Shown: piece by piece, positions 1-64,000 of the stretch | Layout of the letters: each line of letters begins with the position of its first letter | How positions within the stretch are numbered: position 1 is the first letter of the stretch | Source of the DNA: a virus | IMG/VR virus record: IMGVR_UViG_3300048793_000029 | Location: 1-64,000 of that record | Reading direction: 5' to 3' (one strand) | DNA: 64,000 bases | Notes under the pieces: model-generated | The model's input: the letters and a program-made list of their open reading frames with translations, nothing else | Told to the model about the DNA's origin: nothing | The model's database searches: none | Made by a program: the position numbers and the translations under genes

Positions 1-135
1 CGTCCCCGTCCCCGGACCCGTCCCCGTACCCGGACCCGTCCCCGTACCCGGACCCGTCCCCGTCCCCGGACCCGTCCCCGTACCCGGACCCGTACCCGTA
101 CCCGGACCCGTACCCGGACCCGGACCCGGACCCGT
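1..135 (-). repeat. 6-bp tandem repeat (GGGTCC/GGGTAC/GGGGAC) coding Gly-Ser/Tyr/Asp
   Basis: Directly visible as cccgtc/cccgga/cccgta iterations on the + strand. Confidence 0.95.
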
Positions 136-190
136 AAAACTCTGTAGGCACCTTCCCTTGGACTATCGCGACCACGGGGCAATCTCCCAT
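1..190 (-). CDS. Gly-X repeat protein (G-S/G-Y/G-D), truncated by the window edge
   Basis: Manual translation from ATG at 190: MGDCPVVAIVQGKVPTEFYGSGSGSGYGSGYGYGSGYGDG..., open to base 1; overlaps the end of the upstream gene. Not in the ORF track. Confidence 0.65.
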   Translation of the reverse strand, partial: MGDCPVVAIVQGKVPTEFYGSGSGSGYGSGYGYGSGYGDGSGDGDGSGYGDGSGYGDGSGDGD

Positions 191-471
191 GCTTTCGTTG
201 CTTCCTCAGAGCATTCCGCCACGCAAGTAATATCCCGAAGTTCAATGTCCGCTGCTGGGCCGATCTTGGCCCCGTCAACCGGACCCATCGAGGCGAGGCC
301 GAGGAAGCCCTTATTGGCTGCCGGCCAATAAATGCAGTTGCGAGCGCGGCGAAGTTTAATGGTCGCGCCATTGGTCTTTTTGGCGTAGCCAAAGAAAACC
401 CCGCGATGCGAAGTTGTCACCATGACGGCCCGCTCGCCGGTCCGCTTGGTACGATTAGGGTGCGTATTCAT
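163..471 (-). CDS. Small phage protein, DUF6948-like
   Basis: VMVTTSHRGVFFGY...LRRARNCIYW motif recalled for this family, which often neighbours Gly-repeat genes. Confidence 0.6.
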   Translation of the reverse strand: MNTHPNRTKRTGERAVMVTTSHRGVFFGYAKKTNGATIKLRRARNCIYWPAANKGFLGLASMGPVDGAKIGPAADIELRDITCVAECSEEATKAWEIAPWSR

Positions 472-549
472 TTCCAGTTCTCCGCCCCTGAAAATCCCCG
501 AGGCGCGGGATAAAGTCAGCTTCCATGTTCTGTCGTCACAGTGGTTTGA

Positions 550-768
550 CTACGGCGCGTAGTCCGCTTTAATTTGCTCGCGCACGGCGCGGTCGTCTGC
601 CTCAAGATCGTCGCCGCCAAGTTCAAGCATTTGGTCGATCTGTTCGAGCAGAATCCACACATCGACACGCAGGCGTTTAACCTCGTCTCGCAAGACTTCG
701 GCAGCCTGTTTATAATCCGCCAAATCCTGTGCGTCGGTGTTTCTTAGTACGTCCAAGTCAACCTCCAT
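550..768 (-). CDS. Hypothetical protein
   Basis: 72-aa ORF co-oriented with neighbours, helical/acidic. Confidence 0.5.
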   Translation of the reverse strand: MEVDLDVLRNTDAQDLADYKQAAEVLRDEVKRLRVDVWILLEQIDQMLELGGDDLEADDRAVREQIKADYAP

Positions 769-1064
769 AGTTCCGTATTAGTATGAGTCATTCCTTCAAA
801 GCTTCACGGGCAATTTTACCCACATAAATTCGGCCATCCTCCGCGTTCGCCCAAGGCGCATCATCTGGGTCACATTCATTGGCAATATCTGTTAGCACCG
901 CCCGCAGCCGCGCGTTGTCGCGCTCAAGAGCGTGCGCCTCTTTAGAGGCGGCATCTAATATCTGGTAAAGCGCGGCACTAATTTGTCAGCCTCCCTAATG
1001 TCCCGATACAGTAGTTCACCGAACTACCCAGCTCCGTAGATATCATAGCTCATTTTAGCGCTGT

Positions 1065-2057
1065 CTACAACCCATTCGGCTGATAAAGCACAATCTTCGA
1101 TCCGTCATCGTTGATACGTACGCCAACTTCAATCAAGCCACGCATAGCCTCGCGTAATTTAGCCCGCTCGCCTGGCCCCACCATGAACAGCATGAAGCCG
1201 CCAGCTCCGGCCCCCAGCAGCTTGCCGCCCCAGGCCCCCGCGGCCAGACCGGTCTGGTAGATCTCGTCTATCTTTGCATCAGATATGTTGGGCGCCAATT
1301 CGCGCTTGAACATCCACGAGTGGTGCAGCATCTCTCCTAAGTAGCTCAGCGGTGCGTCGGATGCCAGTAGCCCAAGACCGTCGTCTACCATCTTCTGCAT
1401 AACCAGCAAGCGGCCGGCATTAACCTTGGCACGCGCTATCTGGGCACCCGCCACCTCACTGGCGATGCGGCTAAAGCCGGTGAAGTATAGCGCCAGCGAC
1501 GCCTCAAACTCCTTGCGCCGCTCTTCCTTCAGGATGACGGGTTGCACCGAGTAGGCGCGATCGGGGTAGAACTCAATCTTGTTGAGGCCGCCGTAGGCCG
1601 CCCAGATCTGGTCCTGGCAGCCGACGTTCTCCTTGATAACTTCCTGTTCGACGTGGATGGCGTTGTCGGCCAGTACACGCTTGGTGATCATCGAGCCGTT
1701 GAGCGCCGTCATGGCGTTGATAAGGCCGACGGTAAAGGCGGACGAAGAGCCCATGCCGGACTTCGCTGGGATGTCGGCGTCGTGGTGGATCTCGAGGCCT
1801 TGCCTGGCGTCGAGAGTTTGGAGAACAGCCTTGACTGATGGGTGAACAATGTCGTGATTATCTTTAACCAGCTCGATTTTGGTGTAGGCCACGCGGCTGC
1901 GGTGCTCGAAGAACGGTGGTAGCCTGCGCACGGTGATCCAGCAGTATTTGTCGATGGCAAAGCCCAGCACCGCGCCACCATGCTCCTTGAAGTGGGCCGG
2001 GTAATCGGTGCCGCCGCCGAACAGGCTGACGCGGAATGGGGTCTTGGAGATGATCAT
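1065..2057 (-). CDS. GHMP-family sugar kinase (HddA-like heptose-7-phosphate kinase)
   Basis: MIISKTPFRVSLFGGGTD N-terminus, PAKSGMGSSSA ATP motif, GCQDQ, GGKLLGAGAGGF loop. Confidence 0.9.
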   Translation of the reverse strand: MIISKTPFRVSLFGGGTDYPAHFKEHGGAVLGFAIDKYCWITVRRLPPFFEHRSRVAYTKIELVKDNHDIVHPSVKAVLQTLDARQGLEIHHDADIPAKSGMGSSSAFTVGLINAMTALNGSMITKRVLADNAIHVEQEVIKENVGCQDQIWAAYGGLNKIEFYPDRAYSVQPVILKEERRKEFEASLALYFTGFSRIASEVAGAQIARAKVNAGRLLVMQKMVDDGLGLLASDAPLSYLGEMLHHSWMFKRELAPNISDAKIDEIYQTGLAAGAWGGKLLGAGAGGFMLFMVGPGERAKLREAMRGLIEVGVRINDDGSKIVLYQPNGL

Positions 2058-2404
2058 TTAACTACTATTTCAATAACGACAGGAATTGCATCATTGACGC
2101 TCTCGCGGTCTAGGATTTCGCGCAGGACTGCCATTCCGGTCTCTGTTTTCTTTTCGACGATGGGGCGGAAGCGTGAAGCCCGCCAATGCGGTTCCCCGAA
2201 GGCTGTATGATTATTGGTCCATCCCTCGTGATTTTTAACCTCCTCAAGACGAATTGAAATTATGGAAGGATCGCCAAGGGACGGGCCGATATCGCGTACA
2301 GTGTACGTTTGTCCGGCCATAGGCACTGCATAGCCAAGCAGTTCATTCCAACCCATGTCGCTATCATCCACGCACACTACCTTCTGCCCAACGTGAAATG
2401 CCAT
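2054..2404 (-). CDS. Hypothetical phage protein (MAFHVGQKVVCVDD...)
   Basis: Start moved to ATG 2404 behind AGGAG; the upstream part of the track ORF overlaps the epimerase. Confidence 0.65.
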   Translation of the reverse strand: MAFHVGQKVVCVDDSDMGWNELLGYAVPMAGQTYTVRDIGPSLGDPSIISIRLEEVKNHEGWTNNHTAFGEPHWRASRFRPIVEKKTETGMAVLREILDRESVNDAIPVVIEIVVK

Positions 2405-2414
2405 CTTAGTTCTC

Positions 2415-3344
2415 CTATGCGTTCCTGTATTTTTCATCTCGTAGCATCTGATACCCTTTGACCAGCTCCTCAATCCCCTGATCCAGCGACCGCGTCGCCC
2501 GCCAGCCGGTGGCCTCGATCTTGGCGTTGCTGACCACGTAGTCGCGCTTGTCCGGGTCTTCCCCCACGTCGGCGCCGACGAAGAACAGCTCCGGCACATG
2601 CTGCTTTATCTTGACCACTAGCTCGCGCTTGCTGATGTTGGCCGAGCTGAGGCCGACGTTGTAGACCTGGCCCCTCATGACGTCGAACTTATTCAATGCG
2701 TGCGTGAAGGCGTCCGCCACGTCGCGGACGTGGACGTAGTTGCGCCGGAAATGCTCCTCAAACAGCACGATAAAGCGGTCGCGCACGGCGCGGTAGACGA
2801 AGTCATTAACAAGGAGATCCAGCCTCATCCGCGGGCTCATGCCGAATACGGTGGCCAACCGCAAGCTGATGGAGTTCTGGCGGGACATGGCTGTTTCTTC
2901 GGCTTGGACCTTCAACTTGCCGTAAAGAGATACTGGCTTCAACGGAGACTCCTCGGTGCATTCGCCGTCAGTGCCTATACCGTACCCACTGTTCGTTACT
3001 GGAATAACGAGGAGTTGAGAGTCTCCCATCAAATGGCACAACGTTCTGACGGCGACGTAATTTGTCGAATAAGCCGCCGCATAGTCAGCGTCACAGGCCG
3101 GAGCACCTACGATGGCAGCCAACGGCAATACGGCATCAGCATGGAGGAGTAACGGCATCAGTGTTGCCTCGCTCCTCGCATCCCCCCGCACAATCTCCAG
3201 TTTGATATTGTGGCACAGGTGCGCCAGCGAGCACTGACCGTACATAAAGTTGTCTAGCACAGTGACGCGGCGGCCTTTGGCCAGCAACTGCTCGACGAGG
3301 ATGCTGCCAATATAGCCGGCGCCGCCGGTCACTAATATATTCAT
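2415..3344 (-). CDS. NAD-dependent nucleotide-sugar epimerase/dehydratase/reductase (extended SDR)
   Basis: MNILVTGGAGYIGS Rossmann motif, YGKLK (YxxxK), RNYVHVRDVA; start moved to 3344. Confidence 0.92.
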   Translation of the reverse strand: MNILVTGGAGYIGSILVEQLLAKGRRVTVLDNFMYGQCSLAHLCHNIKLEIVRGDARSEATLMPLLLHADAVLPLAAIVGAPACDADYAAAYSTNYVAVRTLCHLMGDSQLLVIPVTNSGYGIGTDGECTEESPLKPVSLYGKLKVQAEETAMSRQNSISLRLATVFGMSPRMRLDLLVNDFVYRAVRDRFIVLFEEHFRRNYVHVRDVADAFTHALNKFDVMRGQVYNVGLSSANISKRELVVKIKQHVPELFFVGADVGEDPDKRDYVVSNAKIEATGWRATRSLDQGIEELVKGYQMLRDEKYRNA

Positions 3345-3541
3345 GCCACCACCCATACCAGCCCGATGGCAGTCATCGCCAATGCCAGCCAGGCGATGCG
3401 GTTGGCCACCATCTCCTTGGACCTCTCGGTCATACCAAGAGCGGCTGCTATGGACGAGCACTCGTCGCCGCAGCGGCACGTCAGATGGAAGTCGTCCATC
3501 TCTAGCATCGTCTCGTACTTGTGAATGTGAAATGGGCTCAT
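3341..3541 (-). CDS. Small membrane protein
   Basis: C-terminal hydrophobic helix; ATGA-type overlaps with neighbours. Confidence 0.5.
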   Translation of the reverse strand: MSPFHIHKYETMLEMDDFHLTCRCGDECSSIAAALGMTERSKEMVANRIAWLALAMTAIGLVWVVA

Positions 3542-3660
3542 CGGAACCACCATCCGACGTGGCCAATGTGAAAGCCGAAGACCAGGGTAGCCACCGCAAG
3601 CATGACAACGATCACCACGCAGTGGTTGACGAAGTAGATAAGTCGCTCTGCGTTTTTCAT
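3538..3660 (-). CDS. 40-aa hydrophobic peptide
   Basis: Manual translation MKNAERLIYFVNHCVVIVVMLAVATLVFGFHIGHVGWWFR; fills the gap with ATGA overlaps on both sides. Confidence 0.5.
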   Translation of the reverse strand: MKNAERLIYFVNHCVVIVVMLAVATLVFGFHIGHVGWWFR

Positions 3661-4781
3661 TCCAGTACCTCCTTCATGACGCCTACCGCCAGTTCGATTA
3701 GCTCAGGGATGGGGTAGGGCGCATTTCCAATGAACAAGCCGGCGCGGTGGATGCGATCGGCGTTGGGCGTTAACTGGTCGGCCCAGGGCTTGCCGATTGG
3801 GTGTTTGGTAAAACTGCCTCCGGTTGGCAAGCGGCAATCAACTCCGTTGGCACGAAGTGCGGCTACAAGCGGCGAGCGTTGCGCAGGGTCATTCAAAGAG
3901 AACGACATGCCGAATGGATTCGCCGTTCCTTCCATGACTTGCATAGTTATCGGCAGGCCCTTGGTAACCTCCACAAACGTATTCCAATTCTGGCGACGCG
4001 CCGTTCGGTACAGTGGCAACTTCTTGAGCTGCTCGCGCTGCACTGCGGAGTTTATCTCCAGCGGTCGCACGTTGAAGGCGGAACTAATTGCGAAGCAGTA
4101 TTCGTCCTCGAACTTAGTGGCTTTCTGCACGTCACGGGTCCAGCCGTGGCTGCGAATCATCTTGCACAAGCGATTAATTTCCACGTCGTCGGTAAGAATA
4201 GCACCGCCTTCTATTCCAGAAATTTGATGCGACATGAACATCGACAACGTACTAATGTCGGCCAACGTTCCGATCTTGTGACCGCTTTCGGTAACGGCTC
4301 CGATCGACTCACAAGCGTCCTCGATGCAGTAACTGCCATTTCTTCTCGCGTCGAGAAGCCATTCATCGATATGAGATGGATTGCCGAGAATGGGGCAGCT
4401 AACAACTAGCCTTGCTTGCTGGTAGTTGTACGGCAGAGCGTTCCACGTCTCGTCTATGTCGGCGACAATCAAGTTGAGACCGTAGAGAATCAGCGGCGAC
4501 CAAGTGGTGGCCCAAGCGATAGATGGAACGACGGCAAGGTCACCACGCTTCAGAGGATTGTTCTGGATATGAAATAGCGCAGCAACGGCGATCAAGTTGG
4601 CGCTCGATCCTGAATTTGTGGCCACGCAGAAGTTGCGGCCGTGAAAGGTGGCAAGTTCCGATTCCAGCGCTTCGGTCTCGGGGCCGTAGGTGAACCAGCC
4701 ACTTGCAACGACACGCTGGATGGCTTCTTGTTCTTCCGTTGCCCATGCGGTGAAGCCTGTGGGATATTTATAAACCGTCAT
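3657..4781 (-). CDS. DegT/DnrJ-fold PLP enzyme, ColD/E1-like NDP-4-keto-6-deoxysugar 3-dehydratase
   Basis: NSGSSANL, IEDACESIG, SMFMSHQISGIEGG (His at the usual Schiff-base Lys, as in ColD/E1), HGWTR, FNVRPLE. Confidence 0.8.
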   Translation of the reverse strand: MTVYKYPTGFTAWATEEQEAIQRVVASGWFTYGPETEALESELATFHGRNFCVATNSGSSANLIAVAALFHIQNNPLKRGDLAVVPSIAWATTWSPLILYGLNLIVADIDETWNALPYNYQQARLVVSCPILGNPSHIDEWLLDARRNGSYCIEDACESIGAVTESGHKIGTLADISTLSMFMSHQISGIEGGAILTDDVEINRLCKMIRSHGWTRDVQKATKFEDEYCFAISSAFNVRPLEINSAVQREQLKKLPLYRTARRQNWNTFVEVTKGLPITMQVMEGTANPFGMSFSLNDPAQRSPLVAALRANGVDCRLPTGGSFTKHPIGKPWADQLTPNADRIHRAGLFIGNAPYPIPELIELAVGVMKEVLE

Positions 4782-4782
4782 C

Positions 4783-5160
4783 TCACTTCCCTACTTGCCT
4801 AAGCGCATCCTGGGCCATGAACGCTGCGCGTATCATGCAGCTATCCCGTCCGGTCTCGGGCCACTCCGGGTGGTCCCAGCACCACACCTTCCACGCTGGC
4901 CGGCAGGCGCTGGCAAACAACATGAAAGTGGATTCGAGATCCTCGTCATGCGAGGAATAAGAGCCGCTTCGGCCTTGAGTTAGTAGGCACGTTTGAAGTT
5001 CTCTCTCAAACTTCTGCGATATCAAAAATCTTTCGCCTTGCGACATTGCAGAGACTTGTGCCGTCACGGGAACCACGGGACCTGCCGTCAGGAACATGCC
5101 AGTTAAGGCGATCAGGACTGTCACCGCGATGATCAGAAGATTTTTTAGGTAGCTGGTCAT
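4783..5160 (-). CDS. Hypothetical protein with N-terminal signal/TM segment
   Basis: Hydrophobic N-terminus LLIIAVTVLIALTGMF; AGGAG upstream of ATG 5160. Confidence 0.55.
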   Translation of the reverse strand: MTSYLKNLLIIAVTVLIALTGMFLTAGPVVPVTAQVSAMSQGERFLISQKFERELQTCLLTQGRSGSYSSHDEDLESTFMLFASACRPAWKVWCWDHPEWPETGRDSCMIRAAFMAQDALRQVGK

Positions 5161-5168
5161 AATCGCTC

Positions 5169-7007
5169 CTACGTCACCACATTCGGCATAGTCGGCTTCA
5201 GCCAACCTTCGACCGGCTCGATGGTCATGTTCTTGCGAAACTCGGCGCGCGGCAGGTACGGGTAAAGATCCTCAATTGGCGTTTTCCATCCGACCACGCG
5301 CGGCTCATAGGTGTGATAGTCGTAGCACTCGACGATACAGATCATCGACTTGGAGTGCGCCAGCAGGACGTTGATCGCCGCGCCCATATCCTTCAGCACG
5401 CCGTCATGCTGCCCTCCAATTCTGATTACGTCCATCCCATAGGCTTGCGCCACTCGCTCGAAGTCCGGCGGGTTATAGCCCTTCGGCCCGCAGGCCTCGG
5501 CGCGACCCTCGAAGTTAGTCTCCTGGAACGCCTTGGTGATGCCGTAGATGCGATTATCGAGGATGATGGTCTTGACCACCGCGCCGTAATTGATCAGCGT
5601 CTGGATCTCCTGGAGGTTCATATTAAAGCCGCCATCGCCGATGACGCAGATGATAGTCTTGGTCGGGTCGGCGAACCAGGCTCCCAGTGCGCCGGCAAAC
5701 GAGAAGCCCATCGGGCTGTTGCCATTGTTGGTAATGAAGCGCTGGCCGCGCTTGGTCTCGAAGGCGTGGGACAGCACCACAATGTTGCCGCCGCAGTCGC
5801 CAACCAGAATTGTTTCTGGACTGCACTTTTCGGATAGCGTTTCGACGAAGGTATAGAAGTCGCAGCCGGCCCTAACCTTCTTGGCGGGCCGCGCCGGGTA
5901 CTGCCTCTGCCAGCCGCGGCATTGCGCCAGCCAATCGGCGTGGCGTGGCTGGTAGCCCTCCAACGCGGCAGCCAGCCTCGCCAGGTAAAGCCGAACGTCG
6001 CAGCGGGTACTGACGTCGAACGGCACCTGCTGCAGCTCACGCCGCGTCAGCGCCGGGTCGATGTCGACGAGGTACTTCTTGGCTGCACGCGCCCAGGTCT
6101 CCGGCGCACCGCCGGTTATCCGGCCCGATATTCTTGAGCCCACGGCCAATAAGAGATCTGAATTTTGCAGGCCGAAGTTGCGCCCTGCGCCGCCGTAGGT
6201 GCCGATACGGCCGCCGTACCAAGGCAGGTCGGAGGTGACGACGTCGAGGGCATTCCAAGTCGGGTAGCAAGGGATCTGCAGCAGCCCGGCCACTTCGAGG
6301 AATAGGTCGACCGCGCCGGCCGAGCGGACGCCGCCGCCAACCAGCAGCACGGGCCGCTCGCTTTGTTCGAGGTCGATGACGAAGTCACTCACGTCGCGGT
6401 CTATCTCGGCTACCGACGCGGAGGCATTGAGCAGATCGCGGTTCTCGGCATCACGAATATCAAAGCTTTCAAGTGTGTCAGGATCAATCATGGCCTGCTG
6501 GACGTCGATCGGCAGGTCGAGCAGCACCGGGCCGGGGCGGCCGTGCTGACAGAGGAATAAAGCTCGCTCCAGCTCGTAGCGAATGCGGGCTGGATCGGTG
6601 ACCATTGTGGCCGACTTGGTCACCGGCTTGAACATGGAAATCACATCGGCCTCTTGAAAGCCAATCTGGCGAAGCGAAGGATCTGGCCGCAGGAACCGAG
6701 TCTTGATCTGGCCGGTGATGAAGATGGCCGGTACGCTGTCGTAGAAGCAGTTACCAGCTGGAGTTATTAAATTCATAGCGCCGGGACCGGAAGTCGCGAT
6801 CGCCAGCCCCGGTACGCCCCTTATTTTAGAAAACCCCTCGGCAGCAAAACCAGCAGCTTGTTCAACCATACAAGCAACGTAGGAGATCTGGTTTGTCCTT
6901 GTAAAAGCGTCTACCAAATCACCGTTGGCCGATCCGTACACGAGAAAGGCGTGACTGATGCCGTGGGCAGCAAGCGTGTTGATTATATAGTCTGCAACTT
7001 TGATCAT
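5169..7007 (-). CDS. Thiamine-diphosphate-dependent enzyme (acetolactate synthase-like/YerE-like)
   Basis: EQAAGFAAEG (catalytic Glu), TSGPGAMN, GFQE, GRPGPVLLDLP, GDGGF...N ThDP motif. Confidence 0.9.
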   Translation of the reverse strand: MIKVADYIINTLAAHGISHAFLVYGSANGDLVDAFTRTNQISYVACMVEQAAGFAAEGFSKIRGVPGLAIATSGPGAMNLITPAGNCFYDSVPAIFITGQIKTRFLRPDPSLRQIGFQEADVISMFKPVTKSATMVTDPARIRYELERALFLCQHGRPGPVLLDLPIDVQQAMIDPDTLESFDIRDAENRDLLNASASVAEIDRDVSDFVIDLEQSERPVLLVGGGVRSAGAVDLFLEVAGLLQIPCYPTWNALDVVTSDLPWYGGRIGTYGGAGRNFGLQNSDLLLAVGSRISGRITGGAPETWARAAKKYLVDIDPALTRRELQQVPFDVSTRCDVRLYLARLAAALEGYQPRHADWLAQCRGWQRQYPARPAKKVRAGCDFYTFVETLSEKCSPETILVGDCGGNIVVLSHAFETKRGQRFITNNGNSPMGFSFAGALGAWFADPTKTIICVIGDGGFNMNLQEIQTLINYGAVVKTIILDNRIYGITKAFQETNFEGRAEACGPKGYNPPDFERVAQAYGMDVIRIGGQHDGVLKDMGAAINVLLAHSKSMICIVECYDYHTYEPRVVGWKTPIEDLYPYLPRAEFRKNMTIEPVEGWLKPTMPNVVT

Positions 7008-7012
7008 GTTTT

Positions 7013-7068
7013 GCCTGCTTTGCTAAGCTCCGCTGCGCTGCATTTGGCTTCGCTGTGCTATGCCTGCT
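7013..7068 (-). repeat. Single pentamer-coded unit (AGCAGGC + 9 x NN-AGY), putative guide RNA
   Basis: Minus strand: agc aggc AT agc AC agc GA agc CA aat GC agc GC agc GG agc TT agc AA agc aggc. Confidence 0.85.
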
Positions 7069-7511
7069 TAGGCCTCCATCCTTGCCTCTCCCTTTTTCTT
7101 ATCCTGTTGACGCCTGATCTTGGCAACTTCCGACCAGATTGGCTTAAGGGCCTTGAGGCGCTCGTATTTCGTTTCGATGCGGTGCAGCTCATTCAAGGCA
7201 TCGGCCATCATAATGTCCTTGAGCGACTTGTCCCGAAGGACTTCCTCGATGTCACGGTAGCCGCCGCCTTCCTTTGGCCGGTCCAAGCTGAGCGAGACAA
7301 ACTTCCGTTCACCGTCCTTGAAAGTAATGTGAACGGCGATCAGTTGCCTTACCTGCCAAAGCCGATATTCGTGGCCAGCCTTGCTGTTATTCCATTCCAG
7401 CCGCTTGTACAGGTCCGAATCTGGATGCGCCTTGGACCACTCAAGAACTTCTTCAGCAATCAGAAGTTCTTTGCCGTTCTTTATCTCTAGTAATTCACTC
7501 TCGATGCTCAT
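7068..7511 (-). CDS. Partner protein of the Cas7-like/pentamer-array module
   Basis: 147-aa ORF with AAGGAG RBS, lying between repeat units; motif HPDSDLYKRLEWNNSKAGHEYRLWQVRQLI. Confidence 0.75.
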   Translation of the reverse strand: MSIESELLEIKNGKELLIAEEVLEWSKAHPDSDLYKRLEWNNSKAGHEYRLWQVRQLIAVHITFKDGERKFVSLSLDRPKEGGGYRDIEEVLRDKSLKDIMMADALNELHRIETKYERLKALKPIWSEVAKIRRQQDKKKGEARMEA

Positions 7512-7530
7512 TTTGTAACTCCTTTGGTTT

Positions 7531-7817
7531 GCCCGCTTTGGTTTGCTTTGCTGAACTGTGTTCAGCTATGCTGGGATTGGCTACGCCTGCTTTGGTTTGC
7601 TGCACTTTGCTGAACTGATCTGTGCTGAGCTACGCTACGCCTGCTTTGCCGCGCTTCTCAATGCTTGACTTTGCTTGGCTACACTCGGTTTTGCTATGCC
7701 TGCTTTGCTTTGCCGCACTGGGCTCATCTGAGCTGTGAGGCGCTCTGCTGGGCTGAGCTTAGCCTGCTTTGCTGCACTTGGCTGGGCCACGCTTCGATAA
7801 GCTGTGCTACGCCTGCT
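7531..7817 (-). repeat. Array of five pentamer-coded units (NN-AGY)n delimited by AGCAGGC; putative non-coding guide RNA array
   Basis: Delimiter gcctgct on + at 7585, 7639, 7698, 7762, 7811 and degenerate gcccgct at 7531; spacings 54, 54, 59, 64, 49 are all 4+5n. Confidence 0.9.
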
Positions 7818-8482
7818 CAGTCCATACTCACCTTGAATGTTCCCTTTCCTGTTCCGCCACTCATTTTGCTCAAAGGCCTTCCGGCCCCGATACCAACCTG
7901 CCAGCCGGCGCGGGCCAGAAGATTGACAATATCCTGGGCCTTGAAGACATCGTCGTCCCACTCGATCTCAAATTTGGCTGACCACTTCTCGAAAATCGCT
8001 CGCGCTGCCAAATCGGTTGACGCCATGCCAACCTTGACCCGCTCGATATGCATCCTCGGCTCGCCTTCGATCTTGATCAGCGGTTCTAGGTTCTCCGCAT
8101 CGAGCCCTTGAGCGACGATGAAGATGCACATCTTGGCACGGACCATGTCCATCTCAGTCAGGCGGCAAGCGTCGATCATAGCATTGCGCAGCGCGGTGGC
8201 TGGAATACCGGGCCACCCTTCCTTAGATATGTGCATTGAGCCACGATACACCTTCTCGAAATCCTTCGGCGCCTTTGCTTTGCGGGTCTTCTTGGCCGCC
8301 GAACCTTCCTTCTGCGTTGCGAGCATCTTGTCGCGGTTCTCGGAACTGAACCGGTTCTGCAAATAGGGAGCAGTACCGGTGATCTTTACTCTAGCCGTTG
8401 CCATCTTTGGCGGCGTGATGGTGACTTTCGTTTCCGTAACAGGGGCCGCGCTAACGGCCTTCAGTTGCATTACTTTTGACAT
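7817..8482 (-). CDS. Stand-alone Cas7/RAMP-like RNA-binding protein
   Basis: RAMP-like signature: ARVKITGTAPYL, GIPATALRNAMIDA (cf. IPgsslKGa), C-terminal Gly-rich loop GIGAGRP...GGTGKGTFKV; directly upstream of the repeat array. Confidence 0.7.
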   Translation of the reverse strand: MSKVMQLKAVSAAPVTETKVTITPPKMATARVKITGTAPYLQNRFSSENRDKMLATQKEGSAAKKTRKAKAPKDFEKVYRGSMHISKEGWPGIPATALRNAMIDACRLTEMDMVRAKMCIFIVAQGLDAENLEPLIKIEGEPRMHIERVKVGMASTDLAARAIFEKWSAKFEIEWDDDVFKAQDIVNLLARAGWQVGIGAGRPLSKMSGGTGKGTFKVSMD

Positions 8483-8516
8483 CTTTTAGTCCTCTCTGCT
8501 GTGGTTTGTTAAGTCT

Positions 8517-10046
8517 TCACGTTACATCTTCCAACAAATTCCGCTTCAACTTATATGACGTCATTCCCTTCACATGCTTCCGCGCCTCCTGCCCGAACCG
8601 CTGAGCAATCGAATCAAGGTAGCGGGGGCTAGTGAAGTACGCCTGGAACGCTTGATCGCGAGCGCGGAGAACAGCGGCGGGGGACAAGTCGCCGGTGACG
8701 TAGGGGATGGTGTGCTCGTTGTGCATGCTGAAGGCCTCCCACGGCGGTGGCTTCCAGCCGGCGGCGACCGCGTCGTCGTAGAGCTTGCTACCGGGGAACG
8801 CTTGCGTGGGATAAAAGTTCGCCCACGCGGTGTTGAGTTCTTGGGCCAGCGCAAGGGTCGCCTCCATAGTCTCTGGCGTCTCGCCGGGTAGGCCGAAGAT
8901 GTAGTTGGCGCCGATGTGGATGCCGGCCGCCTCGATCTTGTGGACCACGGCCTTGATCTGCTCTGACGACATGCTCTTGTCGGCGCCGTCGCGGACTTCG
9001 GCGCTACCGGACTCGATGCCCAAGGCAAACCATTTAAAGCCGGCGGCGCGGAACAGTCCTAGCTCGCCGACCTCGAACTTGTAGTCGGGGCGGCAGTAGC
9101 ACCAGCTGTTGATCTTCTTGCCCAGGCCCGACGCAATCAGCCGCTCGCAAATCGCCTTGGTGTGGCGGCGGTTCAAGACGAACAGTTCATCGACGAACTT
9201 GAAGGTTTCGACACCGTGGTCGCGGTTGAGCATCACCATCTCGTCAATCACAGCTTGCGGGTCGCGCATGCGGTAGCGGTTGGTGTGTTGAAAGACATTT
9301 ATCATACAGAAACTACAAGTGAACGCGCATCCAAGTGAAGTGCAGATGGCGGCGTAGGGGCTGCGCTTTGATTGGTCGTCGAACCGCTGCCAGTTGTGCG
9401 AGCGGTACTTGGATGGAGGCGGCAGCAGGTGCCAGGCGCGGCCGTGCAGGTCCTTGTTGATGTCGAGCAGCGGGGCGCGGTGGTTTTGCTTAACAACATC
9501 ATCCAGGGTTTTGGCACGACCAGCTTCTAGAGCTTCTGTACTGCACCATACCAGTCCAGGAACTTCCCACAGCGGGTCGTTGTTGAGCAGCCCCATGATG
9601 GTCAGCGGCCCCTCGCCGTCGATCACGAAGTCTACTGGCTCCTCAACCAAAGTCTGCACCGGCAGGGCCGACGGGTGGTTGCCCATCATGACGATCTTCG
9701 GCTGCCGGTCGAGGTCGGCGCCTATGTCGGACGTTCGGTAGCTCTGCCGGATGGCCTCCGCCGCCAGCCTCGCCCCCGGCATGGCCTGGGTGCTGGCGCT
9801 GGGCTGATGGCCCGACACCACGATAGCAGCGATGCGAGGGTTGAGGGCCGCGACCCGTTCGCCTATCTGGCCGGGGCTCAGCCCCTCGCACTCGGCATCG
9901 ATGATCTTGACGTCGACGCCGCGGTCAAGCAGGTAGCCTGCTATCAAGCGGGGCCACAACGGCTGCTCACGGCTAACCAGCGTATCGCCGAGCTGGCCGT
10001 AGATGCCGTGGACGCCGTTGGGGTGGATCAGGACTACGTCAACCAT
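8517..10046 (-). CDS. B12-binding radical SAM enzyme (class B methyltransferase-like)
   Basis: CAFTCSFC (CxxxCxxC), GNHPSALP cobalamin-domain motif, FVDELF, LGIESGS, YIFGLPGET; start moved to ATG 10046. Confidence 0.9.
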   Translation of the reverse strand: MVDVVLIHPNGVHGIYGQLGDTLVSREQPLWPRLIAGYLLDRGVDVKIIDAECEGLSPGQIGERVAALNPRIAAIVVSGHQPSASTQAMPGARLAAEAIRQSYRTSDIGADLDRQPKIVMMGNHPSALPVQTLVEEPVDFVIDGEGPLTIMGLLNNDPLWEVPGLVWCSTEALEAGRAKTLDDVVKQNHRAPLLDINKDLHGRAWHLLPPPSKYRSHNWQRFDDQSKRSPYAAICTSLGCAFTCSFCMINVFQHTNRYRMRDPQAVIDEMVMLNRDHGVETFKFVDELFVLNRRHTKAICERLIASGLGKKINSWCYCRPDYKFEVGELGLFRAAGFKWFALGIESGSAEVRDGADKSMSSEQIKAVVHKIEAAGIHIGANYIFGLPGETPETMEATLALAQELNTAWANFYPTQAFPGSKLYDDAVAAGWKPPPWEAFSMHNEHTIPYVTGDLSPAAVLRARDQAFQAYFTSPRYLDSIAQRFGQEARKHVKGMTSYKLKRNLLEDVT

Positions 10047-10276
10047 CACCAACTCCTCGCGGCCAAGCCGCTGGCAAACCCCACCACCTGCTTCACGCCA
10101 CCACCTCGCAACCCTACCTGATACCTCAGCTCCTCGGCCAGCCGCGTGCCGTAGTAGCCGGCGCACTTGAGGCTGGCCTTGAGCACCGCTTCCGAACCGC
10201 CGGCGGCATATTCCCGGCAAGCTCGCTCGTAGCGCCAGCGGTGGACCTCGGCGGCATCGGGGTTGGAGCCTAGCAT
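10046..10276 (-). CDS. Hypothetical protein
   Basis: 76-aa ORF tightly packed between neighbours. Confidence 0.5.
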   Translation of the reverse strand: MLGSNPDAAEVHRWRYERACREYAAGGSEAVLKASLKCAGYYGTRLAEELRYQVGLRGGGVKQVVGFASGLAARSW

Positions 10277-10278
10277 TT

Positions 10279-10617
10279 TTAGTCCTCAACCCGCCGCAGA
10301 CCCTCGGGGGTATATTCTTGCTGGCGGCGAACGTGGTAGATGCCCTTGTCAAACATAATCGGCTCGTGCTGGTCAAACTCGCGCAGGTGCTCAAGCGCGG
10401 TTGGCTCGTCAACTACCAACAAACAATCCATTATCGAGTCCGGCAACCGATACATTGTGACACTCTCGGCCTTCATGACGTGGTGATGGCCGGTTTCCGA
10501 GTGGGTCACGATCACACGGCCAGCTTCGGCCTTTACAGCAACAACCGCTTCCGGCAACGCATTGATGCGGCGGATGTAGATGTCGCCCTGTGCGCAGTAG
10601 TCTTTGAAGGTTCTCAT
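10279..10617 (-). CDS. Conserved phage protein, His-rich cupin-like
   Basis: QGDI...HSETGHHH...LEH...HEPI...RRQQEY pattern, recalled as the usual neighbour of DUF6745 genes. Confidence 0.65.
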   Translation of the reverse strand: MRTFKDYCAQGDIYIRRINALPEAVVAVKAEAGRVIVTHSETGHHHVMKAESVTMYRLPDSIMDCLLVVDEPTALEHLREFDQHEPIMFDKGIYHVRRQQEYTPEGLRRVED

Positions 10618-10618
10618 A

Positions 10619-11704
10619 TTAAGTCCTCACTTCTGGCTTGATGAACGTCTTTTTGTCTAGGCCCCACGTCCATGCTTGGGCCTCTAATGCAGTTTTCATA
10701 GTAGGCGGCACAGGCAACGCAAACTGCCGTTTGGTGCCGCAGAGTACGCGCAAGAACCTCTCCTTACCGATCTCTGGTAATTCAACCTCGACAAGCTCTC
10801 CGATCTCTGGGTCGCCGTCTCGATCGACAATCTTGGACTTCAATTCGGTCAGAATGCGATCCCAACCTAAAATTTCACAAGCGGCACGACGCTGTTCAAT
10901 GTTCGTCCAAGTCAAAGCCATCTTTGAAGTCAACTTGTGGCGCTCAACAATCCACTCTGGCGGCACTTGCGTTCCGTGCCAGTGATAGAGGCCCCAACCT
11001 GTCCCGGCATACTTTATCGACATGCCTGTGTCATAGTGCAGACGGCCCTCACCGTCTAAATGAATTTCTGATGGCCGCTCTGAAGCAAAACAAACATCAT
11101 CTAGTGTCCAATAAAAACCACAACTCTCAGTCATTTCGAGGAAGTTGCGATCAATAGCGATGCCGCAAACTTCGCTGAAATAGTCGGCCCAAGCAGAATA
11201 TCCTGCGTTCCAGACAGAGCCACCAAAATAAGCGGTGCCAGCCGAGTACACCGCCGAGTCCACCGCCGAGTCCACCGCCGAGCGCACCGCCGAGTCCACC
11301 GCCGAGCGCACCGCCGAGCGCACCGCCGAGTCCACCGCCGAGTCCACCGCCGAGCGCACCGCCGAGTCCACCGCCGAGCGCACCGCCGAGTCCACCGCCG
11401 AGCGCACCGCCGAGTCCACCGCCGAGCGCACCGCCGAGTCCACCGCCTTCTTGGCGGTGGGCTCTAATCTGTGCTGAATGATATTACTGTAAACAATTGC
11501 GCTCAAAGTGGCGCTAATTGGACACGGCAGCCAGATCACGCGCGGTTCTTTTAGACTGGCTAGACGGTACAAACCCGCAATGGCTTTCTCGGCGCGCGGT
11601 CGATCCGCAGGCTTCGTCGATAGTCCGATCTCTATCCATTTGCGCGTGAACTCCGGGAAACGGGCTTCCTGGTCCTTCGTTAGTTTGGTAATGAGTTTTT
11701 TCAT
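10619..11704 (-). CDS. DUF6745-like phage protein with internal SAV[D/R] repeat
   Basis: CFASERPSEIHLDGEGRLH...GWGLYHWHG...NIEQRRAACEILGW motif. Confidence 0.75.
   Translation of the reverse strand: MKKLITKLTKDQEARFPEFTRKWIEIGLSTKPADRPRAEKAIAGLYRLASLKEPRVIWLPCPISATLSAIVYSNIIQHRLEPTAKKAVDSAVRSAVDSAVRSAVDSAVRSAVDSAVRSAVDSAVDSAVRSAVRSAVDSAVRSAVDSAVDSAVYSAGTAYFGGSVWNAGYSAWADYFSEVCGIAIDRNFLEMTESCGFYWTLDDVCFASERPSEIHLDGEGRLHYDTGMSIKYAGTGWGLYHWHGTQVPPEWIVERHKLTSKMALTWTNIEQRRAACEILGWDRILTELKSKIVDRDGDPEIGELVEVELPEIGKERFLRVLCGTKRQFALPVPPTMKTALEAQAWTWGLDKKTFIKPEVRT
11241..11447 (-). repeat. 12-bp tandem repeat, about 17 copies (SAVD/SAVR/SAVY)
   Basis: ccgccgagtcca / ccgccgagcgca iterations. Confidence 0.95.
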
Positions 11705-11922
11705 TCGCTCAGCTCATAGTTGCTGTAACTGTTCTGCTTTTCGTAGTCCCAGTCTAGGTCGTCAATGGGCCTGACTTGGATTCGCTGTTTGACTTCATGC
11801 GTGAGGCAATACGCCTTGCGCTCCTCGAAGGTCTTGAGCCGCAGGTACTCGTCGAGGCGAAAGTCAATCATTGCTGTCGGTCCCTCGAAAGAGGGTGCAT
11901 CCTCTTGAAATGACCCTCGCAC
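11701..11922 (-). CDS. Hypothetical protein (true start probably the internal MIDF)
   Basis: ORF track; packing with neighbours. Confidence 0.45.
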   Translation of the reverse strand: MRGSFQEDAPSFEGPTAMIDFRLDEYLRLKTFEERKAYCLTHEVKQRIQVRPIDDLDWDYEKQNSYSNYELSE

Positions 11923-12299
11923 CAGGAAGTGCCTGGCTTCACAACATCACCACAAAATAACATTGTCGAGGCTTCGCCTTCGATCCACCGACAGTGCCAC
12001 GACTTGGCATCGTATAGGTTAACACCGCCTTTCGTGGATCGCGACCTATTTGGTCTCGGCGGCAGCCTCAACTTGACCTTCTTGAACCGTCGGGCCGGCA
12101 CTCGCTCAAACTCGCGCTTGATCGATGGCTCGCGATCGGTGCGGATGGAGTTAGTTCTTACGATGCCGAGGCGGTGCAACTTGCCTATGATGGCGTTGCG
12201 ACTGACGGCTCCGACCTCCCTGGTGATCTCTAGCGTACTTTTACCGAGAGCGTGAAGTTGCTTCAGTAGAGTAGTGCGATCATTGGTCCAGAAGGTCAT
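11868..12299 (-). CDS. gcrA: GcrA cell-cycle regulator-like protein
   Basis: WTNDRTTLLKQLHALGKS...VSRNAIIGKLHRLG N-terminus and CRW...FCG...WCEGH C-terminus. Confidence 0.85.
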   Translation of the reverse strand: MTFWTNDRTTLLKQLHALGKSTLEITREVGAVSRNAIIGKLHRLGIVRTNSIRTDREPSIKREFERVPARRFKKVKLRLPPRPNRSRSTKGGVNLYDAKSWHCRWIEGEASTMLFCGDVVKPGTSWCEGHFKRMHPLSRDRQQ

Positions 12300-12337
12300 G
12301 ACGTTGATCCCGAAGAAAAAACATCCCGTTACTTACT

Positions 12338-12508
12338 TTAGGCGGCCAACTTGCTGGCAACTTTTGTCAATTCGACTTCAGTGGCCCAAGTATAGCTTTT
12401 GCCCATCTTCTTGATCTTGGCTTCGCGAAGCTTGATCCGAACGGTGCTGGGCTTCAACTTCATTTTCTTGGCCAGATGGGCGATGCCAAACTTAGCAACT
12501 TTTGCCAT
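12338..12508 (-). CDS. Small basic HTH-like protein
   Basis: GIAHLAKKMKLKPSTVRIKLREAKI...YTW; paralogous domains elsewhere in the window. Confidence 0.6.
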   Translation of the reverse strand: MAKVAKFGIAHLAKKMKLKPSTVRIKLREAKIKKMGKSYTWATEVELTKVASKLAA

Positions 12509-12512
12509 GTCG

Positions 12513-13865
12513 TTACTTCCTTTCAAAGTGTGAAACTACTTGATAGACCGATGACTTTTTACCTTCTATCACCTTTATCTTCTCTTCGTCAACTGTATCT
12601 ACAGCAAACAAAAGATAAGCATTTAGTACCTTTTTCTGGTTCTTACCATAGAGCCGGAAGAGTACCTGCTCGAAATCGATGAAGCTGTGGTTAATAGAGT
12701 AGAAGATCAATTCACATGATCGAGTTAGATCGATGGCTACCCCGCCAGTGCGTAATTGACAGATGAGAGCATCAACCTTTCCGGCCTGAAAGTCTCGGAT
12801 CAACTGAACTCTTTCCTCTCCTTTAATTCCACCATGAAGGGATCGAATATGAGACCAAGGCAATGATTTACGGATTAGGGGAATCTCGTGTGAGAACAAG
12901 CAGAAAATTACCACTGGGGGCTTAAGTCGATTAGCCAGCCACTTTAGTTTGCGGGCTTTGGCTCCACCCGTAGGTCTTGAAATGTCATCTTCATCAAGAA
13001 TCAGACCGCCAGTAATTTGCTCAAGCTTGCTTTTAACAGTGATGCTAAGAGGAGCCACGATACGAACACCGCCAACTTCAATGACCCCATTGTCCCGCAT
13101 GTCTTCATAGAGTTTACGTTGATTGCCTAGCAAATGAAAAGGGACAGGATGAAGTTGAATCGGTTTGAGCTTCAAAAAGTCCACGGTTAAGCGATAGATA
13201 TGGTTCTTTAGTTTATCAAGAAATTGCCGTTGTTTGTCTTTATTAAATCTCCATTCATGCCCCATGAACCCGGCTTTGTAGCAGTACTCCTCGGCAAAAG
13301 GTGTCCAGTCTTCCCCTAGTACGGTGTGATCAATGAACCTCATCTGACTCCATACATCGATCTCACTTTCGTCAATCGGGGTACCAGAGAGGGCGATGCG
13401 TCGTGGAACCGCATCGCGAAATCGACGGGCAGCCCGTGACTGGAGGGAGTTTCGGTTCTTAAGCCCCTGCGACTCGTCGATAATAAGGACTTGCCAAGGC
13501 AGTTTAGCGAGCTGCTTGGACGTTTTAGTGAATAACTGCCAATGCACCACTAGGGCAACCGGCCCGGAAGCCCCCTTGAGCTCCTCACGATTACGGCAGA
13601 TTAGGTAGGGGGACTGTTGAAGAGCCGTGACCCACACGAGGTCGACTGCAGTGAGAGGCGCGACGATCAAGACAGTGGGCCAATGCAGTTTCTCAAGCAC
13701 GGCCATGGAGATAAAGGTTTTACCGGTTCTTTGCTGGGAGAAGAGGCCTACACAGCCTTCTTTGATTACAAAATCAGCGGCGTCTTTTTGCTCTGGCAAT
13801 AGTCGATGATACCAACTCAATGGCCTCTTCGGGTGACGTGACGACACCGGCGCAACCTCCCGCAA
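12513..13865 (-). CDS. SNF2-like superfamily 2 helicase
   Basis: QRTGKT (motif I), IIDESQ (II), LSGTP (III), GGVAIDL (V). Confidence 0.88.
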   Translation of the reverse strand: MREVAPVSSRHPKRPLSWYHRLLPEQKDAADFVIKEGCVGLFSQQRTGKTFISMAVLEKLHWPTVLIVAPLTAVDLVWVTALQQSPYLICRNREELKGASGPVALVVHWQLFTKTSKQLAKLPWQVLIIDESQGLKNRNSLQSRAARRFRDAVPRRIALSGTPIDESEIDVWSQMRFIDHTVLGEDWTPFAEEYCYKAGFMGHEWRFNKDKQRQFLDKLKNHIYRLTVDFLKLKPIQLHPVPFHLLGNQRKLYEDMRDNGVIEVGGVRIVAPLSITVKSKLEQITGGLILDEDDISRPTGGAKARKLKWLANRLKPPVVIFCLFSHEIPLIRKSLPWSHIRSLHGGIKGEERVQLIRDFQAGKVDALICQLRTGGVAIDLTRSCELIFYSINHSFIDFEQVLFRLYGKNQKKVLNAYLLFAVDTVDEEKIKVIEGKKSSVYQVVSHFERK

Positions 13866-14094
13866 GTTGGATCAACTCTATTTCAATCTTTTGTAAGTCT
13901 GAAGGCTTAGATTTCTTTCCCTTTCCGGGCTGTTTGACTTCTAGACCAAAAAACAGCCCATTCACGCAGCCAAGCAGGTCGGGGATGCCGGCTTTTTGAT
14001 AAGGACCTCCCCAGATTTTATACCAATGACCTCCGACGGCAGTGACTAGCTGCCGTCGGATATTTCGTTGAAGCCTTGACTCTGGCTTAGCCAT
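13774..14094 (-). CDS. VRR-NUC domain nuclease
   Basis: ESRLQ...GIPDL...GLEVKQP...LQ pattern. Confidence 0.88.
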   Translation of the reverse strand: MAKPESRLQRNIRRQLVTAVGGHWYKIWGGPYQKAGIPDLLGCVNGLFFGLEVKQPGKGKKSKPSDLQKIEIELIQLAGGCAGVVTSPEEAIELVSSTIARAKRRR

Positions 14095-14728
14095 CTAACA
14101 GGTCATTTTCTTCGAGAGCCGCGGTAACGGCGGCAATTTTCTTGCGAAGAATTTTGTAGTCGCTTAGGTCGACGCCCAGATCATGCTTTTCAATCAAGGA
14201 CTCGAGCTCATCTTCGCTCATTTCCTTGACTTCATCCTCACTCACCTTGACGACCTTACCCTTGCCGGCGCCCTTGGCGCTACTCTTGGCCGAACGGGAC
14301 TCCGGCTCTTCGGCCTCGGGAACAACGATGGCGGCGAGTTTCGATCGGGTCTTGCCCTGGTACTCGTCGTCTTCTACGACAGCTGTGCCTTCGAGACCTT
14401 CGAGTTCATCGAGATCCACGTCCATGACGCTGTCCGGCACTTCGACGCCAAGCCCTTCGAGTGTCTGACGCAATTTCCAGAGCGCCTGCTCGACGAGGGG
14501 GGTATAGAAATAAAATAGCTTCCCCTTCGCCTTTCCATCGGTTCCTTTGAAATGCCACTCAATTTGCTCGTTGTCGTTGCTGCTGATACCAACCTCGGCA
14601 GAGTCAACGATTACGCCGTACTCGCCTTCGGGAATATGAAAACCACCACCGCCGCCGGACTCGACGTCGCTGAAATCAACTTCGATAGTGCGTTTCTTCT
14701 TCGCTGTACGACTGGCTGGTCTTGCCAT
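14087..14728 (-). CDS. DUF669-like putative ssDNA-binding protein
   Basis: DFSDVE...IPEGEY...ALWKL pattern, acidic; adjacent to the Sak4-like ATPase. Confidence 0.6.
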   Translation of the reverse strand: MARPASRTAKKKRTIEVDFSDVESGGGGGFHIPEGEYGVIVDSAEVGISSNDNEQIEWHFKGTDGKAKGKLFYFYTPLVEQALWKLRQTLEGLGVEVPDSVMDVDLDELEGLEGTAVVEDDEYQGKTRSKLAAIVVPEAEEPESRSAKSSAKGAGKGKVVKVSEDEVKEMSEDELESLIEKHDLGVDLSDYKILRKKIAAVTAALEENDLLDG

Positions 14729-14796
14729 ATTAGTTTACTCCTTGTTGCTGGTGGAATGGTTTATCCCGACAGGCCCACCGGATACCGAGTCGAGAA

Positions 14797-15636
14797 TTAT
14801 TTGCCCTTGATCACGTCAATGACATCCGAATAGGAGGCGTCTTCAATGAACGCGGGCGGTGGAACGTCTTTCGGCTTACGAAGTTTCGTCAAATAGTAAG
14901 GACCGGGGCCCACGCGTAGGCAGTACTGAATCTCTTCTTTCGATACCTTCTTCCCCTTGATGTCTTTCTTGAACCGACGCAGTCGAACGAAAGTATTAGC
15001 GATCACGGACACCGCCGCATTGAGGGCGATCGCCACAGACTTCATGACGTGAGGTCCAACCTCCGGAGAAATTGCGTTGTCGGAGTCATCTACCTCGTCT
15101 TCGTCGGTGGCGGAGATGCGTTCTTGCGCCAGGAACACGACCTCCATGGGCAAGTTTCGTAGATTGATGATCCAATCCTTCATCAGACCGGAAGCAGTGC
15201 CCCAGTCTCGCTTAGTCATTGATCCCCAGTCGCCGACTCGGGTAGTGTCTTTTTTCTTGTCGCTGATCACATACTCGAGACACACCTGCTGAAGCTGAGT
15301 GATAGTGTCCATCACCACCGTCTTGTACTTCTTAGGATTAGCTTTTAGATAGTAGTAGGCTTCCTCGAATCTTTCCCATGAGTCGATCTCGACCATATCG
15401 ATGTCGTCATGATCAGCGATAGAGTCGGTACCTTGATCGCGCACATCCAACAACAAGATGGGCTTGGGAAAAGTTGCCGCGAATGTGGTCTTGCCACTAC
15501 CGGATTTACCATAGATCGCCCAAGACCGCGGACGATTGAGTAAGCTGATGGGACGCGGGTGGATATCACCGTCGTCCTCATCAGTCTCGGGTCTCTTCTT
15601 CAGTGGTTTCTTTAGCTTCATCTTTACGGATGACAT
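14797..15636 (-). CDS. AAA_24/Sak4-like ATPase
   Basis: IYGKSGSGKTT Walker A, TVVMDTIT Walker B, VFLAQE. Confidence 0.85.
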   Translation of the reverse strand: MSSVKMKLKKPLKKRPETDEDDGDIHPRPISLLNRPRSWAIYGKSGSGKTTFAATFPKPILLLDVRDQGTDSIADHDDIDMVEIDSWERFEEAYYYLKANPKKYKTVVMDTITQLQQVCLEYVISDKKKDTTRVGDWGSMTKRDWGTASGLMKDWIINLRNLPMEVVFLAQERISATDEDEVDDSDNAISPEVGPHVMKSVAIALNAAVSVIANTFVRLRRFKKDIKGKKVSKEEIQYCLRVGPGPYYLTKLRKPKDVPPPAFIEDASYSDVIDVIKGK

Positions 15637-16564
15637 ATTCGTGCTCCTTCACGTAATCTTCATCGGAACCTTGTAGAGCCGCTCGACAGAGAGGCTCAAA
15701 CTCGCACCAGGTACAGTGCTTATCTATACTGCGCGGGACGGGCTTGTCGAAATTAGTATCCCTTAGATGACGAGCCGAAAGGGTGAAATCACGGACGAGG
15801 TTATCAACGACCGCCTTCTTGGTTGGAGTATAGACGCGTTGATACCAAGTTGACATGTTGAGTGTCTGCGAGTCAATCAGATCTTTGTAGTCTCGAGGAT
15901 TGAGTTTATGCTTCTTGATCGTGTCGATCACGACCTGAGGAAGAGAGTCCAGCCTTTTCTCACTTAGTTTGCCCGACTTGAGCAACTCCGGCCTAGTGGG
16001 AGGTTTCGATCGTATGTAATCCCACAGGGTTCCTTCGAGACTCCACCATCCCAACATTTCGATGAAACGGATATAGACCGCTGACTGAAGGTTCCGCCAA
16101 CGATGGTCGGCGTCGGGGAATTGCTTGTTGTTCTTGTGCTCAACAAGCCAGTTCATTTTGCGCGACTTCGCTACACCGTCAAGTTTACCTGTGGCGACGA
16201 TGTCGGTAGTAAGCTCGATCTCGAACTCGATCTCCGCCTTTTTTCCGTCGTGGGGCAACATGACGAGTGGGTCTTTTTTCCAGTGCTCCAGATAGCCCCG
16301 CATGATATAGCCAGCATCGGCAACAATTTCTCCGTAAGCCTCTCGCTCCTCACGAAATAGTCGAACATTCTGCTTGGCGATCTCGTCGAGCTTCTTGAAA
16401 GGGTCTTTGCCTTCAACATGCACTTCAATCAACTCGTGCATGATGGAGCCAAATTGCAACGGCCGTGCCTTGGCCTTTCGACGTAGACGATCGTGGTATT
16501 TGTACTTGAATGCTTGAAGGCACCGACGGCCGGTGTTGATTTTGCTTTGACTGACTCTAAACAT
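15581..16564 (-). CDS. PD-(D/E)XK (Cas4/RecB-like) exonuclease
   Basis: SQSKI...C, GSIMH, GKLDG...VEHK, QSAVY, CTWCEFEPLC. Confidence 0.85.
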   Translation of the reverse strand: MFRVSQSKINTGRRCLQAFKYKYHDRLRRKAKARPLQFGSIMHELIEVHVEGKDPFKKLDEIAKQNVRLFREEREAYGEIVADAGYIMRGYLEHWKKDPLVMLPHDGKKAEIEFEIELTTDIVATGKLDGVAKSRKMNWLVEHKNNKQFPDADHRWRNLQSAVYIRFIEMLGWWSLEGTLWDYIRSKPPTRPELLKSGKLSEKRLDSLPQVVIDTIKKHKLNPRDYKDLIDSQTLNMSTWYQRVYTPTKKAVVDNLVRDFTLSARHLRDTNFDKPVPRSIDKHCTWCEFEPLCRAALQGSDEDYVKEHEYVIRKDEAKETTEEETRD

Positions 16565-19034
16565 GCTGTCTCTCCCGTTTCCATTTTTCGTAGCTCACGC
16601 CACTGCCCCAGGGGCCTAACTTCGTATCTCCGCAGATGGGGACCGTGAACTCAATCCCGAAGTCTTTGAGGATATCAGGACCTGTCATGATTTCTTCGAT
16701 GCGTCGCACGACCCTGTCTACTGCGTCAATACGAACTTCAATGAGAATACTGTCGTGAACGGTGACAGTAGGCTGAAAGACAAGGCGCGAGAACTCAGAG
16801 GACATCTGAAGGAGCACTGCAAGGTTAAGGTCGCTCGCACAGCTCTGGATCGGGCTGTTGATCGCCTGTCTTAGCGCCTCAGCACGTTCAGGGGTATCCT
16901 CGTAGGATAAGGCCTGAGGGAGACGACGTTTTCGCCCAAATAACGACCTTACAAAGCCATGGCGGCGAGCATACCGACGTTGATCGCTGTGCCAGTCCTC
17001 AAGGCGATACAAGTCAAAGAAGGATTTACGGCTTTCCTGTGCCTCCTCCGGTGAGATCTTCATGTCATAGTTATCTCGGGCGTAGATGATGAACTTCTTC
17101 CACCACATTCCGTATGAGTACCCAAAATTGACGGCCTTAGCTTTCTTGCGCAATTCCTTCCACACCTTGTCGACTTCTTGGGCGGCATCAGGACCGGCTT
17201 CGAGCAAAATCTCGATCGCCTCGCCATATTTCATCGGCCCTCGGCGTTGACTGAGCGTCTTAGCCGTTTCAATAACTAGTTCAGCTTGGCCCGCCCCTCG
17301 TTCTAACTCACGCATGGCAGTTAGCCAATGAATGTCTACTCCCTCACGAAAGGCCTTCATCATACTAGGGTCTCGGGAGATCTCGGCAATAAGACGTAAT
17401 TCTATCTGGGACAAATCAGCTTCGAGAAGGACATAGCCGGGAGGTGCAGTGATTTGAGACCGGATGCGCGTGTCACGGGGCACTTGCTGGAAATTGGGGT
17501 GTTCGCATGAAGGACGACCGGTGACCGTGCCGTGTAGCTTGAAACTAGGGTGGATGCGATGATCGACTATGTAAGGCTTCCATCCGTCAACGAAAAAGGA
17601 CAGTTGCTGCTTAGCCCCTCGAAACCGCAACAGGTCGGCGACGCAATCGTGATCAATCTGCTTGAGGGCGCTCTCGGCGGTAGAGTTAGCCCCTTTCTTT
17701 GTTTTCATTGGACACTTGAGCTTTAGCTTTCCATAAAGCAACTCACCCACTTGCTTAGGCGACGCCCAATTGATGTCGCCCCACTTGCTCAAATTCTTGG
17801 TGGTGACACGGATCTCATTGTTGAGAAACTTCTCTGCCTCCACGTGCTTAGTGTGGTCGATAAAACACCCATGGCATTCCATCTCGACGAACAAGCGAGC
17901 GACGGGCATCAATAGTTTGTTAAAAACTTTTTCTACCTGAGGGTCTTTCGATAAAGCTTTTTTCAGCTTGAAGTACAGTCTACGAGTATAAAAAAGGTCA
18001 TGAGCGTGATAGCTCGCAATCTTTTCCATCGAAGCTTTGCCTTGCTTTTCTTCGAGGGGGATGTCCCACTTGGGAGCCCCGAAGAATAGCTGAGCCAGAA
18101 ATTCCAGGTCGTGAGGACTGTTTTCGTCTGTCAAGTAATGGGCTAACATAGTATCGAAGTCATTGGACCACTTGACGCCATAGTGAACAAGTAACCACAG
18201 GCAGTCGAACTTGCCGTTTTGAAAGACAAGGATGCAGTCGTCTAGCTTCTTGTTGATACGATCGATGATTTTTTTGACGTCTGTTTTTGACCAGGGGCTG
18301 TCAGAGTGATTGATGAAAAGACTGAACTCGCCGGCGGCGGTTCCGAAGCCCAGAGTAACAATCGCCGCCCCTTCATCCCACGGATACAGTCCGGTCGTTT
18401 CAATATCACAGGACACGATGCCTGAGAGTGCTTCAATGAACTGATCAACTCGCTTCCAACTATCGACGATGATCGAGTTCAATCCTTCCTCTCGAGGGAT
18501 TCCCCCATACTCAATGATCTCGCGAAAGACGCGCAAGTCTGCTTCGACTGTGGGACGATCTCGACCGTCACCTCGTAGGATATAAGAAGGGTGATAGGTG
18601 GGCAGCACAATCATTCCTTGATGTTCGATGGGTCGTCCCCGTAATTTCTTGATCCCCTTTAATCCAAGCACAGCTTGAAGGGCAACACCCCCAAGCAGCA
18701 ACACGTACTTAGGCTTGATTGTGGCGATTTGATAGTCAAGCCACTTTTTACACGCTTCGATTTCCTTTTTCTTGGGCGTACGATTGTCGGGCGGACGACA
18801 ACTGACGGCATTGGTGATAAATAGTTTCTTGCGAGGAAGTCCCACTTCTTCGAGCATTTCGTCGAGCAACTTTCCTGCGCGTCCAACGAAGGGCTTTCCC
18901 GTTTCATCTTCGCTAGCGCCCGGGGCTTCTCCAATCACCATGACATTGCACGGCTCCGGCCCTTGTCCGAGAAGACAGACGTGCTTTGCCTCTTCGTGCA
19001 GGATGCAGAGCTGACAGTGCGCGTCACGTTTCAT
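16557..19034 (-). CDS. Family A DNA polymerase with N-terminal family-4 uracil-DNA glycosylase domain and 3'-5' exonuclease
   Basis: UDG4: CQLC, GEAPG, PFVGRAG, NAVSCRPPDNR, TYHPS; Exo: DIETTG, NGKFD; Pol: DLSQIELR, RKKAKAVNFG, VHDS. Confidence 0.93.
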   Translation of the reverse strand: MKRDAHCQLCILHEEAKHVCLLGQGPEPCNVMVIGEAPGASEDETGKPFVGRAGKLLDEMLEEVGLPRKKLFITNAVSCRPPDNRTPKKKEIEACKKWLDYQIATIKPKYVLLLGGVALQAVLGLKGIKKLRGRPIEHQGMIVLPTYHPSYILRGDGRDRPTVEADLRVFREIIEYGGIPREEGLNSIIVDSWKRVDQFIEALSGIVSCDIETTGLYPWDEGAAIVTLGFGTAAGEFSLFINHSDSPWSKTDVKKIIDRINKKLDDCILVFQNGKFDCLWLLVHYGVKWSNDFDTMLAHYLTDENSPHDLEFLAQLFFGAPKWDIPLEEKQGKASMEKIASYHAHDLFYTRRLYFKLKKALSKDPQVEKVFNKLLMPVARLFVEMECHGCFIDHTKHVEAEKFLNNEIRVTTKNLSKWGDINWASPKQVGELLYGKLKLKCPMKTKKGANSTAESALKQIDHDCVADLLRFRGAKQQLSFFVDGWKPYIVDHRIHPSFKLHGTVTGRPSCEHPNFQQVPRDTRIRSQITAPPGYVLLEADLSQIELRLIAEISRDPSMMKAFREGVDIHWLTAMRELERGAGQAELVIETAKTLSQRRGPMKYGEAIEILLEAGPDAAQEVDKVWKELRKKAKAVNFGYSYGMWWKKFIIYARDNYDMKISPEEAQESRKSFFDLYRLEDWHSDQRRYARRHGFVRSLFGRKRRLPQALSYEDTPERAEALRQAINSPIQSCASDLNLAVLLQMSSEFSRLVFQPTVTVHDSILIEVRIDAVDRVVRRIEEIMTGPDILKDFGIEFTVPICGDTKLGPWGSGVSYEKWKRERQHV

Positions 19035-19243
19035 TGTTGTTCCGTTAGGCGTCGCAGTACCTCTCGCTTACGCTCGAGTTCGGCTTTGGCGAAGCCCCCC
19101 AATTTGCGTAGAGCGTTCAACTCGATCTCGGCTTGACCCAGTTGTTCCTCAGCGTGACGTTCACGAATGGTGATCGCTTTGCTGACTTCGACCAAGCCGG
19201 TGATCTCTTCACGAATAGCTTTGATGGGATCGAACTCACTCAT
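19031..19243 (-). CDS. Coiled-coil hypothetical protein
   Basis: 70-aa ORF with ATGA overlaps. Confidence 0.6.
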   Translation of the reverse strand: MSEFDPIKAIREEITGLVEVSKAITIRERHAEEQLGQAEIELNALRKLGGFAKAELERKREVLRRLTEQQ

Positions 19244-19701
19244 GCGACAAGTTCGTTGGTCAAATAATTGATAGTGTACCCGCCGGGGGTCATGCGATAG
19301 ACTTCGACGCCGGCAGCGACGAGAAGGTCAATGCCTTCAACAAGGCGATACTGGTTGAGATAAAATATTTTCTCAACCTTCTCTTTGATAATGATCGCGG
19401 CGCAGTCCGGGCAAGGACTCTCGGTGACATAGAGGGCCTTGCCTGAAGTTCGACGCCTATCCCACGAGGAGAGACGCTCAAAGGCATTCACTTCGGCATG
19501 CACCGCACGATGGCAGCCAGCTGAACTTGGACAATTCTTACCTGTACAGTGAGGCTCTCCCGAGGCGGGACCGTTATACCCAGAACTTATGATGCGATTA
19601 TCGGCGACGAGAATAGCCCCAACGCTACGTCGGTAACACGTCGATCGAAGAGCCTCTACCTCGGCATGTTTCATCCACAGCTGATTTCGGCTAATTCTCA
19701 T
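19240..19701 (-). CDS. dCMP deaminase-like zinc deaminase
   Basis: RSTC...VGA...GYNG, HAEVNA, PCPDC. Confidence 0.92.
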   Translation of the reverse strand: MRISRNQLWMKHAEVEALRSTCYRRSVGAILVADNRIISSGYNGPASGEPHCTGKNCPSSAGCHRAVHAEVNAFERLSSWDRRRTSGKALYVTESPCPDCAAIIIKEKVEKIFYLNQYRLVEGIDLLVAAGVEVYRMTPGGYTINYLTNELVA

Positions 19702-20563
19702 CCGACACCCCGTGCTCTTTAGTCAGTTGAATGTAATCATTGCGGAACATGTGCAAATTGGCGATCTGCAAGACAAAGACGCCAGGCAATACACCAGTCC
19801 ACTGAGCTGGGTCCATGAGACGTAGCTGATCGAGAGCCCACAGGAGGAGGCGCACGGTGAGATAGATATCGTCACGCATGTGATGGGCGAGGTCACACGA
19901 ACGAAGCTGATAAGAGATATCGAGTGAATTGCCGGTGAGCATGAAATGATAAAAAAGCGAGCAGGGCTTGCGACGGCCTGGTTGGTAGCCCGTATCTTCG
20001 GGGAAGAACACTGGTAATATCGCCTGTCGTGTGGTGGGATCTTCCTTTAGCTCGAGCACGACATCATCGAGATCACCGTAGGGGAAGTAAATACCCCGAT
20101 GGGATGGTGGAGTCAAGACACCATCTTCAGGCAAGATGCCTCCTGAGTACATGCCAGCGTACTTAGGCCAGTAACGCATGGCGTAAGTGTGATCAAAGAT
20201 TCGCTCTGGGCCGGGATCACCGACGCTCAGTGGATCTATGCGCGACTTATCGGCGCTGGCGCCCCACGGCCAATTTCGCCATTCTTTGCCCGGGTTGAGG
20301 GGATTTCCATCCACTCGTTCTTCGAAGTGATTGTCGGCCCAGGGAAGGTTAGGTTTGATCTCTCGGCGATAAAAACCTAGCTCTTTTAGGACCATGGGAA
20401 CTTTCATGGTAAAGTGATGCAGCTCATGTGTTGCGGCATCCGGCTTTCGCGAGACGTCGATGCCTTGCCATTTCCCGCGATGCACGAGTAAGCTACGCAG
20501 ACGCATCTGGTCAAGGGCGTAGTCGATGGCTTCGGGAAAGCTATTGAAGGTCGTCACTGTCAT
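19691..20563 (-). CDS. Thymidylate-synthase-superfamily enzyme (dCMP hydroxymethylase/methylase-like)
   Basis: TRQA, KPC catalytic Cys, RSCD...D, NLH; start moved to about 20563. Confidence 0.8.
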   Translation of the reverse strand: MTVTTFNSFPEAIDYALDQMRLRSLLVHRGKWQGIDVSRKPDAATHELHHFTMKVPMVLKELGFYRREIKPNLPWADNHFEERVDGNPLNPGKEWRNWPWGASADKSRIDPLSVGDPGPERIFDHTYAMRYWPKYAGMYSGGILPEDGVLTPPSHRGIYFPYGDLDDVVLELKEDPTTRQAILPVFFPEDTGYQPGRRKPCSLFYHFMLTGNSLDISYQLRSCDLAHHMRDDIYLTVRLLLWALDQLRLMDPAQWTGVLPGVFVLQIANLHMFRNDYIQLTKEHGVSDEN

Positions 20564-21440
20564 CTCCATCAGGATCAACATAGTTATTGCGAAAGCCCGG
20601 GTGGTTTTTTCGTAGATAGACTTGAAGCTCGCGTTGCCTTTTGTGGCTGATGCGCTCAAGGGCATCCTTACGCACGCGCATCGCTTGACTAAATTTCTCA
20701 ATCCCACGACGATGCTCGGGGCAGAGATAACGAGCGCTCCACTTGACCAGCCAGTTGGCGAAGAAGCCATCAGCTCGTTTGATAGCATCGATGATTCGTA
20801 GCGGATCGTTTAGGTGGGGGATGATCGTTACGAAGTACATAGGATGAATGGTGACGTTCGCAAAGTGGGCTGTGACACCTCGACACTCAAGACCCTTAAA
20901 GTCAAACGGCGAGAGAAGGACATCCCGGAGAAGGATAAGATCGGCGGGAAATTTCTTAAAGAGCTCCGTGGTCCTATAGAAAACGTCAATGGTATAAGTT
21001 TTCTTGGTGAGTAAGGTGATGACTACAGATTGGATGCAGGGGCCAAAAACACTGGCACGTTTCGATCGCTTGGCGTCGATGGAGCCTCCTTTGACGAAGT
21101 GGGCATAGGTCGTGAAACCTACGCTCCCATACTTGCCCTGCTCTTTTCGTTTGTTCCACAGCTGAAGAGCGACGTTACGGCTCTCTTCGTGAAGATAGTG
21201 CTTGGTCAACATCGTCAGCTTGCTTTTGGTGTAGCCGGCGTCTCGGAGTTGGAGAGAGTCGTCAAGAGAGGAGAAGTGCAAAGTCATGGGTCTCAGAATC
21301 TTGCGGCAGCCTGAATATAAATCGGCTACTTGGCCTGAGGCGTCCAGGCAATGCTGAACCCACTCTTCCCTAAGCGTACCGCCGCCCTGCCGACCGCGAG
21401 ACGCGACGACAGAGCGGCGGGGCTTCGACCGGGTCACCAC
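20541..21440 (-). CDS. Divergent second thymidylate-synthase-fold protein
   Basis: GPCIQSVV...FYRTTELFKKFPAD resembles the TS PC...RSxD...N/D core. Confidence 0.5.
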   Translation of the reverse strand: MVTRSKPRRSVVASRGRQGGGTLREEWVQHCLDASGQVADLYSGCRKILRPMTLHFSSLDDSLQLRDAGYTKSKLTMLTKHYLHEESRNVALQLWNKRKEQGKYGSVGFTTYAHFVKGGSIDAKRSKRASVFGPCIQSVVITLLTKKTYTIDVFYRTTELFKKFPADLILLRDVLLSPFDFKGLECRGVTAHFANVTIHPMYFVTIIPHLNDPLRIIDAIKRADGFFANWLVKWSARYLCPEHRRGIEKFSQAMRVRKDALERISHKRQRELQVYLRKNHPGFRNNYVDPDGDDSDDLQ

Positions 21441-21458
21441 GGGATAACAGCTCGCCGG

Positions 21459-21824
21459 TCAAACGAGATCAGAGAGGATGGGCGGTTGCCACCCCAAAGG
21501 CTTCACCACGTCATGAGTGGAGTCTCGCGTGCTCTGGTCAGCGTGCGTTGCGCGAACCTTCTTCATGTTCGCTCCGTGTACGCGGCGCCAAGCTTCCTCG
21601 AAATTATATCCATGCAGGTAGGCAGTCCCCAACGCGACATAGACAAGGTCCACCAAAGCGTCGAGTTCTTGAACTCGAGTGAGGGCGTCGCAGTATTCGT
21701 TCAGTTCTTCTTCCAAGAACTTGATGCGAAAAGCCCCGAGGTCGGCGGGTAGTTTTCTCGGCGGGCCGGAGTAAGCAAGTTCAAACTTCTCATGAAACTC
21801 TGCGATGTCGTCGATCATGTTCAT
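21459..21824 (-). CDS. MazG-like/PRA-PH nucleotide pyrophosphohydrolase
   Basis: FLEEELNE...LDALVDLVYVALG...VHGANMKK...KPLGW. Confidence 0.88.
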   Translation of the reverse strand: MNMIDDIAEFHEKFELAYSGPPRKLPADLGAFRIKFLEEELNEYCDALTRVQELDALVDLVYVALGTAYLHGYNFEEAWRRVHGANMKKVRATHADQSTRDSTHDVVKPLGWQPPILSDLV

Positions 21825-22333
21825 GTGTTGCTCCCGTTGCGGTAGATAGCTCGTTCAACGCAATCAGCGATGAAGCTCATGGAGTCGCCGATGCGATAAA
21901 TGAGATGTGCGTGCTGAATGGCCCAAGCTCGATAAAGCGTGAGCATCTTGTCGTAACCTTCGCGAACTTGACGCAAGTGGTCCTCAGTGTCAACGCCATC
22001 GTTGAAGGTGTGACCCGCCATGCCTCGTCCAACTGGATCGCAGTAGATGAAAAAAGGCCTTGAGTCATAGAACTGCTGGACGAGTTCGTCGCGCATCCCG
22101 GCGGCGTCATGTCCACTGCGTATGGTGCGATAGATCGTCTGACTGACGACGGGATGACGATCAAAGATAGTGTGCGGCATCAGAGCATAGCGCTCGATAC
22201 GGACATCTACTTCGCCTTCATACTTAGGCGGTCCTTCACTTGGTTGCACTGACCAATCGGGAAAACCCGCAGTAAGAAATTTAATCAGGGTAGACTTGCC
22301 TGAGTTATCTATCCCCTCGACGACAACGTTCAT
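21821..22333 (-). CDS. P-loop (d)NMP kinase
   Basis: VVEGIDNSGKSTL, IFDRH. Confidence 0.82.
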   Translation of the reverse strand: MNVVVEGIDNSGKSTLIKFLTAGFPDWSVQPSEGPPKYEGEVDVRIERYALMPHTIFDRHPVVSQTIYRTIRSGHDAAGMRDELVQQFYDSRPFFIYCDPVGRGMAGHTFNDGVDTEDHLRQVREGYDKMLTLYRAWAIQHAHLIYRIGDSMSFIADCVERAIYRNGSNT

Positions 22334-22911
22334 TTAACCGCTCCTGTCCAGTGGAGAGTGGGTGGTCCCTTGTGCTTATGATCCCAGACGAACCACGCGT
22401 AAGCTGTGGCCGATGTGGCCTTCATCTTGCCATTAGCGCGACGAATGGGAGGCATCAACGTCACTCGCTGAGAAAAGACGATTACTTTAGCCAGAGGGGT
22501 ACAAGTGAAGATATCTTCATACCGGCCCATACTTTCGAGAAAGGCTAGACGCAAAAAGAGCGCTAACTTACGACGAGATTTCACGAGACCAACACGGACA
22601 AAATCTTCGGCGAGGGAGAAAGGCGGGTTGGTGATGATGTTGTCCGATGATTTTGGTCCCTTCTCCTCTAAAAAGTCAATGCCCGATCGACCGAAGCCTC
22701 GATCATGTAGGTCTGTAGCGGTCACGGAATAGCCGGCGGCTCGCAATGTCTTTGCCATATCGCCTTTGCCGCAAGCGGGTTCCCAGACGTTGCCGGTAAA
22801 CTTTACTTGCTCGAGTAGGGCTTCGGTGGCATAAGAAGGTGTAGGGTAAAAGCCATGCTGATGGGGCTTATTATTCTGTCGCACACCGTAGTCGCCGGCA
22901 ATGGCCATCAC
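22330..22911 (-). CDS. SAM-dependent DNA amino-methyltransferase-like protein
   Basis: FYPTP, WEPACGKG, DFL, IITNPPF. Confidence 0.8.
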   Translation of the reverse strand: MMAIAGDYGVRQNNKPHQHGFYPTPSYATEALLEQVKFTGNVWEPACGKGDMAKTLRAAGYSVTATDLHDRGFGRSGIDFLEEKGPKSSDNIITNPPFSLAEDFVRVGLVKSRRKLALFLRLAFLESMGRYEDIFTCTPLAKVIVFSQRVTLMPPIRRANGKMKATSATAYAWFVWDHKHKGPPTLHWTGAVK

Positions 22912-24122
22912 TCGGCCTCCGGTGCTGAAAGGAGTTTGATGTCGGGTAAGGAAGCCCCGATCAGGCCCTGGAGATCGCCGTACATGCCTGACGTGCTTGA
23001 GATAACTTGCATCACTTGCTTCTCCCTCTTAGACCAACGCCGCTCGGCAACACGCCTTTCTTCGGCGATATCGACTTGCATCTCGGTGAAGGCTTCGACG
23101 ATTGCTTCGACACGTTGGCGAAAGCCGGGGCCGGAGAGATAGTCATAGATGACTTCCATCTTCTCCTTCTTGCCCACCGAGGAGGCGCGAACTTGGGCAA
23201 CTTCCATGAGCTGAAGACGACAGGCAGCGGCGAGGGCCATGGCGTGGTCTAGTGACACGATCCATACTCCTTCGACATGAGCGAAGGTCTTCACAGCGTC
23301 AGGCATTGTTGTGCTGACGATGATGGCGATGTCCGCCTTAGCCGTTCGCTGGTCAGACTTTAGCTTTGGCAGCCATTCGTCTTTCCACGCTTTGGTCCGC
23401 TTGATCTCCCAGATGATGGAGCCCGCCTGAGCCCCGGAGCGATCGAGGACGCAATGCAAGACGTCGGCGCCAGTGACGCCTTTAGGCACGGGCTCGATGC
23501 GATCGAGGGGAAACGTAGCGGCGAGGGTTTTCTCAATCTCTAGCTCTAGTACTTCGCCTTGCGTTTGTTGCGAGCCTTGCTCGAGACGACGCTGTAAGGT
23601 TTCTACCGTAGTGAGAGCATCACTAAGACGCTTGTCCTTCTCGGCGTCTTTGAGGCGGCGCTCATTATCCAGGCGATCAGTGATTTCACTCGTTAGATCG
23701 GCGCGAGCAGTGTCAAGCTTACGCGCAACCTCTAGCTCGAGGGACTGCTCGCGCTCCTCCAACTCACGCGCACGGTTACGCAACGCAAGCTCGGAGGCTT
23801 GCGCCTCGCGTCGTTGTTTGTCAGCCGACGCCGCTTGTTGACGCAAGGACTCTACCTCGGCGGACACCGCAGATCGAGCTGCCTCCTCAGCAGTCGCCGT
23901 AGCTTGCCTAGTGGCCACGGCTACACGATCTGCGATTGTTCGCTCAGCTACGAGCTCGGACTTTTTAAGGCGTTGCTCACGGGCAGTGATGTCTTCTTGC
24001 TGGGTGAGTACTTCAGCACGCATCTCTTCGCGTGTTCGTTCAGCGATCTGATGCGAAAGTAGATCGGTGAGAGGAATGATATGTCCGCAGTTAGGACACT
24101 TTAAATTGTCAAGTGTGCTCAT
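22908..24122 (-). CDS. DUF2130-family coiled-coil protein
   Basis: CPNC N-terminus, long coiled coil, GSQQTQGEVLE...FPLDRIEPVPKGVTGAD...IWEIKRTKAW. Confidence 0.8.
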   Translation of the reverse strand: MSTLDNLKCPNCGHIIPLTDLLSHQIAERTREEMRAEVLTQQEDITAREQRLKKSELVAERTIADRVAVATRQATATAEEAARSAVSAEVESLRQQAASADKQRREAQASELALRNRARELEEREQSLELEVARKLDTARADLTSEITDRLDNERRLKDAEKDKRLSDALTTVETLQRRLEQGSQQTQGEVLELEIEKTLAATFPLDRIEPVPKGVTGADVLHCVLDRSGAQAGSIIWEIKRTKAWKDEWLPKLKSDQRTAKADIAIIVSTTMPDAVKTFAHVEGVWIVSLDHAMALAAACRLQLMEVAQVRASSVGKKEKMEVIYDYLSGPGFRQRVEAIVEAFTEMQVDIAEERRVAERRWSKREKQVMQVISSTSGMYGDLQGLIGASLPDIKLLSAPEAE

Positions 24123-24295
24123 GCCACTCTCCTTACTTCTTCAAAAGTCACCAGCAAATGCTGGGCGCAGCGCCATGCCGCCTTAAGGGCTTCCTTGGCG
24201 GGTCCTTGTGTCCGGACGGCGCCAGACTCAAAGATCTTCCACCACTCGCCGGTGATGCAGACCACTTTCTGTCCGACGACGAAGTTGCATTTCAT
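24119..24295 (-). CDS. 58-aa protein sharing the FxVGQKVVC N-terminus with 2054..2404
   Basis: Manual translation MKCNFVVGQKVVCITGEWWKIFESG...; GGAG upstream; ATGA overlap with the DUF2130 gene. Confidence 0.55.
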   Translation of the reverse strand: MKCNFVVGQKVVCITGEWWKIFESGAVRTQGPAKEALKAAWRCAQHLLVTFEEVRRVA

Positions 24296-24386
24296 GGCTG
24301 GGCTCCCGTGCTAAATCTCGTCAGTTGCACGCGAGAGCTTATTACGTTACGTTCTTCGCTGTCAACGCCGCCTCAACGGGATCTCC

Positions 24387-26264
24387 ATGCAAACAATCAT
24401 TGAACTGTGGAAGAAGCAGCCCGGCAAATTTTTTTGTGTCTCGACGAAAAACGCCATGGGGCGTTGGAAAGACAACTTTTTTAAGAGGAGCGAGCTCGGA
24501 GACGTTCGGGAGTTTTTGAAGGACAATTCCGACAAGGACATTTATTGGTGCGTGTGCGGATTAACCCATCCACAGCGGAGGAAAGAGTTCGTCGAGTTGC
24601 CTAAGATGCTCTGGGCTGATCTCGATGAAGCGAACCCTCACAAGATGCGACCGAAGCCCACGATCGCCATCGAGTCGTCGCCCGGGCGTTGGGTAGGTCT
24701 GTGGTTGACCGATCAAGTGGTGACTGAGAGCATCAACAAGCGCCTCACCTCGCTCGTAGGGGCGGACCCGGCGGGCTATGATGTGACGCAGGTGCTTCGC
24801 ATACCGGGAACGACCAACTATAAATATCAAAGCAATCCGCGCGTACGAGAGCTATGGGATGATGGCCCAACGTGGAGGTTGCGCGATATCGAGAAGATGC
24901 TGCCTGAAGATGAAGAAGACGATGAGATGGGAGAAGGGGCAGCAACGATATTCAAAAAATATGAAAAGAGTCTACCGGCGCAGACACGTCATGAGCTCAT
25001 GTCGGGAAAGCCCACTCCGGGTAAGAGGTCGGAGGTTCTCTGGCGCCTCGAGAATGATTTGATTGAGGCCGGGGTAAGTCGAGAAGAAGCGTTCATATTG
25101 CTGAAGGCGTCGCCTTGGAACAAGTTCAGAGGGCGAGCAGGAGAAGATGATCAACTCAACCGTGAGCTGGATAAGGTGTATGCCAAGAAGTTCAAGGGGA
25201 AGAAGTGGAAAGAAGAGGAAACTCCGGCGCACAAGAACGGCTATACTTTCTTAGCAACGAACATGGACGATGTCGAAGAAGAAAATATCAATTGGCTATG
25301 GTTTCCCTACTTAGCGAGGGGCGAAGTGACCATCATCGAAGGGGACCCGGGCGTGGGAAAAAGCTATTTGTGTCAGATGGTGGCGAAAGGCTTAGTCGAT
25401 GGAGATCGCATGCCGAGCGTCAAGAAGGAGATGACGCGTCATGTAAAAGGAAAGGTAGCTTACTTCGACATTGAAAACACCGCAGCGACGGTGACGAAGA
25501 AAAGGCTCAAGTATAACGGCTGCAAGAACATGGGGGACTTTTATCAAGAGGAAGAGCCGTTCAGCATCGATGACGCCCCGGCACTCGGGCATGTTTACGA
25601 GGCGATCGAAAAGCTCAAGCCGGTGGCGGTGTTCTTCGACACGGTGAACCTCTACATAGGCAAGGCCGATACGCACAAGAGCAGCGAGACGACGCAAGCG
25701 CTGGCCGTGTTTAAAGATATCGCTCGTCGTTTTGATTGCTCGGTCGTGATCGTGCGCCACTTGACGAAAGGAAACGCCGGGGTGAGCGCATTGTATAGAG
25801 GGCAGGGATCGATTGCCTTCACCGGAGTGTCGCGCATCGTCATGACGGTGGGCACGGACCCCGAAGACGCCGAGATCAAGGTCGTCTCGGTGACGAAGCT
25901 CAATCTGGCCAAGAGACCGCAAGCGCTGACCTTCACCATCGATGCCTTGCCCGATACGCTGAAGGAGAATGATCGGTCTCGCTTTGCTTGGGGGGGTTTC
26001 GTCAACCTGAGCAGCGACGAGATACTCGCAACGTCGAAAGGCGGCGGCAATCACGAGCGCGACGGGGCGATCGAGTTCCTTAAGCGAGAGCTCGAAGATG
26101 GTGCTGTGAAAGTGGGCGAACTGGAGGTCATGGCGGAGAAGAGGAGCATATCGCGCCGCACCCTTTATCGCGCCTCAGAAGAGCTCGGAGTGAAGAAGAA
26201 ATTGACCGGTTATGGAAAGGGTCGAACATCGACTTGGAAGTTGGCATTTAAAGGCAAAAAGTGA
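24387..26264 (+). CDS. Primase (RepB/AEP-like)-AAA_25 helicase fusion
   Basis: WADLD, IESSPGRW, LRIPGTTNYKY primase motifs; GDPGVGKS Walker A, FFDT Walker B, VRHLTK, GQGS. Confidence 0.88.
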   Translation: MQTIIELWKKQPGKFFCVSTKNAMGRWKDNFFKRSELGDVREFLKDNSDKDIYWCVCGLTHPQRRKEFVELPKMLWADLDEANPHKMRPKPTIAIESSPGRWVGLWLTDQVVTESINKRLTSLVGADPAGYDVTQVLRIPGTTNYKYQSNPRVRELWDDGPTWRLRDIEKMLPEDEEDDEMGEGAATIFKKYEKSLPAQTRHELMSGKPTPGKRSEVLWRLENDLIEAGVSREEAFILLKASPWNKFRGRAGEDDQLNRELDKVYAKKFKGKKWKEEETPAHKNGYTFLATNMDDVEEENINWLWFPYLARGEVTIIEGDPGVGKSYLCQMVAKGLVDGDRMPSVKKEMTRHVKGKVAYFDIENTAATVTKKRLKYNGCKNMGDFYQEEEPFSIDDAPALGHVYEAIEKLKPVAVFFDTVNLYIGKADTHKSSETTQALAVFKDIARRFDCSVVIVRHLTKGNAGVSALYRGQGSIAFTGVSRIVMTVGTDPEDAEIKVVSVTKLNLAKRPQALTFTIDALPDTLKENDRSRFAWGGFVNLSSDEILATSKGGGNHERDGAIEFLKRELEDGAVKVGELEVMAEKRSISRRTLYRASEELGVKKKLTGYGKGRTSTWKLAFKGKK

Positions 26265-26452
26265 TGGGTTGGCATTTTAACTTTAAAATGCCAAAGGGGC
26301 ATAACGCGGTGGCATTTCAACTCTCTCTAAATTACAGAAGTGCCGGTGAACATTGAACTTGCTTCGCGATGCGTGCCAACTTTCCTACACACACAAAAAA
26401 ATGGCACGTAAAGACACAAAAACCCCTAAAATAATAATATGCCACCTTTTTT
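26240..26452. other. Putative replication origin: AT-rich region with (T)GGCA/TGCC iterations and a 12-bp perfect inverted repeat
   Basis: ttggcattttaa-ct-ttaaaatgccaa at 26269-26294, several more ggca/tgcc copies and A-tracts, directly after the primase-helicase. Confidence 0.5.
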
Positions 26453-26530
26453 ATGTACGCGCGTGCGCGCGCGATGTTGACAAGACGTGCCGTACAGGCG
26501 CAGAGTCGTGATTCTCAACGGGAGATTATC

Positions 26531-27055
26531 ATGAGATCACCATCACCACCTAAGCGGCCTGCTAAGTACTCGGTCATGTGCGAGCTAGGACATCGTCTCT
26601 ACAGCGACAACTTCATGGAGAAGGGAGATGCAGCGGCCTTCGTGCAGGCGGTTCTCCAAAACGAACCCCTGCGTTGGGAGTCGCCTGAAGAGGCAACGGC
26701 GAAAGGAGGCGTCCTTGTCATCAAGGCAGATGACCTGGAAGACCTAGTTGAAATGGAGAGGGTGCCGAGTTTGAGTAGTGAACAATTGCGAGCGGTGAAG
26801 GCATTCTTGAGCGGGCATTGGCCTCCGAACGATAAGGTGCCGGGATCGGCTACGTCGACGAACGCGAAGAAGGCTGTGATGAAAAAGCCCGGTCTCGTTA
26901 CCTTAGCCGACATGTGCACTCGTAATAAATGGACACCGCGCGTCGCACGTATGAAGCTGAGAAAGGCAAAGGTGAAGAGGCCGAAGGACGCTGGCTGGGC
27001 CTGGCCTTCGAACGAAGCAGCGAAGATCGAGAAGCAGCTGAAGGAACTGATATAG
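26531..27055 (+). CDS. Hypothetical protein with C-terminal small HTH-like domain
   Basis: AACGGGAG RBS before ATG 26531; TLADMC...PRVARMKLRK...WAW. Confidence 0.65.
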   Translation: MRSPSPPKRPAKYSVMCELGHRLYSDNFMEKGDAAAFVQAVLQNEPLRWESPEEATAKGGVLVIKADDLEDLVEMERVPSLSSEQLRAVKAFLSGHWPPNDKVPGSATSTNAKKAVMKKPGLVTLADMCTRNKWTPRVARMKLRKAKVKRPKDAGWAWPSNEAAKIEKQLKELI

Positions 27056-27112
27056 GAATACTATCCTATATGCCCATGCGGATATACCGGATACACCGGC
27101 ATATCTTTATTG

Positions 27113-27140
27113 TTGACAAGGCATGCGGATATGGTAGTAT
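27113..27140 (+). promoter_or_regulatory. Sigma70-type promoter
   Basis: TTGACA (27113-27118), 16-nt spacer ending TGG, TAGTAT (27135-27140); flanked by GGATAT repeats. Confidence 0.75.
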
Positions 27141-27522
27141 GGATATGCCACTTGATGGCTACGGGACAAGGATTGGGTCCAAGAGCATAAAACACCGATC
27201 CCGCCACGCCCCCCCGGGGCTGCACGCGGAGACAGGCATGCGATCCTGACACGTTCGCCCCAAGCCGCCCGCAAGTCGCAGTAGGAGGAGCTGGGTCAGT
27301 AAAGGGCTAACGCCCTGCGCAGCCAGTGGAACGACGCTGGGCGCGCTCGAGAAGATAAAAATCACATCAGCAACGCGGAGACAGTTCAAAGGAACGTCGC
27401 GCACATGACGATGGGCAGTAGCCTCAACGTCGACATGTGGCGGGTGTGAATGTCTACGCAAATCCTAACGTCGCGGGTCGAGAGGCCTGCGGCGTTATAG
27501 TGTGCGATGACAACAACGGGAG

Positions 27523-27759
27523 ATGGATATGCAAATTTTAATGATGGCGGTGCAGGCGCAGCTTGATCGTTCTCACTCGATGTATGACGTCAAGATCCAA
27601 AACATCTTGACTGTTGAAAAAGGCTGGCTCGTGATCTTCGAGATTACGCCTCAGGTATTGCCGGGTGAGAGAACAATGCTATCGCGTTATCAGCGATGCG
27701 CGTTCTTCACGCAGACGGATAAGGGCATCAACTGCCCGAACGATATCATCTTGGGATGA
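27523..27759 (+). CDS. Hypothetical early protein
   Basis: AACGGGAGATGG RBS/start context. Confidence 0.6.
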   Translation: MDMQILMMAVQAQLDRSHSMYDVKIQNILTVEKGWLVIFEITPQVLPGERTMLSRYQRCAFFTQTDKGINCPNDIILG

Positions 27760-27770
27760 GAAGGTGAAAC

Positions 27771-27965
27771 ATGGAAAAGATACGGGATAGGATACGCAAG
27801 CTGCTGAGGCTGGCGCGCGACAAAGGCGCGAGCGAGAATGAGGCGGCCAGCGCGATGGCGATGGCGTCACGTCTGATGCTCCAACAGTTGAGGACGGCGT
27901 GGCTAGGCCCAAAGGCAAGGCTGAAGCAACGGGCCTTCGCTCTTGCTCTGGAGCACGCCCGATGA
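27771..27965 (+). CDS. DUF2786-like short protein (possibly truncated)
   Basis: KIRDRIRKLLRLA...ENEAASAMAMASRLM motif. Confidence 0.65.
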   Translation: MEKIRDRIRKLLRLARDKGASENEAASAMAMASRLMLQQLRTAWLGPKARLKQRAFALALEHAR

Positions 27966-28150
27966 CGACACTCGAAGAGTTCATGGGGGGCACACCGTTG
28001 AAGTACGTGTGGGATGATAACACGTGGACTGCAGTCTATCGCGTTGGCACTATAGAGTTGCGTTGTGGTAAGCGTCGCGAGAGTGTGGAAATGATTGACA
28101 AGATAGGAGCATCACGCTTTTATCACAACATCAAAGGAGCGATGATATGA
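27962..28150 (+). CDS. Hypothetical protein
   Basis: MTTLEEFMGG... start overlapping the upstream stop (ATGA). Confidence 0.5.
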   Translation: MTTLEEFMGGTPLKYVWDDNTWTAVYRVGTIELRCGKRRESVEMIDKIGASRFYHNIKGAMI

Positions 28151-28830
28151 CTAAGGAACTTGAGATACCTGCGGATGGGAGCATACCCAAGTTCTTGGCT
28201 AGGGGAAAGCCCACCGAAGAGAACAAGGCGCGCATCGCGGCGATCGTCGCTGAAGGCAAGAACCCGACGATCAAGTTGGCTGAACCTACGGGCGAGCGAC
28301 GTGATTGGTTGAGGCCGAAGGGAATGAGCGACGAGGACTGGAAAAAATACCAGGAGGCTGAAGCGACGAAGAAAAAGGCCGCGACGACGGAACGACTGAA
28401 AGGATTGAAGAAAGAAAGGCAACCGAAACGTCCAGCGCGTGACGGACTGATCAGCGTGGGAGACATTGCCAAGAAAGCTGGATTGCTGCCACGTGAGGCG
28501 CGAGCCATACTACGATCGGCGAAGGAGCCCAAGCCCGCGTGTGGTTGGGCGTTCGACACGACGACGGCTGGTCGCATCGAGGGACTGCTGAGAGCCGGGG
28601 CGGCTAAGGCGCCGCCGAAAGGGACACCCGGCACGAAGCCCACGCCGAAGGGATTGAGTATACCACCTCCGGAGGAGACGACATGGTCCTTGTCGAAGAA
28701 AGACAAGAAGAAATGGAAGACCGATGTGAAAAAGCGAGATGTTTCCATGGTCGACGCCGAAGCCGCCGAGGCAAAGACTGCACCGAAAAAGCGGACGTTA
28801 TCGAAAGCCGCGACTGCGAGGAAGAAATGA
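28147..28830 (+). CDS. Lys-rich protein with small HTH-like domain
   Basis: AGGAG RBS; ISVGDIAKKAGLLPREARAILR...WAF. Confidence 0.7.
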   Translation: MTKELEIPADGSIPKFLARGKPTEENKARIAAIVAEGKNPTIKLAEPTGERRDWLRPKGMSDEDWKKYQEAEATKKKAATTERLKGLKKERQPKRPARDGLISVGDIAKKAGLLPREARAILRSAKEPKPACGWAFDTTTAGRIEGLLRAGAAKAPPKGTPGTKPTPKGLSIPPPEETTWSLSKKDKKKWKTDVKKRDVSMVDAEAAEAKTAPKKRTLSKAATARKK

Positions 28831-29342
28831 CCGTTGTGACCAAGATACAGGGACGTGGCGAGACTGAACTGTATGCCTCGCCTTCGATAGCGCGCAGGGG
28901 GTACATGAACTTGCTAGTGATTGCGGTGAATGCTTATGAAGTCTATCGCATCATCGGGCTCATGGCTGACACGTTCGCCGAAGTGACGTTCACTGATCCG
29001 GCTCGCTGCGGCGATCACCGCTGGGGTAGTTATGGGAGAGTGAAATGAAACGGATCGAGTGGAAGATCTTGACGACGGCGCGGATCGAGTTGCAGTGTCG
29101 TCAAGACGATGATGAGGAGTGGAAGATTTTGACGACAGCGCACTATCCTATAGGCGATACTGGAATCGAGACGCAGGAACGCCAAATGAGTGTGCGCTAC
29201 ATCAACGACTGCCACCGTTGATGGCAGTCGAATACTTACCTGTTCGGACAAGAGTTCAGGATTGTGAAGCCGAAAGGGTTTTGAAACATGGCAGCGTGTC
29301 TGTCGTGTCACGGTGCACTGAGCACCTCAACGGGAGAGAGAG

Positions 29343-29693
29343 ATGGAAAAAGTGTTCAACGTTCATCTTCGTGTCAATGGACAGAGGGCTCTGTCAACGT
29401 TACTAGAGGTAACCGACGGCACTGCGGAGATCGTCGAAATCAAAGAAGCGATTGTCAAGCCGGTGAAGTCGCACGCCTATGTTGGCGGAAAAAGAGACAA
29501 GGGGATCAGGTCTGACGATTTGATCAAGGAGATTTTTACCAATGCCAAGCGTCCCGTAAGTCATGATGAAATTTCCAAAGAATTTGTGCGTCGTGGTTTT
29601 GCGGGCAACAGCTGCAGTCCGTCACTAAGTGTGGCCGTTCGCAACAAGAAGATACACAAATTGCCAGATGGGAGGTATGAAGCAATCAAGTAA
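29343..29693 (+). CDS. Hypothetical protein, C-terminal winged-helix-like
   Basis: AACGGGAG RBS; LIKEIF...VSHDEI...GRY. Confidence 0.65.
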   Translation: MEKVFNVHLRVNGQRALSTLLEVTDGTAEIVEIKEAIVKPVKSHAYVGGKRDKGIRSDDLIKEIFTNAKRPVSHDEISKEFVRRGFAGNSCSPSLSVAVRNKKIHKLPDGRYEAIK

Positions 29694-29764
29694 AGACATC
29701 AGCTCGATGCACCTGGAGACGGGTGCATCAGGGTGTTGTCATGACGACACACCATTAACGGGAG

Positions 29765-29983
29765 ATGGCTATGACTGATACCAAGAAAGCCGGCGTTGCG
29801 TTGTCGAAGATCGCGACGGAGTTGAAGATAGACCCGAAAGTGGCACGCGCTAAGTTGCGTCGCGCCAAAGTGCCTGCGGGTATGACTGTGGGCGATACCT
29901 GGATGCTCACTCCGAAAGGCGTGATGTGGGCGAAGGCATTGCTGAGGGGTGAAAAGCCTAAGGCAACAGCAACGGCGGCGTGA
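29765..29983 (+). CDS. Small basic HTH-like protein
   Basis: VALSKIATELKIDPKVARAKLRR...W. Confidence 0.7.
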   Translation: MAMTDTKKAGVALSKIATELKIDPKVARAKLRRAKVPAGMTVGDTWMLTPKGVMWAKALLRGEKPKATATAA

Positions 29984-29991
29984 ACTAAAAC

Positions 29992-30028
29992 AAAGCGTCC
30001 ATTGGCATTAGCTGATGGGCGCTTTTTT
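29992..30028 (+). terminator. Rho-independent terminator
   Basis: aaagcgtccattggc-atta-gctgatgggcgc followed by a T-run, right after 29983. Confidence 0.75.
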
Positions 30029-30089
30029 AGTGGGTTGACGAGGAAGGGTTTGAGTGTTTAGTGTGGGGGATGATCAAGGAGACCAAAGC

Positions 30090-30617
30090 ATGGCTCGAGG
30101 AAGGCCGCGTAAGCAAGGACCTCGAACCAAAGGAGGTCGACTGAGGTATGACAAACTTGACGCAAGATACCCAACAGCTTTGATACGTGTGAGGGATTTC
30201 GGGGTGTCTGTAGTGCAAAGTGTTTCTCCCTTTGCAGGCCATCTTGCGGGAGTGCTTTACTTACGAGGATTGATCGAGAAAGAAGAACTGGGTCGATTTC
30301 ACTCTTATTTGCAGATGGTGCCAACGACGATGCGCGCAATCCAATACGGGATACGCGTGAGCGGGCGTGAAGGAGGGGTTGAGTTCAGGCCTTCGAGGGG
30401 GTATTGGAGGCTATGTCGTAAGCTGGGACGCGACATTGATGTGCTGCACCAACTCGCAATTGACCGGCTTATATGCCCGGTTTCACGCTTGCGTCATATC
30501 CTCTCCCGAGTACCATTGACACCCGCCGGCTCCTCTTATATACAAGCTGCTGAAACTCATCAATCACCAGTGCGCCTTGAAGCTCGCCGCGGCCCGATTG
30601 TCGTGGGTTCGGTATAA
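30090..30617 (+). CDS. Hypothetical protein (possible late regulator)
   Basis: AAGGAG RBS; MARGRPRK basic N-terminus; upstream of the terminase genes. Confidence 0.6.
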   Translation: MARGRPRKQGPRTKGGRLRYDKLDARYPTALIRVRDFGVSVVQSVSPFAGHLAGVLYLRGLIEKEELGRFHSYLQMVPTTMRAIQYGIRVSGREGGVEFRPSRGYWRLCRKLGRDIDVLHQLAIDRLICPVSRLRHILSRVPLTPAGSSYIQAAETHQSPVRLEARRGPIVVGSV

Positions 30618-30651
30618 CGAAATGGCTATGGATATGGCTTGGATCTAACCG

Positions 30652-31146
30652 ATGTCAGGTAGCCCAGAAACCGCAAGAGAGAATGGCAAGAAAGGCGGCC
30701 GTCCTCCGGGTGCGCTGACCAAGATGTCGAGACGCAAAGCCATCGAGTTAGCCCTGGCTAATCGTACCCCGCTCGACGTCATGGTCGACAACATGAACTT
30801 CTGGTGGGACAAAGGAAAAGACTTAGGAGAAGTGCTTGAGCAACAGCTAGCTCGTATTTCTTCAATCAAAGGTAAAGAGAAAGTCAAGCAAGCGTTATCC
30901 GAAGTTAATAAGATAGCCACGCATTTTCTGGCCGCACGCGAGAACGCCCAACGTTGCGCTGTCGATGCGGCTCCTTACGTACATCCCCGGTTCCAGTCGA
31001 TCGAGTTCAAAGGCCAGCTGGAAGTCAGCGAAGTGGAAAAGATTTCCAAGGAGATGACGCCGGATAAGGCCAAGGAACTGTATGCCAGCACTATCAAACC
31101 GGATAGCAACGTCTCGCCGTTCCCGGCTCGACGCGTGGCCCCCTGA
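30652..31146 (+). CDS. Terminase small subunit
   Basis: GGRPPG, TPLDVM, AVDAAPYVHPR motifs; directly upstream of TerL. Confidence 0.75.
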   Translation: MSGSPETARENGKKGGRPPGALTKMSRRKAIELALANRTPLDVMVDNMNFWWDKGKDLGEVLEQQLARISSIKGKEKVKQALSEVNKIATHFLAARENAQRCAVDAAPYVHPRFQSIEFKGQLEVSEVEKISKEMTPDKAKELYASTIKPDSNVSPFPARRVAP

Positions 31147-32800
31147 CTACACCGCTGTTCTGGCTTGGCGTCAAGAGCAGATTGTTCGGATGCGGAAAGA
31201 GCCCGCATATCATTTTGGCTCTCTCGAGTATTACAAAGAAAACCCCGCTGAGTTCATTTCGCATTGGTGTGATACTTATGATCCTCGCAACGCTACGGGC
31301 GCCGCGATGGTACGGCCACCCTTTGTCTTGTTTCAACGGCAAACAGAGTTCGTAGAATTTCTTCAAGCATGCATTGCTGCGGAAGAAGGCGGACTGGTTG
31401 AGAAATCTCGTGACATGGGAGCCACGTGGCTTTGTTGCGCTTACTCAGTTTGGCTATGGCGCTTTGTGCCCGGTGCCTCGATCGGCTGGGGCAGTCGCAA
31501 GGCCGAACTGGTTGACAGACTGGGCGACGCCGACACGATCTTCGAAAAGATGCGTATGATCTTGCGCGAGCTACCGCCTGAGTTCTTGCCTGTGGGATTT
31601 GATCCTGGCAGTCACGCTGCTCACATGCGGATATTTAATCCCGAGAACGGGTCGTCGATTACCGGCGAAGGCGGCGACAACATAGGCCGCGGTGGCAGGA
31701 AGCTTGTCTACTTCAAGGACGAGAGTGCACATTACGAACACGCCGAAATGATTGAAGCTTCGCTGTCTGGCAATACGCGCGTGCAGATAGACCTGAGTTC
31801 AGTCCACGGCTTGGGAACGATCTTCCACCGCAAGCGTGAAGCCGGTGTTGACTGGGTGCCGGGTCATCCCGCGGTTAAGGGCCGTACCAATGTTTTCGTA
31901 ATGGACTGGCGTGACCACCCACTCAAGACGCAAGAGTGGTACGATCAGGAGAAATCGCACAAGGAGCAGGAAGGTCTGCTCCACATCTTCGCCCAAGAGG
32001 TAGACCGCAATTACGCTGCTTCGGTTGAGGGCGTCATCATTCCGGCCGAGTGGGTCAGCGCTGCGATTGACGCTGATAAGAAATTGAGCTTCAACGACTC
32101 GGGCATGTGGGCCGCGGCCCTTGACGTCGCCGATGCCGGGCTCGACACCAACGCGCTGGCCAAGCGCAAGGGCGTCGTGCTCAAGTCGGTTGATGAATGG
32201 GGCGAGCGCGACACCGGCAAGACAACGCGGCGCGCGGTTGAGGCCTGTCGAGATTGCGGTGTTGTAGACCTACAGTATGATTCGATCGGTGTTGGTGCTG
32301 GGGTCAAGGCCGAGTCCAACCGGCTGATCGAAGAAGGCTTGATGCCGAAGAACGTGTTCCTGGCGCCGTGGAACGCCGGTGCCGAGGTGCTCGACAAGGA
32401 CAAGAACTTAATCCCACACGACCGCAACTCGCCGCTCAATGGCGACTTCTTCGGCAACCTCAAGGCCCAGGGCTGGTGGCAGCTAAGGTTGCGGTTCGAG
32501 CGAACGTGGCGCGCGGTCAACGATCCGACGTTTACCTGGGAGCCCGGCCAACTGATATCCATACCGGGTACGCTGCCATTGCTTCGCAAGATCCAAAAAG
32601 AACTGTCGCAGGCCACGGCCTCGACCAACACGCGGATGAAACTGATTGTGGACAAGTCGCCCGAGGGTACGCGTTCGCCAAATTTGGCCGACGCCATCAT
32701 GATGGTTTACTGGCCCTTGAAGAGCGTGCGGCCGATGCAAGTTAGTGCCGGCATGCTGCAACGGGCCTCGATGCCGATGCGCGGTAGGACGCGGTTTTAA
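31082..32800 (+). CDS. terL: Terminase large subunit
   Basis: EKSRDMGATW Walker A, FKDE Walker B, LDVAD, YDSIGVGAG, SPNLADA. Confidence 0.93.
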   Translation: MPALSNRIATSRRSRLDAWPPDYTAVLAWRQEQIVRMRKEPAYHFGSLEYYKENPAEFISHWCDTYDPRNATGAAMVRPPFVLFQRQTEFVEFLQACIAAEEGGLVEKSRDMGATWLCCAYSVWLWRFVPGASIGWGSRKAELVDRLGDADTIFEKMRMILRELPPEFLPVGFDPGSHAAHMRIFNPENGSSITGEGGDNIGRGGRKLVYFKDESAHYEHAEMIEASLSGNTRVQIDLSSVHGLGTIFHRKREAGVDWVPGHPAVKGRTNVFVMDWRDHPLKTQEWYDQEKSHKEQEGLLHIFAQEVDRNYAASVEGVIIPAEWVSAAIDADKKLSFNDSGMWAAALDVADAGLDTNALAKRKGVVLKSVDEWGERDTGKTTRRAVEACRDCGVVDLQYDSIGVGAGVKAESNRLIEEGLMPKNVFLAPWNAGAEVLDKDKNLIPHDRNSPLNGDFFGNLKAQGWWQLRLRFERTWRAVNDPTFTWEPGQLISIPGTLPLLRKIQKELSQATASTNTRMKLIVDKSPEGTRSPNLADAIMMVYWPLKSVRPMQVSAGMLQRASMPMRGRTRF

Positions 32801-32949
32801 GTGAAGAGTTCTACGCAGAAACCCTTTAGTGGGACGGTCACCACCTCGGACTACAACGGGATTAAGTTGCCCGCTCTGGTCACAGGACCCCGGCTGTCGA
32901 GGAAAAAGATGTCGGGTTGCCGAGTTGTCCTCGGCCTGCGTGGATCAAA

Positions 32950-34653
32950 ATGAAACGCTCTAAGCTCAAAAAAATCCTCCAGGAGACCGTGCGCCAGGAG
33001 CGCCGTCGCGGTAAGCGTGTACCGAAGAAGGTCACTGTGGTCGAGGCTAATAAGCCGACCAAGCCGCCGTTCAAGGTTCATGACTTCACGCTGGCTCGCG
33101 CCAGGGCGCTGAAGAAGACACGCCAGTTGGACAGCAAGCCGCGTATCAATCCGTTCGAGCCGTACACCCCACCGCCGGGTGTTGTACCTGCAGGCCATAA
33201 CTTGGCGATGGACGAGGCGATGTCCAGCGCGCTGACCTGGGCGGCGCAAGCCACCATCTCCGGCATGTGGTCGGAGGGCTTGACGTTCCTCGGTTACGCA
33301 TATCTCTCCGAACTCAGCCAGCGCCCCGAATACCGCGTTATCAGTTCGGTGATCGCCACCGAGATGACCCGCAAGTGGATCAAGCTTGAGGCTTCCGAGG
33401 CCGCCGAGGAAGCCGAGGACAAGACCGATAAGATTAAGGAGCTGGAAGATTATCTCGACCGGCTCAATGTGCGCGATGTGTTCTACCAACTGGCGGAACA
33501 AGACGGCTTCTTCGGTCGCACGCATTTATACCTCGACACCGGCGACACTGACGATTGGGACGAGTTGGCACAGGACCTTGGCGACGGTCGCAACGACCGC
33601 AGCAAGATGAAGGTCAACCCAAAGAAGCCGCTGCAGCGCCTGGCTGTGATCGAGCCGATTTGGTGTTACCCTCAGCGCTACAACTCCAACGACCCGCTGC
33701 GACCGGACTGGTATAATCCAGAAGTCTGGTTCTGCATGTCCAAGGAGATCCACGCCTCGCGGCTACTGACGTTTGTCGGCAACAAGGTGCCGGACATCTT
33801 AAAGCCGGCTTACGCCTTTGGCGGCCTGTCGCGCAGCCAGATTGCCAAGCCCTATGTCGACAACTGGTTGACAACGCGCCAGTCGGTCAACGACCTGATC
33901 CACAGCTTCTCGGTGATGGTGCTGATGACCGATATGAGCGCGATGATTAGCTCCAGCAATGCGGCGCTCGATGGCTCGGACGCGGGCAGCACGACCGGCG
34001 ATGCCATGTTCAACCGGCTCGACATGTTTAACTCGCTGCGTGACAACCGCGGCATCTTCGCGCTTAACAAGGACACCGAGGACTTTAAGAACGTTATGAC
34101 GCCATTGAGTACCTTGGACTCACTGCAGGCGCAGAGCCAGGAGCACATGGCTTCGGTGTCGCGTATTCCGTTGGTTAAGCTGTTGGGCACCTCGCCTGCT
34201 GGGCTCAATGCTTCGAGCGAGGGCGAGATTCGCGCCTTCTACGACACCATCCACGCCTTCCAGGAGCAGTTCTTCCGCCCTGGCTTGTCGCGCGTTATTG
34301 ACTTCTGCCAGCTCAGTCTGTGGGGCGAGGTTGATCCGGCCATCACCATCAGGTTCGAGGAGCTGTGGTCGATCGACGCGCTGCAAGAGGCAACCATCCG
34401 CAAGATGGATGCCGAGACCGACGACATCCTTGTGAACGGCGTAGGGGCGGTGGCGCCTGAGGAAGTGCGACAGCGTATCGCGGCTGACGTTGACGCGCCG
34501 TATGCCAGCCTTGATGTAGAGGACATGCCGGAGCCGCCCGCGCCTGAGGTCGATCCCAAAACCGGTGAGCCTTTGAAGGGGCAGAACATAAGCTTGAGGG
34601 GCACCACCAAGAAGGGCGAGGGGCCGGCATCACAGAAGGCGGGTAAAGATTGA
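32950..34653 (+). CDS. Portal protein (DUF1073-like)
   Basis: FLGYAYLSELSQRPEYR, EMTRKW, IPLVKLLGTSPAGLNASSEGE; follows TerL. Confidence 0.88.
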   Translation: MKRSKLKKILQETVRQERRRGKRVPKKVTVVEANKPTKPPFKVHDFTLARARALKKTRQLDSKPRINPFEPYTPPPGVVPAGHNLAMDEAMSSALTWAAQATISGMWSEGLTFLGYAYLSELSQRPEYRVISSVIATEMTRKWIKLEASEAAEEAEDKTDKIKELEDYLDRLNVRDVFYQLAEQDGFFGRTHLYLDTGDTDDWDELAQDLGDGRNDRSKMKVNPKKPLQRLAVIEPIWCYPQRYNSNDPLRPDWYNPEVWFCMSKEIHASRLLTFVGNKVPDILKPAYAFGGLSRSQIAKPYVDNWLTTRQSVNDLIHSFSVMVLMTDMSAMISSSNAALDGSDAGSTTGDAMFNRLDMFNSLRDNRGIFALNKDTEDFKNVMTPLSTLDSLQAQSQEHMASVSRIPLVKLLGTSPAGLNASSEGEIRAFYDTIHAFQEQFFRPGLSRVIDFCQLSLWGEVDPAITIRFEELWSIDALQEATIRKMDAETDDILVNGVGAVAPEEVRQRIAADVDAPYASLDVEDMPEPPAPEVDPKTGEPLKGQNISLRGTTKKGEGPASQKAGKD

Positions 34654-34838
34654 TGGCAGACGAACACCCGCGCTTGATCCAGCTTCGCGTCAAGAAGGTG
34701 TCAACCGCGCATCTGTACTCGAAAGTCAAAGTAGCTAGGCCAAGCCGGCGGGACTACTTATATTGGGCAGGCTTTGCCGTCGTGTTCGTTGTTGCCATTA
34801 TAGCTGCAGTCGTGCTCTTCGCCTTGATCCAGTTATGA
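34653..34838 (+). CDS. Small membrane protein
   Basis: C-terminal TM helix. Confidence 0.5.
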   Translation: MADEHPRLIQLRVKKVSTAHLYSKVKVARPSRRDYLYWAGFAVVFVVAIIAAVVLFALIQL

Positions 34839-35010
34839 TTGTTACCTCCCGGCGCCTTCGACGACTCCTCAACCACAGGTCAGCCGTAGTGAAGACGAGT
34901 GCAGTCGAGCGCCGGGACGGGTTTCATGGCACAGATTATTGGCTACGGTAGTTTGCTGGTGGTAATGATTGTGCTGTCGATGGTGGTGCTTAGAGTGACG
35001 ATGGGTTGAT

Positions 35011-35202
35011 ATGAGCCTTACCACTGTTCATCTAAGAGACGCGCTTGCCGCCGAAGGGGTCCTGTTCGTAAGGATCACCAGGAGACGTGAGTACCACGAT
35101 ATGTTGCCACCGGTGCCTTGGGTCATTCGCAATAATAATGGCTTGTTGTCTCTCGCTGCAATAATCGTGATCAGTGCAATAGCTTGTCTGCTGGCGTCCT
35201 AA
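35011..35202 (+). CDS. Small membrane protein
   Basis: C-terminal hydrophobic helix. Confidence 0.4.
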   Translation: MSLTTVHLRDALAAEGVLFVRITRRREYHDMLPPVPWVIRNNNGLLSLAAIIVISAIACLLAS

Positions 35203-36020
35203 TGGCCCCTTACATCTACCGCAAGGATCGCGATCGCACTGACAAGGTGCTACGCCCCGTGCGCCCTAATATTGGCCTCGAGGTAGCCTACCGGCGTCGG
35301 CTGGTTGAGCTGATTGAGAAGATGGGCGTCTCAGTCCAGCACTGGATCGAGCAGCAGTACAAGCGGTTGCGGCCCGAGATGGCGCAAGACGCAACGCCTG
35401 CCAGCGAGCTACAGGCCGCCGTCCAGCAGCTGGTGCGCCAGTGGATGTACAACTTCGACCAAGCCGCCACTGAGCTGGCCCATTACTTTGCGCAGGACGT
35501 CAGCCAGCGCAGCGATGCGGCTCTCTTATCGGCCTTGAGGAAGGGCGGCTTTGCGGTCGGCTTTACCATGACGCCGGCGATGCGTGACATCATTGACGCC
35601 ACGGTTCATCAGAATGTCGCGCTGATAAAGTCAATCCCGGCTACATACCTCAGTCAAGTTGAAGGTATGGTGATGCGGTCGGTCCAGACCGGTCGCGATA
35701 TTGGCGGACTGGCTAAAGAGCTTCGAGAACAGTTAGGCGTCACTAAGCGGCGGGCCGCGCTTATAGCGCGTAGCCAGAACAACTTGGCGACTGCTGCCAT
35801 GCAGCGTGCCAGACAAAAAGAAATGAAGATTACCGAAGCTATTTGGATGCATTCTCACGGTGGCAAGACGCCGAGGCCAAGCCACGTCAAGAACAACGGT
35901 AAGCGGTATAAAATATCTGAAGGCTGGTATGACCCCGATGAGGGGAAATTTATCCTGCCTGGCGAATTGATAAACTGCCGTTGCGTGTCGCGTTCGGTCA
36001 TACCGGGACTTGACATGTGA
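35202..36020 (+). CDS. Head morphogenesis protein (Mu gpF/SPP1 gp7 family)
   Basis: NVALIKSIP, RAALIARSQ, PRPSH, PGELINCRC. Confidence 0.9.
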   Translation: MAPYIYRKDRDRTDKVLRPVRPNIGLEVAYRRRLVELIEKMGVSVQHWIEQQYKRLRPEMAQDATPASELQAAVQQLVRQWMYNFDQAATELAHYFAQDVSQRSDAALLSALRKGGFAVGFTMTPAMRDIIDATVHQNVALIKSIPATYLSQVEGMVMRSVQTGRDIGGLAKELREQLGVTKRRAALIARSQNNLATAAMQRARQKEMKITEAIWMHSHGGKTPRPSHVKNNGKRYKISEGWYDPDEGKFILPGELINCRCVSRSVIPGLDM

Positions 36021-36529
36021 CCATCTTCTCTGAACGCCGTCACTTGGCGCGAGTGCTGTCACACTCAAAGCTGCGTAAGTTCACCGACCCCGAGTTGATA
36101 CAGTGTGCAGTCGACGGCCTTACGGTCACTGAGACTTGTTACCGACTTGAAGCGGCCAAGACCACCATCGCCTACCATGCCAAGCGCATAGGGTTGGTGT
36201 TTCCGCAGCGTCGTCGTCGGCTATATTTCACCGAGCAGGACGACGAACTTATCCGCAAGTGTGCTCGCGGCGAAATAGGGCTGTCCAAGGTTGCTGGTGC
36301 TACCAACTGTTCGTTCAGCTCGGTCAGGCTTCGCGCTCTTACCATTGGCGCGCCGATACCATTCAAGAAGCGGCTGCGGAAGAAAGACCCAAAAATCTAT
36401 GCCATGCGCGACTATGACTTGGGCCATCAGATATCAGTTGGCAAGGACAAGTTGCTGATCATGCTACGACGCATCCATGTTACCCCGCGTGATGAGGTCT
36501 ACCCTGGCAGCGTCAAGGTAAAAGAATGA
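36017..36529 (+). CDS. Hypothetical protein with tandem HTH-like repeats
   Basis: Two FTxxxxxLIxxC...L repeats. Confidence 0.55.
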   Translation: MTIFSERRHLARVLSHSKLRKFTDPELIQCAVDGLTVTETCYRLEAAKTTIAYHAKRIGLVFPQRRRRLYFTEQDDELIRKCARGEIGLSKVAGATNCSFSSVRLRALTIGAPIPFKKRLRKKDPKIYAMRDYDLGHQISVGKDKLLIMLRRIHVTPRDEVYPGSVKVKE

Positions 36530-37761
36530 CGACCACGTCCCAGATTATTCGGCAGTGTGAGTCGTTGCTGGCCCAATGCGTCATCGCGGCCAACGAGGCG
36601 GCAGCCGCGGCAGCTTCTCTGGCTGGTTCAGCTCCACTAAACTCTCCTAATTTCACCGGACTGCCGACGGCACCGACGCCGGCGCAGAATAGTAACTCGG
36701 CGTTGTTGGCGACCACTGCCTACTTCGATCGGCTGCTGGGCACCTCCAATGGCGTGGCGACGCTTGACGCCACCGGGCGTATTCCAACCGCTGAGCTGCC
36801 ATCGTCGGTGCTTGGCGGTTTGAGTTATCTCGGTGTTTGGAATGGTAGTACTAACTCGCCACATCTTGCCTCTGGCAGCGGTATCAGCGGCAATTTCTAC
36901 ATCTGCAACGTCGCCGGCACTGCTACAGTTTCTGGCGTCTCCACCTGGAGCGTCGGCGATTGGATTGTCTACAGTGGTGGCTCCGACAATACTTGGCACC
37001 GTGTTTCGCCAACCTATACGACCGTCACTGGCATCACGCTGAGCAACCTGGCGGTTCAGGCCGGCAGCACGTTGGTCGGCAACAACGGCACTGGGGCGGC
37101 GTCGCCCACGGCCATCCCTATCAGTACCATCACGTCCGCGGTGCCGGACATGGTGGGGGCATCCGGGACCGCAGTCGGCGTCAGGGGTTTGGTACCGGCA
37201 CCGGCCGCAGGTGACGGCACCGACCCGAAGTATTTAACGGCGCGCGGTACTTGGGATGATGCCCCGACCCCCGACTTGTCAGCTTATGCGCTGTTGGCGG
37301 GGCCGGCGTTCAGCGGCACGCCGACTACCGCAACGGTGGCGCGTGACACTAACTCGACGGCGATTGCTACCGCGCAGTTCGTCCTCGCCCAGCTTGCCGC
37401 TACTGAGACGCCGGTAGTTGATGGTACAGCATCGGCTGGGACCTCAACCCACGGCGCCCGCATCGATCACATCCATCCTACCGACACGTCAAGAGCTGCT
37501 GCGGCAGCCTTGGCTGCTTACGCGCCGATACCGACGAACGGTACTATGCCAGTTGGATGGTCCGGTCCGGTGCTGTTAAGTGGTGTTAGCTTCGTTTCTG
37601 ATGAGGCAACGGTAGCTGGATCAGCATTAAATTTGTGCAACTTTAATTTGGCTACCACCACTGTAAATGGCGCTGGCACCCCACAAAGTGGCACTTGGAG
37701 AAATATTACTGGAAACCAAGTTCCCCAATATTATATAGGTCTTTTTGTTAGAATAGCTTAA
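36526..37761 (+). CDS. Fibre-like virion protein
   Basis: APLNSPNFTGLPTAPT...LATTAY and a second copy, GVATLDATGRIP, GLVPAPAAGD, HIHPTDTSRA fibre motifs. Confidence 0.75.
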   Translation: MTTTSQIIRQCESLLAQCVIAANEAAAAAASLAGSAPLNSPNFTGLPTAPTPAQNSNSALLATTAYFDRLLGTSNGVATLDATGRIPTAELPSSVLGGLSYLGVWNGSTNSPHLASGSGISGNFYICNVAGTATVSGVSTWSVGDWIVYSGGSDNTWHRVSPTYTTVTGITLSNLAVQAGSTLVGNNGTGAASPTAIPISTITSAVPDMVGASGTAVGVRGLVPAPAAGDGTDPKYLTARGTWDDAPTPDLSAYALLAGPAFSGTPTTATVARDTNSTAIATAQFVLAQLAATETPVVDGTASAGTSTHGARIDHIHPTDTSRAAAAALAAYAPIPTNGTMPVGWSGPVLLSGVSFVSDEATVAGSALNLCNFNLATTTVNGAGTPQSGTWRNITGNQVPQYYIGLFVRIA

Positions 37762-37773
37762 ACGGAAAAACAA

Positions 37774-38220
37774 ATGACACTGGCATACACAACGGTCGCT
37801 GATTGCCAATGGGCTGACGCTGCTCATACTATGATTAATTGCCAAGTAACGTTTGATACATTAGGGACTGTGCCATTTACAGCAACTGCTACAGATTACG
37901 AAGCACATGGCGCTGAAATTTTCAACAGAGCAGTTGCTGGCGACTTTGGCGCAATTGCTGCTTATGTGGCACCACCCGCGCCGATTCCAAGTTGTCAGCT
38001 CTGGCAGTTGCAGTCGGTTATGACACCGACGCAGTGGACCGCGGCACAAGCTGCGGTTGCTGCGCTCAACAATTCGGCGGTGTCGGCGTTCTTCGCGCAC
38101 GGCACCAATGTAATTCCAGCCAACTCAACGACGCTACTCGCGCTCGGTGAGGCTATAGGCTTAACGGCAGATCAGATCACGGCGCTAGTCACAGCTGCGG
38201 CGCTTGTTTCAATACCGTGA
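37774..38220 (+). CDS. Fibre-assembly chaperone-like protein
   Basis: INCQVTF...PFTA...D.EAHGAEIF...GDFGAIAAY; follows the fibre gene. Confidence 0.65.
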   Translation: MTLAYTTVADCQWADAAHTMINCQVTFDTLGTVPFTATATDYEAHGAEIFNRAVAGDFGAIAAYVAPPAPIPSCQLWQLQSVMTPTQWTAAQAAVAALNNSAVSAFFAHGTNVIPANSTTLLALGEAIGLTADQITALVTAAALVSIP

Positions 38221-38417
38221 CCGTAATCTGGCTGATTTGGATTGGTTGCTTCGTTGTAAGCCTCGGCGCGCTGGAAGCGGTCAGCTATTATCGCAACGGC
38301 ACAGCGGGCACGCTGTCCGATCACGTCCGCAAGTGGACGCGTCAGTGGCCAATCATTCCGTTCTGGTTTGGTGTACTGGTTGGTGTTCTGTCTATGCACT
38401 TCTGGGCTCATGCATGA
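38217..38417 (+). CDS. Two-TM small membrane protein
   Basis: Two hydrophobic segments with TLSDHVRKW linker. Confidence 0.6.
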   Translation: MTVIWLIWIGCFVVSLGALEAVSYYRNGTAGTLSDHVRKWTRQWPIIPFWFGVLVGVLSMHFWAHA

Positions 38418-38433
38418 TGAGGAAAATGCGGCA

Positions 38434-39006
38434 ATGAAAAAGATAATTACTGCCATCGTGCTAGCTTGTGCTTGGCTGTTGGCGCCGCTGCCGGCTAATG
38501 CTGTCGTTGTAGTGTCATCCTGCTCATCGATAACGGCGGTGACGGGCTTCAGCGGTGACTTGTATATTGATACGTCAGGTAAGCTGTGTATCAATGCAAG
38601 TACCACTTCGTTGCCCCCCAACGCCGCCCAGGAAACCGGCGGCAATCTCGCGGCGATCTTGTCGGCTATTCAATCACCGCTTGCTGGTGTTTCCGAATCG
38701 CATAGCGCAGCGGCGGAATCATCGCGGGTTGCCAAAAACTCCGCTGGTAACGTAATCAGCATATCCGGCTCTGCCGCTGCCGGTTCCTACATCATGCTTT
38801 TCGATCTTACTGCCGCACCTAGCAATGGTGGTGTGACACCGAAGAAATGCTGGGGACCGATGGCATCGAGTGGACCGTTTTCGTTTTCATGGGGTGTCGG
38901 GCCAACCCTTACGATGGCGACCGGGATAACGGTCGTCTCTAGCTCAACCGGCTGCTTCACGCAGACATTAACCAACGCCAACTTCATCAGCGTGGAGTAT
39001 CAGTAA
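38434..39006 (+). CDS. Signal-peptide-bearing beta-rich protein
   Basis: MKKIITAIVLACAWLLAPLPANA signal; Ser/Thr-rich. Confidence 0.7.
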   Translation: MKKIITAIVLACAWLLAPLPANAVVVVSSCSSITAVTGFSGDLYIDTSGKLCINASTTSLPPNAAQETGGNLAAILSAIQSPLAGVSESHSAAAESSRVAKNSAGNVISISGSAAAGSYIMLFDLTAAPSNGGVTPKKCWGPMASSGPFSFSWGVGPTLTMATGITVVSSSTGCFTQTLTNANFISVEYQ

Positions 39007-39851
39007 TGAAAAAGATTTTAGCTCTTATCGCTGGGCTGCTGCTTGTTTCGGCTGCTTACGCGCAGAACTCATCCTCCACTCCTAAATATGCGCCGAATAG
39101 CGTTGTCTTTACTTACAACGATGGCGTTCATTGTACTAATTCTGTTTGTACCTTTCCTATTCCGGCCAACGTCAGTATTATTTATATCGATGGCGTTGGC
39201 GCTGGCGGCCCTGGCGGTGGCGGTCAGGTTACTTCCGGCGCTGGTGGAGGTGGTGGTGGCTCAGGCGAAGAGGTTACTGGACTCCCGCTGCCGGTAACTC
39301 CTGGGGCAACTCTCACTATCACCATCCCAGTAACAACGTCAGGAGGTGCTATTGCTGGTGTTGGCACAGACCCGGCTGCGCTCACCATAACTTCATCCCC
39401 AAGTCTAGCCGTTCCTTTTCCATCACTCGGTGCTGGCATCCACGGATTAGCCGGGGCTGCTACTGTTGGCGGGACTGGCGGCGCGGGCGGTGGCCCTGGC
39501 GGTGTCGCTGGCGGCGCTGCAAACGTAGCTGGTGGCAATGCATCTAATACCGGACGGTCAACTTATTACAAGACAGGAAACGGCGGCGGCGGCGGCGGCA
39601 GCACAGCATCAACTCCAGGCTTTGGCGGAACCTCTGGCGCTTACATTACACTCGGCGCTGGGGCATTAGGAAATGCTGGCGGCGGCCTAGGAGGCAATGC
39701 TCAATTTGGTCCCGGCGGCGCAGGCGGCGGCGGCACTACTCCCTCGGTAGGCTTGGCTCCCGCAAGCGGGTTCGGCGGTGGCGGTGGTGGTGGTGGCCAG
39801 AATAATGCTGGCGGGGCCGGAGGTCCGGCTTTTGTCCAGATCAGGTATTAA
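39006..39851 (+). CDS. Signal-peptide-bearing glycine-rich protein
   Basis: MKKILALIAGLLLVSAAYA; GAGGPGGGG...GGGGGG glycine-rich domain. Confidence 0.75.
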   Translation: MKKILALIAGLLLVSAAYAQNSSSTPKYAPNSVVFTYNDGVHCTNSVCTFPIPANVSIIYIDGVGAGGPGGGGQVTSGAGGGGGGSGEEVTGLPLPVTPGATLTITIPVTTSGGAIAGVGTDPAALTITSSPSLAVPFPSLGAGIHGLAGAATVGGTGGAGGGPGGVAGGAANVAGGNASNTGRSTYYKTGNGGGGGGSTASTPGFGGTSGAYITLGAGALGNAGGGLGGNAQFGPGGAGGGGTTPSVGLAPASGFGGGGGGGGQNNAGGAGGPAFVQIRY

Positions 39852-39853
39852 GC

Positions 39854-41221
39854 ATGATCTGGCGCGTTCTAATTATCTTGCTCTGTGCCGGTATTGTTTC
39901 CGGTTGGCGAGTTGGCAGCAATCTTTCCGTTGCTACGTTCTCGCCCGACGCGACTTCGTTTCTTAATCCTGAACGCGGTTGGTATGGCGACATAGGGGAC
40001 GGCAGTACGCCATGCACCGCAGCGACTAATTTTTCCAGTTATCGTGGCAACAACAAGGGAATGTCTCGCGTCTATGTTCGATTGGACGCTTATGTTTCTA
40101 GCCCGTTGCCTCAATCAATTCTGGATAACCTGACCGGCTGCTTTGCCCAAATCAGGTCAGCCGGAATTAAAGTTGAACCTAGATTTACTTATAATTTCGG
40201 CGGCGGTGCGCCGTGTACCGACGCAACGCTAACGCAGATATTGGCTCACATAGCCCAGCTCACTCCGGTGTTGCAGGCCAACATCGACGTGATTGCGTTT
40301 CTTCACGCCGGGTTCATTGGCTGTTGGGGCCAGTGGTGGGGATCAGCAAATACCCTGAATACGAACCAAAGCGCAACGCAGCAAATTCTCGCCGCCGAAT
40401 TGGCGATTGATCCTAATTTAGTGGTGATGATCCCATATCCAGACAGCGTGCGATATGCTCTCGGTGCAGCAAACATTCAAACGCGCGTCGGCATCGCTAA
40501 TGATTGTTTTCAATCAACCAACAACTCAGATGACGATGAATTTGGCAGATTGAACGGTGTTGACCAAACCGGCCAGCCTGGATATGCCGCGCAAATAACA
40601 ACTGACCGCACCTACATGCAAACGCTCGGCGGCATTACAAACGCCAACGGCGGCGAGGGTCAGCCGAGTTGCCCTTATACGGCGGTCTATAGCGATTGCG
40701 CTGCGTCCATTGCGGCAATGCAGACCTATTCAATTTCATACTTTGCTGTTTTTGCATCGTTACATCCTTCGACATGGGCGTCTGATTCTGGAAATTGTGC
40801 CGCTACGATGCAAGATTCGATGGGCTACCGCCTAGAATTGCAGCGCGTGCAATATCCAGCCAGCATAAGCAAAGGCAGCCTATTCAGTTTCAATCTTGCG
40901 CTGGTCAATCGAGGCTACGCAGGCCCGATCAATCAGCACCCGATCAATGCGGTGCTGTCGGACGGCACGCATACTTATGTGCTGTCATCGTCAATCGACT
41001 GGCGGACGTGGCGTCCTGGATCGGGAATATCCGCATGGGGCCAAGCGACGGTGCCGAGCGGTGCCGTGTCCGGCACCTACTCGCTCTATCTATGGATACC
41101 GGACAGCCACGCCAGTCTGCAAAGTAATCCACTCTATGACGTTCGCCTCGCCAACTCAGGCGTATGGGACGGAACCACCGGCTACAACAAGATTTGCGAT
41201 ACCTGCGTGACGGTGCATTGA
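39854..41221 (+). CDS. DUF4874/DUF4832-like putative glycoside hydrolase
   Basis: NPERGWY, PRFTY, AGFIGCWGQW, NDCF, GGE, MGYRL...NRGYA. Confidence 0.75.
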   Translation: MIWRVLIILLCAGIVSGWRVGSNLSVATFSPDATSFLNPERGWYGDIGDGSTPCTAATNFSSYRGNNKGMSRVYVRLDAYVSSPLPQSILDNLTGCFAQIRSAGIKVEPRFTYNFGGGAPCTDATLTQILAHIAQLTPVLQANIDVIAFLHAGFIGCWGQWWGSANTLNTNQSATQQILAAELAIDPNLVVMIPYPDSVRYALGAANIQTRVGIANDCFQSTNNSDDDEFGRLNGVDQTGQPGYAAQITTDRTYMQTLGGITNANGGEGQPSCPYTAVYSDCAASIAAMQTYSISYFAVFASLHPSTWASDSGNCAATMQDSMGYRLELQRVQYPASISKGSLFSFNLALVNRGYAGPINQHPINAVLSDGTHTYVLSSSIDWRTWRPGSGISAWGQATVPSGAVSGTYSLYLWIPDSHASLQSNPLYDVRLANSGVWDGTTGYNKICDTCVTVH

Positions 41222-42270
41222 TGAAAAACATCCTGCCGACATGGAAACTCTTTCTCACCGCAGGAAGCTTTCTGTTCTTCCTTGGAGCGTTTCAATCCAG
41301 CACCATCGCGTGGGTACATGGTGGCGTAAGCTACTTTTTTCCAAATGGGATCGCAGTCACACAAAATAGTTCTTCTGGTGTCAACTATGGAGCAGGTACT
41401 GAAAACGGGTCAACAAACTCATTTATTTGGTCGGCATTAAGCACCTATACGAGTGGCAGCACGCTGCAAAATCCCGCGACCGGCATATGCTCAGACGTGA
41501 CAATATGTTTTGTCGATGCCTATGCGGTAGGGCGCGATACGGTTGACGCGAGCGCGGCATCCAATGGTTTCTTCGGTCATTTCTTTTCTCTCAATTCCGG
41601 CGGTACGGGCACTAAGGGTGGCCACCACGCGGCGCTGTTTCAGTTTCAGCTTGTTGGCGCGCCGGATGATACAAACCAATTTTATTCGGCAGTAAATACA
41701 ATTTCGCAGGCTTCCGTTAGCGCAGGCGGAACGTCTGGTGCTGGCAATGGGCTTGGGCATCTTTACGGGACAAATCCTTACGCGAGGCTTACATCAGGTG
41801 CGACAAATTGGGGTCAGCTTGTCGGCACAGAAATAAATACAAGCGTTCATACTGGCGCATCGGTCGATCAGGTGATCGGCCAACAGATTGTCCAAGACAC
41901 CCTCGATGTTGTTTCTGGCAATCAGGTTGATATCGGAATTTCTCTCAACAACCAAGCGATCAAGGCTTCGGTAGCCGGTTGGGATATTCTCTTTGCTGAC
42001 GGTTCTTATCCCGGTTATTCGTCGCTGAAAACCACCGGCACTATTTTCAAATGTTATCTGCACGCCAACAGCGGTAACTGCGGAACAATCGCGAACGGTT
42101 TCGATATGACGAACTACACTTTAACCGGCGCACCAATCCTAGCTCCGCTTAAAACTCCGTCCAGTTCGTCTGATACCTGCACCCAAGGCGCGCAGGAATG
42201 GGATGCCAGTTACGTCTATATCTGCACAGCGACGAATACATGGAAGCGCGCGGCGCTGAGTACATTCTAG
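41221..42270 (+). CDS. Exported/fibre-like beta protein
   Basis: Hydrophobic N-terminus; C-terminal TPSSSSDTCTQG...WDASYVYICTATNTWKRAALSTF motif. Confidence 0.65.
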   Translation: MKNILPTWKLFLTAGSFLFFLGAFQSSTIAWVHGGVSYFFPNGIAVTQNSSSGVNYGAGTENGSTNSFIWSALSTYTSGSTLQNPATGICSDVTICFVDAYAVGRDTVDASAASNGFFGHFFSLNSGGTGTKGGHHAALFQFQLVGAPDDTNQFYSAVNTISQASVSAGGTSGAGNGLGHLYGTNPYARLTSGATNWGQLVGTEINTSVHTGASVDQVIGQQIVQDTLDVVSGNQVDIGISLNNQAIKASVAGWDILFADGSYPGYSSLKTTGTIFKCYLHANSGNCGTIANGFDMTNYTLTGAPILAPLKTPSSSSDTCTQGAQEWDASYVYICTATNTWKRAALSTF

Positions 42271-42313
42271 GCATCCCGCTGATCGACCCGAACAGGAAGC
42301 CGCCGGAGATTAA

Positions 42314-42511
42314 GTGACCCACCTCGTTAACATGTTGATCGATCCCGGCGGCTACTTCTTGGCCGAGTCGGTCACTGTCGGTACCTCGCCTGAGGAGATC
42401 GAGGAGATCCGCCTCGGCAAGGTGGAAGAAGACCGTATGCACGTCATCAACGACAATTTGCGCTTCGCGGCCCAGTTATTATGTGCCGCCGCGCCGATGG
42501 GGAACTGCTGA
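42314..42511 (+). CDS. Hypothetical protein
   Basis: GGAG upstream; 65 aa. Confidence 0.4.
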   Translation: MTHLVNMLIDPGGYFLAESVTVGTSPEEIEEIRLGKVEEDRMHVINDNLRFAAQLLCAAAPMGNC

Positions 42512-42577
42512 TGCATGAGCTACAGCTTTCCGCTGCACCCGCGGCGCTATGACCGTGTCGGGTCGAGAGAAAAACTA

Positions 42578-43303
42578 ATGACAGTGCCTCTGATTATCAT
42601 GGTTGGCTCCGATAAGGGTGGCGTTGGCAAGACCACCGTTACCCGGTCGCTGATCGACTATCTGGCCTCGACTGGCGTTTCTGGCCGGGCGTTCGACTCG
42701 GAGAACCCGGCTGGCGGCCTGGCGCGCTTTGTGCCGTCGGCCAAGGTCGTCGATATGGCCCGCGTCGAGGATCAGATGGAGATGTTCGACGTCGCCTCCG
42801 GCGTCACCGTCATCGACGTACGGGCCGGCATGCTGTCCAAGAGCCTTGCTACGCTAGAGCAGGCCCACTTGCTCGATGACGTTCAGACCGGCGCCGTCGG
42901 TCTGGTTCTGATGCATGTGCTGGGACCAAGTGTTCAATCGCTAGGCGAGGTTTCGGCGGCTGCCGCCAGGATCGGTGGTGGCTCGCGGCATATACTAGTC
43001 AAGAACCACATCAGTGATGTCACCGGCGGTTACTTCGAATGGGACGGCGCTGACAGCAAGTTCGCCGCGGTGTTAGCCCAGATGGAGCCGCAGACCGTGG
43101 TAGTGCCGCACTTGGCCGAGCGGGCTTGTGAGACTGTTGACAAGCTCGGCGTCGGCTTTACCGACTTCTGCCGCGACGCCGGTCAGTCGCGCATGCTACG
43201 CGGCTACGTGCGGACGTGGTTGACGTCGACTTGGGCCGACTTTGATAAGGTGGGTTTGGGTGGGTTGGCGAAGAGCGCGTGCGCTCCGAAGGAGGGATCG
43301 TAA
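42578..43303 (+). CDS. ParA/MinD-like ATPase
   Basis: GSDKGGVGKTT deviant Walker A. Confidence 0.75.
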   Translation: MTVPLIIMVGSDKGGVGKTTVTRSLIDYLASTGVSGRAFDSENPAGGLARFVPSAKVVDMARVEDQMEMFDVASGVTVIDVRAGMLSKSLATLEQAHLLDDVQTGAVGLVLMHVLGPSVQSLGEVSAAAARIGGGSRHILVKNHISDVTGGYFEWDGADSKFAAVLAQMEPQTVVVPHLAERACETVDKLGVGFTDFCRDAGQSRMLRGYVRTWLTSTWADFDKVGLGGLAKSACAPKEGS

Positions 43304-44727
43304 TGCCACAGATAGATTCCTTCGCCTTCGACCGCGCCAGTGTGCGCCGTACCGACGACGACGGTCGGCTGCATGTTGAGATAACAAATATTTCAAAATC
43401 GAATGTGTGTCCCTATCTTGGCTCTGAAATCCCTGACTGGGAAGAGATGGGCCTCAAGCGCGACAAGGTCTATCAGCTGCTGCGCGACCCGGCTGAACTG
43501 CGCAAGGCCGCGCCTTCATTCAATAATTTACCGCTACTTAGCGAGCACGTCCCGGTCAACGCGCAAGATCACCAGCCTGATTTAGTGATCGGCTCCACCG
43601 GTACCGATGCTGAGTTTGCGGAGCCTTATCTGCGCAACAGCCTGGTGCTATGGGCGAAGGATTTCATTGACGCGGTGGAGTCCGGCACTCAGAAAGAACT
43701 TTCGTCCGCCTACCGCTACCGGGCCGATATGACGCCCGGCAACTACAACGGAGCAGAATACGACGGCGTGATGCGCGACATCATCGGCAATCACGTCGCT
43801 TTGGTAAGGGAAGGGAGAGCCGGCAGTGATGTCATTGTCGGAGATTCGGCATTACCCATAACAGAGGAGATCATCCAGATGGGTGTGAAACTGAGCCGCA
43901 AGGCTGCACTGGCCCAGGGAGCCCTGATGGTCTTCCTGAAGCCGAAGATGGCACAAGACGCCAAGATTGACCTCGCGTCAGTACTCAAGGGCGTCACGGC
44001 CAAGAACTACGTCGAGAGCAAGCCGGCAATCTTCGCCGGCATCGCCAAGCTGCTCGACGGCAAGCTGGCCAAGGACGCCAAGCTTGAGGACGTCCACGGC
44101 TTCCTCGATTCGCTTGACAGGGAAGAGCCTGCCGGCGACGAAGAGCCGGAGAAAAAGGACGAGCCGGCCAAGGACGAAGAAAAAGACGAAGTCAAGAAGC
44201 CCGCTGAGGACGAGGACGACACGGCAATGGACGCCGAGGGCGTCAAAAACTTCCTTAAGGACAAGATCTCCGAAGACGATATGAAGGCGCTCGACGCACT
44301 CATGTCCGGAGCCAAGGACGCAGACGAGCCTACTCCCGTCAAGGAGCCGGCCAAAGACGAGGAGAAGGAAGAAATGGTGCCGAAGAAGGCAATGGACGCG
44401 GCGATCAAGTCGGCGATCAAGGTCGCTGCCGATACCGCCACCAAGACCCAGAAGGACATCCGCGAGGCCGAGAACTTCGTGCGGCCGTGGGTGGGCAATA
44501 TCGCCATGGCGCACGACAGCGCCGAAGGCGTCTACCGCACTGCGCTTGGTGCGCTCGGCAAGAAGGATGTCGATCAGATCCATCCTGCCGCGCTCAAGCA
44601 CGTCCTTGAAGCTCAACCCAAGCCCAACGAGAAGAAGCCGGCGGCTGAGCACCTCGCGATGGATGCGGCCTCCGTCGACAGCTTCAACAAGCGTTTCCCC
44701 GGTGCCGCTCGCATCGGACAGGCATAA
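43303..44727 (+). CDS. DUF2213 prohead protease/scaffold
   Basis: NISKSNVCPYLGSEIP, KELSSAY, GNHVALVREGRAG; acidic scaffold-like C-terminal half. Confidence 0.88.
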   Translation: MPQIDSFAFDRASVRRTDDDGRLHVEITNISKSNVCPYLGSEIPDWEEMGLKRDKVYQLLRDPAELRKAAPSFNNLPLLSEHVPVNAQDHQPDLVIGSTGTDAEFAEPYLRNSLVLWAKDFIDAVESGTQKELSSAYRYRADMTPGNYNGAEYDGVMRDIIGNHVALVREGRAGSDVIVGDSALPITEEIIQMGVKLSRKAALAQGALMVFLKPKMAQDAKIDLASVLKGVTAKNYVESKPAIFAGIAKLLDGKLAKDAKLEDVHGFLDSLDREEPAGDEEPEKKDEPAKDEEKDEVKKPAEDEDDTAMDAEGVKNFLKDKISEDDMKALDALMSGAKDADEPTPVKEPAKDEEKEEMVPKKAMDAAIKSAIKVAADTATKTQKDIREAENFVRPWVGNIAMAHDSAEGVYRTALGALGKKDVDQIHPAALKHVLEAQPKPNEKKPAAEHLAMDAASVDSFNKRFPGAARIGQA

Positions 44728-44739
44728 GGAGATATCAAC

Positions 44740-45729
44740 ATGAGTGGCGGTTTCCAAACTTCCGTTACCACCCTTCCGGCACTTGGCGTTGCGGGCGACT
44801 TCGCCAGCGCCAATCCGTACTTCAGCTACGACGCCGGCCCTGGCGGACTCGTGGCTGGTGCCAACGGTCTTACTGTTGGCCGCTTCGCCTGGGTTGCCCC
44901 GTATCCTCTCGATGCGGACAACGCCGGCCAAGTAGCCAACAACAACGGCATCGGCCAAGTTGCCGGTTTCGTGCATCGCTCTCAGCGAGCGTTGATCACT
45001 ACTTATCTTGCCGATGCGTCGATGGTGGTTCCGGCCGGCCTTGATGTCTCGCTGATGACTGGTGGTGACTTCCTCATGAAGAACGACGGCACCGCCGACG
45101 CCTTGATGGGGCAGAAAGCTTACGCCGACCTCGCCACTGGCAAGGTGACGTTTGCGGCCACCGCCAGCCCAACCGCGGGGGCCACCTCGACGGCTGCCTC
45201 GATTGCGGCCGGTTCGGCCTCGGTCACTGGTTCCATCTCTGGCAACATCCTGACGGTCAGCACGATCGGCAGCGGCAAGTTGGTGGTTGGTGCCACTATC
45301 GCCGGTTCCGCAGGTTCGGCGGGCGGCGTGGCGGTTGCCACCGGCACGCAGATCGTCAGTCAGTTAACTGGCGGAACCTCCGGTTCGGTTGGTACCTACA
45401 CTGTCAGCATCGGCGAACAGAACGTCACCTCAACGACTATCACCGAGACTTACGGTACGTTGACTGTGGGTGGTTCGCTCACCGGCACGTTAGCCGTTGG
45501 TCAGAGCATCGCTGGTACCGATGGCACGACCACGACAAGCGCTACGACTACTTGGATCACGGCGCTCGGTACTGGAGCAGGTGGCTCCGGCACCTATATC
45601 GTCAACAAGACACAGACTCTCAACTCGACTTCAATTACGGCCTACGGAAATGTTGAGACGAAGTGGATCGCCATGTCCAGCGGCGCACCGGGCGAGCTGG
45701 TCAAAACTTCCAGCCATCCGCTCGGTTAA
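44740..45729 (+). CDS. Head decoration/cement protein with inserted Ser/Thr/Gly-rich domains
   Basis: FQTSV...GVAGDFASANP, GRFAW, GFVHR, ETKW; upstream of the capsid gene. Confidence 0.75.
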   Translation: MSGGFQTSVTTLPALGVAGDFASANPYFSYDAGPGGLVAGANGLTVGRFAWVAPYPLDADNAGQVANNNGIGQVAGFVHRSQRALITTYLADASMVVPAGLDVSLMTGGDFLMKNDGTADALMGQKAYADLATGKVTFAATASPTAGATSTAASIAAGSASVTGSISGNILTVSTIGSGKLVVGATIAGSAGSAGGVAVATGTQIVSQLTGGTSGSVGTYTVSIGEQNVTSTTITETYGTLTVGGSLTGTLAVGQSIAGTDGTTTTSATTTWITALGTGAGGSGTYIVNKTQTLNSTSITAYGNVETKWIAMSSGAPGELVKTSSHPLG

Positions 45730-45741
45730 GGAGAAACACAA

Positions 45742-46848
45742 ATGAACCTGCAAGAAGCAGTCCGCACCTTTGCTGCCGACAAGGCGCGGCTCATGGAACT
45801 TGGCGTTAGTTGGGAACCGGGCGCCGAGGCGAAAGCCTATGTACCCGAAGAGTTTCGCCGCAACTGGGCACTCGCTATGGACGCAATGCCCACGTTGACG
45901 ACGGACCCCAATGCGGGCATCCCGGCGATGCTCACTACGTTGATCGACCCGCAGGTCTACGAGATCTTGTTCAGCCCGAACAAGGCAGCGGAGATTCTCG
46001 GCGAGAACCGTAAGGGAACCTGGCTTGACGACGCCGCGCTGTTCCCGGTGGTCGAGCACACCGGCGAGGTGTCCAGCTACGGCGACTACGCCAACTCTGG
46101 ACGCGCTGGCCTCAACATGAACTGGCCGGCTCGCCAGTCCTACCTGTTCCAGACCGTCAAGCAGTACGGCGAGCGCGAACTCGAGCGTGCCGGCCTGGGC
46201 CGCATCAACTACGTGTCGGAGATCGATAAGTCCGCCGCCACGCAGCTCAATAAGTTTACGAACCTGTCGTACTTTTACGGTGTTAATGGCCTGCAGAACT
46301 ACGGTTTGCTCAACGACCCGAACCTGCCGGCCAACCTGACACCGGGAACCAAGGCGAGCCCTGCGTCGGGCAACACCTGGTTCACCACCGGCGGGGCGCC
46401 AAACTGCACGGCCAACGAGGTCTACAACGACATCTTGGCGATCTACGAAACGCTGGTTACTACCGCTGCTGGCCTCGTCGACAAAGGCACCAAGTTGGTG
46501 CTCGCCATGTCGCCGGGCTCGCAAGTGGCGCTCGACTTCACCAACTCCTTCGGCATCACCGTCAGCGATATGTTGAAGAGGACCTTCCCAGGTCTTCGGT
46601 TCGTGACCGCGGTGCAGTACGGGGTGTTGACGGCTTCCAATCCGCAAGGCATTGCGGCCGGCAACATGGTGCAGATGATCGCCGAGTCGATTGAGGGGCA
46701 AGCTACTGGTTACTGCTCCTTCAACGAGAAGATGCGTGCCCACATCATTGTGCGCGAGATGAGCGCGTTCAAGCAGAAAGTTACTGGCGGCACTTGGGGT
46801 GCAATCATCCGCATGCCGGTCGCCTTCCAGGGAATGGTGGGAGTCTGA
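45742..46848 (+). CDS. Major capsid protein (DUF2184-like)
   Basis: AMDA...NAGIPA, KGTW, SYGDY, NYGLLNDPNL, FKQKVTGGTWGAIIR. Confidence 0.9.
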   Translation: MNLQEAVRTFAADKARLMELGVSWEPGAEAKAYVPEEFRRNWALAMDAMPTLTTDPNAGIPAMLTTLIDPQVYEILFSPNKAAEILGENRKGTWLDDAALFPVVEHTGEVSSYGDYANSGRAGLNMNWPARQSYLFQTVKQYGERELERAGLGRINYVSEIDKSAATQLNKFTNLSYFYGVNGLQNYGLLNDPNLPANLTPGTKASPASGNTWFTTGGAPNCTANEVYNDILAIYETLVTTAAGLVDKGTKLVLAMSPGSQVALDFTNSFGITVSDMLKRTFPGLRFVTAVQYGVLTASNPQGIAAGNMVQMIAESIEGQATGYCSFNEKMRAHIIVREMSAFKQKVTGGTWGAIIRMPVAFQGMVGV

Positions 46849-46851
46849 ACC

Positions 46852-47367
46852 ATGGCAGAAAACGAAGCCTCCAAGGGATCAAAGCACGTTAGCGTGGCGT
46901 GCAAGGTCCCGAACGGTCTCGTCTTGAGGGTGTTCAAGTCCCGCAAGGAACATCAGCAAGTCATGGGTGGCGGCAGCCGTGAGGTTGAAGTCAACTACCA
47001 GGTCGGTGAGGGGTTCAAGGTCAACGGCCCGAAGCCGCTCAGTGCGCAGCCAAACTTCGCCATGCCGGGCGGCTATGCATTGACGCACAACGTGCCGGCG
47101 GACGTGTGGGAATCTTGGCTCAAGGCCAACGAAGATAGCGTCATGGTGAAGAACAAGCAGATCTTTGCCGCCGCTACTTCCGAGGCTGCAGCCAAGATGG
47201 CCGTGGAGCACGAGGAAGTCAAAAGCAACCTCGAGCCGCTCGATCCCGCGACCATCAACGTCAAGGGGCGCGAGGTCAATGTCGACCCGCGCTGGCCGAA
47301 GGCTGTACCGATGGCACCGGGAGGTTCGGGTGTAACCCCAATCCAGACCGGCGCTCGGACGGGGTGA
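46852..47367 (+). CDS. Conserved virion-module protein
   Basis: VACKVPNGL...GYALTHNVPADVWESW...LEPLDP. Confidence 0.7.
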   Translation: MAENEASKGSKHVSVACKVPNGLVLRVFKSRKEHQQVMGGGSREVEVNYQVGEGFKVNGPKPLSAQPNFAMPGGYALTHNVPADVWESWLKANEDSVMVKNKQIFAAATSEAAAKMAVEHEEVKSNLEPLDPATINVKGREVNVDPRWPKAVPMAPGGSGVTPIQTGARTG

Positions 47368-47374
47368 TAAGCAC

Positions 47375-47815
47375 ATGGGCGTCGTCGTCACATTCGACTA
47401 TGCGTCGTGGGTCGCGAGATATCCTGAATTTGCGGCTGTGTCCCAGCCGACAGCTCAAGAATATTTCAATGAAGCCACAATGTATTGTCGAAATGACGGC
47501 GGCGGCCCGGTGCCTACTGCAGCAATCCAAAGCACCTTACTAAATATGTTAACGGCTCATCTTGCCTTTTTGTATTCCGGCGCCAACGGTGAGGCACCAT
47601 CACAGTTGGTGGGTCGCATTAGCGATGCGGCCGAAGGTAGCGTTCACGTTGCAGTCGAGATGCCGACGAACATGTCGGCTGCCGCGGCTTTTTTCACGCA
47701 GACAAAATATGGTCTTGCGTTTTGGCAAGCCACGGTGGGCTACCGCACCGCTAGGTATAGGGCGCGGCCGCAGTTTGTGGTTGGCGGGCGCTGGCCGATG
47801 ATCGGTGGTTATTAA
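47375..47815 (+). CDS. Head-tail adaptor (DUF4054-like)
   Basis: YPEF, LNMLTAHLA, VGRISDAAEGSV, QTKYG. Confidence 0.85.
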   Translation: MGVVVTFDYASWVARYPEFAAVSQPTAQEYFNEATMYCRNDGGGPVPTAAIQSTLLNMLTAHLAFLYSGANGEAPSQLVGRISDAAEGSVHVAVEMPTNMSAAAAFFTQTKYGLAFWQATVGYRTARYRARPQFVVGGRWPMIGGY

Positions 47816-48268
47816 GTGGCCGATATCTTCACCACTAAGTTCAGTGGTGGCGCTAAGCTGGCGGCCGCGCTCAAGGCGATGGCCGAAAAGGTTCGCAGCC
47901 CAGGGACGCTGAGCGTTGGGTTTCAGGACGGGTCTACTGACGAGAGCGGAACGCTCAATGCGATGAAGGCTGCTTTGAACGAGTACGGCACCAAAAACAT
48001 CCCACCGCGGCCGTTCTTTCGTACCATGGTTGCCAACAAAAGCGGCGGCTGGGCCGGCGACATCGAGAAGCTGCTAAAGGCCAACGACTACGATGCTACG
48101 GTAACGCTCGATTACATGGGCGATAAGATCAAGGGCCAGCTCGTGGATTCTATTTTTAACGGCGGTTGGCTACCGAATAAGCCATCTACTCTCGCCAGGA
48201 AGTCGGGGACGCAACCATTGGTTGACACTGGCGCAATGTCTAATTCTATAACGTGGGTGGTTAAATGA
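47816..48268 (+). CDS. Neck/tail-completion protein
   Basis: NEYGT..IPPRPFFR, PLVDTGAM. Confidence 0.78.
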   Translation: MADIFTTKFSGGAKLAAALKAMAEKVRSPGTLSVGFQDGSTDESGTLNAMKAALNEYGTKNIPPRPFFRTMVANKSGGWAGDIEKLLKANDYDATVTLDYMGDKIKGQLVDSIFNGGWLPNKPSTLARKSGTQPLVDTGAMSNSITWVVK

Positions 48269-49191
48269 TCTTTCTCGTAAATCTCATGAACCACAATGAA
48301 GTTGGACAACGCAGTCTTGAAGATGTTGTGGGAATTTTTGGTCATCAGCTTCGTTCGTTCGGTCACCAGATCGTGTGGGAGACCAGTAACACGCGCTTCC
48401 TCGGCCCTGGTCAAGGCATAAATATCATCGTCGAGGGCTTCTTCCCCTATCACGTTCCAATTATCGCCGAGGCCCACAGCAAGGGCGCCCGCTTTCTGAT
48501 GTTGGCGACCGAGGAGCCAACCGATAAAGGCTTCAACCACGGTACCCAGGAAGAGATGGTTGTGCGCCAACGGGTGTTCCCCGAAGTGGCCAAATACTTT
48601 GACGGCATCCTCCACTTGGTGCCTGGCGAGAACATCACGCGCTGGTACGGCCAATTCGCGCCGACCGCGCAGATCGAGTTGGGCTACGCGCCGACTTTGG
48701 TACGCAACCACGGCATTGTACCGGACTATGACTTCGGTTTCTACGGCTCGCTGACGCCGCGCCGGCTCAAGTTGCTCAAGCGGCTGGCGAACAAAATCAA
48801 TTCGCCCAAGGCGGTTAAGATCGTGAGCGACTTCAAGACCCAGACCGAGCGCGACCAATTGATGTCGCGCGCCAAGGTGATCGTGCAGATAAGGAAGTTC
48901 GAGGAGATGGGCCTGGTGTCGAGTTCACGCTGCAACACAGCGTTGCATATCGGTCGCCCGGTGGTGGCCGAGCCACACCTACTGTCGAAGCCGTGGGACG
49001 AGGTGGTCGATTTCGCCGCCTCGATCGACGACTTCTTCTCCAAGGCTATTATGGCCAAGGCCATGTGGAAGGGGTTGCATGGTAGCCAAATGGAAAAGTT
49101 CAAGAAGAAGCTTTCGCCGGAGTTCTGCGTCGGCCACGCCTTGGCGGCGATCGGCATGACAGACGATTCGGCGCAGCGGAAGGTTGCCTAA
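48265..49191 (+). CDS. GT-B fold glycosyltransferase-like protein
   Basis: DYDFGFYGSLTPRR...RDQLMSRAKVIV...SRCNTALHIGRPVVAE resembles the Glyco_trans_1_2/CgeB C-terminal domain. Confidence 0.65.
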   Translation: MIFLVNLMNHNEVGQRSLEDVVGIFGHQLRSFGHQIVWETSNTRFLGPGQGINIIVEGFFPYHVPIIAEAHSKGARFLMLATEEPTDKGFNHGTQEEMVVRQRVFPEVAKYFDGILHLVPGENITRWYGQFAPTAQIELGYAPTLVRNHGIVPDYDFGFYGSLTPRRLKLLKRLANKINSPKAVKIVSDFKTQTERDQLMSRAKVIVQIRKFEEMGLVSSSRCNTALHIGRPVVAEPHLLSKPWDEVVDFAASIDDFFSKAIMAKAMWKGLHGSQMEKFKKKLSPEFCVGHALAAIGMTDDSAQRKVA

Positions 49192-49575
49192 GTGGATCTT
49201 CGCTCTATAGCCGGAAGCGTCATAACGGCGGTTAACCCGGATATCTTCGCTACTGTTATGTCGTCTACCGGCTACACGATCGCTCCCGACGGCAAACAGA
49301 CGCCGGCTTACAACACAGTTACCGAAGTTCCGGTGCAGGTTCAAAGCTTGTCGTTTAGGGACCTGATGCAGGTCGAGGGCCTCAACCTCAACGGCGAGAA
49401 GCGGGCCATCTACATCAAGGGCAAGCTCGACGGTACGGTGCGCGTCGCTGGCAAGGGCGGTGATTTGATTGTCATCAATAATGGGACAAGCATTGGCACT
49501 TGGTTAGTGGTTCAGTCCCTCGAACAGTGGCCTGACTGGTGCAAAGTGGCAGTCGTACTCCAGGATGGCTCGTGA
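49192..49575 (+). CDS. Head-closure protein
   Basis: QVQSLS, GKGGDL, LEQWPDWCKV. Confidence 0.75.
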   Translation: MDLRSIAGSVITAVNPDIFATVMSSTGYTIAPDGKQTPAYNTVTEVPVQVQSLSFRDLMQVEGLNLNGEKRAIYIKGKLDGTVRVAGKGGDLIVINNGTSIGTWLVVQSLEQWPDWCKVAVVLQDGS

Positions 49576-50309
49576 CTATATTGCTGACTCCTACCGAAGA
49601 CGACGCCATCATGGCGCTGCGCTCCTTTATGAGTAGCGTGCTGCCGAGCAGCGTTGACGTGATCCGTGGCCAGATCAACCGCGTACCGGAGCCGGCAGAC
49701 AGCGATTTCATTGTCATGTGGCCGATCATGCGCCGCCGCCTGGAGACCAACGTCGACCAGTTCGTTGATACCAAGAGTGTCGGTTCCATCGCCGGCAACC
49801 TGATGACGGTGACCGGGCTCAGCTACGGCAGTTTGCAAGTAGGCTCCGTGGTGTTTAGTGTGGTCGGCGGCACCGGAGCGGTGTTCTCGGTGCAGTCGCA
49901 GGTGTCTGGCTCGGTCGGTGGCACTGGGGTCTACAGCGTGGCGCCCAGCGGTTCGGTCGGCGGTGGCGTGCTGGCAGCTGGCGTGCTCAACGCGCTGGCG
50001 CCAACTGAGCTTACGATTCAGTTGGATGTTCACGGGCCGAATGGCGGAGATAACGCGCAGATTGTGAGTACGATGTTGCGCGACGATTTTGCTTGCCAAG
50101 CCTTCAAGGTTCTCAACGTTGGTGTAGTGCCACTGTACGCCAACGATCCAAAGCAGATCACGTTTCAAAACGAGAACCAGCAAATCGAAGAGCGGTGGAT
50201 TGTGGAAGCCTGCTTCCAGGTGAACACCACCGTCAATGATATCCCGCAGCAATTCTTTGACTCCATCACCGTCGAGCGGGTGCCCGCCGACATCGAGTTC
50301 CCCGCATGA
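49572..50309 (+). CDS. Tail terminator/neck protein with inserted Gly/Ser-rich domain
   Basis: GQINRVPEP, QLDVHG, PLYANDPKQ...NQQIEERW. Confidence 0.75.
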   Translation: MTILLTPTEDDAIMALRSFMSSVLPSSVDVIRGQINRVPEPADSDFIVMWPIMRRRLETNVDQFVDTKSVGSIAGNLMTVTGLSYGSLQVGSVVFSVVGGTGAVFSVQSQVSGSVGGTGVYSVAPSGSVGGGVLAAGVLNALAPTELTIQLDVHGPNGGDNAQIVSTMLRDDFACQAFKVLNVGVVPLYANDPKQITFQNENQQIEERWIVEACFQVNTTVNDIPQQFFDSITVERVPADIEFPA

Positions 50310-50323
50310 GGAGAAACTAGCCA

Positions 50324-51832
50324 ATGACCACAATTCCGGCTTCTGCGATCGTTCAAGTCAATCCAGCCGTCCTCAGCGCGGGCGGTCGCGCGCTCGACAT
50401 CATCGGCGTCATCCTGACGACTAACTCCCGCGTGCCCATCGGCGCGGTGCAGCCATTCAGCAACCAGGTTGACGTCAGCAACTACTTCGGTCCGTCCTCC
50501 ACTGAGGAGGCGCTGAGCATGATTTACTTCAACGGCTTCGATAATTCCAATATCAAGCCGGCACGCGTGTACTTTGCGCAGTACCCCACGGCTTCGGTGG
50601 CTGGCTACCTGCGCGGCGGTCCAGTCGACACGCTGACGATTGCCCAGCTTAACGCCCTCACAGTCGGGGCGCTGACCATCACTGTGAACGGCTCGGGCTA
50701 CACCGCCGCAGCGGTCTCCTTCGGCACCGTCGGCTCGTTCTCGGCCGCTGCCAATGTCATCCAGGCCGGCTTTGGCTCAGGCGCGCTACCGTTCACCACC
50801 ACCTACGACAGCATCGCTGGCGCCTTTGTCATTACCACCACGGCCACTGGCTCAGGGGCGACGATAAGCTTTGCTTCAACCAATAACATTGCTACGGCAA
50901 TAATGCTAACGGCAGCATCGGGAGCGGTAACATCCCAGGGCGCCGTGGCGGCAACCCCTGGTCCGTTTATGACGGCCCTCACGCAAGCGACTCAGGATTT
51001 TGCCACCTTCATGACGGCGTTCGATCCGGACGTCTCCGGCAACACTAACAAGCTGGCGTTCGCGGCATGGAACAGTCTCCAGAACGATCGCTACGGTTAT
51101 GTCTGCTGGGATTCCGACGCTACGCCAAAGACCGTGGTGCCGGCAACTTCCTCGCTCGGCTATCTGCTGACGCTCAATGAATACTCTGGTACATGTCTTA
51201 TCTCTGCCACTGATGCCACGCTGGCGGCGTTTATCTGTGGTTCGGCCGCATCAATAGATTTTAGCGAACATAATGGTCGCGTTACATTCGCTTTCCGTTC
51301 GCAATCTGGGCTATCCGCCCCGGTCACTGATCAGACTACTGGTGATAACTTAATTGCCAACGGCTACAATTTTTATGGTGCCTACGCTACCGCCAATCAG
51401 GGGTTCATCTTCTTCTATCCTGGTTCGGTGTCAGGGCCGTTCCAATGGTTTGATAGTTACATTGATCAGATTTGGCTCAACAATCAGTTCCAGTTGGCTT
51501 TGATGGAATTGTTGGTCAACGCCAAGTCGATTCCCTACAACGCGGCGGGCTATTCGCTAATCGAGGCCGCTTGTCTCGACCCCATCAATCAGGGTTTCAA
51601 CTTTGGTGCATTTCGCGCTGGCGTTACGCTATCCATGGCGCAGGCCGCCGAGGTTAACAATGCAGCAGGCGTTACCATCAGCAACACGCTCAATCAGCGT
51701 GGCTGGTACTTGCAGGTGTTGGATGCTTCGCCGCAGGTGCGCCAAGCCCGTGGCTCACCGCCCTGCACGTTCTGGTATCTTGATGGTCAGTCGGTACAAA
51801 AAATATCCCTCGCTTCAATCGAGCTTATGTAA
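50324..51832 (+). CDS. Tail sheath protein (DUF3383-like)
   Basis: IPASAIVQVNP, YFGPSSTE, NGYNFYG, IPYN, GWYLQV, RGSPP. Confidence 0.9.
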   Translation: MTTIPASAIVQVNPAVLSAGGRALDIIGVILTTNSRVPIGAVQPFSNQVDVSNYFGPSSTEEALSMIYFNGFDNSNIKPARVYFAQYPTASVAGYLRGGPVDTLTIAQLNALTVGALTITVNGSGYTAAAVSFGTVGSFSAAANVIQAGFGSGALPFTTTYDSIAGAFVITTTATGSGATISFASTNNIATAIMLTAASGAVTSQGAVAATPGPFMTALTQATQDFATFMTAFDPDVSGNTNKLAFAAWNSLQNDRYGYVCWDSDATPKTVVPATSSLGYLLTLNEYSGTCLISATDATLAAFICGSAASIDFSEHNGRVTFAFRSQSGLSAPVTDQTTGDNLIANGYNFYGAYATANQGFIFFYPGSVSGPFQWFDSYIDQIWLNNQFQLALMELLVNAKSIPYNAAGYSLIEAACLDPINQGFNFGAFRAGVTLSMAQAAEVNNAAGVTISNTLNQRGWYLQVLDASPQVRQARGSPPCTFWYLDGQSVQKISLASIELM

Positions 51833-51847
51833 AGGAGCGCCTAAACT

Positions 51848-52279
51848 ATGCCCACAATCACTTCCGCCAATGCCGTACTGACCCTATCCGTAAGCACCAT
51901 CTTCACGGCACCGTTTCAACTGCAGGGCTTTTCTGCCGATGATATCTATACTACTGGGCCGCTGGCCTCCGCTGAAACCCTTATGGGTCTCGATGGTAAG
52001 CTGTCCGGCGGTTACGTTCACGTTCCAGTAACTTGGAACATAGCGCTACAGGCCGACTCGACATCGAACGACTTGTTTGATCAGTGGTTCCAACTTCAGC
52101 AAACTAACAGCGAGGTCTATGAGGCCAGCGGGATTCTTTTGTTGCCAAGCATCAGTAAGAAATGGGTCCTCACTACTGGTTTCTTAACGTCGTTTCCGCC
52201 GTTTCCGGATGCCGCCAAGACGCTTCGGCCCCGACGTTATGGCATGCTGTGGCAGTCTGTCAGCTCGGCGCCGATCTGA
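51848..52279 (+). CDS. Tail tube protein
   Basis: TITSANA...LQGFSADD...MGLDGKLSGGYV; follows the sheath. Confidence 0.85.
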   Translation: MPTITSANAVLTLSVSTIFTAPFQLQGFSADDIYTTGPLASAETLMGLDGKLSGGYVHVPVTWNIALQADSTSNDLFDQWFQLQQTNSEVYEASGILLLPSISKKWVLTTGFLTSFPPFPDAAKTLRPRRYGMLWQSVSSAPI

Positions 52280-52301
52280 TAATTAAAATGGAGGAGGTTA
52301 A

Positions 52302-52742
52302 ATGAGAAAAACAAAACACGCCACTATCGACGCCGAAGGCCGTGACAATGGCAAGCTATTCTTGATCACTGAGATGCCGGCATCGCAAGCTGAGCGCTGG
52401 GCGTTTCGGGCGTTTCAGGCGCTGGCGCGTGCCGGCGTCGATATGCCGGAGAACGTGAGCGGCGCAGGCATGGCTGGTATTGCCGTTGTCGGCCTCAAGG
52501 CGCTCGGCACCATACCGTTCTACGAAGCAACCGAGTTGATGGATGAGATGTTTTCGTGCGTGCGTATCGTGCGCGACAAGGCTCACCCTGAGACAGCGAT
52601 GCCTTTAATGGAAGAGGACATCGAGGAAGTATCAACCCGTCTTCACCTTCGCTCGGAGGTGTTTGAACTCCACACGGGTTTTTCTTTCGCCGGAGTGCGC
52701 CAAAGCTTGACCCCGACTCCGGCGATCGACCAGCCGACTTAG
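52302..52742 (+). CDS. Tail assembly chaperone
   Basis: GRDNGKLFLITEMPASQAERWA...DIEEVST; between tube and tape measure. Confidence 0.8.
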   Translation: MRKTKHATIDAEGRDNGKLFLITEMPASQAERWAFRAFQALARAGVDMPENVSGAGMAGIAVVGLKALGTIPFYEATELMDEMFSCVRIVRDKAHPETAMPLMEEDIEEVSTRLHLRSEVFELHTGFSFAGVRQSLTPTPAIDQPT

Positions 52743-52921
52743 CCCAATACGAGAACGTGCCCAACGTTCTGGCCGTCGTGATCTCCAGCGAACTAGCCAC
52801 CCTCCACGAGCTTGACACCGTTTATTCGGTCGAGGACGTTTACGTGTTCCTCGAGATCATCGCCACCAATAATCACAACAAACGCGCGTACCGGAAGTTT
52901 TACGAAAAGCAGCAGCAATAA
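52676..52921 (+). CDS. -1 frameshift extension of the tail assembly chaperone
   Basis: Slippery G GGT TTT at 52676-52682; -1 frame open to TAA 52919-52921 (...YENVPNVLAVVISSELATLHELDTVYSVED...). Confidence 0.7.
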   Translation, partial: GFFFRRSAPKLDPDSGDRPADLAQYENVPNVLAVVISSELATLHELDTVYSVEDVYVFLEIIATNNHNKRAYRKFYEKQQQ

Positions 52922-54780
52922 TGGCAACTATCATCGACGAATTGGTAGTGCAACTTGGCCTCGACCCTACGAAGTTTGTCGAGGGCGGCCACGTCACGGT
53001 TGCTGAGTATAAGAAGCTTGTCGAGGGCATTGATAAGCACAGTAAAGATGCGGTCAAGTCAGTCAAGACCGTAGAGGACGGCTTCACCAAGGTCACCAGA
53101 GCCATCGGTGAGATGACTGCCGGCTACTTGACTGTTACCGGCATCAGTAGCTTCATCCAGCAAACTAACGCCACCAATGTTGCGGTCGGCCAGTTGGCGA
53201 CGACGCTCGGCCTGATGCCGGATAAGATCGCTCAATATACGGAGGCCGCGCGGCGGGCTAATATCAATCCGCAGTCGATGACGTCAGCCCTCAACACGCT
53301 GAACATGCGGGCGGGCGCTGCCAAGCAGGGGCAGGACTCTGCACTCTTCGACCCGTTGGCAAGGCTCGGTGTTAACCCGAATGTGGTGTGGTCAAACGAC
53401 CCCACTACTATGTTGCGTGGTATCGCGTCAGCGGCGCAGAAACAGATTGCCGGTGGCCGGCCGCTCGATGAGGTTAACGCCAACCTGGCCGCTATTGGAT
53501 TGAACGGCGACCTGATCTATATGATCGATCGGTCGGACAAGAAGCTCAAGGAATTCTTTGAGGACGCCGAGAAGCTCCATGCAACAACGAACGCCCAGAT
53601 CGAATCTTCCACGAGGCTGCTGAGTGCCTGGAACGAGTTCGTCCCGATCCTCACTAAGCTCGGTAACTCTATCGCTAAGGACCTCGACGGGCCGCTGGGT
53701 TGGCTCGTGAAAACCATGGGCGGCGTTAACGACCACATGGAGGCGTTCAAACACCTTCTCGAAGAGATCGGCGGCCTGCTGATCGGGACGTCTTTAGGCG
53801 CGGCCATCGGCGGTATCATTGGATTCTTCAGCCCCGTCCCAGGCGGCATGGCCATAGGTGCCGGCATCGGTGCGCGTATCGGCGCGGGCGTCGGATTATT
53901 GGGTGGCGCGGGCCTTGCGGCTAGCAGTCCTCCAGACCCGAACCTTGCCGCGGCGCCAAAAGGCGGCAGCAACGCGGTAGCTCCGGCTGGAGGCACAGCT
54001 CCTGCTCCGGGAGCTGGAGGTACTGGCTTAACTACCTTGCAAGCGGATCGTGCGAGATTTGCAGAGGAATTGAGGCTCAATCCTGGTTTGAAGGACGAAC
54101 TCTTTAAGCATGCTACTGGCGAAAACAATGACCCGCTTGCAAATAAGATTATCATGGAAACGGCAATGAACCGCGCTTCGCAGCGGCACACTTCGTTAGC
54201 TGCACAGCTTGGCTATTTTCAGGGTTATCGAGGCTATGATTCTAAGCATGCAGCAATGATGGAACAAAACCTCAAAAGTGTGCTTAGCGGCTCAAACGAG
54301 GGCCTTGGTGCAACAGATAACTCATCCGGTGGATTGGCCGAGCGCGAGAAAGCAAGCGGCAAATTTATACATCGACGCACGGTTAACGGTGAGTCTTTCT
54401 TCATTCCTGGCTCGGCTGAAAAAGGATTACAAAGAAGTTACGGCCCATGGGCAGCGCAGCGTGGTCTAGATCCTACCACTGGATTAGCGTTACCCAGCGC
54501 TGCTGCTCCCGTTCCTGCTCAGGCTGCTCCAGCCAGCGGCAGCAACGCCGTCGTTCCTGCTGTCCCCGCTGAGGAGGGCTGGGGCCATTGGCTAGGCCGG
54601 CACATGCCAAGTTTCTTGTCGCCGTCATCGTCGTCCACCACCAACAACAAGCAATCGTCGTTGAGCATCGGCAACATGAACTTCCACGGCGTGCGTGATA
54701 TGAAAGACGTGGCGGACAACATTCAGCCGTTCATCGCAAACCGCTTCTCGGCCGTCGCGGCGGATACCGGCTATGGTTGA
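52921..54780 (+). CDS. Tape measure protein
   Basis: MATIIDELVVQLGLD N-terminus, helical body, Gly-rich hydrophobic segment, position. Confidence 0.85.
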   Translation: MATIIDELVVQLGLDPTKFVEGGHVTVAEYKKLVEGIDKHSKDAVKSVKTVEDGFTKVTRAIGEMTAGYLTVTGISSFIQQTNATNVAVGQLATTLGLMPDKIAQYTEAARRANINPQSMTSALNTLNMRAGAAKQGQDSALFDPLARLGVNPNVVWSNDPTTMLRGIASAAQKQIAGGRPLDEVNANLAAIGLNGDLIYMIDRSDKKLKEFFEDAEKLHATTNAQIESSTRLLSAWNEFVPILTKLGNSIAKDLDGPLGWLVKTMGGVNDHMEAFKHLLEEIGGLLIGTSLGAAIGGIIGFFSPVPGGMAIGAGIGARIGAGVGLLGGAGLAASSPPDPNLAAAPKGGSNAVAPAGGTAPAPGAGGTGLTTLQADRARFAEELRLNPGLKDELFKHATGENNDPLANKIIMETAMNRASQRHTSLAAQLGYFQGYRGYDSKHAAMMEQNLKSVLSGSNEGLGATDNSSGGLAEREKASGKFIHRRTVNGESFFIPGSAEKGLQRSYGPWAAQRGLDPTTGLALPSAAAPVPAQAAPASGSNAVVPAVPAEEGWGHWLGRHMPSFLSPSSSSTTNNKQSSLSIGNMNFHGVRDMKDVADNIQPFIANRFSAVAADTGYG

Positions 54781-55534
54781 TCAGATTCAGCTACCGGAAA
54801 TCAACGTCACCGGCAGCCTTGCTGAGGGCGGAGCAGCAGCAACGCAAAGTATTCCCGGCGTTCCCGTGCTGTTCGGCGGCGTATCAATATCGTTTCCGAC
54901 GCTGATGACTGGCGATGTAGTTGACGCTCTTAGTTTTGGTGTGGGACCGCAGTGGGGCGTCTATCAAGGTGGCAGTCCTGTGGTGGTGTTCGACTCCTTC
55001 TTGGAGATCGACTACCGTCAGACCTGGAACATATCTGATTATCCGGTCGAGCGGGGCGGCTTTGAGAGCTACAACAAGGTTTACACGCCGTTCGAGGCTC
55101 GCGTTAAGTTTGCCGCCGGAGGCACTGAGGCAAACCGCGCTGAATTATTGGCATCGGTAGCGGCTATAGCGGGGACGCTTCAGCTTTACGACGTGGTTAC
55201 GCCGGAAGTTGTTTACCAGTCGGTGAACGTCAAACACTACGAATATCGTAGAACGGCCACCAATGGTCTCGGTATCATTACGGTGGAGATGTGGTTGGAG
55301 GAGGTCCGCGTCACTGTCAGCGAGGATTCGTCCACCACGGCTGGGACGAGTAGCGCGAACAGTTCGAGCAGCGGAGTAGCTACCGATGGGGTCACGCCAC
55401 CGGCGGCAACTGACGTCGTAGCCCCGCTGGACCCATCTGGTGCCAATTTGAACAACAACGGGGTCACCCCTGCTGTACCAAGCGATCCGTCTCTCAGTGA
55501 TCCGTCCCTTATGCTCTGGTCCGGTGTGTGGTGA
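54773..55534 (+). CDS. Baseplate/tube-initiator (Dit-like) protein
   Basis: ISDYPVERGGFESYNKV..P, YDVVTPE. Confidence 0.75.
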   Translation: MVDQIQLPEINVTGSLAEGGAAATQSIPGVPVLFGGVSISFPTLMTGDVVDALSFGVGPQWGVYQGGSPVVVFDSFLEIDYRQTWNISDYPVERGGFESYNKVYTPFEARVKFAAGGTEANRAELLASVAAIAGTLQLYDVVTPEVVYQSVNVKHYEYRRTATNGLGIITVEMWLEEVRVTVSEDSSTTAGTSSANSSSSGVATDGVTPPAATDVVAPLDPSGANLNNNGVTPAVPSDPSLSDPSLMLWSGVW

Positions 55535-55978
55535 ATGTTGACTATTCCCATCACGGCAAACTACGCACAGACCTTGACGACGGTTTTGAACCAGCAGACC
55601 TGTCATATCAACATCTATCAGAAGTTCTATGGCGTGTTCGTAGACCTGTACGTCGACACCGGTCTCATCATCGGTGGCGTGCTTGCTGAAGACCGCAATT
55701 TCATCGTCAGGGACACTTACCTTGGGTTCTTGGGCGACATTGGCTTCATCGACACTCAGGGTAATGACGATCCAAATTACGTCGGCCTCGGCTCTCGCTT
55801 TGTGCTGGTCTATCTTACCCCGGCAGAGGTCGCCATTGCGCAGAAGGCCTACGTGGCCAGCGCATCAGCTCTTCCGCCATTTATTCCTTCCTCTATCGTG
55901 CCTGTTCCCCCAATCGCCACCCCATCGTTAGACTTCTCTGATCCGGCAAACAGCCAATATATTGGGATGTTCCCATGA
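55535..55978 (+). CDS. Baseplate protein
   Basis: YLGFLGDIGFIDTQGNDDP..GLGSRF. Confidence 0.7.
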   Translation: MLTIPITANYAQTLTTVLNQQTCHINIYQKFYGVFVDLYVDTGLIIGGVLAEDRNFIVRDTYLGFLGDIGFIDTQGNDDPNYVGLGSRFVLVYLTPAEVAIAQKAYVASASALPPFIPSSIVPVPPIATPSLDFSDPANSQYIGMFP

Positions 55979-55998
55979 CACGTAGAGGATTTGACTTC

Positions 55999-56592
55999 AT
56001 GATTAGGTACTGGAAAGGCACTATAGCCATATTGTTAACATTGGCGGCTGTCAGTGCTGCCATTGCCGCGAGCGGCACCATCACGGTCAAGGACGGGAAC
56101 GGTGTAGCGCGCACGTATGCCGTAGTGACGGACGGGTCTGGAAACTACGTCGCTATGAACGTGATATGCGACTATTCGTCGGCAGCGAATTGCGCGACGG
56201 TTAATAGCTCGCACCAACTCAGTGTCGTTGCTTCATCTGACCCCTGCATGTCAGCGGCCAAGACAAACCTATCTATCGATAGCAACACAACGGCCCTCAC
56301 GCAACTTATCGCCGCATCTGGTTCTACTCAAATTTATATCTGTTCGGTTTTGATTGTATCTAATGGAACAACTATCACTTTCAACACTGGTACTGGCACC
56401 AATTGCGGCACCGGCACTGCTGGACTAATTGGCGGAACGACAGTTGGCCACTCGATGACTCTTGCAAATAGCAATTTGACCTACGGCAACGGGTTGGGAA
56501 CCGTAGCTGTCACTGGCGTCGGAGGCGAAGTCTGTATGGCGCTCGGTTCGTCCGTCTATGTTGCCGGTAATATGACCTACGTGCAGCAGTAG
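55999..56592 (+). CDS. Signal-peptide-bearing Cys/Thr-rich protein
   Basis: MIRYWKGTIAILLTLAAVSAAIA signal; six Cys. Confidence 0.65.
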   Translation: MIRYWKGTIAILLTLAAVSAAIAASGTITVKDGNGVARTYAVVTDGSGNYVAMNVICDYSSAANCATVNSSHQLSVVASSDPCMSAAKTNLSIDSNTTALTQLIAASGSTQIYICSVLIVSNGTTITFNTGTGTNCGTGTAGLIGGTTVGHSMTLANSNLTYGNGLGTVAVTGVGGEVCMALGSSVYVAGNMTYVQQ

Positions 56593-56601
56593 CTATCAAG
56601 C

Positions 56602-57447
56602 ATGGCCTTCGTCGAACGCGTCATCACCGTGACGTTCGCCATGGGTGGTGGTGCCGGTGGTGGTGGCGTTACGTTGTCCGGTCTAAGAGTCATAACCAAT
56701 ATTACCGTGGCAGGAGCACACTGGATCACGGCCACTGCCAATATATTCGGCATGACGCTTTCGCACATGAACGCCCTGACGACGGTGCCATGGCGGCCAC
56801 TGACGCGCGGCAAGAACTTGGTGCAGATCCAAGCTGGCGACGCCCAGAACGGTATGTCCGTTGTGTTTAACGGCACTATCATGCAGGCTTGGCCTGACAT
56901 GCAGAGCATGCCGGAAGTGTCGTTCCGCGTTGACGCTAATGTAGGCGGCTGGGAGAAGGTCAACCCGAAGGACCCGACCAGTTTCTCCGGGCCTACTAAG
57001 GTCTCTGACGTTCATGCCGCCATAGCGCAGAAGCTAGAAGCCAAGCCGGAGAACAACGGCGTTACGGCAATGATCTCCAACCCGTACATGTGGGGGCCGC
57101 CTTACACCCAGATGCAGCAGCTTGCTAGGGCAACGCGCATCGGTTGGATACTGGAGAATGGTGTGTGTGCCATCTGGCCACAGCAGGGCAGCCGAACGTC
57201 AGCCGGCCAGACTGTGATATCGCCGCAGACTGGCATGGTGGGCTACCCCATGGCGGTGCCTGGCGGCATAGTGGTGCGAACGCTGTTCAACAAGGCCATA
57301 GCTTACGCCTCCCAGTTCACGGTTCAGAGCGATATTACGCAGGCCAACGGATTGTGGAAGGTGACGAAGATAGACCTCGAACTCGACTCCCAGATGCCGA
57401 ACGGTCGTTGGTTTGCCCTATTGTATGGCACGCCGATAGGTAACTGA
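56602..57447 (+). CDS. Baseplate hub protein
   Basis: LSGLRV, IQAGD...VFNGTI, ISPQTGMVGYP. Confidence 0.78.
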   Translation: MAFVERVITVTFAMGGGAGGGGVTLSGLRVITNITVAGAHWITATANIFGMTLSHMNALTTVPWRPLTRGKNLVQIQAGDAQNGMSVVFNGTIMQAWPDMQSMPEVSFRVDANVGGWEKVNPKDPTSFSGPTKVSDVHAAIAQKLEAKPENNGVTAMISNPYMWGPPYTQMQQLARATRIGWILENGVCAIWPQQGSRTSAGQTVISPQTGMVGYPMAVPGGIVVRTLFNKAIAYASQFTVQSDITQANGLWKVTKIDLELDSQMPNGRWFALLYGTPIGN

Positions 57448-57448
57448 C

Positions 57449-58156
57449 ATGGCCGACGAACATCCCAGTACCGAGTTCATGGAGTCGCCGGCTGCCGACT
57501 TCAATACGCATCAGTTTCTGCAAGACCGCGGGCTGAATCGCACGGCAAAGGCAACGCTCGTTCAAGTGACCAAGGTGTCGACGACCGGACAGGTTGCCCC
57601 GGTCGGCACCGTTAGCGTCTCGCCACTGGTGAAGATGCAGGACGCGCTAGGCAACGTGCATCCGCACAGTGAGATGCACAACCTGCCATACTTCCGTATG
57701 CAGGGCGGTGCTGACAAGGCGGTTATCCTTGATCCGAAGGTCGGCGATATCGGTGTGGCCGTGTTTGCGGACAGGGATATAAGTACTGCCGTCAAGAACA
57801 ACTCTGGATGGGACGGCACGAAGAAAGTAAGCGACGCCCAGGCCCCGCCGGGATCGTTTCGACAGCACGACATGGCTGACGGTATGTTCTTCGGCTGCTT
57901 CCTCGGCGGTAAGCCGAAGAGTTATATTCAATTTAAGGATGACGGCAGCATAAACATGAGTCCAGACGAGGGCACCACTTCGTTTCTTCTCGAAAAGAAT
58001 AAAGCGACGCTCACGGCCACTCAGTTTATTGTCAACGGGACTTCTTACCTCGGCGGTCCGGATGCGAGCCTGAAAGCTGGTATGGTTGGTACCGTTGATA
58101 CTGATGGCGATGCGCTAACGCAGGAAGCGGCGGCAACAAAAGTGTTTATGAAGTAA
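57449..58156 (+). CDS. Baseplate spike (Gp138/gpV-like)
   Basis: LPYFRMQGG...DPKVGDIG..VFADRDIS, RQHDMADG. Confidence 0.85.
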   Translation: MADEHPSTEFMESPAADFNTHQFLQDRGLNRTAKATLVQVTKVSTTGQVAPVGTVSVSPLVKMQDALGNVHPHSEMHNLPYFRMQGGADKAVILDPKVGDIGVAVFADRDISTAVKNNSGWDGTKKVSDAQAPPGSFRQHDMADGMFFGCFLGGKPKSYIQFKDDGSINMSPDEGTTSFLLEKNKATLTATQFIVNGTSYLGGPDASLKAGMVGTVDTDGDALTQEAAATKVFMK

Positions 58157-58506
58157 TGCAAACCTTTCTCCTCGATACCGCCGGTTGGGATCTGACGATA
58201 GATTCCGACAGGAACATCGCCATGGCCAGCGAACCGTACTCGCAGGCGCAGGACGCGGCCAGCGCCATCAAGACCTTCCAGGGCGAGTGCTACTACAACA
58301 TCAATCTTGGCATCCCATACTGGAGTAGCGTACTGGGATTCACGCCGTCGCTGGCGCTGATGAAGTCCTACTTCATGACAATGGCGCTCCTTGTTCCAGG
58401 CACTACCACGGCGGTCTGCTATATAAATTCGTTCGTTAATCGAAAGGTCACAGGTCAGGTGCAAATAACAAACTCGGCTGGCCAAATCTCAGCGGCAGGC
58501 TTCTAG
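58156..58506 (+). CDS. Baseplate wedge protein
   Basis: WDLTID...AQDAASAIKTFQGECYY...GIPY. Confidence 0.78.
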   Translation: MQTFLLDTAGWDLTIDSDRNIAMASEPYSQAQDAASAIKTFQGECYYNINLGIPYWSSVLGFTPSLALMKSYFMTMALLVPGTTTAVCYINSFVNRKVTGQVQITNSAGQISAAGF

Positions 58507-58507
58507 C

Positions 58508-59944
58508 ATGACGAACGTGCCGCCACCGACCTTCGGCCCACGAGGGTTCATTGCCCCTCTAGAGTCGCAGATACTCGCCGGCTTTCAGGCCGACATCAAC
58601 GCTGCTTTCGGTGGCAATCTGAATACAGCACTCAATACGCCGCAGGGTCAGTTGGCCTCGTCGATGGCTGCCGTTACTGGCAACGCTATGGACACTTTCG
58701 CGCTAATGGCCAACTCTGTTGATCCGGCCTACGCCACCGGCCGCTACCAGGACGGCATCGCTCGCATCTACTTCATTGAGCGAATACCTTCGTCGTCCAC
58801 TGTGGTGCTGGCAACTTGCTCAGGGTTGACGGGAACGCTGATCCCAGTAGGTTCGCTGGCGCAAGCCGCTGACGGCAATACCTACACTAGTACCGCCGAC
58901 GGCATTATTGGCGTCAATGGTACGGTCGATATATCGTTTGCCTGCAACGTGCAGGGCAGTATCTCTTGTCCCGCAAACAGTCTGACGACCATCTACCAAA
59001 CCGTGCTGGGTTGGGATTCCATCACCAACGCCTCGGATGGCGTCATCGGCAACGACGTGGAGAACCGCGCCGACTTCGAGAACCGCCGCTTCCAGTCGGT
59101 GGCGCACAACTCACTAGGTTTCCTGCCGTCGGTGTTGGGTGCGGTACTGTCGGTGCCAAACGTAGTTGACGCCTACGTGACGGAGAACGCCACAGGCTCC
59201 CCTATCATCGTTACCGGCGTCACCATCGCAGCTCGTTCGATCTACGTGTCGGCGGCCGGTGGGTTGGCGGCCGATATAGCGCAGGCGCTGTGGCAGAAGA
59301 AGGCCCCCGGCTGTGGTTACAACGGCAACACCACGGTCACGGTATACGACAACCAATCCGGCTACGACCCACCATACCCAGCCTACCCAGTATCGTTTGA
59401 GACGCCAGACCCGCTCGACGTCTTATTCTCTGTAAACATCGTCAACGGCGTGCTGGTGCCGTCAAATGCGGCGACTCAAATACAAAGTGCCATCATCGCA
59501 GCCTTCGCTGGCGAGGACGGCGGCCAGCGCGCTCGCATCGGTTCGATCATCTACGCCTCCAGGTTCTACGCTTCGGTGGCGGCATTAGGCCCGTGGGCGC
59601 AGATCGTTGCCATTGACATCGGTTCAGCCAACACGCCGGCTGCTTCCATCGTCGGCAGCATTAGCGGTCTTACGCTGACGGTGACCAGTTGCACCGCAGC
59701 GACCATCGCCAATAATCAATTCTTATCCGGCAGCGCTGGCGGCAGCAGCGTGGCTATCGGTACCCAGATTGTCGGGCAGGTATCCGGGTCGACCGGCGGC
59801 ACCGGCACCTATACGGTGAGCATTACGCAAATCGTGCCGTCGATGGCGATGGCTACAGCGACCGCCAACCAGAACTCGGTTGCGGTACAGATCAATCAGG
59901 TACCGACAGTGTCGGCTCTCGATATCGTGGTTAACACGTCCTAG
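58508..59944 (+). CDS. Baseplate J-like protein
   Basis: TPQGQLA, GRYQDGIARIYFIER, ENRADFENRR, KKAPGC. Confidence 0.87.
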   Translation: MTNVPPPTFGPRGFIAPLESQILAGFQADINAAFGGNLNTALNTPQGQLASSMAAVTGNAMDTFALMANSVDPAYATGRYQDGIARIYFIERIPSSSTVVLATCSGLTGTLIPVGSLAQAADGNTYTSTADGIIGVNGTVDISFACNVQGSISCPANSLTTIYQTVLGWDSITNASDGVIGNDVENRADFENRRFQSVAHNSLGFLPSVLGAVLSVPNVVDAYVTENATGSPIIVTGVTIAARSIYVSAAGGLAADIAQALWQKKAPGCGYNGNTTVTVYDNQSGYDPPYPAYPVSFETPDPLDVLFSVNIVNGVLVPSNAATQIQSAIIAAFAGEDGGQRARIGSIIYASRFYASVAALGPWAQIVAIDIGSANTPAASIVGSISGLTLTVTSCTAATIANNQFLSGSAGGSSVAIGTQIVGQVSGSTGGTGTYTVSITQIVPSMAMATATANQNSVAVQINQVPTVSALDIVVNTS

Positions 59945-59946
59945 CC

Positions 59947-60657
59947 ATGTACGCCCTCTTATCTCAATTAGCGCAAATGACGGTAGCTTCGGCCCCCGGC
60001 ACTGGACCTGTGACGGTCGGCGTTGCCATTCCACCGTTTCCAACACTGGAGAGTGCTGGCGTCGTCGATGGACAGATTATCCGATATTTCTTGGCCGATG
60101 GCGCGGCGTGGGAACGAGGCATCGGCGTCTACACAGTCGCGACTAAGACTTTCACGCGGACGGTGCAGCGTTCCAGCTTCGGGTCTTTGCCAATCAACGC
60201 TTCGATAAACACCACAGTCAATTGCAGCAGCGCGCAGTTTTCCGGAGGCGGTGGCGGAGGTAGCGGAATTGCTTACGCTCAAGACTTTGTCTCCCCAGGT
60301 GATTTCACACCCGGCACTACTACTAGCCTCACACTTTCAACGACCCCAGATTCAGCAGCGTCCCTTCTCATAGCGTTCGATGGCATAGTTCAGTCGCACG
60401 ATACCTGGTCACTTGCGGGGGCGGTGATTACGTTTTCCTCGGCTATCCCATGGAATGTTCAGGTCGTAGAAGCGCAATGCGGGCTTGTTGGCAACAACGT
60501 CTTTACTGTTGCCACGTTGCCCGCGGCTTCGGGTCTGGCGGGGGTGCGGGCGTTTGTCACGGATGCGAACTCAACCACCTTTTTGGCAACCGCAGTTGGC
60601 GGCGGCGTGAACGCCGTACCTGTGGTTTGTGACGGCACCTATTGGAAGATTGGGTAG
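59947..60657 (+). CDS. Tail/fibre-associated protein
   Basis: WERGIGVY, FTVATLPAA...GVRAFVTDA...VPVVCDGTYWKIG. Confidence 0.65.
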   Translation: MYALLSQLAQMTVASAPGTGPVTVGVAIPPFPTLESAGVVDGQIIRYFLADGAAWERGIGVYTVATKTFTRTVQRSSFGSLPINASINTTVNCSSAQFSGGGGGGSGIAYAQDFVSPGDFTPGTTTSLTLSTTPDSAASLLIAFDGIVQSHDTWSLAGAVITFSSAIPWNVQVVEAQCGLVGNNVFTVATLPAASGLAGVRAFVTDANSTTFLATAVGGGVNAVPVVCDGTYWKIG

Positions 60658-60663
60658 AGGAAG

Positions 60664-61791
60664 ATGAAGAAAATTATTGCAGCCCTAATAGTAATCATCA
60701 CTTTTTCTTTTGCGACTACGCTCACTATTGCGCAACCGGTAACGACAAACCCTAATTTAAGCAATTTGACTGGCGTCGATCTTCGGCAGTTTGCGACGCT
60801 TTCCTGCAATCCGGCATCACCATCCTCAACAAATGTTGCCGCTGCGGTTTACAAGGCTAATCAAGCTGGCTTTACTCATTTTTTCATGCCAGCCGGGTGT
60901 TTTCTTTATCTCGGTGATGCGGCGTGGACCGCACACTTTACAGTCAATGTTATTCCTACCGGCTTTTATTTTCAGGGTGAGAACTGGGCAACGTCGGGCA
61001 TTAGTGTTTGCTCGACCTATACTGGCTGCACACCAGGTAGCGGCACGCTTATCACAGGAATAGGACCTATCGAAATTAAGAACATGTTCACGATGGACGG
61101 CGCCTGTTACAACGTCGACAGCGGTGCTTTTGGTAATCCCGTTTATTGCCCAATCAGCGAATTATTTACCAACGCCGGTTCCTTTGATCAGGACGTCACC
61201 TATCCTGGCCAGGCCATTCAACTTAACATTGGCGCTTATACTAATGGAACGTGGAACGGCACTGACCAGCCGGGTTTAGCTATCAATCAAGAAACGCAAG
61301 GGGATGTTTTCTTTATAAACGACGTTTCCACGAACACGTCGGCGCATCTGCTAAATTTCTTCAATCGGTACGGCACTGTGGCGACGCTTAATGTTGATGG
61401 TAAATTCTCCATCGGAACTTCGTCAACAGTACATTCCGGGAATGGAATGATCCAAATCGCGGATGCTTATGGGACTTGTAACATTTACGCAAACACAAGT
61501 GGAGCCCCAGGCTTTGCCTGTTCATCGGATGAAAGATTGAAAAAGGACATTCACAAAGCCAAAAGTGAATTGCCGTATCTGATGAGTTTTCCAATTCGGG
61601 ATTATGTCTGGAAGAAAAACGGTATAGCGGGAACTAGCACGATTGCGCAACAGATGCTCAAAGTTCATCCTGAAATGGTGCGAAAGGATGACAGCGGCTA
61701 TTACGAGGTTGCTGTACCGGAAATCTGGAAGCTCACTAAGGCCATGCAGGAAATGCAAACAGAAATTGTCGAACTAAAACAGAGGAAGTAA
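60664..61791 (+). CDS. Fibre/spike protein with C-terminal peptidase-S74 intramolecular chaperone and N-terminal signal-like peptide
   Basis: SSDERLKKDI...IAQQ...PEMV...KAMQEMQTEI; N-terminus MKKIIAALIVIITFSFA. Confidence 0.8.
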   Translation: MKKIIAALIVIITFSFATTLTIAQPVTTNPNLSNLTGVDLRQFATLSCNPASPSSTNVAAAVYKANQAGFTHFFMPAGCFLYLGDAAWTAHFTVNVIPTGFYFQGENWATSGISVCSTYTGCTPGSGTLITGIGPIEIKNMFTMDGACYNVDSGAFGNPVYCPISELFTNAGSFDQDVTYPGQAIQLNIGAYTNGTWNGTDQPGLAINQETQGDVFFINDVSTNTSAHLLNFFNRYGTVATLNVDGKFSIGTSSTVHSGNGMIQIADAYGTCNIYANTSGAPGFACSSDERLKKDIHKAKSELPYLMSFPIRDYVWKKNGIAGTSTIAQQMLKVHPEMVRKDDSGYYEVAVPEIWKLTKAMQEMQTEIVELKQRK

Positions 61792-61796
61792 ATACG

Positions 61797-62150
61797 ATGA
61801 AACGTATTGTTGTCGGCCTCCTCATTGCCGTGTTGCCATTCGCTGCGGTGGCGCAGCAGGTGTGGATCGCAAGTGAGAGCGAGACCTACGATCAAAACAC
61901 CGACATCGGCAAAGCGATGCAGATTTGCCACCAGTATCTTCATACTGTAATTGGGATACAACCGAAGAATGGCTGGCGCGCACAATATGATACGGCGCCG
62001 GATTCTAATGGCGTGCCGCGTTGGCAAACTTGTGACGCGGTGCGAACGCAATGGCAGGCAAGTGGCGTGGCCGCAGCAGCCAAGCAGAAGACAGAAGATG
62101 ATTTTATCTCTGGTTTTGTGGTGAAGCTCCAGCAGCCGCTTCCGAAGTAA
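61797..62150 (+). CDS. Signal-peptide-bearing hypothetical protein
   Basis: MKRIVVGLLIAVLPFAAVA. Confidence 0.6.
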   Translation: MKRIVVGLLIAVLPFAAVAQQVWIASESETYDQNTDIGKAMQICHQYLHTVIGIQPKNGWRAQYDTAPDSNGVPRWQTCDAVRTQWQASGVAAAAKQKTEDDFISGFVVKLQQPLPK

Positions 62151-62173
62151 GCAGCGAACGCAGGAAAACCAAA

Positions 62174-62401
62174 ATGATCCGAGCATTTACTATCGCACTC
62201 GGCCTCGCAGTGGCTACAGCAGCAAATGCCCAACAGCTAGCGCCGCAGACAATGGTTCGGCAACTCATAGCGAATGATGCCAATATCAAAGCTGCGCTGG
62301 CTATCGAACTCGACAAGGCCAACGCGCGGATCGCGGCACTTATAGCCGAGAACGAGGCGTTGAAGAAGGCGCAGGGCAAGACAGAAGCGAAGAAGCCTTA
62401 A
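62174..62401 (+). CDS. Signal-peptide-bearing coiled-coil protein
   Basis: MIRAFTIALGLAVATAANA. Confidence 0.6.
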   Translation: MIRAFTIALGLAVATAANAQQLAPQTMVRQLIANDANIKAALAIELDKANARIAALIAENEALKKAQGKTEAKKP

Positions 62402-63066
62402 TGACCGGCCCCGCCTACCCACCGAGTAACCTGCCGGGGGCGAATGCTATCGGTACGTTCGCCATCGGCGCGAGTTCGATCGGCGCCATCAAGCCGTTTG
62501 ATTGGTGGCGCACAGTCATCAGTCAGTATGCCAATAGTCCAATTCTGATGCAGTTGATTGAGAACTTCGACGACTGCGTCGACCAGACCGCCAACCTTGA
62601 GCAGTTCTTCGACTTGATCTGGAACGTCGACACTGCGCAGGGTTATGGCCTCGACGTCTGGGGCCGTATCGTGGCAGTCAACCGCGTACTCAAGATTGGT
62701 GTCGGGCCGCCTTATTTCGGTTTCGACGAGGGAATCGACTACCAGCCGTTTGGCACCGGCGGCCTCGGGCCGTTCTACTCCGGCCAGCAGACGACAGAGA
62801 ACTACTTGCTGTCTGACCCCGGCTTTCGAGTCCTGATCCTGGCCAAGGCATTTAGCAACATCTGCGATGGTTCAATCAAGTCCATCAACCGTCTGCTGAT
62901 CACGCTGTTCGGCTCTAGCGGGAAGGGCTACGTGGTCGACAACCTCGACATGACTATGAGCTACGTCTTCGAGTTCAAATTGTCGCCGGTACAGGCAGCT
63001 ATCCTAACTAACTCCGGCGTGTTCCCTAAACCGACCGGCGTATCCTACAACATAGTCCAGCTGTGA
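62401..63066 (+). CDS. Baseplate wedge protein (DUF2612-like)
   Basis: SQYANSP, IWNVDTAQGYGLDVWGRIV, FGFDE, PKPTGV. Confidence 0.87.
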   Translation: MTGPAYPPSNLPGANAIGTFAIGASSIGAIKPFDWWRTVISQYANSPILMQLIENFDDCVDQTANLEQFFDLIWNVDTAQGYGLDVWGRIVAVNRVLKIGVGPPYFGFDEGIDYQPFGTGGLGPFYSGQQTTENYLLSDPGFRVLILAKAFSNICDGSIKSINRLLITLFGSSGKGYVVDNLDMTMSYVFEFKLSPVQAAILTNSGVFPKPTGVSYNIVQL

Positions 63067-63079
63067 GAAACAACTAGCC

Positions 63080-64000
63080 ATGATCTCCAGTAATATTCCG
63101 ACAAAGTTTTCCATTCCGTTCGCCAACAGCGCGACCGGCGCCTACATCACGAAGCCGATCCCGGTGCCGTCGCAGATTGGCATTGGTGCCGGTCGCGCCT
63201 CGTTCACCGATGGCTTCCCGCCGCTTACCTTCACGCAGCTTGCGGCCGGCGGTGATCCGCCGTGGGGTGCCGACTTCAACGGCCTATTGAACGAGATAAC
63301 GTCCTGGCTGGTGTGGGTGGCGGCCGGCGGGGCTCCAGTGGCTTACGACGTCGCCTTCTCAACAGCGATCGGCGGCTATCCCAGCGGGGCCTTCCTGCAA
63401 TCAACCCCGCCAGGTCACTACTGGATTTCCACAGCCGACAACAACGCTACCGACCCCGATACTGGCGGCGCTGGTTGGTCCATCTTCCCTGATATTTTGA
63501 TTCAGCAACAGGCCGGAAATTATGCAGCGGTCGATTCCGGTGCAGTGAATCACGTCGCTGTCACGCTATCGCCGGTGCCGGCATCGCTGACCTCGATTGT
63601 TGGCTCGCCGATTCGCTTCTTGATCGCCAACGCCAACACCATCACGACGCCGACCATCAATATTAATGGTCTCGGCGCCGTAACGATGATCAATACCGAC
63701 GGCTCTTCTATCGTTATTGGTCAGTTCTCTCGCGCTGGCCAGATGTGCGAAGGCTACTTAACCAGCCCGACTGTGTTTCAGGTTACTACCCCCGGTAAGC
63801 CGGCATCGGGCGGCGGTGGAGGAGCGGCTGGCGGCGTGCCGACCGGCGGCATCATCTTGTGCCCGGTGGAAATCCCGTTGCCGGGTTTCCTGGAGTGTGA
63901 TGGTTCGACCAAAAACATCTCTGCCTATCCAAACCTGTTCAACGTTATCAAGGCGACCTACGGCGGCGACGGCATCAATACCTTCAAGGTACCGGACCTG
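63080..64000 (+). CDS. Tail fibre with tail-collar domain, truncated by the window edge
   Basis: Manual translation MISSNIPTKFSIPFA...GFPPLT...GGDPPWGADFNG...GGYPSGA...; ends FLECDGS...YPNLF...YGGDGINTFKVPDL. Confidence 0.85.
   Translation, partial: MISSNIPTKFSIPFANSATGAYITKPIPVPSQIGIGAGRASFTDGFPPLTFTQLAAGGDPPWGADFNGLLNEITSWLVWVAAGGAPVAYDVAFSTAIGGYPSGAFLQSTPPGHYWISTADNNATDPDTGGAGWSIFPDILIQQQAGNYAAVDSGAVNHVAVTLSPVPASLTSIVGSPIRFLIANANTITTPTININGLGAVTMINTDGSSIVIGQFSRAGQMCEGYLTSPTVFQVTTPGKPASGGGGGAAGGVPTGGIILCPVEIPLPGFLECDGSTKNISAYPNLFNVIKATYGGDGINTFKVPDL

What the first reader, a model, noticed from the sequence alone, without database searches (positions are those of the whole stretch)
6846..7068. 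Sixth unit's gapped code matches the catalytic-site codons of the adjacent ThDP-enzyme gene
Unit 6 (7013-7068) reads AT AC GA CA GC GC GG TT (AA). The ThDP gene at 6869-6846 reads ATg GTt GAa CAa GCt GCt GGt TTt (M-V-E-Q-A-A-G-F, containing the conserved catalytic Glu). With every third (wobble) base skipped, 7 of 8 dinucleotides match, 6 of them consecutively; the only mismatch is AC vs GT. A rough uniform-composition estimate gives about 0.004 chance hits per unit in this window (about 0.02 for six units), and the site is only about 150 bp away. Inference: the guide targets the homologous allele (e.g. M-T-E-Q-A-A-G-F) of a competing relative while the self copy escapes, as with homing endonucleases, or it autoregulates the sugar operon. 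I found no matches for units 1-5 by eye, but that scan was not exhaustive.
Basis: partly seen in the sequence, partly recalled or inferred. Interest (0 to 1): 0.88.

Follow-up and report, generated by a model that had tools for sequence, protein, structure and literature searches.

The report
Phage VIPR guide aimed at sister phage
The repeat units belong to a phage-borne VIPR RNA-guided silencing system, and the sixth guide matches perfectly a sugar-enzyme gene in a closely related phage that lacks the system, while the phage's own copy differs at one codon.

Summary
Unit 6 (7068-7013, minus strand) reads AT AC GA CA GC GC GG TT (AA). ThDP codons 47-54 (6869-6847) match 7 of 8 dinucleotides when the wobble base is skipped.

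On its own this is weak. 4.7% of shuffled guides reach 14/16 on this 72-kb contig, and 36-57% reach 14/18.

The module is a known kind, a VIPR system (three 2026 bioRxiv preprints):
- The 221-aa protein matches the SUSP1 Vipr chain in the PDB and has a Cas7-like predicted fold.
- The units are vrRNAs with an AGC/NN rather than GGY/NN scaffold.

The decisive result comes from a complete sister phage, G001 (71,920 bp; structural genes 94-99% identical). It lacks the whole cassette and carries M-T-E-Q-A-A-G-F at the homologous site. That is a perfect 8/8 match, found only under the 1-nt skip, 138 nt from the cassette junction. Shuffled guides achieve this in 4-57 of 200,000 trials.

By the published 80% criterion the sister site is a target (16/18) and the self site is not (14/18).

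Expression, binding and escape of the self copy are untested. Guides 1-5 have no identified target.

The parts
7817..8482 (-). vipr gene (221 aa, P0001): RAMP/Cas7-like guide-binding protein
   Evidence: phmmer against PDB chain 36pp_D 'SUSP1 Vipr protein' gives E=3.3e-5 over residues 30-203; a profile of 44 homologues gives E=1e-5. The AlphaFold2 model has pLDDT 89.4. Foldseek top hits are Cmr4/Csm3/type VII Cas7 backbone subunits, with 41 matches at E<=0.001. PHROG 4652. The glycine-rich C-terminal loop is invariant (G197 G199 G201 R202 G210 G214).
7531..7817 (-). array of vrRNA units 1-5: AGCAGGC boundary followed by (NN-AGC)n with a 5-nt period; unit lengths 49, 64, 59, 54, 54
   Evidence: This is the only such array on the contig besides unit 6. 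The same architecture lies downstream of vipr-vap in 8 IMG/VR loci and, with a GGC scaffold, in Cyanophage Cy-LDV1. No unit folds better than shuffles (z from -1.69 to +0.55). No Rfam family matches.
7068..7511 (-). vap-like accessory gene (147 aa, P0002)
   Evidence: A homologue follows vipr, directly or after a short intervening ORF, in the related loci. PHROG 15946. 19 homologues, all unnamed. The family is viral only. The model has pLDDT 85: helices, a beta hairpin and a long C-terminal helix. There is no significant fold match; the best are the winged-helix proteins MecI and FOXO1 at E about 0.7.
7013..7068 (-). vrRNA unit 6: guide code AT AC GA CA GC GC GG TT plus a constant AA. It ends 5 nt before the ThDP start codon.
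   Evidence: The terminal AA is present in 6 of 6 units here and in 22 of 44 parsed units of the family.
6847..6869 (-). self near-cognate site, ThDP codons 47-54 (M-V-E-Q-A-A-G-F): 14/16 guide bases, mismatch at NN 2 (GT vs AC)
5169..7007 (-). ThDP-dependent acetolactate-synthase-like enzyme gene of the phage sugar-modification operon; it carries the site
   Evidence: Pfam TPP_enzyme_N, M and C domains. NCBIfam hits fall below every equivalog cut-off. 90% amino-acid identity to the G001 homologue.
8517..10412 (-). B12-binding radical SAM gene: the upstream flank of the cassette
   Evidence: Pfam hits. G000 8530-10046 aligns to G001 38473-36966, and G000 4669-7008 aligns to G001 41001-38661. 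So G000 7009-8529 (the cassette) stands in place of 187 nt in G001.

Best explanation
The window comes from a 72-kb tailed phage that carries a VIPR (Viral Interference Programmable Repeat) cassette between two genes of a sugar-modification operon. The order is vipr, five vrRNA units, a vap-like gene, then a sixth vrRNA unit.

By homology with the characterised SUSP1 and P. fulva systems, I infer the following. Vipr protomers polymerise along each vrRNA, one per 5-nt repeat. They hold the constant triplet (AGC here, GGY in SUSP1) and expose the two variable bases. Those bases pair with double-stranded DNA while skipping every third target base. The result is an R-loop that blocks transcription.

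The cognate target of vrRNA 6 is codons 47-54 of the ThDP gene as it stands in the cassette-free sister phage G001 (M-T-E-Q-A-A-G-F, 8 of 8 NN). In a mixed infection the cassette-bearing phage would silence the sister's ThDP gene and, by polarity, the sugar genes behind it. Its own copy, 138 nt downstream of the cassette, has Val (GTT) instead of Thr (ACC) at codon 48, which costs two guide bases.

Shown here: family membership by sequence and fold, the array anatomy, the perfect match, absence of the cassette from the sister phage, and the statistics.

Inferred: transcription and processing of the units, binding, silencing, co-infection, and weaker binding to the self copy.
For: Vipr identity:
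- PDB hit to the SUSP1 Vipr chain.
- Cas7-family predicted fold.
- Residues the structural paper names for G2 and Y3 of the scaffold (R138, R179) align with invariant R161 and R202.

Array:
- Six 49-64-nt units of a constant triplet plus variable dinucleotide.
- The architecture is conserved next to vipr-vap in 8 IMG/VR loci and in Cy-LDV1.
- The element is phage-borne: DNA polymerase, terminase, portal, sheath and baseplate are on the contig.

Rule: the published 1-nt skip with the wobble base skipped, natural targets called at 80% or more NN match, and either DNA strand usable.

Target:
- G001:38800-38822 matches with 0 mismatches; the reversed-pattern control gives 0 hits.
- In G001, skip 1 gives 16/16, against 14, 12 and 12 for skips 0, 2 and 3.
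- Six of the 8 skipped wobble bases differ between the two phages, while 14 of the 16 read bases are the same.

Chance of a perfect site in G001:
- 57 of 200,000 NN-order shuffles. About 10 of these are expected to be the unshuffled order itself.
- 13 of 200,000 random guides of pooled NN composition.
- 4 of 200,000 base shuffles.

On the looser published metric (16/18), 19 and 20 of 5000 shuffles do as well.

Database-wide: 17 exact matches in all of IMG/VR (2.9 million contigs by the tool's description). Only the G001 match lies in a ThDP homologue.

G001 is the sister phage. Its structural genes are 94.4-98.7% identical in nucleotides, and tblastn and a periodicity scan found no vipr and no AGC/GGC array. 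The cassette is an indel exactly between the rSAM and ThDP genes. The target lies 138 nt from that junction, within about 0.4% of the genome.

By the published threshold the sister site passes (88.9%) and the self site fails (77.8%).

A functional SUSP1 guide (vrRNA4) reads only six units, so 8 NN is ample.

Weak support for sympatry: small contigs identical to G001 occur in 2 of 4 peat metagenome runs that also hold the cassette.
Against: - Only one of six guides has an identified target. Guides 1-5 reach at most 79% in G001.
- Only one close relative carries the gene, so the link between cassette presence and codon 48 rests on a single pair.
- The Val/Thr difference needs no selection. 17 of the first 100 residues differ between the two proteins, so one change within 8 codons is expected from drift.
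- The self site keeps six consecutive matched NN on the 3' side, where R-loop formation starts in SUSP1. It scores 87.5% if the constant AA is left out, so it might still be bound.
- Whether this clade (AGC scaffold, no pseudoknot tail) obeys the same rule rests on the match itself.
- No RNA data exist.
- The read laying contigs do not cover the target site.
Confidence: 0.75

Rival explanations
1. Autoregulation. vrRNA 6 acts in cis on the phage's own ThDP gene. The 14/16 near-cognate site, 144 nt downstream, is bound weakly and tunes or times expression of the sugar operon. The perfect match in G001 then only reflects the ancestral allele.
For: - The guide and the site are adjacent and in one transcription direction.
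- The self site has six consecutive matched NN at the 3' side. In SUSP1, filament and R-loop growth run 3' to 5', and a six-unit guide is functional there.
- The self site scores 87.5% if the constant AA is not counted.
Against: - A regulator would be expected to keep a perfect operator. Here the perfect site sits in the genome that has no Vipr.
- With all NN counted, the self site is below the published 80% cut-off (77.8%).
- The preprint reports no self-targeting hit at 80% or more in the P. fulva, type III and type V sets.
- A 14/16 or 14/18 hit on this contig is not beyond chance.
Confidence: 0.15
2. Coincidence. Neither the self match nor the sister-phage match has any function. Codon-like dinucleotides (GC, GC, GG, GA, CA) simply make such hits common in coding DNA.
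For: - The self match alone is unremarkable.
- Unit 6 is rich in common codon starts, which raises its null about 4-fold over random guides (57 vs 13 of 200,000).
- 16 unrelated exact hits exist in IMG/VR.
- Guides 1-5 have no target.
Against: - The per-guide chance of a perfect site in G001 is at most about 3e-4, so at most about 2e-3 for six guides.
- The hit lies in the one sister genome, at the position homologous to the gene flanking the cassette.
- It is in codon register with the wobble base skipped.
- It appears only under the published skip rule.
Confidence: 0.04
3. The units are not guides at all. They would be a TRAP-like or iteron-like array of protein-binding triplets that regulates translation or replication of the neighbouring genes.
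For: My first lead, from recall: triplets spaced by 2 nt resemble the binding sites of TRAP. The arrays end just before ribosome-binding sites.
Against: The adjacent protein is a Vipr/Cas7-type RAMP, not a TRAP-like ring. The published structures explain the 3+2 repeat as scaffold plus guide. The variable dinucleotides of unit 6 spell a real gene site.
Confidence: 0.02

Closest known systems
Type II VIPR of Escherichia phage SUSP1 and of the Pseudomonas fulva prophage (bioRxiv 10.64898/2026.04.26.720920, 10.64898/2026.04.26.720927, 10.64898/2026.10.15.759431)
   Same: - Phage-borne two-gene locus: a RAMP-like vipr plus a small accessory gene.
- Flanking arrays of about 9-12 five-nucleotide repeats, each a constant triplet plus a variable dinucleotide.
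- One guide separated from the main array by a gene.
- The target lies in a coding sequence of a competing mobile element, with the skipped base on the wobble position.
- Self score is lower than the rival's score.
   Different: - The scaffold is AGC (position 1 relaxed) rather than GGY.
- Units abut through a 7-nt AGCAGGC junction. Their lengths are all 4 mod 5, and there is no invariant pseudoknot tail.
- Sequence similarity of Vipr is remote (E about 1e-5).
- The accessory protein shows no detectable similarity to anything named.
- The target is a metabolic (sugar-modification) gene of a near-identical sister phage, right beside the cassette. In the preprints the targets are a satellite recombinase, lysis-lysogeny regulators or a rival's vipr.
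- Which of the seven published types this clade belongs to could not be checked, because the supplements are closed.
Non-canonical VIPR arrays (GAC/NN, CAC/NN, WGT/NN, TGH/NN) found by entropy periodicity (bioRxiv 10.64898/2026.10.21.760802; passages only)
   Same: 5-nt period, a fixed trinucleotide other than GGY, and a Vipr-like fold next door.
   Different: AGC/NN is not among the motifs named in the passages I saw. Its Fig. S10 and its tables were not visible to me.
Class 1 CRISPR backbone (Cas7/Csm3/Cmr4 on crRNA)
   Same: Same RRM, thumb and G-loop fold by Foldseek. Both form a helical protein filament on a guide with periodic non-pairing positions.
   Different: No cas genes, no CRISPR repeats and no adaptation module. 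The period is 5 with 3 of 5 guide bases hidden, against period 6 with 1 of 6 hidden. The system is phage-encoded.
Marker exclusion by homing and free-standing endonucleases of T-even phages (recalled, not searched)
   Same: A cassette-borne function aimed at the cassette-free allele of the neighbouring gene in a co-infecting relative, with a resistant polymorphism linked to the cassette.
   Different: No nuclease domain was found in vipr or in the vap-like protein. The known VIPR type II action is binding and silencing, not cleavage. No gene conversion is shown.

Membership tests
VIPR system | A Vipr protein: a minimal RAMP with RRM core, thumb and glycine-rich loop, related to the characterised Viprs | tested here: met
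   PDB 36pp_D SUSP1 Vipr at E=3.3e-5 (single sequence) and 1e-5 (profile). Cas7-family fold: 41 Foldseek matches at E<=0.001, the top being Cmr4/Csm3. The G-loop GIGAGRP...GGTGKG is invariant across 44 homologues.
VIPR system | vrRNA locus: at least 4 tandem 5-nt units of a conserved trinucleotide alternating with a hypervariable NN, in the intergenic DNA flanking vipr | tested here: met
   Six units of 9-12 repeats. The scaffold triplet is AGC in 34 of 55 positions, with A at position 1 in 50 of 55. The NN vary within and between loci. The consensus is AGC, not the canonical GGY; the preprint allows 'a related consensus' (YNNNG).
VIPR system | An adjacent vipr-accessory (vap) gene | tested here: inconclusive
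   A conserved 147-aa partner accompanies vipr in the window and in 8 related loci. Homology to the published vap1-6 cannot be tested, because no sequences are available. The fold is only weakly winged-helix-like (E about 0.7).
VIPR system | Encoded mainly by viruses or proviruses | tested here: met
   The contig encodes DNA polymerase, primase, terminase, portal, protease, sheath, tape measure and baseplate. Relatives are IMG/VR contigs, Cy-LDV1 and actinobacteriophages.
VIPR system | A natural target under the 1-nt skip rule at 80% or more NN match, with the skipped base on the wobble position, in a competing mobile element, and no self hit at 80% or more | tested here: met
   Unit 6 against G001: 16/16 variable bases, 16/18 in all, in frame, and only at skip 1. 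The self site scores 14/18 = 77.8%. This is met for 1 of 6 guides only.
VIPR system | vrRNAs are transcribed, processed and co-purify with Vipr; the RNP binds dsDNA and represses transcription | not testable with these tools
   No RNA run is listed for the locus. Biochemistry is needed.
VIPR type II (SUSP1 clade) | GGY scaffold and an invariant 3' tail with a pseudoknot capping each vrRNA | tested here: not met
   The scaffold is AGC. Units are joined by a 7-nt AGCAGGC junction only. No unit folds better than shuffles. The residues that read G1 in SUSP1 (H17, D177) align with N43 and A200 here. So this is a VIPR, but not of the SUSP1 clade.
TRAP-like RNA-binding attenuation system (considered) | A ring-forming TRAP-fold protein that binds 9-11 (G/U)AG triplets spaced by 2-3 nt in a leader | tested here: not met
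   The neighbouring proteins have a RAMP fold and a helical, weakly winged-helix-like fold, with no TRAP match. The definition of TRAP is recalled.

The most novel reading that the evidence does not exclude
The cassette behaves as a selfish, linked exclusion element. It carries a guide against the cassette-free allele of its own flanking gene, and the resistant codon sits 138 nt away, so recombination rarely separates the two.

In mixed infections the Vipr R-loop triplex beside the empty site would silence the rival's operon. It could also stall replication there and stimulate recombination that copies the cassette, together with the resistant allele, into the rival genome. That would be RNA-guided, nuclease-free homing or marker exclusion.

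The evidence does not exclude this:
- The target lies within about 0.4% of the genome next to the junction.
- The ThDP gene is visibly mosaic between the two phages: about 100% identity over nt 1141-1500, against 63-88% before that.
Probability: 0.15. Interest if true: 0.8.

Novelty: new member of a known kind. Interest (0 to 1): 0.5.

Why it matters
VIPR was described only in 2026, and its natural targets are worked out for enterobacterial and Pseudomonas systems. This is a clean natural case from an uncultured peat or permafrost phage, with three useful features:
- The guide, its perfect target and a near-cognate self site are all in hand.
- Target and self site differ by one codon.
- The two genomes are otherwise nearly identical.

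That makes a ready-made test of how many NN mismatches protect self from non-self. It also asks whether VIPR cassettes are maintained by excluding their cassette-free siblings. It extends the rule to an AGC scaffold, and it suggests which G-loop residue sets the first scaffold base.

For the scan, it shows that a gapped-code match which looks marginal within one genome can be resolved by looking at the sister genome.

Tried and rejected
- Coding potential of the units: rejected by inspection of the sequence, where TAG triplets recur within the units. I ran no frame-by-frame check.
- TRAP-like or iteron reading: rejected after the Vipr hit.
- Rfam: only one sub-threshold match, RefA5 at 20.8 bits against a gathering score of 91.
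- blastn of the locus against the phage records: no match.

Targets of guides 1-5:
- Exact 1-nt-skip patterns of guides 2 and 3 (20 specified bases) in IMG/VR: 0 hits each.
- Guide 1 (16 bases): 5 hits, none in a homologue of a gene of this phage at the site.
- Guides 1-4 against 50 records of portal-related or VIPR-bearing phages: guides 2 and 3 at up to 3 mismatches gave 0 of 50. Guide 4 at up to 1 mismatch gave 0 of 50. Guide 1 at up to 1 mismatch gave 2 of 50. One of those two is in frame in a baseplate gene and is kept only as a lead.
- The 50 records were chosen from 87 loci (79 portal loci plus 8 VIPR loci), mostly preferring the longer contigs. The other 37 were not searched.
- Guide 5 (14 bases) was not scanned in any collection.
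- Guide 2 in the bacterial genome collection: 2 exact hits in unrelated bacteria, not in codon register. I estimate about 1 hit by chance under uniform composition, so I read these as chance.

Other negative or inconclusive results:
- ThDP homologues in JGI metagenomes: 12 loci, none closer than 57%, none with ACN.
- A skip-3 near-hit of guide 5 in G001 (17/20 at 23561) has no AGC scaffold and is chance.
- The terminator-like hairpin over the self site (6875-6856) is not above shuffles: 1 found, mean 2.6.
- Sequencing runs: no RNA holder is listed.
- Read laying on the G001 junction: runs X2 and X5 laid nothing. The target site itself was not covered in any run.
- The vap fold search and the atlas search gave no named relative.
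- Supplements of all the papers are closed. Data S3/S4, Figs S16-S18 of 10.64898/2026.04.26.720920 and Fig. S10 of 10.64898/2026.10.21.760802 may already list this clade, its type, staggered arrays or an AGC motif.
- I ran no paper search on homing endonucleases or on TRAP. Both comparisons are recalled.
Full report
**What is in the sequence.**

On the minus strand the region reads as follows:
- a B12-binding radical SAM gene (8517-10412);
- a 221-aa gene (7817-8482);
- five repeat units (7817-7531);
- a 147-aa gene (7068-7511);
- a sixth unit (7068-7013);
- five bases later, the start of a ThDP-dependent acetolactate-synthase-like gene (5169-7007).

Each unit begins with AGCAGGC and continues as (NN-AGC)n. 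Unit lengths are 49, 64, 59, 54, 54 and 49 nt, all equal to 4 modulo 5. No other such array exists on the 72,249-bp contig. The contig is a tailed phage with DNA polymerase, primase-helicase, terminase, portal, protease, sheath, tape measure and baseplate.

**The observation.**

Unit 6 reads AT AC GA CA GC GC GG TT AA. ThDP codons 47-54 read ATG GTT GAA CAA GCT GCT GGT TTT (M-V-E-Q-A-A-G-F).

I scanned all six guides against both strands of the contig with 0-3 skipped bases. This is the single best 1-nt-skip hit. No guide reaches 14/16 under skip 0 or 2, and skip 3 only finds the units themselves.

The hit is not significant by itself:
- 47 of 1000 shuffled guides reach 14/16.
- With the final AA counted (14/18), 364 of 1000 base shuffles and 565 of 1000 NN-order shuffles do as well.
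- At the level of whole dinucleotides, 97 of 3000 order shuffles and 86 of 3000 composition-matched random guides reach 7 of 9.
It is about eight times too low for this codon-like guide.

**What the module is.**

The 221-aa protein has no Pfam or NCBIfam family. It matches PHROG 4652. In the PDB it matches only chain 36pp_D, 'SUSP1 Vipr protein', at E=3.3e-5 as a single sequence and 1e-5 as a profile. Its AlphaFold2 model (pLDDT 89.4) matches Cmr4, Csm3, type VII Cas7 and Cas7-11, with 41 matches at E<=0.001.

Three 2026 preprints describe VIPR systems:
- 10.64898/2026.04.26.720920: I read the Results and three methods sections.
- 10.64898/2026.04.26.720927: I read the Results.
- 10.64898/2026.10.15.759431: I read three sections.

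According to these preprints:
- A phage-encoded minimal RAMP (Vipr) polymerises on vrRNAs made of GGY/NN repeats.
- The protein hides GGY and presents NN.
- The NN pair with double-stranded DNA while skipping one target base per unit.
- The skipped base usually falls on the codon wobble position.
- Binding represses transcription.
- Natural targets lie in competing phages and satellites.

The present locus differs in two ways. Its scaffold is AGC; position 1 is A in 50 of 55 triplets. It also lacks the pseudoknot tail; the units do not fold better than shuffles.

The same vipr, partner gene and array arrangement occurs in 8 IMG/VR loci at 80-87% Vipr identity. It occurs with a GGC scaffold in Cyanophage Cy-LDV1 at 42% identity.

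The 147-aa partner belongs to a virus-only family without a named fold. Its model is helical, with a hairpin and a long C-terminal helix. The best matches are winged-helix repressors at E about 0.7. I treat it as a vap-like gene of unknown action. No nuclease signature was found.

**The decisive comparison.**

A search of IMG/VR with the ThDP protein gave three loci.

The closest (90% identity) lies on a complete 71,920-bp phage genome with terminal repeats, G001. It reads ATG ACC GAG CAG GCC GCG GGC TTT, that is M-T-E-Q-A-A-G-F. All eight variable dinucleotides of unit 6 match, although six of the eight wobble bases differ from the window's copy. In G001 the score is 16/16 at skip 1, against 14, 12 and 12 at skips 0, 2 and 3.

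G001 is a sister of the window's phage:
- The structural half is 94.4-98.7% identical in nucleotides.
- The sugar operon is 70-90% identical.
- The replication module (G000 10,047-32,746) has no match of 300 nt or more.

G001 has no vipr by tblastn and no AGC/GGC periodic array. The rSAM and ThDP genes are collinear in the two genomes. G000 7009-8529, the whole cassette, stands where G001 has 187 nt containing a small membrane-protein ORF. The perfect target therefore lies 138 nt from the cassette junction, in the genome that lacks the cassette.

**Statistics for the sister-phage match.**

- A perfect 8-NN site in G001 arises for 57 of 200,000 NN-order shuffles of unit 6. About 10 of these are expected to be the unshuffled order.
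- It arises for 13 of 200,000 random guides of the pooled NN composition, and for 4 of 200,000 base shuffles.
- On the looser published metric, with the constant AA included (16/18), 20 of 5000 base shuffles and 19 of 5000 order shuffles do as well.
- In all of IMG/VR the exact pattern occurs in 17 stretches. Sixteen are in unrelated proteins, and the one in a ThDP homologue is G001.
- Among the 14 homologous loci whose alignment covers the site, the residue before the Glu is His in 12, Thr only in G001 and Val only in the window. A 15th locus, L042, aligns only from residue 313.

Its position beside the junction, about 0.4% of the genome, is an independent oddity.

**How it most likely works, and what is uncertain.**

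By the preprint's 80% criterion the G001 site is a target (88.9%) and the self site is not (77.8%). I therefore read vrRNA 6 as a weapon against the cassette-free sister phage. The self match is its homologous shadow.

Four cautions apply:
1. One amino-acid change in eight codons is what drift predicts, since 17 of the first 100 residues differ. Selection for escape is not shown.
2. The self site keeps six consecutive matched NN on the 3' side. R-loop growth starts there in SUSP1, and a six-unit guide works there. Some self-binding, and hence autoregulation, cannot be excluded.
3. Only one of six guides has a target. Guides 1-5 score at most 79% in G001 and gave nothing convincing elsewhere.
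4. Transcription, processing and binding are untested. No RNA run is listed.

Small contigs identical to G001 occur in two of four peat metagenome runs that also hold the cassette. This is weak support for co-occurrence, and they do not cover the target site.

**Comparison with what is known, and novelty.**

This is a member of the VIPR kind, but not of the SUSP1 type II clade: the GGY scaffold and the pseudoknot tail were tested and not met. Non-GGY scaffolds are already reported.

The junction AGCAGGC can be read as AGCAG and GGCNN sharing one G. That would fit the 'staggered arrays with 1-nt overlap' of the preprint's Fig. S18 legend, but I could not see the figure.

What is new is the particular case:
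- a guide whose perfect target is the flanking gene of its own cassette, as it stands in a cassette-free sister genome;
- a one-codon difference in the self copy;
- an environmental phage as the carrier.

The preprints already show vrRNAs aimed at relatives, with self scores below rival scores. So this is a new member with an instructive configuration, not a new mechanism.

The boldest reading still open is that such linkage makes the cassette a selfish exclusion or homing element without a nuclease. I give that 0.15.

**A side observation.**

In the HMMER alignment to SUSP1 Vipr, the residues that read G2 and Y3 of GGY (R138, R179) align with invariant R161 and R202. Those that read G1 (H17, D177) align with N43 and A200.

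Cy-LDV1 uses GGC, with G at position 1 in 46 of 48 triplets, and has Glu at the D177 position. All seven AGC-type loci have Ala there. An acidic G-loop residue may therefore specify G at scaffold position 1. This rests on three clades and one remote alignment.

Noticed in passing
window 7817-8482 (residues N43, R161, A200, R202); L001 3983-4609: Scaffold base 1 co-varies with a G-loop residue. SUSP1 has D177 with GGY. Cy-LDV1 has GIGEGRP with GGC (G at position 1 in 46 of 48 triplets). The window and 6 related loci have GIGAGRP with AGC and a relaxed position 1. The residues that contact G2 and Y3 are conserved.
   Followed up: partly
L001 4610-4815 and 5416-5575 (Cyanophage Cy-LDV1, BK059895.1): A cultured-host cyanophage carries a VIPR-like locus annotated only as hypothetical proteins. 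It consists of vipr (g34), a GGCNN array, g33, a second GGCNN array, then the excisionase, all within the early region. Mycobacterium and Gordonia phages also encode Vipr homologues at 27-33% identity.
   Followed up: partly
L003 unit 3 (about 3020-3070) against portal loci L060, L076, L094, L098; also G000 33449 (-) and G001 15636: A 7-NN guide of a related VIPR phage matches a site in the portal genes of this phage group. It scores 13/14 in 4 portal loci, 12/14 in 7 more portal loci, and 12/14 in the portal genes of G000 and G001 themselves. The hits in homologous genes are not independent, and 7 NN is short, so this is a lead only.
   Followed up: no
window 58508-59944; L127 (G008:7710-7732): Window guide 1 matches 15/16, in frame, a baseplate-J-like gene of a distantly related provirus (V-T-F-E-V-P-P-A). 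The phage's own homologous site reads V-S-F-E-T-P-D-P. No perfect match in such a gene was found in IMG/VR.
   Followed up: partly
window 5169-7007 against G001 38662-40500: The ThDP gene is mosaic between the two phages. Identity is 63-88% over the first 1.1 kb, then 95-100% over nt 1141-1500, then mixed again. This indicates recombination inside the gene.
   Followed up: no
window 6864-6866 (codon 48): The residue before the conserved Glu is His in 12 of 14 homologous loci, but Val here and Thr in G001. Both phage enzymes depart from the usual H-E-Q motif.
   Followed up: no
window 10047-32746: The replication and early module of this phage has no nucleotide match of 300 nt or more in the sister phage G001, although the structural genes are 94-99% identical. 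The relatives are modular mosaics.
   Followed up: no
window 2415-10412: The phage carries a sugar-nucleotide modification operon on the minus strand: NAD-dependent epimerase/dehydratase, DegT-type aminotransferase, a 140-aa ORF, the ThDP enzyme and a B12/radical SAM enzyme. Its role (DNA or surface glycan modification) is unknown.
   Followed up: no
window 6800-8500: The cassette sequence is held by contigs of peat and permafrost metagenome runs from 8 studies, two of which may be the source of this DNA. No RNA run is listed.
   Followed up: partly

What the first reader, a model, noticed from the sequence alone, without database searches (positions are those of the whole stretch)
7531..7817. 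Array grammar: AGCAGGC delimiters, strict 5-nt phase, variable dinucleotides
On the minus strand, delimiter spacings are 49, 64, 59, 54, 54 nt (all 4+5n), i.e. 9-12 pentamers NN-AGY, with occasional GGC/ATC/AAC/ACC/AGA variants. NN strings: U1 GT AC TT GA GT CC CA GC AA; U2 TA TC CC AG GC AC TC TG CC GC AA AA; U3 AT AA CG GT CA AA CA AT GA GC AA; U4 GT GT TC AC TC TC AA GC AA AA; U5 GT CA CC AT TG AC TC AA AA AA. Every unit ends in AA, and U1-U4 have GC before it, suggesting a constant 3' handle. A period of 5 argues against protein coding, and the different NN strings argue against simple slippage. Information appears to be stored in the NN positions, like spacers interleaved within the repeat.
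Basis: seen in the sequence. Interest (0 to 1): 0.9.

Follow-up and report, generated by a model that had tools for sequence, protein, structure and literature searches.

The report
Phage VIPR guide-RNA array, AGC type
The five-base repeat tract is a guide-RNA array of a phage VIPR system, a CRISPR-like RNA-guided DNA-silencing system first described in 2026, here in a version whose constant part reads AGC instead of GGY.

Summary
On the minus strand, 7817-7531 holds five units of 9-12 phased pentamers NN-AGC. The units are joined by a 4-nt AGGC step, giving spacings of 49, 64, 59, 54 and 54.

The 221-aa gene upstream folds as a CRISPR RAMP/Cas7 (top Z 11.5). It aligns end to end with the array-flanked 195-aa protein of phage SUSP1 (hhalign 94.8%).

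The 147-aa gene between the arrays is a strictly linked accessory gene: 35 of 35 related loci carry both genes, and 32 of 35 carry arrays. Across 220 related units the NN positions hold 0-0.1 bit (0.30 at one) and the RGC positions 0.5-1.5 bit.

It differs from the studied type II. The constant part is AGC, there is no 3' tail, the junctions are "staggered", and the accessory gene is unrelated.

Two results seem new:
- AGC-type and GGC-type arrays co-vary with the residue aligned to SUSP1 D177, which reads G1.
- One of six guides matches, under the 1-nt-skip rule, a VIPR-less sibling phage's copy of the adjacent gene at 16 of 16 bases. The phage's own copy matches at 14 of 16.

This is a new member of a known kind.

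The parts
7817..8482 (-). vipr: 221-aa RAMP-fold protein. A source calls a 217-aa form that starts 12 nt downstream. Its stop codon TGA overlaps the first AGCAGGC junction.
   Evidence: ORF. phrog_4652 of unknown function. No Pfam or NCBIfam match. Model pLDDT 88.4. Foldseek gave 42 matches with E <= 1e-3, and every listed row is a CRISPR RAMP complex. VIA Z 11.5 to Csm3. hhalign to the SUSP1 195-aa protein: 94.8%, E 5.5e-8.
7531..7817 (-). vrRNA array 1. It holds five units; the A of each AGGC is at 7814, 7765, 7701, 7642 and 7588. The units have 9, 12, 11, 10 and 10 pentamers NN-AGC. A terminal GGGC lies at 7534-7531, followed by the ribosome-binding site of the next gene.
   Evidence: Identical in the contigs of 4 runs. 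No significant fold, z = -1.16.
7068..7511 (-). vap-like accessory gene, 147 aa. Its stop codon TAA overlaps the AGCAGGC junction of array 2.
   Evidence: ORF. phrog_15946 of unknown function. 20 homologues. 35 of 35 loci found with it also carry vipr next to it. The model has an N-terminal domain (residues 1-93) and a long C-terminal helix. Only weak winged-helix-like matches. No similarity to the SUSP1 146-aa neighbour.
7013..7068 (-). vrRNA array 2. It is one unit (U6) of 9 pentamers between two AGCAGGC junctions and ends 5 nt before the ATG at 7007.
6847..6869 (-). Near-target of U6 in the phage's own TPP-enzyme gene, codons 47-54 (MVEQAAGF). [quoted passage not shown]
5169..7007 (-). Context, not part of the system. 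This is the TPP-dependent enzyme gene, first gene of a sugar-modification cassette directly downstream of the VIPR insert.
   Evidence: Pfam TPP_enzyme N, M and C domains. In the sibling phage G001 this gene follows the radical-SAM gene after 187 nt, with no vipr, vap or array.

Best explanation
The tract is the guide-RNA (vrRNA) array of a phage-encoded VIPR system.

Shown here:
- The array lies inside a leftward early operon, immediately after a Vipr homologue of Cas7-like RAMP fold.
- The array flanks a strictly co-inherited 147-aa accessory gene.
- It consists of six units of 9-12 pentamers, with a conserved trinucleotide RGC (AGC in this phage) and free NN dinucleotides.
- The units are joined by a 4-nt AGGC step.

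Inferred from the published type II systems (SUSP1, P. fulva):
- The operon transcript is cut at or near the AGGC junctions into RNAs of about 50-65 nt.
- One Vipr protomer binds each pentamer and buries the trinucleotide.
- The NN bases are presented to pair with double-stranded DNA that reads NN-x-NN-x, so every third base is skipped.
- Binding silences transcription of rival mobile elements.

What is particular to this system:
- The first constant base is A. The residue aligned to the G1-reading aspartate of SUSP1 Vipr (D177) is alanine, and the column of the histidine H17 holds asparagine.
- There is no structured 3' tail.
- The cassette is absent from a sibling phage that aligns by blastn over 59% of its length at mean 94.8% identity.
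- Guide U6 fits that sibling's copy of the adjacent TPP-enzyme gene perfectly and the phage's own copy imperfectly.
For: Protein:
- The model has pLDDT 88.4.
- Foldseek against the PDB gave 42 matches with E <= 1e-3. Every listed row is a CRISPR RAMP complex (Csm3, Cmr4, Cas7-11), including 6ifn_E, the Cas7 query used by the discoverers.
- In the VIA-align search the top 32 rows are RAMPs, with best Z 11.5 at rmsd 3.6 over 145 residues.
- hhalign of the 39-sequence alignment against the SUSP1 195-aa array-flanked protein gave 94.8%, E 5.5e-8, 177 columns, end to end.
- The glycine-rich loop G193-G214 and the arginines aligned to SUSP1 R138 and R179 are invariant.

RNA grammar:
- Of 365 distinct junction-to-junction units in related loci, 252 are 4 mod 5. 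The modes are 49, 54, 44 and 59 nt, that is 8-11 pentamers.
- In 220 units the NN positions carry 0.00-0.11 bit (0.30 at the first base of the last pentamer) and the R, G and C positions carry 0.5-1.5 bit.
- SUSP1's own arrays read NN-GGT.

Linkage:
- 35 of 35 loci found through the 147-aa protein have vipr adjacent, upstream in 34.
- 32 of 35 show a period-5 RGC array on the gene strand by my detector. Two more show degenerate arrays by eye, and the third locus ends 83 nt after the gene.
- Cultured relatives carry the same arrays: Cyanophage Cy-LDV1, Gordonia phage ODay and Mycobacterium phage Donkeykong.

Co-variation:
- Arrays are either AGC-type (7 loci) or GGC-type (19 loci).
- Two Vipr columns separate the two types without exception. 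Window position A200 holds A or C in AGC-type loci and E or D in GGC-type loci, and aligns to SUSP1 D177. Window position A159 holds A, L or V in AGC-type loci; in GGC-type loci it is R in 18 of 19.
- The column aligned to H17 is N in 6 of 7 AGC-type loci and H in 13 of 19 GGC-type loci.
- D177 and H17 are the published G1 contacts (10.64898/2026.04.26.720927, section 5 read).

Target:
- With its constant last AA dropped, U6 matches G001 at TPP codons 47-54 at 16 of 16 bases, in frame, with the skipped base at the wobble position.
- None of 200 order-shuffled guides reaches 16; their maximum is 15.
- The phage's own gene matches at 14 of 16. The two copies differ at 6 of 8 wobble positions within the site.
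- G001 has no vipr, no vap and no array.
- Of the 120 best TPP homologues among 6757 hits, only the sibling's protein has the compatible peptide.
Against: - No RNA data exist. None of the 9 runs that hold the stretch is on record as RNA. Transcription, processing sites and RNP formation are therefore all inferred.
- Five of six guides have no target. Exact 1-nt-skip scans gave 0 matches for U2 (IMG/VR subset, JGI metagenomes, GTDB genomes). They gave 0 for U3, U4 and U5 in IMG/VR.
- The U3 scan of the metagenomes gave 4 loci, which are 2 distinct sequences at chance level. The other guides do not converge on them.
- The U1 scan gave 5 loci, also without convergence.
- Two all-against-all local scans, of 188 and 196 family guides against 0.46 and 0.73 Mb, showed no excess for skip 1 over shuffles.
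- The single U6 hit is one of 17 exact hits of a 16-base pattern, and I picked it out after the fact.
- In SUSP1, a GGY>AGY change is listed among the tested perturbations, and perturbing GGY abolished silencing. AGC function here rests on co-variation alone.
- That co-variation amounts to one clade plus one long-branch outlier, L042, so only one or two independent events.
- The accessory protein is unrelated to SUSP1 vap1, and its DNA-binding fold is only weakly suggested.
Confidence: 0.9

Rival explanations
1. A single-stranded RNA track for a ring-shaped or regulatory RNA-binding protein. The model is TRAP, which reads (G/U)AG triplets at a spacing of about 5 nt. The track would control translation or termination of the downstream genes rather than guide DNA recognition.
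For: This was my first reading. It rested on the 5-nt register, the 9-12 repeats per unit, the unstructured purine- and C-rich RNA (T 10.8%; fold z = -1.16) and the position between a stop codon and the next ribosome-binding site.
Against: - The linked protein is a Cas7-like RAMP homologous to SUSP1 Vipr, not a TRAP-like ring.
- The NN bases are free across 220 units.
- Arrays reach about 1.2 kb in relatives and sit on either side of the accessory gene. This does not fit a leader-type regulator.
- TRAP properties are recalled, not tested here.
Confidence: 0.04
2. A neutral, decaying pentanucleotide satellite made by replication slippage and unequal recombination, with no function.
For: - Unit number and array position vary freely between relatives.
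- The window's own array 1 is absent from the five closest of the 8 loci found with the 221-aa protein (L001-L004, L006). There vipr and vap abut.
Against: - The trinucleotide and the AGGC junction are kept while the NN bases are randomised. This holds across phages whose accessory proteins are only 31-58% identical.
- The strand and the linkage to two genes are kept in 35 of 35 loci.
- The A-or-G choice co-varies with a protein residue.
- The array is identical in contigs from four studies.
Confidence: 0.02
3. The system is a VIPR, but U6 acts on the phage's own genome. It would dampen the downstream sugar-modification operon by partial pairing at 7 of 8 NN pairs. The perfect match to the sibling would simply reflect the ancestral allele.
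For: - U6 lies 5 nt upstream of the very gene it nearly matches.
- The own-gene match is 14 of 16 bases, or 7 of 8 NN pairs. With the last AA dropped, this is above the 80% NN-match threshold used in the discovery paper.
Against: - 13 of 200 shuffled guides also reach 14 of 16 in the phage's own genome.
- With the last AA counted, the self match is 7 of 9 pairs, below 80%.
- The papers report guides whose self-match is lower than their non-self match as the rule.
- Both bases of the mismatched pair differ (AC against GT).
Confidence: 0.15
4. A DNA-level element, such as a replication origin, a packaging site or a recombination hotspot made of 5-bp iterons.
For: The array lies in the replication and early module, near the DNA polymerase, exonuclease, Sak4, SSB and helicase genes. 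The strand asymmetry is strong: AT skew is -0.315 in 7001-8000.
Against: - No replication initiator or terminase gene lies next to it.
- The sibling phage, a complete genome with terminal repeats, lacks the whole element. The element therefore cannot be essential in cis.
- The homologous systems act through RNA.
Confidence: 0.02

Closest known systems
VIPR type II of Escherichia phage SUSP1 and the P. fulva prophage. Sources: bioRxiv 10.64898/2026.04.26.720920, 10.64898/2026.04.26.720927 and 10.64898/2026.10.15.759431.
   Same: - It is phage-encoded.
- It has a small RAMP protein homologous end to end.
- It has pentamer repeats with a constant trinucleotide and free NN, about 9-12 per RNA.
- Arrays lie on both sides of a two-gene operon.
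- Near-identical relatives lack the vipr-vap segment.
- One guide fits a rival better than self, with the skipped base at the wobble position.
   Different: - The constant part is AGC (RGC in the clade), not GGY.
- The residues aligned to the G1 and G2 contacts D177, W178 and H17 are A, G and N. The G-loop carries an 8-residue insert.
- There is no invariant pseudoknotted tail. Units abut through a 4-nt AGGC step.
- The accessory protein is unrelated to the SUSP1 neighbour.
- The source is peat and permafrost metagenomes.
'Staggered' VIPR arrays and the alternative YNNNG repeats mentioned in the discovery paper (fig. S18 legend and methods), and the non-canonical 5-mer motifs in 10.64898/2026.10.21.760802.
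   Same: - The 1-nt overlap of successive vrRNAs equals the 4+5n spacing seen here.
- C-NN-R-G is a YNNNG repeat in the paper's register.
   Different: - I could not see the figures or supplements, so I cannot say whether this clade, or the AGC motif, is among their 667 systems or which of types I-VII it is.
- The passages I read name GAC, CAC, WGT and TGH motifs, not AGC.
Cas7 backbone filaments of class 1 CRISPR effectors (Csm3, Cmr4, Cas7-11).
   Same: - It shares the fold: RRM core, glycine-rich loop and thumb.
- One protomer binds per fixed step of guide RNA, as published for both systems.
   Different: - The register is 5 nt with 3 bases buried and 2 read, instead of a 6-nt register with 1 base flipped.
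- There is no repeat-spacer array.
- No other RAMP was noticed among the 14 window ORFs that I scanned against Pfam or PHROGs. I ran no dedicated cas search.
TRAP-trp leader RNA (recalled from the textbook case).
   Same: It has about 11 short conserved triplets at a spacing of about 5 nt on an unstructured RNA.
   Different: The protein fold is different, it does not guide, and its spacer bases carry no information. The resemblance is one of form only.

Membership tests
VIPR system | A small (about 20 kDa) Vipr protein with the RAMP fold: RRM core, glycine-rich loop and thumb. | tested here: met
   - The protein has 221 aa. The model has pLDDT 88.4 and pTM 0.80.
- Foldseek gave 42 matches with E <= 1e-3, and every listed row is a RAMP.
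- VIA gave Z 11.5, 11.2 and 10.9 to Csm3, Cmr4 and Csm3. The discoverers' cut-off was Z 6.
- Glycines 193, 197, 199, 201, 210 and 214 are invariant.
VIPR system | Sequence homology to an experimentally studied Vipr. | tested here: met
   hhalign of A2 against the SUSP1 195-aa protein (NC_028808.2, 28474-29061, minus strand) gave 94.8%, E 5.5e-8 and 177 columns. I identified that gene as vipr from its size and its flanking NN-GGT arrays. The paper's gene name was not visible to me.
VIPR system | Tandem pentamers with a conserved trinucleotide alternating with hypervariable NN, 9-16 per vrRNA. | tested here: met
   - The window has 6 units of 9-12 pentamers.
- In the family, NN carries 0.00-0.11 bit (0.30 at one position) and RGC carries 0.5-1.5 bit over 220 units.
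- The commonest unit lengths correspond to 8-13 pentamers.
VIPR system | The canonical GGY trinucleotide. | tested here: not met
   In the window 32 of 52 pentamers are AGC, 7 are AGT and only 3 are GGC. The clade consensus is R-G-C. The paper allows 'a related consensus' and YNNNG repeats. This therefore does not exclude membership, but it sets the system apart from type II.
VIPR system | An adjacent accessory (vap) gene. | tested here: met
   35 of 35 loci carry vipr and the 147-aa gene side by side. A DNA-binding role is only weakly suggested. Forkhead and winged-helix matches have E about 0.2, and two N-domain rows have Z about 6.
VIPR system | The vrRNAs are expressed, processed and bound by Vipr. 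| not testable with these tools
   No listed run that holds the stretch is on record as RNA. The runs that I laid are contigs only.
VIPR system | The NN bases specify DNA targets by the 1-nt-skip rule, and the targets lie in rival mobile elements. | tested here: inconclusive
   - One of six guides (U6) matches a VIPR-less sibling phage at 16 of 16 bases. The match is in frame, and 0 of 200 shuffles equal it.
- The other five guides have no exact match or only chance-level ones.
- Scans that tolerate mismatches were not possible on the large collections.
VIPR type II (SUSP1 clade) | An invariant structured 3' tail after each repeat tract, and a vap1 accessory gene. | tested here: not met
   - Units abut through AGGC with nothing between them.
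- The fold z-score is -1.16, and 14 of 100 shuffles fold as well.
- A1 against the SUSP1 146-aa neighbour gives probability 0.4%.
VIPR types I, III-VII | Placement in the Vipr phylogeny, array architecture and the vap1-6 family. | not testable with these tools
CRISPR-Cas | A repeat-spacer array of about 60-80 nt period, with cas1/cas2 or further effector subunits. | tested here: not met
   The period is 5 nt. The 14 window ORFs that I scanned against Pfam or PHROGs, flanking the cassette on both sides (10 per call, 3 ORFs in both), are replication and sugar-metabolism genes. No Rfam family reached its threshold over the whole window.

The most novel reading that the evidence does not exclude
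The 'constant' half of the VIPR code is itself evolvable. In one subclade the G1-reading acidic residue (the SUSP1 D177 column) became Ala, and the His17 column became Asn, together with a wholesale GGC-to-AGC switch of the arrays. The result would be an orthogonal Vipr/vrRNA pair that rival elements' solo or decoy GGY vrRNAs cannot load onto or hijack.

In this phage the system would be used against a near-identical, VIPR-less sibling. Guide U6 would silence the sibling's sugar-modification operon at a site where the phage's own allele escapes through a two-base Thr-to-Val codon change.
Probability: 0.25. Interest if true: 0.7.

Novelty: new member of a known kind. Interest (0 to 1): 0.45.

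Why it matters
VIPR was described only in 2026, and its experiments come from E. coli and Pseudomonas type II systems. This locus shows the same logic in an uncultured peat or permafrost phage. It also places homologues with arrays in cultured phages of Mycobacterium smegmatis, Gordonia terrae and a cyanobacterium, where the system could be tested.

Three points go beyond the passages I could read:
- A clean split into AGC-type and GGC-type arrays tracks the residue aligned to the published G1 contact. This would be a natural experiment on how the protein reads the constant trinucleotide.
- The arrays have no tail and are joined by a 1-nt-short step. This raises the question of what cuts them.
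- A candidate natural target lies in a sibling phage that lacks the cassette.

For annotation, such arrays are being called as genes. Donkeykong gp48 is one example.

The first-stage reader deduced the NN-as-information idea from sequence alone.

Tried and rejected
Searches of the window that found nothing:
- Tandem Repeats Finder saw only a 21-nt period-10 fragment.
- Rfam at gathering thresholds found nothing in the window.
- Pfam and NCBIfam found nothing for either protein.
- blastn of 6900-8600 against the phage records found no match.
- A genome-contig scan with the accessory-protein alignment found no relative.

RNA evidence: no RNA holder is listed among the sequencing runs.

Readings rejected:
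- A TRAP-like reading was my first idea. I dropped it once the RAMP fold and the VIPR papers appeared.
- Coding is rejected, because all six frames carry stops.
- A G-quadruplex was considered for the GGC-type arrays. It cannot apply to AGC arrays, which have one G per pentamer. This is reasoning, not a test.

Exact 1-nt-skip scans. A prime (as in U2') marks the guide without its constant last AA.
- U2 in full: IMG/VR 0.
- U2': metagenomes 0 and GTDB genomes 0.
- U3': IMG/VR 0.
- U3': metagenomes 4 loci. Three share one AT-rich sequence from large contigs. The fourth is a GC-rich contig where the likely real gene is on the other strand and out of register. No other guide converges on them.
- U4' and U5': IMG/VR 0.
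- U1' (16 bases): 5 loci, with no convergence.
- U6' (16 bases): 17 loci, of which only L065 is meaningful.
- One of those loci, L060, matches all 18 bases of U6, about what chance gives among 17 hits.

Other target tests:
- Local all-against-all scans at skips 0-3 showed no excess for skip 1. The excess at skip 3 came from array copies that my mask missed.
- The U1' pattern with up to 3 mismatches found nothing in G001.
- No sigma-70-like promoter or terminator lies within the arrays.
- The VIA search with the accessory-protein model was dominated by its long C-terminal helix and is uninformative for that part.

Not done: no skip-0, skip-2 or skip-3 control scans were run on the big collections.
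Full report
**What is there**

The window is the first 64 kb of a single 72,249-bp virus record.

On the minus strand a 221-aa ORF (8482-7817) ends in a TGA that overlaps the first AGCAGGC. From there to 7531 the sequence parses without remainder into five units. Each unit is AGGC followed by 9, 12, 11, 10 or 10 pentamers. A closing GGGC and the ribosome-binding site of a 147-aa ORF (7511-7068) follow.

- Of 52 pentamers, 32 end in AGC, 7 in AGT, 3 in GGC and 10 in other trinucleotides.
- Identity at lag 5 is 0.50. First-order Markov resamples give 0.274 +/- 0.031, so z = 7.2.
- All six frames carry stops.
- The RNA has no significant fold: z = -1.16.

Directly after the TAA of the 147-aa gene comes another AGCAGGC, nine pentamers and a closing AGCAGGC (7068-7013). 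It ends five bases before the ATG of the next gene. No other such array exists in the 72 kb.

Contigs of four further public runs from four studies cover the array with no difference. It is therefore not an assembly artefact.

**Relatives**

The 221-aa protein recovered 8 IMG/VR loci, and an alignment of the 147-aa protein recovered 35.

- All 35 carry the two genes side by side.
- 32 of 35 show a period-5 RGC array on the gene strand by my detector. Two more (L034, L035) show degenerate arrays by eye, and L038 ends 83 nt after the gene.
- Arrays lie after the 147-aa gene, between the two genes, or both. They reach about 1.2 kb.

Among 365 distinct junction-to-junction units, 252 have a length of 4 mod 5. 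The modes are at 49, 54, 44 and 59 nt.

In a logo of 220 units the NN positions hold 0.00-0.11 bit. The one exception is 0.30 bit at the first base of the last pentamer. The three constant positions hold 0.5-1.5 bit, and the AGGC junction is essentially fixed.

**Identification**

A full-text search for pentanucleotide repeats in phages found the VIPR discovery preprint, 10.64898/2026.04.26.720920. I read its results, discussion and four methods sections, plus passages of the figure legends. It describes these features:

- a roughly 20-kDa RAMP protein (Vipr);
- an accessory vap gene;
- vrRNAs of 9-16 pentamers, in which GGY is constant and NN is hypervariable;
- pairing of the NN bases to double-stranded DNA with one base skipped per repeat;
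- targets in rival phages and satellites;
- seven types, related consensus motifs (including YNNNG) and 'staggered' arrays whose vrRNAs overlap by 1 nt.

The last point is the 4+5n step seen here.

Three more preprints exist:

- a cryo-EM study, 10.64898/2026.04.26.720927 (section 5 and passages read);
- a phage-satellite study, 10.64898/2026.10.15.759431 (abstract and section 8 read);
- a language-model survey that lists non-canonical 5-mers, 10.64898/2026.10.21.760802 (passages read).

**Membership tests**

The 221-aa model (pLDDT 88.4) matches CRISPR RAMPs.

- Foldseek gave 42 matches with E <= 1e-3, and all listed rows are Csm3, Cmr4 or Cas7-11 complexes.
- In the Foldseek-independent search the top 32 rows are RAMPs, with Z up to 11.5.

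I fetched SUSP1 (NC_028808.2; the accession was recalled and then confirmed). I found its NN-GGT arrays on both sides of a 195-aa and a 146-aa gene pair.

- The 39-sequence alignment of the window's protein aligns with the 195-aa protein end to end: hhalign 94.8%, E 5.5e-8.
- The 147-aa protein shows no similarity to the 146-aa neighbour.
- Its fold matches are weak. An N-terminal winged-helix-like domain gives E about 0.2 and Z about 6, followed by a long helix.

So the system is a VIPR, but not type II. It has no tail, the junctions are staggered, and the accessory gene is different. I cannot assign a type, because the defining figures and supplements were not available to me.

**What seems to be new**

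1. *AGC-type and GGC-type arrays co-vary with the protein.* Per locus, arrays are almost pure AGC-type (7 loci, including the window) or GGC-type. L021 is mixed.
   - This is not simply a matter of G+C content. L015 at 60% G+C is all AGC, while L039 at 58% is all GGC.
   - In an alignment of 26 family Viprs (27 rows with mixed-type L021), two columns separate the types without exception.
   - Window position A200 holds A or C against E or D. It aligns to SUSP1 D177.
   - Window position A159 holds A, L or V, against R in 18 of 19 GGC-type loci.
   - The column of SUSP1 H17 is N in 6 of 7 AGC-type loci and H in 13 of 19 GGC-type loci.
   - D177 and H17 are the published contacts of G1, and a D177A change kills silencing in SUSP1.
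   - The arginines aligned to R138 and R179 are invariant.
   - Caveat: on the tree the AGC loci form one clade plus the long-branch L042, so this is one or two events.

2. *A candidate target.* All six guides were scanned under the 1-nt-skip rule with exact patterns. The last AA was dropped from all but the first scan, because AAAGC is constant in this phage.
   - Five guides gave nothing or chance-level hits.
   - One of the 17 hits of the 16-base U6 pattern lies in a complete 71,920-bp phage, G001. It aligns by blastn with the window's phage over 59% of its length at mean 94.8% identity.
   - G001 has no vipr, no vap and no array. Its radical-SAM and TPP-enzyme genes are separated by 187 nt at the place where the window carries the 1.5-kb cassette.
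   - The hit covers codons 47-54 of G001's TPP-enzyme gene. It is in frame, with the skipped base at the wobble position, and matches at 16 of 16 bases. None of 200 shuffled guides reaches this.
   - The window's own gene starts 5 nt after U6 and matches at 14 of 16. It differs by one codon (GTT for ACC). The two alleles differ at 6 of 8 wobble positions in the site.
   - Among the 120 best of 6757 homologues of the enzyme, only the sibling's protein carries the compatible peptide.
   - This is a single hit chosen after the fact. I rate it as suggestive, at about even odds.

**Context**

The cassette sits at the end of the leftward replication and early operon. That operon holds the genes for DNA polymerase I, an exonuclease, a Sak4-like protein, SSB, an SNF2 helicase, a GcrA-like regulator, DUF6745 and a B12-radical-SAM enzyme. 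Downstream lies a sugar-modification cassette: TPP enzyme, DegT aminotransferase, epimerase and GHMP kinase.

The runs that hold the stretch are labelled peat and permafrost metagenomes.

Homologues with arrays occur in cultured phages: Cy-LDV1, Gordonia phage ODay and Mycobacterium phage Donkeykong.

**Verdict**

The element is a new member of the VIPR kind, with a non-canonical AGC constant part. Expression, processing and targeting remain inferred.

Noticed in passing
L050 2006-2357 (Mycobacterium phage Donkeykong, NC_051648.1 about 36884-37235): A GGC-type pentamer array with GGCAGGC junctions lies directly upstream of the Vipr homologue gp49. It is annotated as a protein-coding gene, gp48 'hypothetical protein'. 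This is probably a mis-called CDS.
   Followed up: partly
window 1065-7007 and 8517-10412, minus strand: The phage carries an auxiliary cassette: a B12-binding radical-SAM enzyme, a TPP-dependent enzyme, a DegT-type aminotransferase, an NAD-dependent epimerase/dehydratase and a GHMP kinase. It looks like a sugar-nucleotide pathway and is shared with the sibling phage G001 at 84-90% nucleotide identity. That is lower than the 95-98% of the structural genes.
   Followed up: partly
window 11868-12299, minus strand: A GcrA-like cell-cycle regulator gene (Pfam PF07750, E 8e-20). From recall, GcrA is typical of Alphaproteobacteria and their phages, so this hints at the host.
   Followed up: no
G001 (L075/L076) 38474-38661: Where the window has the VIPR cassette, the sibling phage has a 187-nt spacer. 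It holds a small ORF for a hydrophobic peptide of about 59 aa. The direction of the event, insertion or replacement, is unknown.
   Followed up: no
L021 5717-6840: This is the only locus with a mixed array: 41% AGC and 41% GGC among 91 pentamers. Its Vipr has the AGC-type residues (A at both separating columns). This protein type may accept both A and G at the first constant position.
   Followed up: no
L049 3125-3325 and 3915-4085 (Cyanophage Cy-LDV1, BK059895.1): The layout is the same as in the window: vipr homologue g34, then an array, then g33, then an array. It lies beside a cI-like repressor and an excisionase, that is, in the immunity region of a temperate cyanophage.
   Followed up: no
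L044, L045, L047 (JGI metagenome contigs of 19.5, 144 and 374 kb): The same AT-rich coding sequence (peptide INRVQNHIDA near a C-terminus) matches guide U3 without its last AA at 20 of 20 bases, in frame. No other guide converges on these contigs. I take it for chance at this database size, but did not test that.
   Followed up: partly
window 19240-20788, minus strand: A dCMP deaminase gene and a thymidylate-synthase-like gene lie next to each other in the early operon (PHROGs). This may be nucleotide-pool or DNA-modification chemistry.
   Followed up: no
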